A stretch of DNA of 54,840 bases, filler included, from Dirinaria sp. TL-2023a (taxonomy: Eukaryota), in NCBI GenBank assembly GCA_051941275.1. It is 3 parts of 3 records of this genome, joined end to end, with 100 filler letters (N's around TTAATTAATTAA, not from the genome) between each part and the next. Parts side by side here need not be neighbours in the genome. Positions count along the whole stretch, not along the records: positions 18,334 to 36,541 come from JAVEBF010000393.1; 2 more parts are not named here. One strand, 5' to 3'. Position numbers and translations under genes: made by a program. Positions 1-54,840 of this stretch are shown piece by piece. Below the pieces are notes generated by a model, which worked only from the letters and a program-made list of their open reading frames with translations, made no database searches and had not been told where the DNA came from. Numbering within the stretch: position 1 is the first letter of the stretch; each line of letters starts with the position of its first letter.

Positions 1-1320
1 GTATCACGACATTCGCCGGCATGATGTCCGCTCTCATCATGGCAATCAACTTCGGTGGGAGCGTCTTTGCTTGGGCCTCTGGTCGCGAGATCGCCCTCTG
101 GGTAGTGGCGGGCGTTCTGCTCATCTTCTTCGGTCTTACACAAGCTAATCATCCCTTTGTGGACGATCAGCATAAGCTTTATCCTACACGATTCTATAAA
201 CGCCCTACTTTAGTAATTCTTCAGGTTTTGGCTTTCTGCGCGGCTTTTTGTCTGTTTGTAAGATCTACCGGCTCTTGCAGCTATACCGAAGCTTCTACCC
301 TGCCTTTGCTTGAAACTTATCTTGCTAACTCGTGCAATACAATAGATACCGACATACTACATTCCTTTGTTTTTCCAGTTCGTAAGAGTGAGATGAATGC
401 TACGTGATTTTCGTTTGCTTTGAAACTTATGGATTCTTAGGGCGATTCTGCACTCGAAGCCGCCGTACGCCTTCTTCCTTTTATCTCGATGATCGTTGTT
501 TTTGCACTTCTGAATGGGGCATTAATGGGAAAACTCGGCTACTTCTTCCCCTGGTATCTCTTCGGCGGTGGTATGTCGGTCATTGGTGCTGCTCTGATGT
601 GTGAGTGTCGCTTCACCATGCACTATAGGGACAGTCTCAAATTGACTGATTTGCTTAGACACGGTTGACTCAAACACCAGCACCTCTGCAGTATATGGTT
701 ACAGTGTTCTGCTGGGTATTGGTGTGGGCTCTTTCCTCCAGGCTAGTTTTGGGGTCTCGCAAGCGCTAGTCTCGCCGAAAGAGATTTCTGATGCTGTAGG
801 CCTCATAAGCGTTGGTAAGAATTCTACTTGTTCTTGGTTACGTCCAAGTCTTTCCGTTCTGTTCAGCCTTGAAAAGTACTGACTATGTATGTCCGCTAGG
901 TCAATCTGTAGGTATTGTTCTATCTTTGGCTATGGCCGGTGCTATTTACCAAAACGAGAGCTACCATGCCATCACACCCCTTCTTCCCCCGCCCGTTACT
1001 CCGTTCGATGTACGATCCCTCATTGCAGGAACAAACAGTGAGGTGTTTCAAAATTTGAAGGAAACCGCCAAGGATCTAGTGATTAAAGCTTTGATAAAGA
1101 CCATGGATAAAGTTTACATCCTCACGATTGCTGGTGGTGGGCTAACGTTCGTTCTGGGATTGGCACTACCGGTCAGTAATTCAAGTTCCTAAGTCTTCAT
1201 GGTCCGAATTCCATTCTTTTTCTATCTGTGCAGAGTAAGAGGCTGAACGCAAACTTGGCCACAGAAAGAAAGGATCTTCACGTCGTGAACCGTGGCATGG
1301 AATGCTCCTTACAAATCTAG
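1..1320 (+). CDS. MFS drug:H+ antiporter (DHA2, 14-TM type), 3' part only
   Basis: Introns 258-345, 388-440, 601-658, 815-899 and 1172-1233 join into ...AINFGGSVFAWASG...IPTYYIPLFFQFVRGDSALEAAVRLLPF...YGYSVLLGIGVGSFLQASF...GQSVGIVLSLAMAGAIYQN, which are typical of fungal cluster-associated DHA2 transporters. TAG at 1318-1320. The start lies outside the window. Confidence 0.88.
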
Positions 1321-1813
1321 TGGATCTGTGTATCTTAGAGGAGCTGCTCAGCTTAGAACCTTCTGCAGAGCTCGAAGCTGAGCTGCGGAGCAGACGTACA
1401 GAAACAAACCTTTCTCTCGACATCTTTACATATCTGAGCTCATAAATGCTGACGCGGTACGTCCATGGCTAAAGTAATTAACAAGTATTGAGGGGGCCTT
1501 TCACGAGGAAGATTATGTCGTATAAGCATTTAGAAGGATTTCAGACGCCATAACCTGGCGTCGTCTAATTGACTCGATACAGCGACAAAAGAAGACTAGC
1601 AATGAATAATTCTGAATCTATCTAGACGCGTCAGGGGTATCGATGGAGTAGAAAATCTGCTTCTTTAGGTTCATTACAATCGTGAAAGCCGATCGCCCTT
1701 TGCTTAAAAATTAAGACTAGCTAGCTGGCTGGCTACCGTGCTACCCGGCAGTAAATCTCCAGAGCCGTAAAAACATGAAGGAACATTTTGCTTCTTTTGG
1801 CACATTCGAGCTT

Positions 1814-2992
1814 TCAAAGCGCACTAGTGATATTAAGAGCCCGCGCACTCAAATGCGCTCTCAATCCTTTGAACTCGGCGTGTAAATCTAATGCCGCCAT
1901 AGGTTTTAAAAGCGGAAGTACATGTACTTCGATTCTGTGGATCTCTCTTGTAAAAACTTCTTTTACGAAAAATTCCTGGTCCTGTTTGTCGACACTGAAG
2001 CCACCTAATGAGACTTTTACCGGTTCCATCCTATCTTTGGCCACCAAGAAGTGTTTCAGCGCGCCCTGGTATGACGTCAATACCAGGTCAACCAGACTGC
2101 ATACGGACGAGAGGATTGGGAACGTGGTAAAGCAAGTGCATGCAGTTATCGAACAAAGAGTTGTGATGGCATTACGATTGAGCTTGAGCGTGTTGTCGAG
2201 TAAGGCATTAGTGTGGTGGAGCCTCGCCTGCACGCTCAGAGTCGTTTCCAGAATGGTAGAAAGACAAGAACAGGCCGATTCGGCAAAGTCATGAAAATTG
2301 ATCTGATCGCAATCACGGTCCTGGAGGTGGTCAGTCATGTTGATAGCATAGCTGCCTCGGCTCGAGAATAGATCTAAGTCAGGAATCGGCCCTTGGCAGA
2401 TTTCCTCCTGTGAAGATGCTGAATCCTTTTCCAAGCGGGATCGTAAAGCGGAGGACTGCTGTGATTTTGGTAGGACGTTATGACTGGCAGGCGCAGAGTT
2501 GACTTCACCTTCGGACATTGAAGGAGATAGTATTTGGCGATGGGACTCAAGCTGGATTTGAATCTGATTTTCCGTCGGCAAACTTCCATAGTTGTTTGAG
2601 CCGGCATTGGCCACCATGTCCTTAGCCGGTAGTGGGTCATCCAATGATAGCAGTCCGGCATCCACAGTAGTCCCACCGTATCCGGAATCCGCAGGCCATA
2701 AAAAGTCTGCGACTGAACTAAGCTCCGCTTCTGTCGGATGAGCTTGCGCAATATCCGCCGGAGTCTGCGAGGCGTACAGAGATTCCCATTCTCTAGACTC
2801 GATTGATGCCGGTGTCAACGGTCCTACGGACTTCTGCACGGAGTTCCGCCGTCTTTGGCGAGGAACGGCAGGGCTGAAGCGACACTGTCGTCCGGCTAAG
2901 TCGCACCGCTCGCATTGCTCATCGGTCAACTTCTTGCACTTGACCTTGGCGGCATGGCAGACGTCACATGAGCTCCTGACCTTGACGGACAT
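1814..2992 (-). CDS. Zn(II)2Cys6 transcription factor, AflR-like cluster regulator
   Basis: N-terminal RSSCDVCHAAKVKCKKLTDEQCERCDLAGRQC binuclear zinc cluster. C-terminal CSCL...C..TC region resembles AflR-type regulators. First ATG at 2992; intronless. Confidence 0.9.
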   Translation of the reverse strand: MSVKVRSSCDVCHAAKVKCKKLTDEQCERCDLAGRQCRFSPAVPRQRRRNSVQKSVGPLTPASIESREWESLYASQTPADIAQAHPTEAELSSVADFLWPADSGYGGTTVDAGLLSLDDPLPAKDMVANAGSNNYGSLPTENQIQIQLESHRQILSPSMSEGEVNSAPASHNVLPKSQQSSALRSRLEKDSASSQEEICQGPIPDLDLFSSRGSYAINMTDHLQDRDCDQINFHDFAESACSCLSTILETTLSVQARLHHTNALLDNTLKLNRNAITTLCSITACTCFTTFPILSSVCSLVDLVLTSYQGALKHFLVAKDRMEPVKVSLGGFSVDKQDQEFFVKEVFTREIHRIEVHVLPLLKPMAALDLHAEFKGLRAHLSARALNITSAL

Positions 2993-4796
2993 TTTCACGA
3001 TTATTGATGACTTATTGCCTTCCAAACATAGTTGGTAGCGCAGTGAGTCAGTGCAAGATTCTCCAGGGGGAAAGGTCTGGTTTTAAGATTTTTTGCTCTT
3101 GTCGCCTGAATTACCCTCTCGGTAAGAATTACTCATACCTGGGCGTCGCAGCTCTTACGTCGAGGTGGGCCATCCAAAAACAGTGGTTGAGCTGCACACG
3201 TTCCAAACGAACCCTACTGAAGGCTTTCAAGTTCAGCTGCTGCAAGGCAAATCAACTTAATCTGAATGTCTGCAACCCTTCGCTTGAGCTTTGAGTCGGG
3301 TTTCAAGATGCGAGGTGCTCGTACTAAGCGTTACATGTGGTGGGGCCGAGCCGCGATCACCTAGTGCGACGGGAGATGCCTTCGGGAGGCTCCTTGGCTA
3401 CCTGATCAACCCCACTGTACCCGTGCCACCCAAGGCGCATCTCCCAGTTACTCCGTACGTAACGTCTCTCTGCCGCGAGGCAACCATTGATTATCGTAAA
3501 GGCAACCGAAGCAGCACGCCATCCAAGGGGATCTGCAAGTGATTCCCAATCAGAGGCAAAAGTCGGACAGAATAAGTCTGTAGATGACAGAACGAAGCAG
3601 CTTACTTAGATTTAGTGGCCTTCGGACATCCCGACTTCCCGTGCGGCCGATAATCTTTCCCAAAATCGTCTTCTAGTCTAGCGATTAAGTGACAGCACAT
3701 ATGTACTGAGCCATGCACATCACGCGTAGAAAGCTCAAAGCTTGCCTAGATTGGACAGCTACAGTACAAACAAGGCGGCTGATGGCTCTGCCTCCCTCGA
3801 GGAGCGAAGGGAGGAGGTATGCCCATTTACGGGTGCTCCAGTCCGATTGGTGCGGCTGCACAGATGGCATGTCTGTCTGGTAGCTGTTTCACACTCGACA
3901 CCAGGCATCACATCAATCTTTCTCTGTGAAGCAACTCGTTGCGTCCACAATATCGTGCTTAGATCATGTGATGGAAAATAACGCATCAATGGCTCGTTTG
4001 AGAAATTGGAGACTACTTGATATTGCTTTGCTAATGAAATAATTCTAAAGCTTCCTAAGTCAGCCTGAAGCCGCTGCATCGAGAGTCGAATTTCTCCCAT
4101 CTCCATACAGCATCTGCATTTTACAGGCTTTATATCGCTAATTCCTGTCCAGTCAATCAAGATCTTCGTATCCAAATGTCAATACACATAGGCTTCGACA
4201 CAGACAAGGCTTTGACGTTCAAAAATTGAACACTGATCCGGGATCGAGCTTCGAGCTTTATGCTGTTTAGGATTCAAAAACTCTCCTTGTACTGTATCGA
4301 AGCTCAACACCATAATTTTGCTCCACATCGCCTGTGAAAGACCGAATTTATGCATTGCCTTGTGCGGCGCCATAGCTGTTCGAAGCTTTAACGTCTTAGC
4401 AGCCTTCTCCACACTTCTAGTGGCAAAAGAATATAGGCTACCCAGAGAGCCCCTTGCGAAATTTATGGCGTTCAGTCATTCTGAACAATAAAAAAATTAG
4501 TTGAAGCTATAGAAAAGGCGCGACTTCTGCGTGCTCCCGTGCGCGACGTTTCAACGTACACTATCATTCGAGACGAGAGGCGAGCGAAAGCGAATTCAGT
4601 GACATGGCACAATCTGTTGGCTTCTTAGACTGAATCCGCCCAAGCAAGGAAAGACTTAGCCCAATGACTTAGTCCGAAACTGTAAGCTATAAGATATCCT
4701 ATGCAGAGTGTAACGCCAGCGGTTGCTGGCGAACCACAAATCCTTCTCCTTGGGGCCAATGTACTTCTGACAAGGTGAAGCTGAACACATAAGCAT

Positions 4797-6347
4797 TTAA
4801 ATCTGCCGTGGCTCCGGCTCTGAGTAGGAATCAATTTCCGAGCCATGTTCCAGGTCGATCGTAGTCGGATGGCGAATGGTAGAAACTGCTGGAGGTGAAT
4901 CGTCTAGCAGCTCGGTGTTTCCTTGGCTGCCGGAAAAAGACCTCTTGCTTCTATTGTATATGCGCAAGCATTTCGATTGGAGCTGGTAGAAAAAGTCTTC
5001 TGGCACGAACCGGATAAAGATAGGTCTCAGAACTACCAGACAGCCACTTAAAACAGCTGTGTGGGCCTCGATAATGCTGCAGACCGTAACACTCGCGATC
5101 GTCCCTTTGGCAAATCTTAGTTCGGGTGTAAGTACATATCAACAAATGGACTGTCTCACAGGTGATGTCGGCGTTGATTTGAAATACCATAATGTACCGG
5201 ATAATGCTTGATAATGTCGCACTAGAGCGGCCATCAGCTGTAATATCTCTAACAGCGGCGCTGATCACTCACAGCCCACCGAGAAGGAATATTCCAATGA
5301 GGCCAAACTTTTGTGTCTTAGGCATTTGGAGCTTTCGGACCATTGGGATGGGCATTAGTAGTATCAAAATATCAGTGATAATCCAGGGTAGTGGATTGAG
5401 ATCTCGGCTCAATGCAGAGCTACCACAATGGCCCCGGATGCTCTTATCCCAGTTATAAGACACAGGCATGCAGATCAAAGCTCCAGCAAGAGTCGTTCCG
5501 ATCCACCACAGCAGGACTACAATACCAATGATTTTGACAGCCTTTCGAAATGCTGGTGTAGCAAAGATCTTGTAGTAAAGAATGAGGATCGATATCTTGG
5601 CAGATGCAATACAGCCCGGTCTGCACGTAAAATTTGAAGATTAACAATCCCTTTCTAAGCCGATCGCACAAAAAATGACTTACTGCAAGAAACCCTACTC
5701 CCCGCCACACAATGAATTAGCTCTGGCTTGTTTGCTTCGAGTGAAAGAGTGGGATTGATGTATTTGCAAATACGACAGCAGTGAGAATATAGCAGGTTCA
5801 AAGAAGATATTGTCTAAAACCACTACATACCGAAACATAATAAGCCTGATGTTGAACAGTCAGATTACACTGTCAGACGGAATATTTGGATATGCTGATA
5901 TAATATGGTCCACAAACCTTGATGAAACTAACCACTTGTGCGTCAGTTAAGGTAGCTAAATGTCGCCCAACTCCCCAATGTACAGATCCTAGAATTAGTA
6001 TAAGTCAGAGAACCATGATGTCGTTACGAGGCCTCGACCGTACCATATGCATACATCGTACTCTCGGATATAGCAAGGGTCTGCAAAATAAATGGAATCA
6101 GCACGTATAACCTGGCATCATGCCATTTTCGAATGCTGAATAGGGTATAGTGGGAGACCAGTGAGTGACCAACAAGCGATAGGAACATCAGATAGTCATC
6201 AAAACTTAGAGAGAGCCCTTTCATTCTCCTTGCAGTAACTCGCAGTATGGTCGCAAGAACAGAGAAGACGGAAAAGACGACTGCTGCGCTAATAATTGAA
6301 GCATCGTGATTTGCACTAGCATCGGTACTCAAATTCGTTGGTTCCAT
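4797..6347 (-). CDS. PTH11/SAT4-like (fungal rhodopsin domain) integral membrane protein without CFEM domain
   Basis: Eight-exon model gives ILRVTARRMKGLSLSFDDYLM...GVGRH...AKISILILYYKIF...LICMPVSYNWDKSIRGHC...TDILILLMPIPMVRKLQMPKTQKFGLIGIFLLGGL...SIIRY...IEAHTAVLSGCLVVLRP, the diagnostic PTH11-family motifs. It needs micro-exons 5831-5845 and 5684-5694. Confidence 0.9.
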
Positions 6348-6536
6348 CGTCTTGTCAAAGGTGCAAGTAATTATAACGAGATAGCGAATTGAGCCTGAAC
6401 GATATCATCAAATGACTTGGATGAATAAAGGTTCGAATACTAAGGTAGGAGCGCTCATCTGCATACATCAATTCAAGCATTCATTAGACACTTGTCTAAT
6501 TAGGGGCAATGAGCGAGATCACCCATCATTGGCTTT

Positions 6537-6626
6537 GCGCCGAGATAAGGCTGAACTCCGAGCGCCATCTCTCGCGCCGAGAACTTAATAACTTCGCACC
6601 GAGATCCAGCTTTTGCACGCCGAAAA
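6537..6626. promoter_or_regulatory. Four direct copies of (G/A)C(G/A)CCGA(G/A)A in the divergent PTH11-like/PKS promoter; candidate Zn2Cys6 sites
   Basis: gcgccgagat 6537, gcgccgagaa 6574, gcaccgagat 6596, acgccgaaaa 6617. Each has a CCG/CGG triplet core. Regulatory function is inferred. Confidence 0.45.
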
Positions 6627-7125
6627 TTACAGATATTCCTTACGACAGGTCATGTACCTGAAACGGTGAAAACTGGTTTTTGAAACAAACCTCTTGTGTA
6701 CGAATAAGTCTTGGCTTTGGTTTCTTTGGAAAAGGAAAACAAGAACGATGGCCTGAGCATTTAGCACCGATGTATCCGATATTGTCACGCCAATGCCTGA
6801 ACCGAGGCGCCGCACGCCGCACACCGCACCGCGCGCAGCACCGTACGAAAGCGGAAGGCAACGCAAAGGGTTTCTTGCACAGATTCTTAGATTGGGATAC
6901 GTTCCTTGGAACGATGACGCCGGAAAGGCGAAAGGTTACCATGGTAAGGCGCAGGGTTGTTCTAAGTGGCCGTCTCTGGTCTTATATCCATCACACCCAT
7001 TTTCGGCATCAGGCGAGAGCATAAGTAGCTGCTGTGCTATGTCCTAGTCAAGCACGATCTACAGCCAAAGCCACTGCATAGGGACGGTCTCACATTCGCC
7101 AAACTCCAATAGTTTTCTTCGCATT

Positions 7126-10100
7126 ATGGCGGCCGAAACCGCAAAACCTTCTTTCCCTAACGGCTTCGAGCCAATAGCTATTGTCGGCATGGGTGAGTCC
7201 CGCATAAGACTACCATGGGATGATCCTTATCGTTGTTAGGATGCAGATGGCCAGGTGGTTGTACGCAGCCTGCGGAGATGTGGGATCTCTTAAGAGAGGG
7301 CAAAGATGCTTATAGCGACTTCCCTGGGGACCGAATTAAAGTAGACGCATTTTTCCACGAAAAGCGGGATCGCCCCGGTTCTTTCTATGCCCGGGGTGGC
7401 TGCTTTCTTCAGTCCAATCCACGAGATTTTGATCATACATTCTTTGGTATCAATCCTCAGGAGGCTGCAAGTATCGATCCCGCCCAGCGCAAACTTCTCG
7501 AAGTCGTGTATGAAGCTTTTGAATCTGCAGGCGTACCATTGGAGCAATTGTCTGGATCGAAAACTGGATGCTTTGTAGGAAATTTCAATTACGACCACCA
7601 ATTGATGCAATTTAGAGACGCGGAGTATCCTGAGCCATACAGCATGACAGGAGGTGGAATGACTATATTGAGCAACCGAATCAATTACGTATTCAATCTT
7701 AACGGTCCAAGCCTCACCCTAGACACAGCGTGCTCTAGTTCCATGTATGCTCTTCATCTTGCGTGCTCTGCTCTGGCAGCAGGCGATTGTACAGGAGCTA
7801 TAGTGGCGGGGTCAAATCTGATTCTGACGCCAGAGTGTCACATCTTCTCTTCGAGTCTAGGAACTCTTTCACCAACATCCAGGTGCCATACTTTCGATGC
7901 CAAGGCAGATGGCTATGCAAGAGCGGATGGGGTTGGCGCCCTATACATCAAAAGACTTGTTGATGCCATCAATGATAAAGACCCAATACGTGCGATTATC
8001 AGAAGCACAGCAGTAAACTCGTAAGCCTTTATGACCCTAGTTATATTCGACTCGATCTGACTTAAGTTGGCGGCACAGGAATGGCAAGACTGGTGGTATC
8101 TCTCTCCCAAGTTCTACAGGCCAAGAGGCCACCATTCGCAGAGCATATGAACGAGCTGGACTCGATCCTGCTGAGACCGATTACGTCGAATGTCACGGTA
8201 CAGGAACAACGCGTGGGGATCCATTGGAAGTCGCTGCGCTGAATGAAGTCTTTGCGCGTGGGAGGTCACAGTCCAATCCTCTCCTTATGGGATCAGTAAG
8301 TATTTCTCAATGCCCTGGGGTGAAGGGCATTAATCATTCAATGTTGCGAAGGTGAAAACGAACCTTGGACATAGTGAATCAGCGAGCGGCATAGCAGGGA
8401 TTATGAAAACCGTCCTTGCGTTAGAAAATGCATCAATACCTCCTGTCGTTGGGTTTCACACCCTAAACCCGAATAGTAAGTATTCTGAAGCCCTTATTCC
8501 GAGGCCAGCAATTTTCCTAGTATTTGACTCGGGGAGGGGCATTTCATGTACTGACATTAAATCCAGTCAACCTCGAAAACGGGCTAATTGAAATTGTCAC
8601 CAAGAGAACTACTTGGCCCAAGAGAAATAGACCTAGACGGGCTAGTGTTAATTCATTCGGTTATGGTGGAGCCAATGCACATACAATCATTGAGTCTGTC
8701 GACTCGTTCGGGCCTCAGTACCAAAGTAAGCTAAGCAATATCGCGGAGAGGATTTCTACATCTTCTTGCGTCCAAACATACCGAAGCCACCTTGAGGGTC
8801 TTACGAACGGTGATGGTGAAATTCAAAGCCCGACAACGGCTGAGGATATAGGTGAAAACACAACATCAGGCCGGGTCACCGGGCGTAGCAGCACAGACAT
8901 CCACTATGCAAACATCAAGAAATGCTCTGATGATCACCCTGTGTCTTTCGACAGAGCTCGAACAAGGTCACAATACTTGATTGTTTTTTCGGCCCACAAC
9001 AAGAGAACGCTGGAACGCAATATAGCAGCCCTCCGAAGCGTAAAGGGCTGGAGAACACACGACTTAGCGTACACTCTTAGCCAGCGCCGATCAATGTTTC
9101 GTCACCGGGCTTTCGGAATCAGCGAAAATGCTCTTCTCGATGGCACTACAATTCCTGAGAATGTTCATATGCACAAGCTCGAAAAATCTCGGCCCCCCAA
9201 TATCTGCTTTATTATGACAGGCCAGGGAGCCCAGTGGACCAAAATGGGACTGGATCTTTACAAAACCTTCTCAGTGTATCGTAAAACCATCCGTGATCTG
9301 AACGGATACCTTCAAGAGCTGGAAAACAAACCTTCATGGACCATTGAGGGTATGCCAATATTCTGCAAACTACCCTTAAATACCCGATTACTTATACCCG
9401 ATTACTTGATCTTCTAACTTTGATTTCAAATTCAGATGCACTCCAATCAATTGCAATCGACAACTCAGAGATATCGCAGCCGGTTACGACAGCTACGCAG
9501 ATTGCCATAGTGGATCTCTTGAGATCCTGGAATATCAGACCCTCTGTAGCCATGGGGCATTCTTCCGGTGCACTGCCATCTTAATGGAGTTTCGATATGG
9601 GCTAACTATTAAGCAGGGGAAATTGCGGCGGCGTATGCTGCGGGGATTCTCACGGCACGAAATGCGATAGTTAACGCTTATCTCCGGGGCTGGACCGTGA
9701 GCCACAATCGTGTTAGCGGTTCAATGCTAGCAGTGGGTGTAGCAGAAGAAGTTATTGTCAATATGCTGAAAGACAATTATCCTCGACTTTCGATTGCATG
9801 TTACAATGGCCCTGAAAATTTTACCATCAGTGGTGACAAAGATGAGATCCTGATGGTAAAACGAGAATTGGAGAACAAGCAGAAATTTGTACGAGAGCTA
9901 GCAACAGATGGCAATGCCTACCATTCCAGTCACATGAGGTTCGTTGGGCACGAATATGAGAAAGAAATCATGCGAAGTCATGCGGAAACGCCGGTACAAG
10001 ATGGGCTTGAGACGATTCCTTTCGTATCATCGGTCACCACAGAAAGGATGAGCAGCTCCCAGATCCAGGCGCCGTACTGGCGAAGCAACCTCGAATCACC

Positions 10101-13100
10101 CGTCTTGTTCGATCAAGCGATTCACCAAATTGTGAAGAATTACGAAATCGATATCATGATAGAAATAGGGCCTCATAGTGCACTACGCAGTCCGCTCAAA
10201 CAAAAAGCACAAGCTATGCCAGATATTGATTTTCCTACCTATCTTCCTAGCCTCATCAAGCATACCAATGGCATCAGCAACATGCTAAATGTTGCTGGAA
10301 CGCTATTTACTAGAGGACAGGCGCTCGACTTTCTACAAATCAACGAGACCGAGAATGAGCAGAACGATGATCATTCTGTAGGGCACAGATCTATCATTGT
10401 TGACTTGCCGCACTATCAGTGGCAATACGATAGCCCACTGTTTAATGAGAATCGCTGGACGCGGGAATGGCGACTACGATCTCACCCAAGGCACGATCTC
10501 CTTGGAAGTCGGATCCCTGGTGGGTCTGACAACCAGCCGACGTGGCGAAATATCTTGCGAACCAAGGATGTCCACTGGCTACAAGACCATTGCGTTGGGC
10601 ATGAGGTGGTCTTTCCTGCAGTGGGATATATCTCCATGGCCATAGAGGCAGCAACTCAAGCGTTTGAGATTAAGGGCGGGGATGCAGATCTGATAGAAGC
10701 ATTCGAGATCCAGGATATGATTATTAAGGCTGCGCTTATTCTCCCATCCCCAGCTGATGGTGTTGAGCTGCTACTCACCCTTAACCTATTGCGATGGGTT
10801 GATACACAACCCCCAGGGTTGATATATCAATTTGTCATCACATCAGTCACAGATCTGGGGCAAGCACAGAGTTTCGTAGAGCATGCAACAGGAAGGTTGG
10901 AAGTCGGGCTTTGCAAAGGTAAATGAGCCTCATTGTAATTTTTGCTACGTTTTGGCTGACTCAACCCAGCCAACAGTACAAATAGCCATCATCTTGGTCC
11001 AGAAAACAGAAATATTGAAAAGAATAAGCTACCTGGTTCTCGTTGGTATGATAATCTGTCAAAGCACGGACTGACTTTTGGACCCTCCTTTCGAAGTCTA
11101 TTGAATCTTTCAGCTTTCGAGAACAACAATATCGTTGAAGCTCAGGTACACGCAGGTGGCGAACAGCAGCCTCCAGCCTCTCACGAATCAAGATATGTCA
11201 TTCATCCCACTAAACTCGACGCGATCTTTCAACTGTCCATCATTGCATCGCACTCTGGAATGCTTTCAAAGCTGAAAAGAGGCTATGTACCCGTTAGCCT
11301 TGAAAGAATAATCTTTTGGCCAAAACATCTTCGCACTGCCAGATCGCTGTGTTCACTGACTGCAGAAGCCACCTCGGTCGGACCTCCTGTTAGTACTAAC
11401 GCAGTTATGTCCACAGATCAACATCAGATCCTATGTGAGTCGACTAATTTACGCTTCAGCGCAATTGATCAACCGTTGTCAGACTTAAAAACACACTTTC
11501 AGCCATACTCCCGTCTGATCTGGAAGCCTGACATTAATTTACTCACAGATGAGAAAGTCGCAATGTTATATCCACCGGTGCAGGCTAATATATGGTCACA
11601 TTTGGATGATCTTGCATCGGAGCAGATCATGCAGTTCTATATCACATTCCAGACATTCTTCAAAAACGGCTCCACCGTCCCACACCTGCAGAAGTTCCTC
11701 GATTGGATGGAAGCAAAGGTCAAAGCTAAATTAGGAAGCAACGCTGCAATTTTGGAGACTTCAGCTGCTCATGTTCTCAGTCGTGCCGCAAGTATTAGAT
11801 CTCATGCCAACGAGCTAAGTCAAGGTTCTAGTGAATGTCGTATCATGTGCCATATGTATCAAAATCTCCCGTCGATATTCAGAGGTGAAATCACAGGAAT
11901 CCAAGCCGCACTACAAAACAATCTCTTGGATGATCTGTATGAGAATGGCCAACTGCTCAGCGAAGGTAACCGGCGTTTAGGACACATCGTCGAACTTCTT
12001 GCACACAAGAGCCCCTCAATGAAGATATTCGAAATAGGTGCTGGTACTGGGAGTGCCACAAAAGAGGTTTTGCGGGTACTCAAGGGCGACACTGACAGCC
12101 GGATGTACCTAGACTATACTTACACTGATATCACTACATCATTCCTTGGACGTGCGGAGCAAAAGTTTGCCAATTTTCATGCCGTCACATATGCAACCTT
12201 CGATATGGAAAAGTCTAGCTCACAGCAAGGGTTTGAAGATAACTATGATCTCATCTTTGCCTCGAACGCGGTTCATGCTACTTCGAATATCGTCGAGACT
12301 CTGAAGAACATCCGCAATTTACTGCAGCCCGGGGGAAAACTAGTTCTGCTGGAGGTTATGAGCTCTTCACTATCGGCGGGCCTAATCCTGGGCACTTTTT
12401 CTGATTTTTGGAAGGCTGATGTGGACACGAATTTTCCAAGGCATGAGGGCCCTTTTCTGAGCAAACAGATGTGGAAAGAGGCTCTTCCTCAAGCTGGGTT
12501 TAGCGGTATTGACCTCCTCCTTGATGATTTCTTAGACCACACATCGAGCTCGGTACTTGTTGCGACGGCGGTAATCTCAGTACCTCAACCTTGTCTCTTG
12601 CCATCGATTCCCGGCCAAGGCCTCACAGTTATTTATCGTGGAGATGGGTCACCTATCGTTAACGCATATCGCGATTTTTTGCGTTCTCGAGGATGTCAAG
12701 TTGATCTCCGTTCTTTGTCCGATCCCTCACTTGACAAATCTCAACAGCAGATTTTTCTTGTTGAAATCAATGTCCCTTTGTTCGATCGTATTACTTCAGC
12801 AGAATGGCGTGGTCTACAAATTGCTTTAGAGCATGCGAAGTCCGTATTGTGGGTCACTAACGGCGGCTTGCTCGATGGCAAACGGCCGCTCTTTGCTATG
12901 ATCCAAGGTATCCTGCGTGGATTGAAAACAGAACGGCCACAACTACGCATATCTACCATTGACTTGGACCTTGACAATGACCAATTCACCAACTCTACGT
13001 TCGACCTCATTTCTCAGCTACAAGTACAGTCCTTGGATGACAGCAAGAAGTACGAGGACTGGGAATATCGACAAAAGTCGGGTATTACATACATTAGCCG

Positions 13101-15733
13101 TCTTTTAGCTGACGGGGAACTGAACGCCTCCTCATACGCTAAAACACAACCCGTCCATACTACCGAAACTATGCGTTATTCTCATTGCCAGAAAACTCCG
13201 ATTCAGCTGTGTATCGATAGAAATTACCGCTACTTTCGAGGAACCTCTGACTTTTTCGTACCTCTGCAGAACGATGAGGTCGAGGTCGAGGTCAAAGCAG
13301 TGAGCCTTTCGAACAAGGTATACTAAACTACACTTCCCATATCTTCTCAGAAAACCTTCGCTAACATATCTTGAAGTTGACAGGTACTGTACCAGGGGTT
13401 CCTGAGCCTACAGGCTCCGGCAGCGGTTTCGTAGGAGTGGTTAAAGCTACAAGCCCGAATGTCAAAAATTTGTCAAGAGAGACCGCTGTATATGGGATCT
13501 CATTCTCCAACATTGGAAATTACATCAGAGTCGACGCCGCATCGTGTCATCCACGACCAGACCAGGGAACTGCCGAGGTAGTCAATTTCTTCTCTTTTCA
13601 GGGTTTCTCTTTTCTGACATTTGGCCCTCATAGGAACTGGCTACGCTTCCAGTAGCATTCTGCACAGCTGTCCATGCGCTTATGGGTCTTGCACGATTAG
13701 AAAGTCAGGAGGTAATCTATCTTCCACGATGCTAGACTGCAAACGCTGAAGTTAATTAGACGATTCTAATCCAAGCATCAGCGAGTGGCTTGGGGTTAGC
13801 TGCAATCCAGATTGCCACTTATTGTGGGGCGAAGGTGAATACTCATTCTTTCCCACTTCAGACTTTCAGTAACAATTTATTGACTTCTGTAGATCTTTGT
13901 CTCAGTGAGGAGTAGTAATGATAAGCGCGCCATCCTCCAATTGAACCTGGGAATCCAGGAAAATAATGTCTTGACGTCAGATGAGTGCTCGTTACCCAGA
14001 GCACTACTTCATCAAAACGGAGGGAAGGGTGCAAATGTTATATTTGTGTGCAGCCCTGGAAAATCCCGGCAAGATTCCTCTTATTGCCTGGCAGAATTCG
14101 GCCGCTTGATCGAAGTCGCAACAAGTACAGACACGCGTATAGATCAGACTTTAGTGAATGTATCACGATGCCACGGGAGCTTCTTCGCCTTCAATATCGA
14201 GACGATCAGCCACCAAAAACCTTCCATAATTGCCAAGTAAGAAATTCCAACTCAACGCAACATCTCGGAGGTATCCTAGCTAAACATGCGACAGTGTGAT
14301 GAAGACAGTTCATGATTTGTGGGTTCAAAAAGCCATTAAACCTATCACAGCCAGGACCATCAATGTCTCCGAAGTGGATGAGCTGTCTGCTCCTACCGAG
14401 GACTGGCTTGAATTCAAACAGCAAGTTCTTACGTTTGAGGACCACAACGCTGTCGTAAAAGTACTATTCTAAATTTTGGACTGTTGCCAAGTCGCAAGGC
14501 GCTGACGACGATCTAGGTCCAAAATTTCCGAATGGATCGGAAGCTAGACAGCGATGCCAGCTATATGCTTGTGGGCGGTCTAGGAGGGCTTGGGAGGCAT
14601 ATGGCGAACCATTTGGCCGCCCGAGGAGCAAGGAATATTGTCTTCCTTTCTCGGTCAGGGGATCAGAACATAAGAGCACAGAAATTCCTTGGTAGGCTTA
14701 ATGAAAAAGGAGTCGCTACATCCGTTATCAAGGGGGATGTAACCTCTGCCAAAGACGTGAACAGAGCAGTGGCAATGTGTGCGAGACCAATTAAAGGGGT
14801 AATACAGGGCGCTCTGACACTGAGAGTAAGCATTTTGCTTGGCCAAGTAGCATCCAATGATTTCTGAACTGACTTTTGGTTCAGGACAATCTTTTTGAGA
14901 AGATGACTCTCGATGATTTCAACACTACAGTCAAACCGCGTGTACAGGGGACTTTAAATCTGCATAATGCGCTCCAGAATGCCCCACTCGACTTCTTCGT
15001 AACATGGAGCTCGTGGACTTCGATTTTTGGAACACTTGCGCAGACAAATTACCTCGCATCGAATGCATTCATGGATGCTTTTGCTTGCCATCGTCGAACC
15101 TTAGGTTCTCCTGCAACTTCCCTAAGCTTGAGCCAGATCTTAGATGTCGGCATCGCGAGCGATGTCCACCATTATCAGATAGCCCTGGACGGAAAGGGGC
15201 TGTACGCGACTGGTGAAGACCGATTTCTCGAATTTTGTGACAGTGCTATAGCTCAATGCAATAGTCCAGTATTTCGAGACACCACTCGCTCCTGCCGGGA
15301 ACTTGACGAAGATATTCTGCGAGGGCATCTTTTGGCAGGTATCGAACCCAAAGGACTAAGCGATCTCGACAAGTCAATGCCGCTTAGTGATATGGCATGG
15401 TATTGGGATCGTCGCTTCTCTGCGTTGCTCTTAGCGATTCAGATCGTCAACAAAGCATCCAGCAATGGGAATGCGGCGACTAGGAGCGCGTGTGAAGCAG
15501 ATTGTCTGGATACAGCTACACAAGTTCACCAAAAAGTCGCCCGATTACTCTATATACCCCAAGAGGATGTAGAGACGTCAATGCCAATTACAAATTACGG
15601 CATCGACAGTATGATTGCAGCCGAGCTGCGCAACTGGCTATTAGAGAGGTTCCAAGCCGACGTCAGTACTTTGACACTCCTAGGACCGAAGACTTCGGTA
15701 AAGAGCATTGTCCAATCAATTGGTGTAGAGTAG
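7126..15733 (+). CDS. Highly reducing iterative type I polyketide synthase, KS-AT-DH-cMT-(ER degenerate)-KR-ACP
   Basis: ATG 7126 (MAAETAK...EPIAIVGMGCRWPG), about 14 GT-AG introns. KS DTACSSS / ECHGTGT / KTNLGHSE; AT GQGAQW, GHSSGE (split by an intron), AYHSSHM; DH WLQDHCVGHEVVFP and HPTKLDAIFQ; cMT EIGAGTGSAT; KR GGLGGLG...QTNY; ACP YGIDSMIAAELRNW. TAG 15731-15733. Confidence 0.96.
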
Positions 15734-16578
15734 AAATACTAAGAGGTGTTAGCGAGGCTGGGACGACATTGGGAAAGCTCCTACAACAGAGAATTCAATG
15801 GTTAGGGTATGGTAAGTATTGCGCACTCTCATGCAGCCACTGCAATTGCTGGTATCATGTAAGATAGAGAGAAATGCACAGAAGCATCTGGACATGTTCC
15901 TTCCTATGCCTTGCAAGTTAGAGTACTTTCTCAAGGTAATCTGTCAGTGCAACAACGCTCAATCGTAGTTTCAGATCATTTCACGAGATCGCAGAGTATT
16001 GGGCCGAGGTAAGTATGAAATGTTCCACGGCCACCACGTTAACAGTAATACCCCCCTCCCCACTTTCAATGGACGCCAGATTGGCAGATTGTTACATTAC
16101 TCGTACCCCGCTTCGAAAGCAGCTCTTGCATCAGTAGGTTCGGCCATGAGAGCGGATATCGGATGCTCCAATTTCTGTTATTACCAAGAGACTTGCTATG
16201 AAAAAGGTAAAAGATACATCAACTCAAGTCTGAAATTTTATGAAACCATGTTAATTTCTTTAGTCCTGGTGTAGGGATGAGGGAGACAGATGTCGCGAAA
16301 TCGGCGTTTCGGAAGGATGCTAGATAAGCCGGTTGACTGCGGCATAAGCTCCTCCACTGAAGTCATCGCGCATGAGGCTGCGGCATTAAATGAGCACTGA
16401 AGTATCGATTCGATTGCTCTTTAGACCCAGTCTAGCGCGGCCTTTGAAAAGCGCTGGGTGTTTATGCTGTATTTGGTATTGGCCTTTGAAGGTCAGGCTA
16501 AGGTTGGATTTAGTGCAAATAACAATTCCTGAATCGAGGGCAATTGCCGGGCTCAAACTGCTACCGAAGACGGCAACG

Positions 16579-17988
16579 ATGGCCTCGTCAGTCAAATTCA
16601 CCACAGCATTGTGGCTTGTCTTCGTCTCGTATGGTCTGCTTACTTCCGCTCTGAATTACTCTAGATCCTATATCTCCGACGATCAAATAAAACAAGCGGG
16701 TATCACGCGTGGCATCGCTGATGCGATGGAAAAGGCCTGGACTTTCGAGAAATTCACGTGGGCGACTGGTTCGGTACATGATGATCCATTCTACGAAGCT
16801 CCGCCTCCCAGCCTGTCTGCCATTCCAGGCCAACTACTCAAGGTAGAAGAGGCCACAGATCCTACGAAGTACACGATCCCCCCAGGCACCGCACTCTCCC
16901 GCATTTTGTTCCAAACACGAACTCTCGCTGGAGCAGCTGTTCCCGCTTCTGCTTTTGTACTGTGGCCATACAGCCCCAGGAGCCAACCTGGAGGAACGGT
17001 TCCGGTGGTGGCTTGGGCGCATGGTACCAGTGGACTCTTCGGAAATGACGGACCATCGCACCTCAAAGGACTGTCTTATCAATTCGCGGCACCTTTCGTC
17101 CTCGCACTCCAAGGCTATGCTGTAGTAGGCCCAGACTATGCGGGCCTTGGGGTGAGCCAAGATGCTCGCGGTAATCCTGTGGACCACGAATACTTGTCCA
17201 ACCCTTCTCATGCTCATGATCTTTTCTATTCCGTACAAGCTGCCCAGACAGCCTTCAAGCAGCTTTCGCAGCAGTTCGTGATTCTGGGCCACTCTCAGGG
17301 TGGTGGGGCTGCGTGGGCAGCCGCTCAACGGCAGGCTATTGAACCCGTCAAAGGGTACCTTGGCACCATTGCATGTGCTCCGGTGACTAACATTTTCAAC
17401 CTACCATCCGACGGCCCATTGCTCCCACTTCTAGTTGCTTTGGTTGTTTACGCTCTCCAGAAAATTAACCCAAAGTTCGACTATCATGAAATATTGACGC
17501 CTCAAGCAGCCCGTCGCTGGGAATTATATTTGCAGCTCGAACCAGGAGCTGGTGTAACTTTTGCCCTCTTTCAAGGTGTAGACTTATTGCAGCCCGGCTG
17601 GAGACAGAATCCGTATTTGCAGGATTTCGTTGCAAGAACTTCGAACGGCGGGAAGCCCATTGGGGGGCCAATGCTTGTGCTTCAAGGCCTTGCCGATACT
17701 AACCTAGACGCTGGAACTGCAAGTCGAGCAGTCCAAGCAACCTGTTCCGCGTTTCCGAGGAGTCAGTTGCAGTATCAGGCATTAGAGGGAATCAGCCATG
17801 TTCCACTCATGTATGCCTCGCAGCAAACATGGCTGCAGTGGATAGCAGACCGGTTCGCGGGAAAGCCTATCCAGGAAGGTTGTTCGAGTCTGAAGACGAG
17901 TCCACTTCTGCCACCGCAGAGATATAGTCCAGAAGTCAATTGGATTGTGGAATCGGCGACCGAGGTCTATGAGTTGGCGATGCCCTGA
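16579..17988 (+). CDS. Secreted alpha/beta-hydrolase of the secretory lipase (LIP) family
   Basis: Signal-peptide-like MASSVKFTTALWLVFVSYGLLTSA from ATG 16579. Motifs VVAWAHGTSG, PDYAGLG, nucleophile GHSQGG, PMLVLQGLAD and the His in GISH. Intronless. Confidence 0.9.
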   Translation: MASSVKFTTALWLVFVSYGLLTSALNYSRSYISDDQIKQAGITRGIADAMEKAWTFEKFTWATGSVHDDPFYEAPPPSLSAIPGQLLKVEEATDPTKYTIPPGTALSRILFQTRTLAGAAVPASAFVLWPYSPRSQPGGTVPVVAWAHGTSGLFGNDGPSHLKGLSYQFAAPFVLALQGYAVVGPDYAGLGVSQDARGNPVDHEYLSNPSHAHDLFYSVQAAQTAFKQLSQQFVILGHSQGGGAAWAAAQRQAIEPVKGYLGTIACAPVTNIFNLPSDGPLLPLLVALVVYALQKINPKFDYHEILTPQAARRWELYLQLEPGAGVTFALFQGVDLLQPGWRQNPYLQDFVARTSNGGKPIGGPMLVLQGLADTNLDAGTASRAVQATCSAFPRSQLQYQALEGISHVPLMYASQQTWLQWIADRFAGKPIQEGCSSLKTSPLLPPQRYSPEVNWIVESATEVYELAMP

Positions 17989-18233
17989 ATGTGCGAATAC
18001 ACACTTCATAATAACAGAGCTAGATGCTTATGCGCACTATTTGAGGACTGGAGCTATGAGAATCTTCATTCATTTGACATTAGATTGGACAGAAATAGAT
18101 GTTCTTAAACAACCACCGCATAGAATCTGCCATGAATATTGTTTAAATATTACCATAAGCACGAGAAGAAAAGCAATTCCTGGGTTGGCGACGAGGTCTA
18201 CCTGTACGTGATGCCGGCTACGAACCTGTTGTT

Positions 18234-18333
18234 NNNNNNNNNNNNNNNNNNNNNNNNNNNNNNNNNNNNNNNNNNNNTTAATTAATTAANNNNNNNNNNN
18301 NNNNNNNNNNNNNNNNNNNNNNNNNNNNNNNNN
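18234..18333. other. Assembly linker (44 N + TTAATTAATTAA + 44 N)
   Basis: Exactly 100 nt. The central 12-mer has stop codons in all six frames and is identical to the second gap. Confidence 0.97.
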
Positions 18334-21017
18334 GGGAAGAGGGGAGGACCACGACCAAAGTGTACGGATCCCATTTCATCAAGCCCGACGATTTCCGCGG
18401 CCGGTCCCTCCGCGCGAAAATATGTCCCGCACGCATCAGGAGCGGGATTTCGTCCAAGGGCGCGGGAAGCGTGACGCTTTTCCCCGCGCCGCGGTAGGCC
18501 GTGTAGTCGAAGTAGTGGAAATACTCTTCCCCGGGGGGAAGGTAGATGGAGATCGTGTCTGCGCCTTCGGACACGACGGGTTTCGCAAGCAGGCCCGACG
18601 ACCCGATGTAGAACTGGTCGTCGATGGCGAAGGCCGGTTCGTCCGCCGGGTGCACGTAGTAATGTGGTTTGAGGATCGGTTCGCCGGTTTGGGATGCCGA
18701 GTGGAAGGCCGTGTACCACATCGGTAGAAGCTGGTAGCGCAGCCGGATCGCGCGTGTGATTATGGATTTGTAGGGTTCTCCGGCGAGATATGGTTCGCGG
18801 CGGCGGGTGTCGATGTGTGCGTGTGCGCGGAAAAAAGGGTAGAAGATCCCCGCTTGATACCAGCGCGTTAAGAGCTCTTTGGATGGGTTGCCGAAGAATC
18901 CTCCTACGTCGGCGCCTGAGAAGGGGAATCCAACGATGTTGTTGGATAGGATCATGGGGATTGAAGCTGCGAGGTGATCCCAGGAAGCTTGATTGTCGCC
19001 GGTCCACATGGCGCCCATACGCTGCGAGCCGGCGTAGTAGGACCGGGTCAGTACGAAGGGGCGTTTTGGATTCTTGGGGTCTCGTGCTAGTAGAGCGTTG
19101 TAGGTAGCGTTTACGAAGGTGAGGCCATTGATGTTGTGCACGTCGCGGTGCTCCCAATTCCCGTAGTGCAGATTGTCTTTGGGCATCGTTGTCTCTGGGC
19201 CGTTGAAGACTGAGGGTTCGTTCATGTCGTTCCAGATGTGCAGGTTGGGTGCTGTGCCTTTGAACGCGTTGTATTGAAAGAGGGAGGACCACCATTTCTG
19301 GGCCTCAGGCGAGAAGCAGTCAATCCAGTGTGCGGAGCCGGGCCAGCACCAGCCTTCATAAATGTTGCCGTCTTTGTTACGCACGGCTAGACCTTTGGAC
19401 TTGAGCTCTTCGACTATGGGGTAGTCGTTCGTGTTCTTGATGTGCGGATCGATGAGAACAACGAGTTTGCGGGCGTGAGAATCCAGTTGTGATTCCATTC
19501 CTAGGGGGTCTGGAAATGTATGTGGGTCAAACGTGAAATATTTCTTCTCGTCTGTGTATTCAAGATCTAACCAGATGACGTCGTAGGGGATGTTATTCTT
19601 ATCGAATTTGCGATCGACATCTCGGACATCTTCATCAGATACGTAATTCCATCGGCATTGATGATAGGCGATGGAAAATTCAGCGGGAAGGGTTGTATAA
19701 CCGGTCAGATCACTGTAGGCGTGTATCACGTCCTTCGGCGTGGGTCCAAGGAAGACGAACACATCGAGTAGGCCGGATTCAGAGAACCAATGGGTCTGCG
19801 TAGAAGTCTTGCCTCCTATACCAAGGCTTAAAGGATTACTGTAGACTTTAGGTTTGGTTATGTCGATCCAGGTCTCGGCGGCGTTCAGCCAGAAAACCCC
19901 AACGGTGGAGTCTTTACGATGTGCTTGCATGAAAGTGATTGCACCATACAGGGTCATTGGACTATCCATCTCATACTCGAAAACATCGCTGTTGTACAGC
20001 CTGTAAGGATCTTCAAAGTTGCCCGAACCGCCCCTGCACGTGTTAGTCAAAGTCTTCGTATAGCCAATGGATAAACGCACCTAGTCTCCTTCAACGAGAG
20101 TGGCCCCGTATGTTCCGGGATCCCATACACGTGCTCATAGCCTGGGAAAGTGATGTCGAGCCCCACACTCTCCGGGCCTTTGGGCTTCGAGTCTGTGTTT
20201 CCGCCAAAAGATTCTTCCCACCATGTGCTTTCATCCTCCCCGCTCTCTGTAGCAGCTGGCTCAGGCTCTGATGTAGACTCTTCGCCTTCTTTGGCCTTGT
20301 TCTCGGGCTCTACAGGCTTCTCTATCTTCGGTCTCCAATGCTCCATGTTCAAGAGGCCCTTCTCATTCAACCGAACTTGTATTTCATCACCCCGCCAGAA
20401 GTCCACGGCGAAGGGGGAGTGCTTGATGACGGCTTTGTAACTATTGCCCGGCCCATAGGTGACTGTTGTTGCTTCTGCGGTCAAAGATGGAGCCGCCTTC
20501 TTGTCCGTATCTAAGTTTCCAACGATAGCCCATGCCGAGGCTTCATTGTACCTCTCTTTCCTAGCTACGCTGCCGTGCCGCAACTCGATGTCTCGCTTTT
20601 GTCGCTTCTCCTCATCAACCGTGACTCGTGCTACTCCGGAGTTCAAGAAAGAGATCGTGAGAGGGAAGGACACAGGTCCCATGCCTTCGCCCAATGATTT
20701 GGACACCATGCCCTTGAGTACGCCATTCTTCACGTTTATGGAAGCGGGATCCAAGGTATAGGGACTCGTCCAGGCGTCGCCTTTGGACGTGGCTCGGTCG
20801 GCATACGCTCGATTACGCTTGCAAAAACCCGATTGATCGCATGTTTTGAAGTTCTCATGCTTCACCGATACTACGCAAGTCAATTGTGAGCTCCGACACG
20901 TGCCATCGAAGACACCGGACTCGGGGGCTTACCAGCTGGCCGAATCAGACATAACAAGCAGAGCACAATCGTTAGGAAGCCCCAGGCCGGAGAAGTATAC
21001 ATCATAACTCCCCTCAT
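18334..21017 (-). CDS. ROT2: ER glucosidase II alpha subunit (GH31), 3' end truncated by the gap
   Basis: Signal-peptide exon MRGVMMYTSPAWGFLTIVLCLLCLIRPA, then VKHENFKTCDQSGFCKRNR, nucleophile WNDMNEP, acid/base WTGDN, GADVGGF and PFFRAHAH. Introns near 20932-20871 and 20080-20035. Confidence 0.95.
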
Positions 21018-21458
21018 CACTCGCCACACAATAATGATAACACTCAATGGTAGTCATCAAAATCAAGAACGAGCTTTGTCAAAGGAAGCGCCCAAATAAC
21101 CGCTTTCGGACACAGTTTCGGCTTTGAAACATGGCAAGTGGTTTCGATTGGCGATGCTTGATTGGCGGGTGATCCCGTCTCGGAAGAATAGAAGCTCCCT
21201 CGCCTGAGTCGCCTCCTGCATTAGAGTTGGTACTAAAACCCGAACAAGCAAAAATCGTGCCCCACTACCACATTTGGAGGGAAAAATCAATAAACGAAAA
21301 TGGAGGGGAAATTAGAAGCCACTCCCACCACGGCTTCTTCTTCTATATCTTCCTCCTCGAATCCCTCTGACCCTCCCATCTTCAGCAAACTCAATCCCAA
21401 GACCCAAGGTATCCTTCGCCAGACCATCAAAGCCCAAAAAGCAAAGGACGATTTCGAG

Positions 21459-22303
21459 ATGGCGGCTTCAGAACAGACGTAACTTTCCCTCCTCCGTCTC
21501 CCTAGCTGATAACCAGCTATCGGCAAGCCTCTCGACTGACGGGGAAACTTTAGTTTTATTGCCATCAAGCCTGACGGCGTGCAGGTACGCTCAACTGCTT
21601 TTCCTCCTCTAAAAAAGGTCCTGTAGCATACACAAGCGAATATGGGCTGACATGGCAATCAGAGGGGGCTAATCGGCGATATCATCTCGAGGTTCGAGAA
21701 GCGAGGGTAAGCTGCCCCCAAGAACGACGAAAACAAAAACTATCCCATACTGAATCCCTACAAAGCTATCAATTGGTCGCCATGAAGCTCGTCACCCCTT
21801 CCAAGGAGCACCTGGAAAAGCACTACGAAGACCTCTCCGACAAACCCTTCTACAAGGGGCTCGTCACTTGTACGTCGCCAGAGTTCTTGCATGGAAACAA
21901 CACATACTAAAACCAAAGCACAGACATGCTCAGCGGCCCCATCTGCGCCATGGTCTGGCAAGGCCGGTCCGCGGTCAAAACCGGCCGGGACCTCCTCGGC
22001 GCCACGAACCCTCTCGCATCCGCTCCGGGCACCATTCGCGGCGACTACGCCATTGTACGTTTACTCCATCCCCTTCCCCCATCTCATTTCACTAGTGATT
22101 CCGGAACCAAAAAATTTTTTCTTTTTTTTCTTTTTTTCGTTCGCTGACGTTCGGGATCTCCACAAAAGGACGTGGGCAGGAACGTGTGCCACGGCTCCGA
22201 CAGCGTCGAGAACGCGAAGAAAGAGATCGATCTGTGGTTCCAGAAGGGCGAGGTGCTCGAGTACAAGAACGCGCAGTTCGATTGGATCTATGAGAAGCCG
22301 TAG
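21459..22303 (+). CDS. ndk1: Nucleoside diphosphate kinase
   Basis: Six exons splice to [33 protein letters not shown]...[48 protein letters not shown]...WIYEKP*. The active-site motif HGSD is present. Confidence 0.97.
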
Positions 22304-22920
22304 ATTGTGCCCCGTTTTCGAGAATTGGGGCCCCGGCCTCCCAGGCTCACAATTGGGATTTGAGCAGTGGAATGCGGGACCAGAAGTGGCCTAAGATTTT
22401 GGGGCTGTTCTGAACTTCTGATAGCTAAGCGAGGGAGACTTAGGATAGTGGAAAATAGAAAGCTTTGCATTACTCAATAATATGAGACAAAAATGATGTG
22501 GATTTTGAGATTGTATCCGCCTTTTTTTTCCTTTTTTTCTTCGATTATCAAGCCCCTTTATTACAATTACCGTAGGATTTTCTTTACAATCCATTCATTT
22601 TCCTCTTTCCGTTCCCCTCCCTCTCCACACACGTACGTTTGAACTTTTTTGTTCTTCATGTGCATCGTTGAGTTTCATCGTCCCTTCTGTCGGATTTTAC
22701 CCTGAGCCAAGAAATCCCGCCTACCATAAAAACCGAAAGCAGCTTCCCACGAATCCAATACACATTATCTAACAAGATCACATAACTTCTCCAAAAAGGA
22801 TAAACGCAAGAAAAGCCGCAAATCGTAAGAAGTAACAAGGGGGTTTATAACGCAATGCATCCATACATGCGCCTCCCCCCCACAAAAAAAAAAAAAATCC
22901 ACAAAAAAATAACTACAGCC

Positions 22921-24355
22921 CTAATACCGAGCCTCATGCGGGGCTCCATAACCATTCAACTCGCTCACCGTGCGCTGCCCGCCTAACTCAGGCTGCGGTG
23001 CCCTGGCATTACTCAACTCTGCATACGGCGGAGCGCCGCCGCCGCCCCCCTGCATAATCGGGACCTGCTGCTGCTGCGTGGTGGCCTGCGGCTGCTTGTT
23101 CCACCACTCCATGTGCGCTCCGTGCTGATAACCATTGCTGCCACTGTACTGGTCCATGTTCCCATTCATGAAGGCTGCTGGCTGTGTTTGTGGTGGTAGT
23201 GGTGGGGAAAACATGCCCGGCTCGGTTTCGGGCACGTCCTTCGCCAGCCGGGACCCAATCAGCACGAGGCCCGCGTACACGGCCACGGTGCAGAAGTAGT
23301 AGAAGAAGGTTTCGGCCACGGCGCCGGAGGCGGTTAGGTGCAGGTAGTTGTTTAGGCTGTATGCGGCGGCGAAGGCGGCTTCGATCACGGAACGGACGAA
23401 GAGTGGGGAGGTGATTAGTGCGATTAGGATGGAGCAGTCCTGTGGTGTGTTAGTTTGCTGGTTAGTTTTCAGGTGGATAGATAGAGAGGCTAGTGGGGGA
23501 GAGGGATGGAGAGAGAGAGAGAGAGAAAACGTACGATTCTGGATTTCGAGGCTGATGCTTTGAGAGAGTGCATGAATGCCATGATTCCTAGCGCAAGGGC
23601 TTCGATCGAGAATACCATGTACAGCACGTTATAGGCGATGCTGACTCTTGCTCTCGCCCGCAATAGATCAGCGTGGTTGGTCGAGAATGAGTAGTACAGC
23701 GCACTGAATTCGCCGTCTAATGTGGCTTCTACAGTGTATTGAATCCTGAGCTCTAACATGGCAATATAAAGCGCGAAGAGAATAGCGCAGAGAATGGTAT
23801 TGATCCAAAGCAGACGGGATCTGGCAAGGAAATTCTGAGGCACAATACGTTTGTTGAGTTCCGTGAGCAGAACGTATACAGTGTAGAGTTGGAAGATCTC
23901 GGCTAGGTAGGTGGAGCTGGAAATGATGGTCGCAATCAGGTAGTACACGGTGGCGACCACGGTGGATTTCTCAGTGAGGATGAAGTTGATAAAGCTGAAA
24001 GCGAAGGCCCTAGTATCCAGTCAACCAACGGAGTTCAAAATCATACCATTTCTGCGAAATGGGATTTAGCATACACTAATCCCATCAACAGCGCAATTTT
24101 GAATCGGAACCACCTGAAAACCGCACGGCTAGACTCTGTTCGCTTCCTGAAGGTCACACACCAGATGGCGATTACAATCAGCGCAAAGAGACAGATGACC
24201 TCGATCGCGAACTCAGCGACGTTGTAATGGTCTTGGAAATTAGAGCCGAAGAGCTCGGTTTTCTCGGTCCAGACATTGGGCTCGGAATCGCTGTCACCGG
24301 AGCCAGAAGAGCTCGAAAAGCCACCACCACCACCACTACCACGCCGAGGAGCCAT
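22921..24355 (-). CDS. Uncharacterised integral membrane protein with about 7 TM helices and a Gln/Pro-rich C-terminal tail
   Basis: ATG 24355 (MAPRRGSGGGGG), introns near 24076-24011 and 23533-23441. Seven hydrophobic segments followed by a tail ending PPYAELS...ELGG...ELNG. Confidence 0.75.
23509..23526. repeat. (GA)9 microsatellite within an intron
   Basis: Read directly from the sequence. Confidence 0.85.
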
Positions 24356-26052
24356 TTTCGATGCGGTCGCGAGACGATTAGGAAACCGTATGAACACTGA
24401 CAGTCGTATCTGAAGAATGGCCAAAGAGGTTCAAAATTGACTTTAAAGAGAGCGGAGATACAATAGGAGAAAGACTGTAAGAGCGAAATACGATATACAC
24501 ACAGTGTTTCCGAAAGATCATTCTGAAAGAAGGATCGAGTCCGGTCAAGGAAATATAATAATTGAGAAACATGGCCTCGGTGGGCTGTGTCTGCGCGACT
24601 GATGCGCGACGGCTAGTCTTGGGCGAGATGACCTGACTGTTCACCATTCTATTTCAACCTTGCAGTTACGAGCTCTTTTACTCTCACCTTGGCAAATGCT
24701 TGTAGTCGCAAAGATCCAATCATGGTTTGTGCTTGACGAGAAAATAGAGCCCCATTTCAAGAGCGAAGTCTCTGATTCGCGGGAGGAAAAGCTGCCAAGA
24801 TGCCAATTTGCGGCTGAGCCAGGTTATTACTTTAGATTTGGCCCTTGATACTACCACGTTTCATACGGCAGAAATCCTGGGGGAGATGGTGATAGAAGCA
24901 GTGGTATTATTAATAGGGACCACTTATTTGTACCTACAAATCGATATGTGTACTCCTCCGTACAAGAGAATACCTGCCAAGCCGGAGAGACGATTAGGGT
25001 TGCCGTCAAGGAAAACTGCATACACCATCGCCTACTCCGTCGAGCAATGATATGTGAGTTGGTTATGCTCTAGGAATTCCAATCATTGCCGTTGCCACCA
25101 ATTAATGACGCGGATGGATGAGACTTGTAGACAGAAGCACGAAGCCATGCATACGTTCGATATCGAGAGCGGAATGGAGGCATGCAATGACTGGAAAATT
25201 TGTCAGGTTATGCCATGATGCTCGCTTGATGCATTTATCAGTCATTCGTGTCCCAATTCCGCGAGATATATCATACTTCTCCTGGGATTTTCCTGGATTT
25301 GTATACAGAGGTGAGAGCGGTGGTGGTGGAGGAGGTATTTTTACCTGATCGGGCTTAGTAGCCCTGACCCTCGGTGAAGGGTTTCTTCTGATGAGCCACC
25401 TTGGCTTTCATCGTGGATTTGACAATGAGTCAGTACCACTGTGAAACGCTTCTATCCATCGAAAAGATAGCAAGGAAAGCTTCGCTACTATAATTTTCAA
25501 ATCCAGGTCCGTGGACCGAAAGCAACCTCGATACTCTTTCTCATAGCCGTTTCACGTGGGTCAAAGATAGATACAGCGTTCCGCGAGAGAGAGGATCACT
25601 TTGCAGTATCATGCTATGCCTGCATATCGAGCGAAACTAGCACGCAATAAGTATCACCCACTGTGAGCATAGAGAACAACATTCGATCATCACTTCCTCC
25701 CCAAAGGTTGACACCGGCCAGCGCATATTTGGCATGGGAAGTCATCAAACAACACCCTCTTATTTCGATACTCTAACCAAGCTGGAGCAGGAATTTCTAT
25801 CCTTTTCAAACTCGCACATGTCTCTGCTTAGATGATTTTTGATCGGTGCAAATCAAATCGATGAGTGGACGTAAGGTCGCTGGGTTAAGTCACCGGTAGC
25901 TTCCTCGATTCTAAACATGATTACCTTGTTAATTTTATATGTGGGAATCGCACTCCCCACGCTTCTCCGTTGACATAAAACGTTTCTGGTACCATCCTAG
26001 TAGCTCCATTCAAGTACGGAAATTGGAATCTCATCTCACACACACACCTCCG

Positions 26053-29000
26053 TCACCCAGCAACCCTGCATCCACTCAACCCCACCCAAAAAATCATCCA
26101 TCCCAACCATCCCGCTGCCAACGCCATCAAACCTCTTCTCCCCAACTCTCCCAGCCCAGTAGGTGCAGGTCCAGACGTGAAAGAAGCCGGGCTAAACCCA
26201 CCCACCGGCTGACAAACATTTTGCGCAAGGGCAAAAACCACTTTCATCAGAGAGCTGTTAGCAAGCAAAGCAGAACAAAACAGAGTAAAACAAAGCAAGA
26301 ACTAACTATTCTCTAAAACTTGATTTGAAAGGGGGTTGGGGGGGGGGGGAAAGGAAAGAGCCACACAAACTCGACATATTACGATGAGAGAGATTTGGAC
26401 TCATGTTACATAAAAACTTACTTACCTTCAATTTCCGCACTACTACAACTAGCCATTTCGCAACGACCCACCGAGGAGACGAAGATTTGGTTCTGGCAGA
26501 TACAAGTCAAGTCGTTGATACTACTGCAATTGGCTGCTGCTGCGGAGCCGTAGATGCAGGATTGCTGTTCCAGTTTCATCTCCAACATCAGCGTTTCGCT
26601 CCCATCTTCTGTCGAATTTATATATAAAGGGGGGAGGGGCGGTTACATACGGCGCAGATTGGGAACGCAGAGATATTATTCGGTGCATTCGTCGCCGCTG
26701 GTGGGCTGTTGGGCGCTGAATAAGTCGCTTCGGCGAGTAGTGAGGATAGCGCAGCGCCCGTGGGGACGATGGTTAGTGCGTTGCGGACGGGCAGACAGAG
26801 AGCTGCGGAATAGGCGTTGATAACTGTCGTGTTTTGTATTAAAAGAGTGGGTTAGATATTCAAGTTTAAAGCAAGTAGTAGGTTGTTTCGTGATCGAGCT
26901 TACCCTGGCGCTCACTCCCCGTGCAAGACGCGGTCTCGCATGTTTCGGCGTAGGAGACAAAGATTTCGCTGGTGCAGAGGCAGGTTAGGTTGTGGATGTC
27001 GCAGGCGGCGACGGAGGCGGCTTCGTAAATGCATTCTTGCTGCGCTGGATCAGTTCTGAAGAAGTGTTTGACGGGGATTGAGGCGGGCGTACGGCGCAGA
27101 AAGGCAGGCTCTCGATATCGTTAGGGGCGTTGGCGAGATTCGTCGGTGTTGGTATGATATCAGTGGATACCGGTCGTCCGAATGCAATGTCTGATTCGAT
27201 GCTGATGATTGAAGCTGGGATAGGGATGCCGATTGCTTGGCATCTTTGGATTGTGAATGGGAGCAGTCCTTGCGTGTCGAATTAGGGGGTTGGTTTTCTT
27301 ATGTGCCAGATGAATGAACGTACTTTGAAGATCTAATATTCCACAAGCGGCAGCCTGACAGGTCGAAAAAAGATTTCGAAATGCTTGGCTTTTGCACTGA
27401 CATTGGACGTCTTCTAGTGCGCAGCCGCTTTGGCGGAATGCATCAACCAGGCACGGTTTCTAGTATAAGTAAGTCTCGTACTGTTCTTCTTAAGCCAAAC
27501 CTACTGCGCATGCAGGAACCGATGCCAAATCGGTCACAGCGGTTGTGGTAGGAAGAGCGGCAGATAGAAGCAGCGAGGACTGTGCGGAAGGATTGATGGT
27601 GGGATTGATGGATGCGACGCCTCCTAGAGGTTCGCACTGCTTGCCCGATAGAATCAAAGCCGCTATTACCAGTAGATCAGTGGCAGATCAAGAAGCTAGA
27701 CGTTGACACTGACTGATTTGATCGGTCAAACTACACAGAGCAGGTTCACAAGCGCCGATAGATTCTCCAATGAATCTTGATTTGCACAAGAGATTCAGAT
27801 CGGTAACACTGCCTCCAATCTTGGACGTAGCATTGATTGCGCAGAATTGCTGAGTCAATGAGCTTTGTCTTCGCGCTACCTGTGGGAATTGGAGGTTACT
27901 CACCGCACATTCTGGAAGGCTGGAAAACGGCGGCACTGCACCAGGGACATTTCCTGTTGGGAACACTAATGGAACAGTTGCAGCTTGGAGAGGCGCAACA
28001 GTACCGGTTCCGTTGCGCGACGATTGAGGGATTGTCGTAGATGGTACCAGTGCTTCTCCCACAGCCGAGCATTGAGCGCCAGTATAATTTAGAATAGCTT
28101 TTGTTGTCAGCTACCCGCGGCGTTTTTTGATTGTCACATACTGTATTGATCGGCGATACTGCAAGCCTGAAGCTCACAAAAAGCTACCGATCCTCCTACG
28201 AAAGCCGGATTCACGCATATGCACTCCCAATCCGTAGGGGCGCAGCCACTCTGAAGCAAAGCTGCGTCCACGCAAGGTTGCTACGAAGCTGTCAGTCCAT
28301 CAAAACCCCTGACGTACTGTCGAGATTTGCTTACAGCACAGTCCGGAAGCTTGTACACGCTTGGCTCTGGGCTCGTCAATAGTGCGGTGATGTTCGACGC
28401 ACCAGGGGTTGACGGCACAAGCTGGACACCAACAGCGGCGCAGGCAGTGCTGGTGAAATCAATAATTGCTACATGGCACTATCAGCAATCTGTGATTTAA
28501 GCCGGTATTTTTTTCGAGCGGATAGCACTTGTGAGATGCTAGATCCTTTTAAGGCTATAAATCACCTTGTCGATCTGCCGGACTACAATACTGTTCCTCG
28601 TACGCAGCTGTTACGACAGTGTAAGCCTGACTTTGGCAGATGCATGTCCAATTGGTAGGAGAGCAGCCGCTTTCAGAAGTAGCAATGTCGAGACCCGGTT
28701 GCTAAATCTTTTCAGCTAGTCCTTCCTGGCCAAATGTTTCGTAGGGTGAAAGCTGACCGCGCAAGTCGAAAGATTGAACAAGCCAATATGGTTAGTTCCC
28801 CCAACAGGCTCGCAGAGCTCTATAGCAAGCGTGAAAAGCCCTAAAGGCAAATCAGATTGTACGCTTCGGTCTTACCAAAGAGAATATTCGAGACTCACGA
28901 GTCAGATCAGCAGGACCGCAATTTTGCCCTTCACAAGATTCGACGGAGCTTAAGAAGTTATTGGATTTGCAGATGAAATTTAGGTCGGTAGCATTGACCC

Positions 29001-29179
29001 CAAATTCAGCGGTTGTTCGTTCCACGCAGTTGAGCTACTCGAATTTATTAGCCTGCACAACTTGCAACAGTTTCAAAGGCGAAGATGCTCACAGCGCACT
29101 GAGGAAAGTCGGACGTTGAGACAGCGTCGATGTTAGCTACCGCGCACAAAGCGACGAAGATAATACACAGAAGCCACAT
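26053..29179 (-). CDS. Secreted, probably GPI-anchored protein with seven tandem CFEM domains (15 exons, about 700 aa)
   Basis: Signal peptide MWLLCIIFVALCAVANIDA. CFEM core exons 29034-28899, 28701-28566, 28280-28142, 27849-27714, 27459-27324, 27039-26904 and 26564-26426 (e.g. LPDCA|QPCVDAALLQSGCAPTDWECICVNPAFVGGSVAFCELQACSIADQ). All introns are GT-AG and keep the frame. Hydrophobic C-terminus ...LMALAAGWLGWMIFWVGL. Confidence 0.88.
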
Positions 29180-30781
29180 AGTCGCTGCACTGGAATTCCA
29201 AAGAATCCACGAAACTCTCTCAAACCCCCGCAATGTGAATACTGTACTATGAGGTTGTATGATCTTTATACTTGCGCTAAGCCAAGCTTTGCCGCAATCC
29301 TCTATATGTACGATGACTATAATCATGCAGGTTCTCCACGGAAACTAGGAAATGCAGCTAGCATATCGTAAAGCTATAGCCCAACGAGTAAGCTTTGCGC
29401 GACATCAGCCACTTAACACAGAGATAATGTTCCAGGTACGAGTACATGACCTTATGCATGCATATGATCAACAATAATTTGTCATTTTACATTAATTTGT
29501 TCGATCACAGATACAAGACCTTGTACAAGCTGTTGCTGATCGCACTGATCAACGTGTCAATTTTGAACCAGAATGGTGGAATCCATCTCTTCCGCTTCAA
29601 AGGCTTGTAATTCGGCATGTGTGTGTACAGATAGGCTCAGAAAAGTGAAAGAAAATGCAGAATACTTGCAGAAACCAGAAGTCACGATTTGAAGAAAAGA
29701 AAAAAAAAAAAAAAAAAAAAAGAAAGCCAAAGCCTAGAACGTAGGCCCGACGGCAGAATGAGTGCTGGGTGAAAGATATAATATATACGAGCAGTTGCGC
29801 ATCTTTTACTGTTGTTGTGACGGTTCTGCGTGGTCCGACCACGCTTAATACCAAATCCGTGGCTAAGATTCTCTGCTTCTTGCTCTCTCTGTTGTATTTC
29901 TCATTCTAATTCTAGGAAAGCGGCCCGTGGGTCGTAAGCTATCGACAGGCGGACATTTGTTAAGCATCATCTGGGTGGCAAGCTTCTATTACCATTGCTG
30001 GCTAGTCCCATTCTATTACTGGACTCTGGTTTCAATATGTATTAATGTTGCTGCATCTTTTTTAGCTGAAACGTGCACACTGAGGGCCTTACAGGTCATG
30101 ACTCGATGGCCAATAAGGCGTGTTATGATCGTCATACTCGGTACGTCGTCGAAGGCATAAAAGCATTTCGGCAGCGAGGATTTAACTACATGTTAGATCA
30201 ATCGAATACTTCAGAATGGCCTGTTATTACATGTTATTAGGTCATTTCGTGGATTACGTCAGGTAAAACCCAAAGTTGAGTTAGCTGTTATTACAAAACC
30301 CTTTGATGTTCCTCTTCAGGCTACTCGCGTCATCCTGTTGTAATGCGCGTGGATCTTTTAGATCGTGATATGCTATATTGATCCTTTCTTTCCTTTCCTT
30401 CTTTTCTTATTCTTTTCTTTTTTCAGTTTTTTGCAGCATGCTTCAGCCTTTGAATTCCTACAGACATTATTCTCATGATAGTTATCGGAAGCTTATGAAC
30501 TAGACCCAAACTAAGAATAGATATTGATTGAATATTGTAGCCTAGGAAATATAGAAAATAGTATCTTCGATCAATTCGGTCATTTAAAGATTGGACAAAA
30601 GAAATTCTAATAAACATAATTAAACAATAAATAGACATTTGTTCCATTATGTTCTCACCGTGTGAATGCGAGGGAAGGACGTAGTGAGGACTGCACTGGT
30701 CGCAACAAGTAGAGGTAGGTAAAATGGGCGGTTTGGCCTTAGCGGTCCACAAATAAGCTATGAATGGTAGGCCACCCTATT

Positions 30782-31561
30782 CATGGGAGCATCGTTATTG
30801 AGGCGCTCAGAGGCTGGTCGTTCTGAGGCTTTTTCATGAGATCCGCAAAGGTACCATCAGAGTTTATAAGCTGGGCTTTGGGACTGACAAAGTTGTTCGC
30901 GACAGTCAGATGCAGCCAAAGAATCCGTACTCGAAGATACAGTCGGTATTGTCCGTGAAGTTGGCAAGCTGCGCAGTGAAGGCGCGTACCGAGTCATTCC
31001 CTCTCAGGGTCAAAGCAATTTCGTAAACGATGATAGGTTGGGAGTAGGTGTTATGCATGCTTTGCAAATAATCAATTGCGGCATTACCATCAGTACCATA
31101 ATAATGGAGTCCGGTATAATCAGGAGGAGCATCCGAGACATGACCCATAAGTCTGCTAGCCAGGCAGCGCCCGCCGGACTCGACGCATTGATGGTTTGAC
31201 AAGTTGTTTCCCCTCGTCTTTACGAAGAGGTACCACTTGACTGTGCCAAGCATTTGTGGCGTCAGCAGCGGCGATACCGTTCATCTCAGGCTCATTGAAG
31301 AAATGAATGATGGATTAATCTGAGTTCACGACGTTGCCCCATTCCCAACGGGAAAATTGTGACGTGAGATGGATCATCACCCAGTAAGGAGCTTGGCGTT
31401 AGAGTTTAGGTGGAACCGAGGTGCTCCAACTGCTGACAGAAGACAAAGGGTGATCAAAGTTGCATTTGTCCATGACCGAGGACACACTGTAGTAGTCAGG
31501 GCCAGGAAAGTTAGTCCAGTCCAGAAAAGGTGTATTTTTTGTTTTTTTTTTTGACGAACAT
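30782..31561 (-). pseudogene. GH128 / Asl1-like beta-1,3-glucanase pseudogene
   Basis: Fragments in different frames: LDWTN...; IIHFFNEPEMNGI...WHSQVVPLRK; PPDYTGLHYYG...QPIIVYEIA...EYGFFGC; NFVSPKAQLINSDGTFADLMKK. They are interrupted by stops (31399, 30906) and frameshifts. Confidence 0.75.
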
Positions 31562-32571
31562 AGTTGCAATAAGATATATGATGAGTAGCCCAAAAGAACT
31601 CCAGAGCTCCTTGGAAAATGGTAGAAGTATGAGCTGAAACGGACGTTCGAAGGTGCGGCGGCTTCAGCTGGAGTATAGCAGTCCATTACCTTGAAAGTAT
31701 GCCTTTTTTTCTTTTCATGTTCTTTAGGACAAGCCATTTGTCCGTGTTTAGTCAGGATTGTAAACGATCGCTTTTGGGATACTATCCCATACATAGCCTC
31801 GTGGGATTCTAACACGGTTAGCTGCCTTGAATGCATCAACGTGGTCAGCGTGCATTAAGGCCAAGGAAGCGTCTCGTGATATCTCGACAAATTAAATGGT
31901 TTTTCAGATCATTGAAGCTTTCTTCATGCTGGACCAAGTGTTTTCGGAACCAATGCCTGAAAGGCCATAGCTCTAAGTTGGAGGAGCGGTGTGGGATTAT
32001 TGTTGAGCATTCACATTGCGTTAAATCTGGTCATAAGGGCCTTTAGAAAATCTATGAAGGCTTGGAAGAAGCTGTTAAATCATTGATCACAAATAAGTCG
32101 AAGACTACGAACTACAAGAAGATGTAGAATGGAAGAGATGATGGTGAATTTTCAAGTTTAGGGTTCCAAACACGTACCTGCCAACCCTGCCATTTCTGAA
32201 CTAGCGTTTTCTTACCCATAGGACTATCAAATTTTGCATCCCTGCTAAGTACCTTAGGCACAGGATTACTCGTCAGCCTCTCTCAAATCGCTCCCCAAAA
32301 TACGCAGATTGTTGCTGAGCTGCCTTTGTGATTTGTATCAGAAATTTTGCTTCAGTGACCTTAGTACTAGTCAGCCCTCATGTTCAAGTATCACATCAAA
32401 TCCTCAAGAAAAATCTTTATATCACACCATAGGTATCATTAAGGAAAAGTCGTGTATCACATCGTCACGACCGATAGTGCTAATAAATATGGTATGCTGT
32501 TACCGATGCTGATATCGCGCGATCACGCTGCATTAGACAGCGCTGGAGATTGATCTCTATTCATCAGAGGG

Positions 32572-35500
32572 ATGGACCCGCTCACAGCTTTCAGTGTCGC
32601 GTGTGAAGTCATACAAGTTGTGGACTTCAGCTCACGACTTCTAGCCACTTTCAAGGATATTTACAACAATGGATACCAGTCAGAGTACCAGCATGTTGAG
32701 GAAGCAACAAAGCACTTGATGAGCCTTCGGGATGAGCTAGATTTTTCTCGCAGTAGCGTTCCTCGAATGTACTCACGCCTATCACTAGAAGACATGAGGA
32801 GAGAGACTACTCCTTCGTTGCTACCGTGCATCGAGGGAAGGGCGTCGGGATGCTCGACCGATCGAGACCCACAGTCAGACCATCACACCGTTGATAAGAA
32901 CCTTATAGAAGTAGCCGAGGGCTGCTCTGCCACTGCTCAGCAGTTGATGAAAAAAATCCAAGCGTTGAAAGCCGATGGTCCTCACAAAAAGCGACAGGCG
33001 ATCCAGAAAACTATGAGAGCGTTTCGAGAGAAGAAAGAAATCCAGGACATTCGAAGACGCCTGGACGCTTATCGGAATGCTTTAGATACACGCATCTTAA
33101 TGGATCTGAGACAAGGACTCGATCTTGTGTCAATGCAGGAAAGCCAAGCTTTCCAGAATCTGGACCGTAAAGTTCAGCTTTTGATCACTGGCCTGTCTCA
33201 AGGGCCCAAGAATTATGATGAACTCAAGTTGGCCATACAGACCGAAAGCCAGGCTACAAGGAATCATATTGACCATTCCGTTCAGCAGCATAAGGAGAAG
33301 CTCGACGAGGAAATATATCGAAAGCGACTGCTTGATAGTTTGTGGTTTGAGGAGATCCATAGCCGTGAGGAGAGAATTGCTGATGCTCACAAAGAGACCT
33401 TCGAGTGGATCTTTGCTAGATCTGATCAGTCCGTCGGCTCATGGGATAATTATGTTCACTGGCTCGAGAACGGCCGCGGCATCTACTGGATCAACGGTAA
33501 AGCAGGATCGGGAAAGTCGACGCTGATGAGCTTTTTATGTCAAGATGGTCGCACCAAAGAGTCACTAAAAGTGTGTTCCAAGAAAAAATCGCTCATAATG
33601 CTAAAATTCTTCTTCTGGAGTGGTGGAGCACGGATGGAGAGATCCATCGAGGGTCTTCTGAGGTCGCTGATTTGGCAGATCCTCCAACAGTGCCCAGACA
33701 ACAACGACGAGCTTTCCGTGGTAGTTCCGAGCCAAGATGCAGTCGCTGCGTGGACTGAGCGTCGGCTTCGTTTGAGACTTCAAAACCTAGTTGAACGCTC
33801 ATCGGACTCATGTTACTACTGCTTCTTCGTTGATGGACTAGATGAGTTTGACGGAGACCAAGATAAAATAGTCAGCTTCACTCAGCATATTGCACAGAGT
33901 ACCAACGTGAAGATATGTTTATCTAGTCGCCCTTATCGACTGTTCAGCCAGGCCTTTGCATCTTCCGCAAAACTACAATTACACGATTTGACACAACATG
34001 ACATTCGCAAATTTGTATTTGACAACCTACAGACTATGCCCCAACTCTCCGAGAAGACTTCACAGTATCCAAATTGGCTTGAAAATGCCACTGAGTCTAT
34101 CGTGACAAGAGCGCAAGGGGTTTTTCTGTGGGTTGCCTTGGCGGTAAAGGATCAGAAACGTGGCATCAGAAATGACGATAGCCTAGAACAGCTGAAAACT
34201 CGACTAAGCAGCCTGCCCAGCGAAGTTGAAGGAATCTATGCGCGCGCGCTCAACCAGATTGAAGGCCTCTACAAGAGCGAAGCATCACAGTTCATGCGAA
34301 TCGCTCTCCATGTAGAGAATCAACCTCTTCTTAATTTTGTGCTACAGACATGGGATGAATTGGACGAAGTGCTCAGCTCTTCGAACGGCCTACCACAAAT
34401 GAGGATAGTCCAAAAGTCGAACAAGATCCGAAATCGCATTCTAACCACTTGCCCTAGCCTTTTAGAAGTTCATGACAGAGATGCTACCAATGTTCTAGAT
34501 CCAATGGCCAACTTTGTACCCAAGGGCAGCGTTTTAGTTTTTCCTGGCGAAGCCGATGAGGAACGCATATTTACCATTGCATCCAAAGTCACCGTAAATT
34601 TCATCCATAGAACCGCCTTGGATTTCATGCGACATGCGGGGCAAGGAAAGGCTTTTCTACAGGCCAACACACCCTCGGACTTCGATCCCCAAGTATCGTA
34701 TGTTAAGATGTTGCTCGCCAGGTTGAGGTTGTTCGGGGTAGAACAAACAAGCTTGGATGTGGACGACATTATGCGTCATACATGGGTGGCTGAGAAGAAG
34801 ACTAGGGTGCCACAAACAGCACTATGTGACCTTATAGATCATACCCTACGGAGAATCGACGAGAAAAGCCATAGGGCAGATCGCAAAAAGAAAACTTGGC
34901 CTCCGAACTCCCACTGGTGTACACGCTGGGGAATGTTGAAGGTTTTGGACAGCAACGAAGCCCTACTGGTCCCAGATTCGGAAGATAATGTTTCCACAGA
35001 GTTGAATGAGTCGATCAATCCTGCAAGCTATCGATCGGACCAGAAAAATGGCATCGGGGCATCATCGGGGCAGGTACAGGGCCGCGAAAATCAACTGGGC
35101 TGTTCAATCAGCGACCTAACGTCGCACAACAGTAATCCCTTGGAAAAAGAGCCAGATTTCCTCACCTTGGCAACATCGCATTCCCTGTACCGATACGTAC
35201 GACATGTCCTTAGCTGCCGGAGTACCTGTCTTGACACGGGTGAAGCAAGCCATCTCCTCTACCATACAGTAATGTCATTTGACTGCGTCGATGAACCAGG
35301 TGAGAAGTGTGTGGCATCTGCGGGTTTGATGAATGACCTACTTCGACAAGGTGGCAACCCCAACTTAGAGCTACCCCCTTTTGAGGATCCTTCTTCTACC
35401 ATCTGGTCATCGTTTCTGCTGATAATGCAGGACTTTTTACATTCCACCTGGAGCCCAGCCTGGGATCCATCGTTTTCGACCAAATTGCGAGGATCTTTGT

Positions 35501-35985
35501 TACAAATCGTGTCAGCCTTCATCGAGCGGGGAGCAGATCTAAATTCCGTTTATGACGAACGGATAAGAACAAACACTCTCAATCTCGACATATGCAATTC
35601 AAATCACCGTCCAAGCTATTTCCACCCATCAAGTTACTACCGATTTCAAATTCAACTATCTGCATTGACGATTATTAACTACTGTCTTCGAGACCACCCC
35701 GGGTTTTCAAACCTCCGAGATATCTGCGTTGCCAAAGGCGCCAAATACCACTCCAGATGCACACAGGTCGAAGACAGAGTAAAGATAAGCGGTCCCGACG
35801 GAACTCGCCCAGTCGCTGGCAAAATGTGTGTTGAGTTATCCGAAGCAGATTCGGCCAGATTCTTTGCTATATTTGAGAAAGATCTCGCGACTGCATCGGA
35901 AAAATATCAATTTTTGAATAATGCCACGACTTTGGGCAATGATTTGTGCGGAGGTGATCTCAAGCCTTTAGGTGCAGTTGTCTAA
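32572..35985 (+). CDS. Fungal STAND/NLR-like NACHT NTPase with N-terminal HeLo-like helical domain
   Basis: N-terminus MDPLTAFSVACEVIQVVDF; motifs IADAHKETFEWIF, Walker A YWINGKAGSGKSTLM, Walker B FFVDGLDEF, ICLSSRP, AQGVFLWV and VNFIHRTALDF. Single 1137-aa exon. Confidence 0.92.
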   Translation: MDPLTAFSVACEVIQVVDFSSRLLATFKDIYNNGYQSEYQHVEEATKHLMSLRDELDFSRSSVPRMYSRLSLEDMRRETTPSLLPCIEGRASGCSTDRDPQSDHHTVDKNLIEVAEGCSATAQQLMKKIQALKADGPHKKRQAIQKTMRAFREKKEIQDIRRRLDAYRNALDTRILMDLRQGLDLVSMQESQAFQNLDRKVQLLITGLSQGPKNYDELKLAIQTESQATRNHIDHSVQQHKEKLDEEIYRKRLLDSLWFEEIHSREERIADAHKETFEWIFARSDQSVGSWDNYVHWLENGRGIYWINGKAGSGKSTLMSFLCQDGRTKESLKVCSKKKSLIMLKFFFWSGGARMERSIEGLLRSLIWQILQQCPDNNDELSVVVPSQDAVAAWTERRLRLRLQNLVERSSDSCYYCFFVDGLDEFDGDQDKIVSFTQHIAQSTNVKICLSSRPYRLFSQAFASSAKLQLHDLTQHDIRKFVFDNLQTMPQLSEKTSQYPNWLENATESIVTRAQGVFLWVALAVKDQKRGIRNDDSLEQLKTRLSSLPSEVEGIYARALNQIEGLYKSEASQFMRIALHVENQPLLNFVLQTWDELDEVLSSSNGLPQMRIVQKSNKIRNRILTTCPSLLEVHDRDATNVLDPMANFVPKGSVLVFPGEADEERIFTIASKVTVNFIHRTALDFMRHAGQGKAFLQANTPSDFDPQVSYVKMLLARLRLFGVEQTSLDVDDIMRHTWVAEKKTRVPQTALCDLIDHTLRRIDEKSHRADRKKKTWPPNSHWCTRWGMLKVLDSNEALLVPDSEDNVSTELNESINPASYRSDQKNGIGASSGQVQGRENQLGCSISDLTSHNSNPLEKEPDFLTLATSHSLYRYVRHVLSCRSTCLDTGEASHLLYHTVMSFDCVDEPGEKCVASAGLMNDLLRQGGNPNLELPPFEDPSSTIWSSFLLIMQDFLHSTWSPAWDPSFSTKLRGSLLQIVSAFIERGADLNSVYDERIRTNTLNLDICNSNHRPSYFHPSSYYRFQIQLSALTIINYCLRDHPGFSNLRDICVAKGAKYHSRCTQVEDRVKISGPDGTRPVAGKMCVELSEADSARFFAIFEKDLATASEKYQFLNNATTLGNDLCGGDLKPLGAVV

Positions 35986-36541
35986 TACTTTGAACGTAAG
36001 ACCAATAAGGTTATGCAGCAAATGCAAAAGGCTACCTGGTTGCCGTGTCTTGCTCACTTAAGTGGTAAATTGGAGCCTGCTGACAGCCTCGAAAGAGTGT
36101 CAGGAAGCCTGTGGTGAAGAAATAGGCTGGGTTAAGAGATGTAGAAGGACGGAGATGCATAGGCCAGGAGATTCATGAGTGCAGGAACTCAAAAACGGAT
36201 TTTTAGACTTATATGGATTTGGACATAGGTAAGTCTCTTTCGATCAATAGTTCTTATACAACATTGTTGTGCCGGATATCACACTGACTTGGTCGTGAGT
36301 CTTCCAGCTTCATCAAAGCAAGCGAGCGGCAAAATGAGCTCTTCGCGCTCTCCTTTCCAGATCGCATGCATTACATCCGCTACAACCCCATCGCATCTCG
36401 GCGGTACCCCACAAATAATGCATTAGCCACCGCTCTGTCAAAGGTCATCTAGAGTACCTTCCCACCAATCCCAGAAAAAAAGGAAAAAAGAAACTAAAAA
36501 ACCCCAACGCCCGCACCCTAAAACCATCCCCGAAAAAAGAC

Positions 36542-36641
36542 NNNNNNNNNNNNNNNNNNNNNNNNNNNNNNNNNNNNNNNNNNNNTTAATTAATTAANNN
36601 NNNNNNNNNNNNNNNNNNNNNNNNNNNNNNNNNNNNNNNNN
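36542..36641. other. Assembly linker (44 N + TTAATTAATTAA + 44 N)
   Basis: Same synthetic spacer as 18234-18333. Confidence 0.97.
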
Positions 36642-36924
36642 GGGGGGGGGTTTCGAATCGTTTTTTGTTTGTTTCTTAGGGCATTGTTTTCTGCCCGGTG
36701 TTTCTTTTTTTGGGTTTCGAAGAAGGATTTGGGTCTCCAGGGGGGGGAAATGCCTTATACTAACCTTACATTAATACGGCATTGATGCGATCAATGTACA
36801 TAGAAGCTCATCCAATTGCTGACTCTGTATACATCCAAACATCGTCACGCTTTGCTGCTGATCCACAGATCAACGATATTCAAACAGTAGAACCTTTTCT
36901 ATTTTTCTCATTGTCTAGGGAACT

Positions 36925-38326
36925 CTACCCGGTATCCTCCACCTCCACAGGATACTTATCCAGACTCTCATACCACTGAATCAAACTGCCAATCAAGAAC
37001 GCCCAACTGCCCCAGAAAGTCGCCAGACTGGCCTCGTACTGCGCGCCGCTGCTGGCGTACGCGGGGCCCAGGGCCCCACACAGCGTGAACCCGTACGCGC
37101 CCACCAGGTTCCAAAACCCGATATGCCACCCCAGCACCCCCGGCGCCGGCACGTACCAGATCGTCTGCGTCTCGAGCATGAACAGCGTTCCTGAGATTAT
37201 AAACCCTGTTCCGCCCACGATCTGCGGCGCCCAGTAGATGCCGTCCAGCGCGTTTTGGGAGAGGATGGTGTTTATTCCCGGCAGGGCTGTGAGGCCGGAG
37301 AGCCAGAATATGGAGGCGCCTAGGAATTGCGATAGGCTGGCTAGGAAACCTAGGTCGTGCAGGTAGTAGGTTGTGAGGTCGTGTTGTGAGGGGTACCATT
37401 TCCAGGAGCGGGGTTGGTGGGGGGAGGAGGATTGTGGTGGTTTGTGGGTCGGTTCTGAGCTGGGGGTTAAGTCTGTAAGAAGGGAGATGGTGGTGGTGGT
37501 GGAGTTCGGGCTGGGTGATTGCGGAGGTTTTACTAAGACGCGATGGGTTATTTAAGGGGCTGAGGTTCAATGAGGAATGGACGTTACCATCGCTCTTGCC
37601 CACTAGATTCCGCTTATTCGTGTGATGGTGCGCGCATCGATCTTTGTCTGGCCGGACTCTGATGGCCCCTTCTTGTCCCTCCTCTTCACCTTCCACCAGC
37701 CGCTCCAGCGCCCACCCGAAACACCCGGACCGGTTCTCGTTGATAGCCTCGAACATCAGCAGCACGCTCCCGATCTCGAAGATCGTCGCGCCGATAAACG
37801 CCGTTATTCCCCCTCCGTACTCGATCTCGGTGCCGAATTCCGTGCCCGGCTGCACCAGGGGCAGAAAGACGAAAAACGCATTCATGACCCATACTACCGA
37901 CCCCAGAGTGAAGATTGTGGCCACGAGGTAGGAGATATCCCAGTACGGGTATTGGATCAGCATCCGCAGTATGCCTTTCCCAGCTTCATGGAGCGTAGAC
38001 GTCGGTTTTGGGGTTACGTAGTTTTCCGAGGCAGCGGCGGCAGAAGGTGGAATTGCGAGAGCATGGCGTCCTTTGCGATTGTCGCGGGATCGCCATTTGA
38101 ACCTGAGATAGGGAGCAGGATCTTGAGTTTTGGGAAGTTCGGTTTTGCCTGTATCAGAACCTTGTGCTGTTGAGGTAGACTTTTTAGTCAATGCGGTATG
38201 CTTGAAGTGTGCGCGTGTGGGATTCAGGAAGCGGAAGGGCCCATTGATGTGGTCGTCGACGAGCTCGATCGAGTTGTACTCCCGGAACGGCTCATGGGAA
38301 TTGTGGAAGGATTTGTTGCGCGGCAT
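36925..38326 (-). CDS. Conserved fungal integral membrane protein of unknown function
   Basis: ATG 38326. One intron starting at 37587 joins WRSRDNRKGRH...PYWDISYLVATIFTLGSVVWVMNAFF...GATIFEIGS to W.WYPS...DLGFLASLSQFLGASIFW...GWHIGFWNLVGAYGF...TFWGSWAFLIGSLIQWYESLDK. Confidence 0.82.
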
Positions 38327-40253
38327 TGTCGAATTGGCGCCCTGTTGAAGGAGGATGGCAGTCGAAGCTGGTTGGAGGTTGGATGCCAAGAAGCCAAGGG
38401 GCCCCCTTTTACTTTCCTGTTTCTGTGGGAGCAACGGTTCCTTTTATGATGAAGTATTCGCTTTGATTGAAGCAATGAAGAATAGCAAAAATTCTACTTC
38501 TAAAGCATTCCAGACTTAGGTATCTTCCCTCTCCATGGCCTAGACTAGAATTGACAGCTTTTCAGCCTTCGCGTACGCCATTACAAAGGCCAGTTTCTAA
38601 CCTTATTGAAAGTATTTCAGTTTCTTCTGAGAGCGCTCACGATTGTATCTGTCTAGATTATCTTCGGCCTTGAGAGATACTTCAATCTTCTGTTCATTGC
38701 CAACTCACCACGACAAGGTCCTTTGATCTGCTCTTCCACTCTCTCTTAGGCTCCCTTCACTACCGAAGTCATTTCGTTCTCTCACACGCTCTCGGATCCC
38801 TTAGTCATGATCATCAGGAACAGTATCAAGCTTTGAACTCATGGCTGATCGTTGCTAATTGCCGACACTGTGAGTGCTGTCTGTTGAGCCTTGGGTCCCG
38901 CTGCGCTTGCCATTGTGGGCCCTTATGGCCCAGTGTCTGTTTTTCCGTAATTCGCAATCCATCCTTTTCTCCATCTCTCAAACTTTTTGAGGCGGAAGTA
39001 TAGAATTGGGAGCGATATAAGTAGTCGTCAATCCACGAAATGAGCTAGGTACGAATACCACCTTAAAAACATTATACAGAAACTCTATCGAACTATACAG
39101 TTCACTCTAGGGATGACATCTGCCCGGGCCATCTGGCACCGCAAATGAATCGTGACTGCCGGATACTGCCCCTATTTTCCAATACGGTAACCCCTCAATG
39201 ACGGATAGGATTATAATATATGATTCAGACCCCCTTACTTACAGTATCTCCATATACTCGAGTCTACTACCTTGCCTTCTCAATCGGATGCAATACTGGC
39301 GGGACGCATATTTGCGTTGCCTGAGTATTTGCTGCATTTCTTTAATATATATTTGTTAGACTTCTAGGCAGCCTGAAGGTCGAGGAGATACATAATGCGA
39401 TACCGATGTACTTGGAATTAACACATGAGGGAGTTTGTATCTATCTTCAGAGACTTTGCCGGATCTAGTTCCACTCAACGCACTAGTCCAAGCATATGTG
39501 CCTCAACGGTGCGGACAGCCCTTTGTCAATCTCGGTTTCTTCGTTCCTCATGCTGAGAACGATCTCTGCTTTGGCATTTCATTCTTTCTGAGAACATCCG
39601 TCAACAAGCCTAATTGGTGAGAAAACAAATGGGTCAATTTTTTTTCTCGGCTGCTGTGAACTTTTACACGTGGCACAATTTAGCTACCTGCATTCTTTCA
39701 CCTCGCTTGTCTTGATGGGATGCTTTTAAAAGAGAATCTCAATTACCGCTGTGAGACTCTCAACAGCAGGTTCTTTGCGACTTTTAGATGACTTCTGTTT
39801 GTCAAATCATCAAAACGCAGGAGCGACTGGAAGGATCATGGTGGGCGACCCAGCGCTCAAACTTTTCAATACGGATTGTTGGGTCTGTGACTCTTTAGCT
39901 CCATGTACATAAAATTTTTGCTGAGAATAAATAAAACCAAGAAGCTTAGCAACAGTGCCTTTCGGTGTTCAAAAATTTGCTAATCGGCCGTCTGCTAAAT
40001 GCCCGAGACCCAACATATCCCTCAATGCCCTCAACGCGATAATAGCTCGTCAATAAAACAAATTCCCCAGCAATAGCGGCTCAACAAATATATTAGAAGT
40101 CCCCGCATCACTATAAGAGCAGCTGTTTCCCCCAGTCATCACTCTCAGTCATTACTCTCTCATCTTTCTTCACTGCTCACTAAACAGTTTCATAACAATC
40201 CTGTACCATTAAGTCTATCTTTGAATCCAACAACTTAAGTAGACCTAATCAAG

Positions 40254-41916
40254 ATGCTGTCTCCATTCATTGCTCTATTCTTTTGGATTGTTGCTCTCCT
40301 TTTCACGCCTGGCCTTGCACTCCCGCATAACGACGGGCCAGCAACTCCCGGTTGCGCAGTACAGAAATTCTTCGATCAGACTCCTCAGGACTGGGTGGAC
40401 CACCGTACAGACGAATGGCTCGACGACTGGTTCAAAACACACGACTCGGACATCAAAGCCAACCACGCCGGGTTCGCTGGAGCATTCGGTAGATGGGCCC
40501 TCGAAGACCCTGATTGGAGCTGCCTCGATGATGGCTCTGATAGCAATTGCGACTTCAGCCCGTGCCATGACATCTGCGTGAACGGTACCGAGGACGACGT
40601 TCGCCACGCGTATTACGTCCTGGAATCGGTGAGGCGGCTGCACGACTACCACACCGTCGTGGCAGAAGCGTTCTCGGTGAGCGTGGACTACGCTGCCCTA
40701 AACCTGGCTACTTGGGTTCAGGCCTTCTACAAAGACCAAGAAGTAGTCCCCGTCCCCGTTGAAAAGGAGGTTTTCAATGCCTTGAGCACGGTTTTGGGCA
40801 TCGTAGCTGGAGTTGCAGCTCTTGGAGGACCTCAAATAGCTGCTACCGCAGGTGTTGCAAATGCGGTGTTCGCAGGAGTTACAAATGCTGTCACACCGCT
40901 CTTTGGACAACAGTAAGTTGGACCTTTTGCACGTCTGCAAGCTTCCAGCACCTGCATCTCAAATTGTCTCGAGACGCAATTCGCACAGAAATCATACTTC
41001 CCCATTTCATACAGGATCTTAACTTTAGTCCAACTGCGCTGACCATCACTCTAGTCTGGACGATACACCAAAGAAGGTAGCGGAAATTGGAAAGATCCTT
41101 GGGGACATCTCCGTTGAAGCCGCGCAAGCTCTCAGTGATACCAATAACAAGCTTATGAAAGGCGAGAGTCTGAAGTCGGGCGACATTCGCTCATACCTCG
41201 CCGGAGGCTCGTTCGTCAGCTTTGAGGGGATCAACAAGAGTGCGCTCATCGACAAGTTGAACCGCCAAATCTATGCTCTTACTGTCAACGCAATTTGGCG
41301 GGCACAGCCAGTCTTCATCCTCGGAGGTGGTGCTTGTGGCGATAATCAAGGCATAGGGTCCGGACCGAGAGAAGCGTCTCTCTGCCGCAACGATAGAGCG
41401 TGGTACTTGTATTACTGGAAGGAAACCCACTCTTTGAACCACTCCATACGCAAAATCTTCGGATTCCCCACAGGTCATGGGGGCCATGTCGAAGCGCCGC
41501 CTGGTTTGGACACCTTCGGAAATTCGTCTTCCATAACCGTTAGCGACGCCATTAGATCGTCTCTGGAAACCTATGATGCTTTCAACTACGACTACACTCC
41601 TGAAACGAGGACGTCGCGGGCGCTTGCGGTCATCGAAGACATATCGAAAGACCCTTCTGCGCAAGGTCCAGTCTGGGAAGGTATGTTCACTATCCCGGTC
41701 TGCGATATCAGCAACGCGGTATTTCGAGATGCCCGCCATAGGAAATCGACGCTTGTCCCGTACGGGCACAAGAAAGCGCCAACGTGGTGTGCTGGTGACG
41801 AGAGTCAATGGGATAACAGCTGGGAGCTCTGTAGCGGCAGCTCGGACCAGTTTTTTGCATTCTTGGAAGCCGCGCATTTGCATGGTATGGAATTCTGGGC
41901 TGGATGTGAGCATTAG
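40254..41916 (+). CDS. Secreted Cys-containing protein of unknown function
   Basis: Signal peptide MLSPFIALFFWIVALLFTPGLA. Intron 40913-41054 (branch ctgac) fuses the two ORFs in frame. TATA-like ctataag near 40111. Confidence 0.8.
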
Positions 41917-44156
41917 CGACTGTCCGACTAGGAAATATTGTATATTTGGGTTTAGTTACTTTAGAGTCCAATGTTTAGGAGTACGTGGCGTCGGGTTATA
42001 TATAATGTTCCTTAACTGTACTGCACCCAAATGCACAAGAAATTTTTGCAGCGCTTGATCGGTGTGTACAATATATATCCGAGCTGACAGACACAAAGGT
42101 TCTTATCACTTATCCTAGATCGACCGCCATGCATCTTGGATGATTATCGCACTGTTGAGATGCTCAAGATTTGTCTTGGAACTAATACAGATGCCAATCC
42201 CCAGAGCATGTCGTTTTCGAGAGAGAGAGAGGCTTCTCTCGATAAGACATGCGAAGCTCTGGGCCTCCCACAGCTTGAGTAAGACAAACAAAATCACATT
42301 TGATGCACTTTCTGTGCAACAAACTTATGAAAGGTTACAAACCGAATTCATTGCCACGCCACCTTCGGCATTCCGATTTAAGAATTCAATGACTCAATGA
42401 GATCGCGGGATGATGGTCCTATCACGACAGAGATGTATGCTTCGCATATCTGTCTTTTATTCTATCTGTCACTTATTTCGCCCACTTCTTCAGTTGACGA
42501 ACGCTCAGCTGAACGCATTACTGTTTCACAAACGCGCGCAATCTAATTGCAATTCAAAGAAAGTGCCTTGTCAGCGCGATTCTAGCCGTTTCGAATGATA
42601 TGTCTCATCTTCATCAGCTCATAAGCAATACGTATAAGACGAATTTTTCTTCCTCAGCTTCTATATCTTTGAGCCTAGTATACTCCTCGACTTACATCTC
42701 TTGAGCAAAAATGAATACTCACTGTCCGATTCAGAGACGAGCAAGAGAAAATATGTTGATCTGCTTTTCGAGTTAAATACGTCGATCGAATTTGCTTCGA
42801 AAAAAGCATTCGAGTCTCTCAACGATCAGAAGTGCAAAGAAATTCGAAAGAGAGCTTATCAGCGTTTGTTTGCATTTAGTCATACTAGCTCGATTGCGAA
42901 AATTGGCGCGTGCAAATTTGCTGACATCATATAGAGAATCGCCACTCTTGATCAAAGCTTCACATGTCGCGGTTCATCAGCAGAGAACGTGAGAACGAGA
43001 AACCGCATGCTTTTTGACAGTGATGATAATGCGATCGAATGACTTGAATTGAATTTATCGCAGAAGCTATCTCATGATCTGTGTACTCCTTCAAGCTTGA
43101 TCAGTGAAGCGGGCTCGGGATATAACAGTCTCGACAGCTTCGACGGCTCTAGTTTTAAATCTATCTGCTTATTCAAAATTCAATGAAGCCGAGGCTCAGA
43201 TGCCTCACAGCAAGTCGAAGAGAATAGCACTTATCACATGAACGGGCTAAATGGTGATTCTCTGACCAATAGTAGTGGCCCTACCGGCTGGGGAGGGGGA
43301 TTCGCTGAAATTAACAATCATTGGAACTCGCTACATTCTCGGGCAACGAACTACCACGGCACGACAGATTTGTCAAAGGAGATGAAGGTGCCCGAAGTTA
43401 TTGATCTTGAGGCGTTATCAATCTAGAAAATCCACGGATTAGCAAACTACTTCCAACGGCGCTAGATAAAATATAGTATCTTCGCTGACAGTCTTTAACA
43501 ACCCCTCGATACTTTGTTCCAGTGTCACTGGAGCTCCTTCTGCTCCAATCGCTTTAGCTGCGTAGGCTCCCATGTCTGTCTGAACCCAGCCAGGACCAAG
43601 CACGACGGCCGTCAGCCATTTGTTTTCGAAATGCAGCTTTCTGGTGTCCGCGTTGACGGGTGGCCCCTTGACTTTCCCTTTCCCTTTCCAATTCCCATTT
43701 CCCTTTCCCGGCGGCTGGCTTGTGTCTGCCTCCGCATCTTCAACAGTCGTGCATTAGCACGAGTCTCCATCGATCGATGCATGTAGTATCGATTGATTTG
43801 TGATGGAGGCGAAGTTCATGATGAGCTGTGATGTCTTGCCTAGGCCCGAAGCCTATATCTATGCCCAGGTGTGGGAACTGCTCCCCAAGGGTATAGCCAG
43901 AATCAATGCGTTCATATGTTGCTCTTCAACTTTAAATGCTCTTGACGGACACCATTGCTCAGCTGGCACGAGTTGTAGACGGGCTAGAATGAAGAAGACT
44001 GTGGAGCCTCGCACTGCAGCTTTCCCAACATCATTACCCAGCTTGGTCCACACCTCTCTCAGAATGTCGGCGTACTGGTCTCGAGATCTTCTGGCTTCCA
44101 AAACGCGGCACAGAGATGCCAAATTTATAATGATCTGAGCTTCTCTGCCGTAGTAG

Positions 44157-44466
44157 ATGTGGCTGTGGAGAGCGAAATTATCAAACCTGGCAGCCTCTTC
44201 AAATCCTGACCTTTTCTACGCTACCCGAGGTGCAGGGCAGAAATTGGGCATCCTCAGCGAGATGAAGTACCGAATATATGACACATCTCCAAATGAGAGC
44301 TGGTACTGCGAGAACTATATTTTCGGCCACTGTCAAGATCCAGACACTTTTGGCGCAAGTCAATACTATGATAGCCAATGGATCACAGCCTGCGCAGCTC
44401 CTAAAATATGCTACTTACCTGCGTTCACCGACTCATGATCCTTTCAACGTAAAACCCACCATGTAG
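44157..44466 (+). pseudogene. Fragment of FAD-linked (BBE/PCMH-type) oxidoreductase
   Basis: ASSNPDLFYATRGAGQKLGILSEMKYRIYD matches the DLFWAxRGAGxNFGIV motif. The continuation is frameshifted and no intact N- or C-terminus is visible. Confidence 0.6.
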
Positions 44467-45089
44467 AGTGCTAAGATTTTCGTTCTTTTTTTATACTTGC
44501 GAGCTAGGGCGCATTATTAAGAAGGGTAAGGGTCATGCTTAAACCACTCCGAACAAAAATCCTTCATGGGAAAAGATCTGCAACCCTAGATGAAAAAGAA
44601 CCATGCAGTAACCCTAAGAAATTTTTGAGCATACCTACCCACCTTAGGTACTGTACCTTATTGTACCTAAGGTACCTTATGTCTGCGTACTGAGGAAAAT
44701 CTTGTTGTATACAAGAAGATTGCCTGAGCTCACTGCCTTTTGATTAGCGAAGCGAAGGAAGCGATTTCTTAGTTTGATAAAAGGATCTTTTAATTTTTTG
44801 ACGCATAATAGCTCACTTCAGTTCTATTTCTCGTTTCTGCCCTCAGAACCTAAGGTAAGATTATGTCATGTACCTGAGGTACTTCATAAAGGTCTTCGTT
44901 CGAAGAGCTTTGATTTCTAATAACCCTAAGCCTTCTTGATAATCCACACATGTAAGATCTCATCTTACCTAAGGTCAGGTAGGTATTTTCAACAACGTTG
45001 ATAACCAACAACGCACTCCTAACAGAATGCCTTCCATGGATGCGAGTTCTGAGGCAAGACTCTACCCTTCAATAACCATCAGTCGCACA

Positions 45090-46055
45090 ATGCAGGAGTA
45101 CTCACCCATTCACCATCATCTCATGCAAAGTGAATAGTAAACTAACCACGTAAAGCCCCAACGAGGTTGCGCGAAAGTTTTCTACCACGCCTCCTCACAA
45201 GATCGAAGAAACGCCACGCCGTGTGCGCGGCCTCTTTGATAAGGAATATGTCTTCGACACCACCCATGCCCGGCTTGTCTGGGAGCATCCTTATTACCCG
45301 CTTTATTATATTCCTGTCGATGCCATCAAGCACGACATGCTGAGCGTTGATCGATCCAAAGAGAAAGGCGATGGTGCATACCAAGCCGTGCTTAAGGGCG
45401 AGCGCAAGCAGACCGACGAGGTGCTTATTTTTGAGAAAGGCCCGTTGGAGGGCCTGGTGAGGATTAAGATGGATGCGTTGGGTAGGTGGACACTTCTCTT
45501 TTTAAAAATTACCATATCCCCTATTATTTTTGAAACTGCTTCCGATTCAAATTATATAATCGCGTGCCTGATGTTTGAGCTCGATACAGATTCATGGTTC
45601 GAGGAGGACGAGCCGATCTATGTCCACCCTCGAGATCCATATAAGCGCATCCACATCCTTCCATCCTCTCGAAAGGTTACTGTGAAGATCGACGGTGTGA
45701 CTGTCGCAGAGAGCAGTAACAACATGTTTCTTTTCGAGACAATGTTGAGACCGAGATACTATCTCCCGAAGACCGCTGTAAGCACCCTTATTCGGAGGAT
45801 TCGAGTCAGTTTACAACCGCTAACGAAGAAATCTAGCTCAATTGGCAGTATTTCACTGATAGCGACTCTACGACTCGATGCCCGTACAAGGGTATAGCTA
45901 ACTACTACAACGCCAATATCAATGGTAAGGAGTACCAAGATGTACTGTGGTGGTACAGACATCCGACCAGAGAGTCGGCGCTGGTCGAGGGCATGGCGTG
46001 CTTTTATAATGAGAAGGTTGATGTGTTCATTGATGGGGTCAAAGAGGATAAGTAG
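45090..46055 (+). CDS. DUF427 (two-domain) protein
   Basis: Four exons: MQD|PNEVARKF...PRRVRGLFDKEYVFDTTHARLVWEHPYYPLYYIP...|DSWFEEDEPIYVHPRDPYKRI...LFETMLRPRYYLP|...TRCPYKGIANYY...CFYNEKVDVFIDG. Confidence 0.88.
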
Positions 46056-47468
46056 GTTGTATTGTACCTGCTAGTTGATCTCTGTACTTTGACAGGCAGA
46101 TCTTTTGGTTTCCCCCTTTTTCGCCCCTTTTGACTTGTTGCGAGCTTGCTCGTGATTAGCCAAACATTTGAACGAGCAGAGCATGTAATCGCATATCCGT
46201 TTTCCTCAATTTTGAGTACTCAGCTCTGAATCATTCTTCTGAAAACCTCGTCTCCCACACCATCCCGGTCTCTGAAACAACTTATAACAGCGAACATACA
46301 AAGAAAACGATGAATCTAACTACCAATTGCCATCCACTTCAGCTGCTCGCCAACCCTCCTCAACATCACCAGGGTTTCAAATCGTCGCTCTCTCCCTCAT
46401 TTCGCCTCCCTACTGGCAATCTAAACCTACAAAATCAATCATCGGCCTTTATACCGACTCATAATTCTCTCTGCTCGAACGAATTCTCGTATTAAGTCTA
46501 ATCGTTCAATGCAGCACAGATCGCAGACTGACTTACTGGAGAACGAAAATTTTTCCAACGCAACAAGCCTCGTTGCACACCACAAAAAGGCGTTTACTAC
46601 GTATACTATGCCCCCATATAAGTTCTTTCGAGTCATCCACGTTCTATGTTGTCCTTTCTTACTACTTGAGCAGTAAATCCGAGCAATGCTATTTAAGGAT
46701 TTGTAGCATATTTGGGGGGAGGTTACCCTTTCATGCGAATGCAATATATCTATAAGAAGAGGGGGCCTTTGCCTACTGGCTGGATATATAAGTGAGTTGG
46801 AGGGCGGATTGATGGATGATGGAGGAGGCATCGTTTGTACAGAGAACATTACCCTTAGTGTAGTCAACTAGAAGTAGCCCGGGAGACCACCCGAGAGTAT
46901 CGCCCGGATACGCCAATTTGTAACCTGGAACGCAGCTGTGCTCACCAAAGAGGCAACTGTAGTCACCTAGAACACATAGTCTTGGCGTAAATGGCGCTTG
47001 CAGGACCTTATGGTGTGGTCCTCCGTATATGGGGATTGATGTGATCTTTCGTTTTGGTGTTTGAGTTTCTTTTTCTTTTTTCTTTTCCCTTTTTCCTCTT
47101 CTCTTTTTCCTTTTTCTCACTGACCCTCCCCTCCGTTTGGGCTGGATGTAAAATCGAAGTCGTCATCGAAATCTGCTAGTGTGCGTTCTAGAATCTGAGC
47201 TAAGTTGGGTCTACGTACGCGTTAAGGTTGCTTTTGTGTTAGCGGAATAGGTATTTCGATGTTCCTAAGAGAGTGTTGGTATGAAAGAAGCAAGATAGTG
47301 GACAGCAACGGCAGATCTAGATCCCCGGTATCGGCGTCATATGAATCATTACACTGAAGACGCTGAATCTAGGCTTTTACGACCTATGCCTTTCTTCAAT
47401 TTAACATCACTGGAAGCGTCCCGAAAATCTAGATGGCTAAAACGTTTTTTTGATCAGAAGATCGATAT

Positions 47469-48482
47469 CTACACTGCTTCACTGTCTTCGCTATCTTCGT
47501 CAACTTCCTCGCCATTGGCAATGGCTTTTTCTCTCCTCTTTTTCCCCCTTTCCCGTTTCTTGTCAAGCAGCTTTTTCAGTCCTTTGGCCGTGTTGAAAAC
47601 GCCTCCGGTGCCGGCGCCGCAAGCCGCGCAGGACGGATTCTTCTTGTACCTTTGCAGTGCACACTTCTCACAAAAGTAATGCCCGCACTTGGTAATGATT
47701 GGATTGGTATAGGGTTGCTTACAAATGATACATGCAAATGGAATGCCTTCGAGCGCTGCGTCGTCACTGTCGGACTCCGCATCGGCGGCGGTCTTCTTGA
47801 CGCCAGCTGTAGGCTTCTTGCCCTTGGTGCCTATTTCCCAGTCCTTGTCTAACTCCCAGCCCTGTTTGTAATCTTCTCGGGCGTGGAGGAATTTGCAGCT
47901 GTCGCCGAACCCGCAAAAGCCGGTTTGCTTGTAGTCTTTGCATACATCTGGTGCAAAGTCTGTGACAGTGATCGTTCGGATATTGGTAGGTGCTTTGACT
48001 GGACCGACTTGCCGCGTTGGCGCGTTGGGGTTCTTTTGAATGAAAGATTGGTAGCTGGCGGCGCCTTTGTACGTTCCTTCATTTTGATCGATTCCACCGG
48101 CATCAGGTTTCGTACGCGCGGTCCCTAGCAGTTGTTTTGCGCTCAGATTGTCCTTGCTCTGCTCGTCATACCAATTCGACTGCTTTGTAGCATCGTTCGT
48201 CGACTCGATTTGTCCGGATCGGTCAGCGGCGAATTTGGTAGAGTCAATCTCCTCCAGATCCGGTTTCGTCACTGCGCCGGAGCTCGCCGCCAGGCCAGCA
48301 GTCTTGCGCCGACGTTTGATCTGATGCCCGTGGTCATCTTCTGAAGACGAATAGCCTGAAGAGTCAGAGGCTGCGGGCGGAGGAGTTACCGGGCGCTTGC
48401 GGATGCTGGCGTTTTTTGCTGTACGCTTTTTGAAAAGCGGTTGCGGCTCTACAGCTCGAGCTGCAGCGACGCCGTCTTCCAT
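47469..48482 (-). CDS. CWC24: Pre-mRNA splicing factor Cwc24 (CCCH zinc finger + RING)
   Basis: PDVCKDYKQTGFCGFGDSCKFLHAREDYKQGW zinc finger and CIIC...CGHYFCEKC...CAAC RING. First ATG at 48482. Confidence 0.95.
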   Translation of the reverse strand: MEDGVAAARAVEPQPLFKKRTAKNASIRKRPVTPPPAASDSSGYSSSEDDHGHQIKRRRKTAGLAASSGAVTKPDLEEIDSTKFAADRSGQIESTNDATKQSNWYDEQSKDNLSAKQLLGTARTKPDAGGIDQNEGTYKGAASYQSFIQKNPNAPTRQVGPVKAPTNIRTITVTDFAPDVCKDYKQTGFCGFGDSCKFLHAREDYKQGWELDKDWEIGTKGKKPTAGVKKTAADAESDSDDAALEGIPFACIICKQPYTNPIITKCGHYFCEKCALQRYKKNPSCAACGAGTGGVFNTAKGLKKLLDKKRERGKKRREKAIANGEEVDEDSEDSEAV

Positions 48483-49297
48483 GCCCGGTGCAGAAATTGC
48501 TGGGTCCTTGCCACGAATATGCAACGGGATGTAATGGTGGACATACGAGTATGCTCCAGATTCATGTCATGATGCACATTTCGGGTAAATGATACATTTG
48601 CTTAGTAAGACGGCTGCGAGGAAGCTGGAAGGTACAGGAAGCCGGATGAAGGACTCAGGGTACGGATTGTTATTGCTGTCTACTGTACGTGACGTTCACG
48701 TGTCGTTTCATGCACCGTAGAATGATCTCTAAATGGAGTCCTCGGTATCAAGTGTATCAGATTTGCTACCATGCAGGGACTACTTGGTTTAGGTCGAAGT
48801 TCGACTCGTGCCAAGGCCGAGGGGCGATCAACAAACCTGATCTCGCTGTCAACATCAACACACTTCCCATAGCGTTTAACTCTAGATCAATCATCAATAA
48901 TACCTCTTTCTTCATCCGCGTCCATTTCCCTAGCCACATCCTCTCTACATCAGTAAGCACCTATACGTTGGGGCGCTGTGCAAGGTAGCAGCGCGCACTT
49001 GGCGCATCAGGAGGTTGTACGGGCGTTCCGGGAAGTCAATTATTGTTGCAGAGAACTCTTGGAGCCCGTCAACCCTATCGATTTCGAAAGAAGCGCTGGA
49101 TGCACACCGAATCTGCAAATCAGCAATAATCGCGTGAAAAGAGGAGGCCTGTGTCCCGACGCTATCGATACGAGACAACTCATTGCCCCTTGCTGCCATG
49201 TAAACAGCTGTGCAGCCGAAGCCTGAGAAACGTCGAGAACACGGATTCTGTCTACCGTGAAGGAGCGGTACCGCCTTCGACCTCGTCTCTACACAGC

Positions 49298-52200
49298 ATG
49301 GCCACATTCGTTGCCAACCAGCCTCGCAAGGCTGTTGGCGTAGAGAGCCCCGTGAGCCCCGTGAGCCAGGAGGATCCTTTCGCCACGACAACCCCTGACG
49401 CCCAGAGACCCCAATCACATCGTTATTCTTCTTTCGACACCGAGCTTTTCGCCTTAAACCGTTCGCCATCGTCGCCATCTCAGGCGAAGAGGGCGCTAGA
49501 GGCACATTTAGCGGAAACTGATCGGAGGTTACAAGAGGCTAGCCGCCTTGGTACGACACTGGTGCAGCAGAGAAAGACATTGTCAGAGCGACTGCGCGAT
49601 GTCGAGATGCGCCAAGCGAACGAAGAGATAGGTCCTGAGTTACGGCGGAAGTTGGTCGAGATTGAGAAGGAGTATGCAGAGGTTAGTCGGGAGAGCGTAA
49701 GGGCTTTCATGGGTCCTAAAAATCGTGATCCGATCGAAGCGTCGAGCGCTCCGTTTGCATTGGATGGGAGGGTAAGTTCAGTCCTCCGCATACTACGAAT
49801 GTGCGCTCACATAACTCCTTAGAACCCTGCAAGCCCGACGAAGTTTAGCAGAGAAGCTACAGACTCCCCTTCCAAAGTCAGTGTGCCAAGAAAACAGCGA
49901 AATCAGCCAGCAAGCCGAGCACAAGACTTGGACTTCGCAGCTGAAATTACCACATCGTTAATTGACCAAGTCAAGCAACTTCAAGCCGCTCTGCTCGAAA
50001 GGGAAGATGCACTAAAGATGGTTTACCTAGACAAGGCTCAGTTGGAACGGGAAGCAGAAGGATTCTCATTACGATTGAAAGGTCTAGACGAAAATGAGCA
50101 GCGTTACAAGGAAGAGAACTGGAATCTTGAGACTCAGACACATGAGATGATTGCGGCAGCCAAAGAAGCCGCGAGCAGGGAACAAAAGCTCCAGCAAACA
50201 TTGGCTACGGCTACAGTAGAAAAGGATACGGCGCAGCGAGAACTTGATGATCTGAGGCAAAGCCATGGAAAGCTGGCCGAGGACCATGATGCCAGTCGCA
50301 AATCCCACGAATCAGAGCTGGCCAGCTTGCGCAAGAATATCAATCTTGGCGACAGCGAGCGAGGAGCTCTTCAGCGAAAGGTTGAGGAATTGACGTCTCA
50401 AAATCTGGAGCTAGCGAAAGCTATTGAGGGTCGTTTCAGGATGGGAGAGGTTGAGCCACGCGAGGAGGCTACTTCTGAGCTTGAGAACCCAGCCTTGGAT
50501 TTCTCTGAATCGGACCATTCCCCTCCTCCATCACCTTCAAAAGGCATCCATAGGCATTCTATGCTGGAGACCGAGACATTGAAGAGCTCACTTCACCACG
50601 CTCACAGGATGATACAAAACCTGAAGAGCAATGTGCAGCGTGAGAAAACCGAAAAGCTCGATCTGAAACGCATGTTGCAAGAGGCCAGAGACGAGCTGGA
50701 TGTTAGAAGCAAAGCAGGTCACGACAGCAAGCGCCCGAAGACCAAGTCTCAGCAAGCTCTACCGAACAAGGCAGCCAGGCCGAACATGCTTGGGGCGAAT
50801 AGAAATAGCACAACAGATATTCTCGTCGAGGATCAGGACTGGGAAGATGGAGATAGAAGCCCTTCCCATTTAGCCGGAATACAACATAGAGATCGTGAAG
50901 CAAACAACCGGACAGCCCAATCTACTCACACGAGCGATGGGTATAACACAGCGAACGACACTGAAGATGGCTTCGAAACCGCTGCGGAGCGAAACACGAC
51001 AACGGACACTGACGACTTCCAAACAGGAGCCGAGAGTATGGCAGGAGAGAGCAGCGATGAGCTGACAGAGACAGAAGAGGCTATGAAACGTGATGGAACT
51101 GTCCGTGGAAGAAGGCCTGCGCCTCTGGCAGCTGCTAAAGCTGGCGATCGATCTTCCTTTCGGAGCACCGCCTCAACGTCGGCCGATGAGGATAACTACC
51201 AAGTGGGTACACCTTTGCAAGCTCAACCACAGCGATACCGGCTGAAGATCAATCGGGGCTCTCGACGATCTCGATTAGGTAGCGAGCCTATCGAGGGTAG
51301 TAGTCCAGCTACAGCGAAAAACTCCCCAGCAAGCTTCATAGGCAACGGAGCACAGAGTGGTCAGACTTTATTCAACGAGCTCGATAATCTTAGCGATGAT
51401 GAAGCAGATAGAACTCCTAGTAGGAGCGTACGATCACATCGATCAACGCCAAGCATGAGTGAAAGCATCCGATCTAATCGGTCCAATTCGAGCATGAGGC
51501 GGAGTGTCAGCTCCCATAGATCAACCACACCGGGCAGACCGACTACAGTCATTTACGGTGCAGCTCCAACGGAACAGCCACCAGTCCCGCGATTACCCCT
51601 CGTCGACTCTAGTATGATGACAGAGCCGTGGGAGCCAATGCCTGCTCCAGTCAATGTAGCCAGCAGTGAAACAGCCGGACCATCTACACCTCTCAGCAAA
51701 GAAGGCCTTGGTGCGTCTCAAATCCAGTCGAATACGGATCCCGCATCCAGATCTGTATCTACTCCACCGCGTACTATTTGGGATCAACCATTGCAGATGT
51801 TCTCTGGCATCATACCAACGTTTGGGCCAGCTTCCCACAAGTCAACACCGCTCTCAACGAGATCCAATGCTTCTGGAGAGGTTATCAAACCAGAAGTACC
51901 AGACAGCAGTCCAGCTGCCCATCGTTATCCAGGGGCATACGAGCCTTCGGAGCCGCGAGAAGGAAGTGAGTCACCAGACGTTGATCGGATATCCCAAGCG
52001 TCTAGAAGCACCCGGCCCCAGAGCATTCTTGATCCCCCCACTCTCTCGTTCTCATCAATCCAGTCTTTGGATACGATGCCAACCTTACCACTTGCCCTTG
52101 CACCTATACCTCCTGCGCAAAAAGGAGTAAGCCTTACGACTCCCAATCCACAAGGTGGATTTGAGTTCCCCTCGGACTTTGCCGGGAATCCAGTTGAGCG

Positions 52201-54294
52201 CCCAGAGGTACCTTCGATTAGTGAACAGCAGCGTTCAGAGAACGTTGAAGACCCATCATCTGAGTCTACGCAACCTGCGTCACAGAAAGCCGGTTCAGCA
52301 CTCGGGAACTCTTGGGCGCATCCAAACGGACTTGGAGGAATTCTAGGTTCTGTTTTTGGAGGCAAGAAGTCTGAGCGTTCCAAATCACCGCCAATTGCGG
52401 AAGATGAGACGAGTCAAAATTTTCAGCCACTACCCTCCTCGTCGATCAACAAAGAAGCCACGTTTCCATTAGGGGAGGTAGCCGAAAATACAGTGCTTCG
52501 AGATCTGTCCAGAGAGCAGAGTCTCATACCAAAACCAGATGTGCCTTTAATTAACATGGCCGATGAGGCTTCACAAACTGTGCTCTCGGCTGATCAGATC
52601 GACAGCATGCTGAAAGAGAAAGAAAATGCCCTCCCAATAGAAAGCAAGCCACCAGCTAAAAAGGCCATGAAGCCGCTTTCTGACATAGGGGCAATCTCCA
52701 CGCCTGCCCCTGTCAACAAGTTCGAAAGTGGCGACCTTGCACGTAGCAAAGTTAGAGAACCCACAGGCATACCGGCGGAAGGGATGAGCAGAGACAATCC
52801 TACACTTACGAAATCACCTAAACGGCCAATCAGTGCTGCAAGCATTCGTCAGCGGACAGATCAGTACCCTCCTTTGCCGCCTGATCATCAAAAAGCCATA
52901 GCTGCAGCAGCACAGAAACAACCAGAGCCACCGACTGGCGTTATGGGTCCTCCGTTAGCTCCAGCGTCCTCTTATCGGAACAGGCTCCGTACTCCAAGCC
53001 GTCCACGAACACCGAGCGAACAGCGAGCTACTCAGAGCCCATCATCTAAAGGCGGAACAACGCCTCGCGCAGGCTACTCGACCACCAAGAGCCAAGTCTC
53101 AAGGCGCACTTCGGTATCCTCATTTGTTTCTGAAATTGATGAACGCTTCAACATCCGCGCTGATGCCATGCCCATGCCTGGAATGGATCCTGGCACAGAT
53201 CCTCGTATGATCCAAGCTATCACGCAGACGATGATCGGCGAGTTCTTGTGGAAATATACGCGCAAAGCCGGACGAGGGGACATGTCGAATAATCGGCATC
53301 GTCGCTTCTTCTGGGTCCATCCATATACACGCACCCTCTACTGGTCCGATTATGACCCCGCAACCGCTGGACGTGCCCAATTGAAAGCCAAGTCTGTCGC
53401 TATTGAAGCGGTCAGGGTGGTCACAGATGATAACCCTATGCCACCAGGCCTGCACCGCAAGAGCTTGGTTATAATGACGCCCGGCCGCGCTGTGAAAGTG
53501 ACAGCAACGACCGGCCAACGCCATGAAACCTGGTTCAACGCTCTCTCGTACCTCTTGTTGCGTACAGGACCCGACGGTTCGACTCAAGACGACGACAACA
53601 TCACAGCTGAAGATATCGCAGAGTTCAATCCGTCGTACAGGAATCGGGGGTCCTCCCGCTCGCGCCTATCACTCGCGTCCTGGCGCAGCCGACGCACATC
53701 GGATGCAAATCTGCAGCATCGCTATAGTTCTCGCCAGGCACCAGACACGCAAGCTCCTCCTCGGCAGCAGCCCCAAAGTGTTGGGCAAAGAGCGTCGGCG
53801 AGCAACATGAATACTGTGCAACCTCAGCTGCAGCCAGGCACAAGTACCGCGCGGAGTAGATCTCGTATCGGCTCCGTCTCGAGCCGCATCAGCGAGTACT
53901 GGAAACCAAGCGGAAGTGCCAGAGGTAGCATCAGTAGCAGGCATAGCAGGTCTAGCATGCAGCAGGCACGAACAGAAAGTGCAAATGACGTAGCAGCGCA
54001 CGATAGCGCAGAAGACCTAAGAAAGGTTATTGAGCATGCTGAGAAAGAAGGCGGCGTGGAGAACGTGAGAGCTTGTTGTGACGGTATGTCTACCCTTTCC
54101 TGCACCCTCTTCGGTGTCGTTCTGGTGGGAATCTGTTCAGGTCCAGAAGGCGAGTACTGATGAATCATACGACAGGACGACATGACGTTGGCTCGCTCTC
54201 CAGAACCGGACGCCACCACTCGCACACAAGCCAGGCGAGCAGTATCCGCAGCCAGAGAAGTGGGCGGATAAGTGGCTACGCATCAGCCACTTGA
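49298..54294 (+). CDS. apsA: Cortical dynein anchor / nuclear migration protein ApsA/Num1
   Basis: N-terminal coiled coils (LDFAAEITTSLIDQVKQLQ; LKSSLHHAHRMIQNLK) and a C-terminal PH domain (IQAITQTMIGEFLWKYTRK...RHRRFFWVHPYTRTLYWS...HETWFNALSYL) ending ENVRACCDG|RHDV. Introns 49772-49822 and about 54084-54175. Confidence 0.93.
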
Positions 54295-54840
54295 AACAAC
54301 ATTACGATCATTTCACGAGAACCCCTCCCATCATGACATGGATAGGCTATCTTATTTCTTTTGTGTTCAACCTTTCAACAAATAGTCCCCAAACTTCCAA
54401 AAGGTTCCGGGCGTTTTTTTCGAGCGATACATAGGTAGTTTCCAGGTTCCACCTTGACTGCTTCATTTCTTCATAGTTTTGCAGATAATGGCGCCGCCAG
54501 GCAGGGGGGAGGGTTAGCGCTGGTAAATTAAGGTAGTAACTAGCTTTCTGCAACATCATAGGATGGGCGAGCTCGTTCTGAGTACCTAGTGGGCGTTGCT
54601 AAGTACTTAATCTTTGTTTGGAAGGGTAGCAATACGTATAGCTTTAGCTTAGGTACCTTAGTTTCCCTTAATTATGCCAATCTTTTTTGAATCATTGAAA
54701 TAAAAATAATAAGCTAGATCTGGCGCACTCTGCTCTGTATAATCCTGCAAACCTTCCCCTCCTCCCCTCCCCAAATCCACAGCCTTTTTGAATTTCAGCG
54801 GGTTTTTAAGACACCAAAATGACCTTCCTTACTACTATTC

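Follow-up and report, generated by a model that had tools for sequence, protein, structure and literature searches.

A stretch of 54,840 nucleotides from Dirinaria sp. TL-2023a (the window, in what follows) carries on its minus strand a heavily interrupted gene for a protein with seven tandem CFEM domains. Translation starts at an ATG at 29179 and ends at a stop codon at 26055-26053. Our model, built from numeric coordinates, joins 15 exons across 14 introns into a single frame of 2151 nt (716 amino acids), in which the only stop is the terminal one. All 14 introns are of the GT..AG type and are 44-185 nt long. The longest open reading frame at the locus is only 140 aa; therefore, the gene is nearly invisible as open reading frames. 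This near-invisibility had been pointed out in a preliminary description of the locus, and the interval given there, 26053-29179, turns out to be the exact coding span from the ATG through the last base of the stop.

A spliced gene with transcript support

RNA contigs that span the gene were found in a lichen metatranscriptome from a close relative (~96% protein identity) and not from this strain. The contigs measure 2398, 2451, and 2392 nt and come from three runs of one sample in one study. A single contig of ~2.4 kb skips all 14 introns, and the corresponding 14 joints can be placed on the model. Eight joints coincide exactly with the model introns and two coincide with the mapper's own "cut +1"; two more have one substituted letter at the boundary, and the joints for introns 6 and 8 are placed 4 and 2 nt away with an identical skipped length. 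The relative's protein (P0001) is identical to the model in 689 of 716 aligned columns (96%). In 12-residue windows laid over the junctions, the two proteins are identical at 10 of 14 and differ by one substitution at each of the other four. P0001 is probably the translation of the 2451-nt contig, so the protein and the contig are not independent evidence. With a 716-aa frame and one transcript that has all 14 joints and no premature stop, the 15-exon, single-gene structure first proposed for this locus stands. The locus is one real, spliced, expressed gene of a lichen-type ascomycete.

The contig match also extends beyond the coding region on both sides. The 5' UTR reaches from 29180 to 29243, the limit of the match (contig piece 29093-29243), and has no upstream ATG. 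About 21 nt upstream of that limit is a TATA-like box (TATAAAG, 29264-29270, minus strand), a putative promoter element read from the sequence. The 3' UTR covers 25990-26052, again to the limit of the match (contig piece 25990-26240). There is no full-length model of the gene in the protein collections searched, where the annotated relatives from lichen fungi have two or three domains; the seven-unit form was seen in transcript assemblies only. The gene is an example of how short-exon repeat genes escape annotation.

Architecture of the seven CFEM units

The encoded protein opens with a stretch resembling a signal peptide and closes with a GPI-like hydrophobic tail. In between are seven CFEM cores (57-58 aa each) joined by six linkers that range from 16 to 53 aa. 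This is the layout first described from the DNA, except that the linkers, which had been called Pro/Thr/Ser linkers, are just moderately rich in these residues (25-40% vs. 24% for the whole protein). The Pfam CFEM profile (PF05730) finds seven stretches in P0001 at 198 bits and seven in an orthologue, P0002, at 213 bits. Every central exon of the model matches CFEM. When the core exons are scanned singly, five of seven are at or above the Pfam cutoff of 22 bits, and those of repeats 2 and 4 are under it.

Exon 1 (29093-29179; all exons are on the minus strand) encodes the ATG, the hydrophobic start, and the first Cys of repeat 1, as judged by hydropathy and the RNA joint. The core of repeat 1 is in exon 2 (28899-29034, 22.2 bits), a six-Cys unit without Cys 3 and 4 and of the Asp type. 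Exon 3 (28758-28840) contributes the last Cys of repeat 1, a 16-aa spacer, and the first Cys of repeat 2. The core of repeat 2 in exon 4 (28566-28701, 16.2 bits alone) also has six Cys, lacking Cys 2 and 6, and is of the Asn type, with N119 in an N-W-T sequon. Exon 5 (28335-28468) holds the end of repeat 2, a linker, and the first Cys of repeat 3. Exon 6 (28142-28280, 31.6 bits) encodes the eight-Cys, Asp-type core of repeat 3, the most Csa2-like repeat (4y7s, E 7.2e-05). It is followed by exon 7 (27904-28097) with the end of repeat 3, the longest linker (53 aa between cores), and the first Cys of repeat 4. Repeat 4 has its core in exon 8 (27714-27849, 15.9 bits alone), again with six Cys, without Cys 3 and 4, and of the Asp type, and exon 9 (27505-27662) carries its end, a linker, and the first Cys of repeat 5. 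The last three cores all have eight Cys. The core of repeat 5 (exon 10, 27324-27459, 33.2 bits) is of the Asp type, that of repeat 6 (exon 12, 26904-27039, 26.7 bits) is of the Asn type with N522 in an N-L-T sequon, and that of repeat 7 (exon 14, 26426-26564, 28.5 bits) is of the Asp type. Between them, exon 11 (27093-27268) and exon 13 (26651-26823) each supply the end of one repeat, a linker, and the first Cys of the next. The odd-numbered exons 3-13 are placed by the model and the RNA joints. Exon 15 (26053-26240), read from the model, hydropathy, and an alignment with the tail of P0002, encodes the last Cys of repeat 7, a short Ser/Pro/Gly stretch, the GPI-like signal, and the stop.

Published accounts give the CFEM consensus as eight characteristically spaced cysteines. 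Four of the seven units have the full set. The other three keep six, having lost two together: Cys 3 and 4 in repeats 1 and 4, and Cys 2 and 6 in repeat 2. Such accounts also describe CFEM proteins without Cys 3 and 4, namely MbCFEM4 and MbCFEM11. Disulfides would stabilise the modules, the family fold being a helical basket with four such bonds.

A 19-aa hydropathy scan detects two hydrophobic segments only, the N-terminus and residues 691-710. The signal-peptide-like stretch was assigned to residues 1-15 by eye, and windows 1-5 score at least 1.87. At the other end, where we read the GPI signal by eye and by general rules for such signals, there is a candidate omega site at Gly683, a spacer with Arg-Arg, and an 18-aa hydrophobic stretch (residues 692-709; hydropathy 1.66 at residue 691) followed by seven residues. 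The hydrophobic stretch of P0002 ends the protein, and its Gly and Arg-Arg-Gly motif align with the model. The protein is most likely secreted and then held at the plasma membrane or in the cell wall through a C-terminal signal of the GPI type, although the seven residues after the hydrophobic stretch may indicate a single-pass membrane anchor in place of GPI. It is predicted to be a "Type II" CFEM protein in the terms of a 2026 review, which uses this name for GPI-anchored members. We also considered a Type III protein (a Pth11-like receptor with seven TM helices after the CFEM domain) and rejected it, as residues 6-690 contain no 19-aa window with a hydropathy of at least 1.6.

The seven repeats are 23-45% identical to one another, and no DNA tandem repeats were found within the gene. 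The repeat unit is a core exon of 136 or 139 nt plus a linker exon, with phases 0 to 1 and 1 to 0. Judging from these sequences, the two-exon unit was duplicated in tandem long ago to give the modules, and each was then kept with its own peculiarities. P0002 is 63-64% identical to the model, is represented by contigs of up to 2530 nt, and has seven CFEM domains as well. The model, P0001, and P0002 share all 50 mature cysteines, and the same pairs are missing from repeats 1, 2, and 4 in each. Identity to P0002 is 299/443 in the domains and 124/207 in the linkers. A scan of metagenomes returned one locus with a single domain match at 38% identity, and a protein atlas gave generic CFEM clusters only, at 0.87, under the atlas's reliability mark.

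Comparison with other CFEM proteins

Most CFEM proteins had been said to carry one domain, and this fits our sample, itself biased, in which 84 of 143 do. Pneumocystis CFEM proteins are reported to have two to six domains. The known multi-copy case named at the outset, Candida albicans Csa1 (Wap1), is supported as such by passages in the literature. Csa1 resembles the Dirinaria protein in being described as a secreted, GPI-type surface protein with tandem CFEM domains of the Asp type. However, the four domains of the published Csa1 (1018 aa) show 83-100% identity, which indicates that they were recently amplified, and its gene is head-to-head with FRP2. The Dirinaria protein fits seven domains of 23-45% identity into 716 aa, mixes six- and eight-Cys as well as Asp and Asn units, and has no FRP-like neighbour in the window. 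Csa2 (PDB 4Y7S), Rbt5, and Pga7 share the CFEM fold family with the Dirinaria units, which appear closest to them in repeat 3, matching Csa2, and in the axial Asp of five of seven units. Unlike the Dirinaria protein, they are described as single-domain proteins with a long handle bearing Tyr36; for several Dirinaria units, this handle is absent or unassignable.

Among annotated proteins, many-domain examples are from yeasts: Trichosporon asahii EJT47794.1 (15 units), Candida verbasci CAI5756656.1 (7), and Candida jiufengensis KAI5951188.1 (6). Each is a secreted protein with at least six CFEM units, and all are unnamed. They differ from the Dirinaria protein in having 8 Cys in every unit and lengths of 1340-1960 aa, and none is orthologous to it (25-28% identity). 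Each contains near-identical copies, with maximum unit identities of 99, 95, and 100% and medians of 63, 36, and 97%, respectively. As to whether an identical architecture has already been characterized, a seven-unit protein is annotated in CAI5756656.1, yet it is unnamed and not an orthologue. Seven CFEM domains in one protein are therefore rare but not unique. A word-indexed protein search (393-1252 aa) returned P0001 and P0002 only; it missed proteins found by exhaustive search and so says nothing about rarity. The CFEM family and its multi-domain forms were already known, and the gene is of specialist interest rather than a surprise.

Relatives in lichen fungi, all annotated as "hypothetical protein," belong to the same family and have a similar hydrophobic tail but only two or three units. 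These are Physcia stellaris KAG6986515.1 (2 units), Usnea florida KAM0798434.1 (3 units), and Teloschistes KAL9576744.1, which has two Pfam stretches and three units by our own unit HMM. The Physcia protein is collinear with repeats 1-2 (57% identity) and shares both their six-Cys pattern and the Asn.

Axial residues and possible roles

In published work, an Asp is the axial ligand of the haem iron, and Rbt5 and Pga7 depend on it to bind haem. On the corresponding Csa2 column, repeats 1-7 carry D, N, D, D, D, N, and D. Repeat alignment bears out the earlier assignment of Asp to repeats 1, 3, 4, 5, and 7 and Asn to repeats 2 and 6. In the comparison with 4y7s, the only solved relative, the Csa2 Asp is paired directly with D in repeats 3 and 7 and with N in repeat 6. 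When the core exon of repeat 5 or of repeat 1 was searched by itself, the PDB gave no match at E up to 10. Both axial Asn residues lie in N-x-T glycosylation sequons. All three orthologues (the model, P0001, and P0002) have the Asn of repeat 6 (N522), and its sequon is also present in P0002; the repeat 2 Asn is an Asp in P0002, which has Asp in six of its seven units. Across our family sample, the axial residue is Asp in 156 of 235 units. Asp is thus the family default and a poor discriminator for haem binding. A Ser or Thr at +2 occurs in 34/56 Asn units vs. 26/156 Asp units of the relatives, a biased sample in which relatedness was ignored. A literature search, judged by titles and the start of abstracts, turned up no report of a sequon at the axial Asn of CFEM.

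We think that the gene probably encodes an anchored seven-CFEM array with a wall or surface role and with glycan-capped Asn modules. We infer secretion, GPI anchoring, glycosylation, and any ligand from the sequence. Such an array could place a number of small baskets for ligand binding along the hyphal surface or at varying depths within the wall. As many as five of the modules, those of the Asp type, could bind a ferric porphyrin or some other flat hydrophobic ligand, and the two Asn-type modules, with their Asn in N-x-T sequons, would probably be glycan-capped and non-binding. A role in wall organization, adhesion, or ligand capture facing the environment or the photobiont appears more likely than dedicated haem-iron uptake. 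We prefer the wall because of an analogy with Aspergillus fumigatus CfmA-C, S. cerevisiae Ccw14, and C. albicans Ssr1, which we take to be single-domain proteins, unlike the seven-unit Dirinaria protein. These are GPI-type CFEM proteins like the one proposed here, and published accounts give such proteins of A. fumigatus and yeasts a role in wall stability, which is affected by their loss. Lichen biology gains a concrete, expressed candidate surface protein with seven modules, each of them conserved.

We regard as somewhat doubtful a dedicated haem-iron scavenger or intramolecular relay, in which the Asp modules would bind ferric haem like Csa2, Rbt5, and Pga7 and pass it inward along one chain. 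Asp on the Csa2 Asp80 column in five of seven repeats, and in six of seven in P0002 at 63% identity, together with the match of repeat 3 to Csa2, would suit a scavenger, but Asp is simply the default residue, and in repeats 1 and 4 the Cys on either side of it are missing. None of the 19 matches to ATCWGATAA (up to one mismatch) in the whole window, against 28 expected by chance, falls in the promoter (29180-30400); this is the SreA-type iron-repressor box from Aspergillus work and may not hold in Dirinaria. Csa2 is described as having an N-terminal handle with a stacking Tyr36, which we count from the 4y7s alignment as 26 residues ahead of the first Cys. The sequence ahead of repeat 1 is just 12 residues long and that ahead of repeat 2 just 16, which leaves no space for a handle of the Csa2 kind. 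As sequence positions only, there is a Tyr at -22 ahead of repeat 7, a Phe at -18 ahead of repeat 4, and a Phe at -28 ahead of repeat 6, and repeat 5 has no aromatic residue ahead of it. In the published pairs PGA7-FRP1 and CSA1-FRP2, a synteny known only for Saccharomycetales, the CFEM gene is next to a ferric-reductase-like FRP gene and is transcribed away from it. Here, the next gene upstream is glycosyl hydrolase-like and on the minus strand, and 69 of the 70 window ORFs of at least 110 aa include no ferric-reductase family. The tandem domains of Csa1 are thought likely to act in haem uptake, yet published accounts report no known phenotype for Csa1 and no haem phenotype of the csa1 deletion so far.

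A partner-directed surface protein, an adhesin or effector-like modulator acting on the photobiont or other organisms, is less probable still. Its Asn modules would be the active ones, as in Verticillium dahliae, whose CFEM effectors VdSCP76 and VdSCP77 are reported to have Asn in place of the axial Asp, as repeats 2 and 6 do. The repeat 6 Asn is shared by all three orthologues, the Usnea relative has Asn in three of three units, and the RNA comes from a lichen metatranscriptome. Furthermore, some secreted CFEM-fold proteins of a lichen fungus are reported as up-regulated in the thallus. However, contig depth cannot rank expression, the repeat 2 Asn is not kept in P0002, and the Dirinaria protein appears to be tail-anchored rather than free. 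The Verticillium effectors are described as small proteins that a plant pathogen secretes in free form, each with a single domain, whereas the Asn units here sit between Asp units in a putatively anchored chain.

The boldest reading, which we consider very unlikely, has one chain replacing the Csa2 to Rbt5 to Pga7 relay. Seven baskets, each tuned differently, would span the wall of the lichen fungus, and along them ferric haem or porphyrins derived from chlorophyll would travel from the photobiont side to the membrane. The two Asn units, with a glycan on the residue that would otherwise ligate iron, would be fixed spacers that do not bind. Linked to it, and just as unlikely in our view, is the general claim that "Asn-type" CFEM domains would be defined by an N-glycan on the ligand position, for which the 34/56 vs. 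26/156 comparison is the basis. If the link between Asn and the sequon holds, it would provide a physical explanation for the published Asp-type/Asn-type split.

That the locus is an artefact, whether several small genes, a pseudogene, or a fragment of a Pth11-type receptor, is hardly credible: short frames in the ORF track and two- to three-domain models in annotated lichen genomes would fit, but the single contig over all exons with 14 joints and the frame without an internal stop contradict the first two, and the second seven-domain orthologue and the lack of an internal hydrophobic segment also argue against it.

With eight-Cys and six-Cys units and with Asp and sequon-bearing Asn on the axial column, the seven repeats provide a clean test set for the determinants of haem binding.

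Gene structure and splicing

The CFEM gene lies on the minus strand, and its 15 exons, joined by coordinate, give a coding sequence of 2151 nt (716 codons) whose sole stop codon is terminal. The ATG is at 29179 and the final base of the stop codon at 26053, exactly the limits proposed in the preliminary description (26053..29179). The longest open frame at the locus is 140 aa, in keeping with the remark that the gene is almost invisible in the ORF track. All 14 introns are GT..AG and measure 44–185 nt, with a CTRAY-like branch motif, read by eye, near the 3' end of most. A run of 12 or more C's sits inside the last intron near 26340.

Seven core exons, each carrying the body of one CFEM repeat, measure 136, 136, 139, 136, 136, 136, and 139 nt, all with a phase-0 start. 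The linker exons that alternate with them are 83–194 nt long and start in phase 1, and intron positions and phases are equal across all repeats for both introns of each unit. Because the phases alternate between 0 and 1, each two-exon unit is frame-neutral, as tandem duplication of the unit predicts. The shared exon structure is a fossil of that duplication, although the seven units are only 23–45% identical to one another in protein sequence. Tandem Repeats Finder reported no repeat in the coding DNA of the gene.

A word search with the unaltered window frame retrieved P0001, a close relative's protein of 715 aa found only in read assemblies. Its contig is at most 2451 nt and is therefore too short for the 3.1-kb locus. 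The model, our spliced 716-aa protein, is identical to P0001 at 689 of 716 aligned columns; twelve-residue windows over the 14 splice junctions are identical in 10 cases and carry one substitution each in the other 4. RNA holding part of the locus was present in four runs from one sample of one study, labelled lichen metagenome. One RNA contig per run (X1–X3: 2398, 2451, and 2392 nt) spans 25990–29243 with 14 joints, of which 8 match the model introns exactly. Of the remaining six, two agree with the "cut +1" reported by the tool, two differ by a single-letter substitution at the joint, and two (introns 6 and 8) skip an equal length (44 and 51 nt) but sit 4 and 2 nt off. The offset at intron 6 can be explained by a single base difference, which also accounts for Thr239 in the model versus Ser in P0001; at intron 8, the P0001 residues are obtained only with the model's splice placement. 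This RNA comes from a relative at about 96% protein identity, a strain other than that of the window. P0001 is probably the translation of the same RNA contig, as the length is the same, so the two count as one piece of evidence. The architecture recurs in P0002, a second, independent orthologue of 710 aa at 63–64% identity, whose contigs reach 2530 nt.

Domain architecture and age of the repeats

Scanned singly, core exons 1–7 match Pfam CFEM at 22.2, 16.2, 31.6, 15.9, 33.2, 26.7, and 28.5 bits (cutoff 22), and P0001 and P0002 show seven stretches each (198 and 213 bits). The seven domains originally described were recovered, and the architecture proposed for them is right. The only relative with a solved structure is Candida albicans Csa2 (PDB 4y7s), with an E value of 7.2e-05 over repeat 3. 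The cores span 57–58 aa from first to last Cys. Twelve residues separate the presumed signal peptide from repeat 1, and the segments between cores 1–7 measure 16, 33, 53, 41, 47, and 46 aa. Linkers are present as described, but their supposed Pro/Thr/Ser character is moderate, at 25–40% of inter-core residues versus 24% of the whole protein.

A hydropathy scan found hydrophobic segments only in the first ~20 residues and at residues 691–710, ruling out a Pth11-type seven-helix receptor. GPI signals typically end a protein with a hydrophobic stretch. The tail of the model has small residues, a spacer with Arg-Arg-Gly, and an 18-aa hydrophobic stretch, which seven further residues follow in both the model and P0001. 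In P0002, the aligned tail is the protein's end, and the Gly that is the candidate attachment site is aligned with that of the model. By these rules, the protein could be GPI-anchored. Most likely, the gene encodes a wall or surface protein of GPI type whose seven CFEM modules have each been conserved.

All eight canonical cysteines are found in four of the seven units; Cys 3 and 4 are missing from repeats 1 and 4, and Cys 2 and 6 from repeat 2. All 50 cysteines of the mature part, together with the paired absences, are kept in the model, P0001, and P0002. Loss in pairs suggests that each jointly lost pair represents one disulfide. MbCFEM4 and MbCFEM11 of Marssonina brunnea are reported to lack cysteines 3 and 4 as well. 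Identity to P0002 is 299/443 in the domains and 124/207 in the linkers, and the linkers are therefore constrained too.

An exhaustive protein search gave 196 proteins at E values up to 0.001. An HMM built from the seven units detected at least one unit in 143 of 154 retrieved proteins: one unit in 84, two in 43, three in 10, six in 1, seven in 4, and fifteen in 1. Among the 154, six or more units occur only in the CFEM gene, P0001, P0002, and three annotated, unnamed yeast proteins, from Trichosporon asahii (15 units), Candida verbasci (7), and C. jiufengensis (6). Unlike the CFEM gene, which mixes 6- and 8-Cys units and is uniformly old (24–45% identity between units), these yeast arrays have eight Cys in every unit and hold near-identical copies (maxima 99%, 95%, and 100%, respectively). 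The four CFEM domains of Csa1/Wap1 are mutually 83–100% identical, and Pneumocystis CFEM proteins have 2–6 domains. The named close relatives are lichen-fungus "hypothetical proteins" from Physcia, Usnea, and Teloschistes with only 2–3 units. Judged from these sequences, the seven-unit architecture is rare, yet not new in kind, and its orthologue group lacks annotation. One relative, Physcia stellaris KAG6986515.1 (364 aa), runs on for ~130 residues after a tail-like hydrophobic stretch of its own that stops near residue 229; its annotated gene model may be over-extended.

The haem-ligand column and candidate functions

According to a review, Asp80 of Csa2 is the axial haem ligand, Tyr36 stacks from an extended N-terminal loop, and Rbt5 and Pga7 lose binding when the equivalent Asp is changed to Ala. 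Repeats 3, 6, and 7 align straight onto Csa2, with D, N, and D in the ligand column; repeats 1, 2, 4, and 5 were placed by internal alignment and HMM. The column reads D,N,D,D,D,N,D in the model and P0001, matching the pattern first described (Asp in repeats 1, 3, 4, 5, and 7; Asn in 2 and 6), and D,D,D,D,D,N,D in P0002. Since P0002 has Asn in repeat 6 but Asp in repeat 2, the former Asn is old and the latter variable. A Physcia relative shares the Asn of repeat 2.

Both N119 (exon 4, 28566–28701) and N522 (exon 12, 26904–27039) lie in N-x-T sequons. Setting aside the model and P0001, we surveyed the retrieved proteins, a sample biased towards relatives, which yielded 235 CFEM units. In the column, 156 of them have Asp and 56 have Asn, while 17 show a gap and 6 another residue. 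Ser/Thr at +2 accompanies 34/56 Asn units versus 26/156 Asp units; the odds ratio is 7.7, with a Fisher p of 1.8e-09 that does not correct for relatedness. In these sequences, an Asn that replaces the axial Asp usually sits in an N-x-S/T sequon, and "Asn-type" domains may be glycan-capped at the ligand position. By term search, the Verticillium Asn-type paper and a 2026 review do not mention this link, and further papers, going by their titles and the opening of their abstracts, did not seem to deal with it. The mixed Asp/Asn, 6/8-Cys array with a sequon at the ligand position is worth follow-up.

By analogy, the protein would rather probably serve a wall or interface role, which we rank above dedicated haem uptake. 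The latter, close to the haem/iron scavenger of the preliminary description, seems unlikely. Asp is the family default and therefore a poor discriminator for haem function. Csa2 Tyr36 is 26 residues before the first Cys, counted from the repeat 3 alignment. Repeats 1 and 2 have just 12 and 16 residues ahead of them. Considering sequence positions only, repeat 5 has no aromatic ahead of its core, repeat 7 has Tyr at -22, and repeats 4 and 6 have Phe at -18 and -28. The iron-box motif known from Aspergillus is ATCWGATAA; allowing at most one mismatch, it has no match in 29180–30400 and 19 in the whole window versus 28 expected by chance. In C. albicans, PGA7 and CSA1 each have a promoter in common with a ferric-reductase-like gene (FRP1 and FRP2, respectively), and csa1 deletion gave no detected haem phenotype. 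No ferric-reductase family member was found in 69 of the 70 window ORFs of at least 110 aa, the 70th being the CFEM frame itself. Some units may bind haem all the same; the iron tests take away the context that would support it. A partner-directed role, such as the recognition adhesin also proposed, is more doubtful still. That the gene is an artefact is very improbable; the 15-exon minus-strand gene with seven CFEM domains is confirmed. The neighbours of the gene among the window ORFs are ordinary fungal genes, and none hints at CFEM function.

Genomic context

A glycosyl hydrolase-like gene is directly upstream of the CFEM gene, and a GH31 glycosidase is a neighbour. A T run of more than 30 (one C inside), in the minus-strand reading, lies at ~29700–29737, ~520–560 nt upstream of the ATG. 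A long NPHP3_N/NACHT and DUF7791 ORF, fungal NLR-like, occupies 32554–35985 (+). An ORF at 5269–5640 (-) matches the fungal rhodopsin domain (PF20684, 108.8 bits), which typically forms the membrane part of Pth11-like receptors; the long ORFs adjoining that ORF have no CFEM match. A highly reducing polyketide synthase spans several ORFs at 7224–15733 (+), with KS, AT, DH, methyltransferase, KR, and ACP domains. With the flanking ORFs at 1814–3082 (-) and 16390–17988 (+), a Zn2Cys6 regulator-like ORF and a lipase-like hydrolase, it makes up a possible secondary-metabolite cluster.
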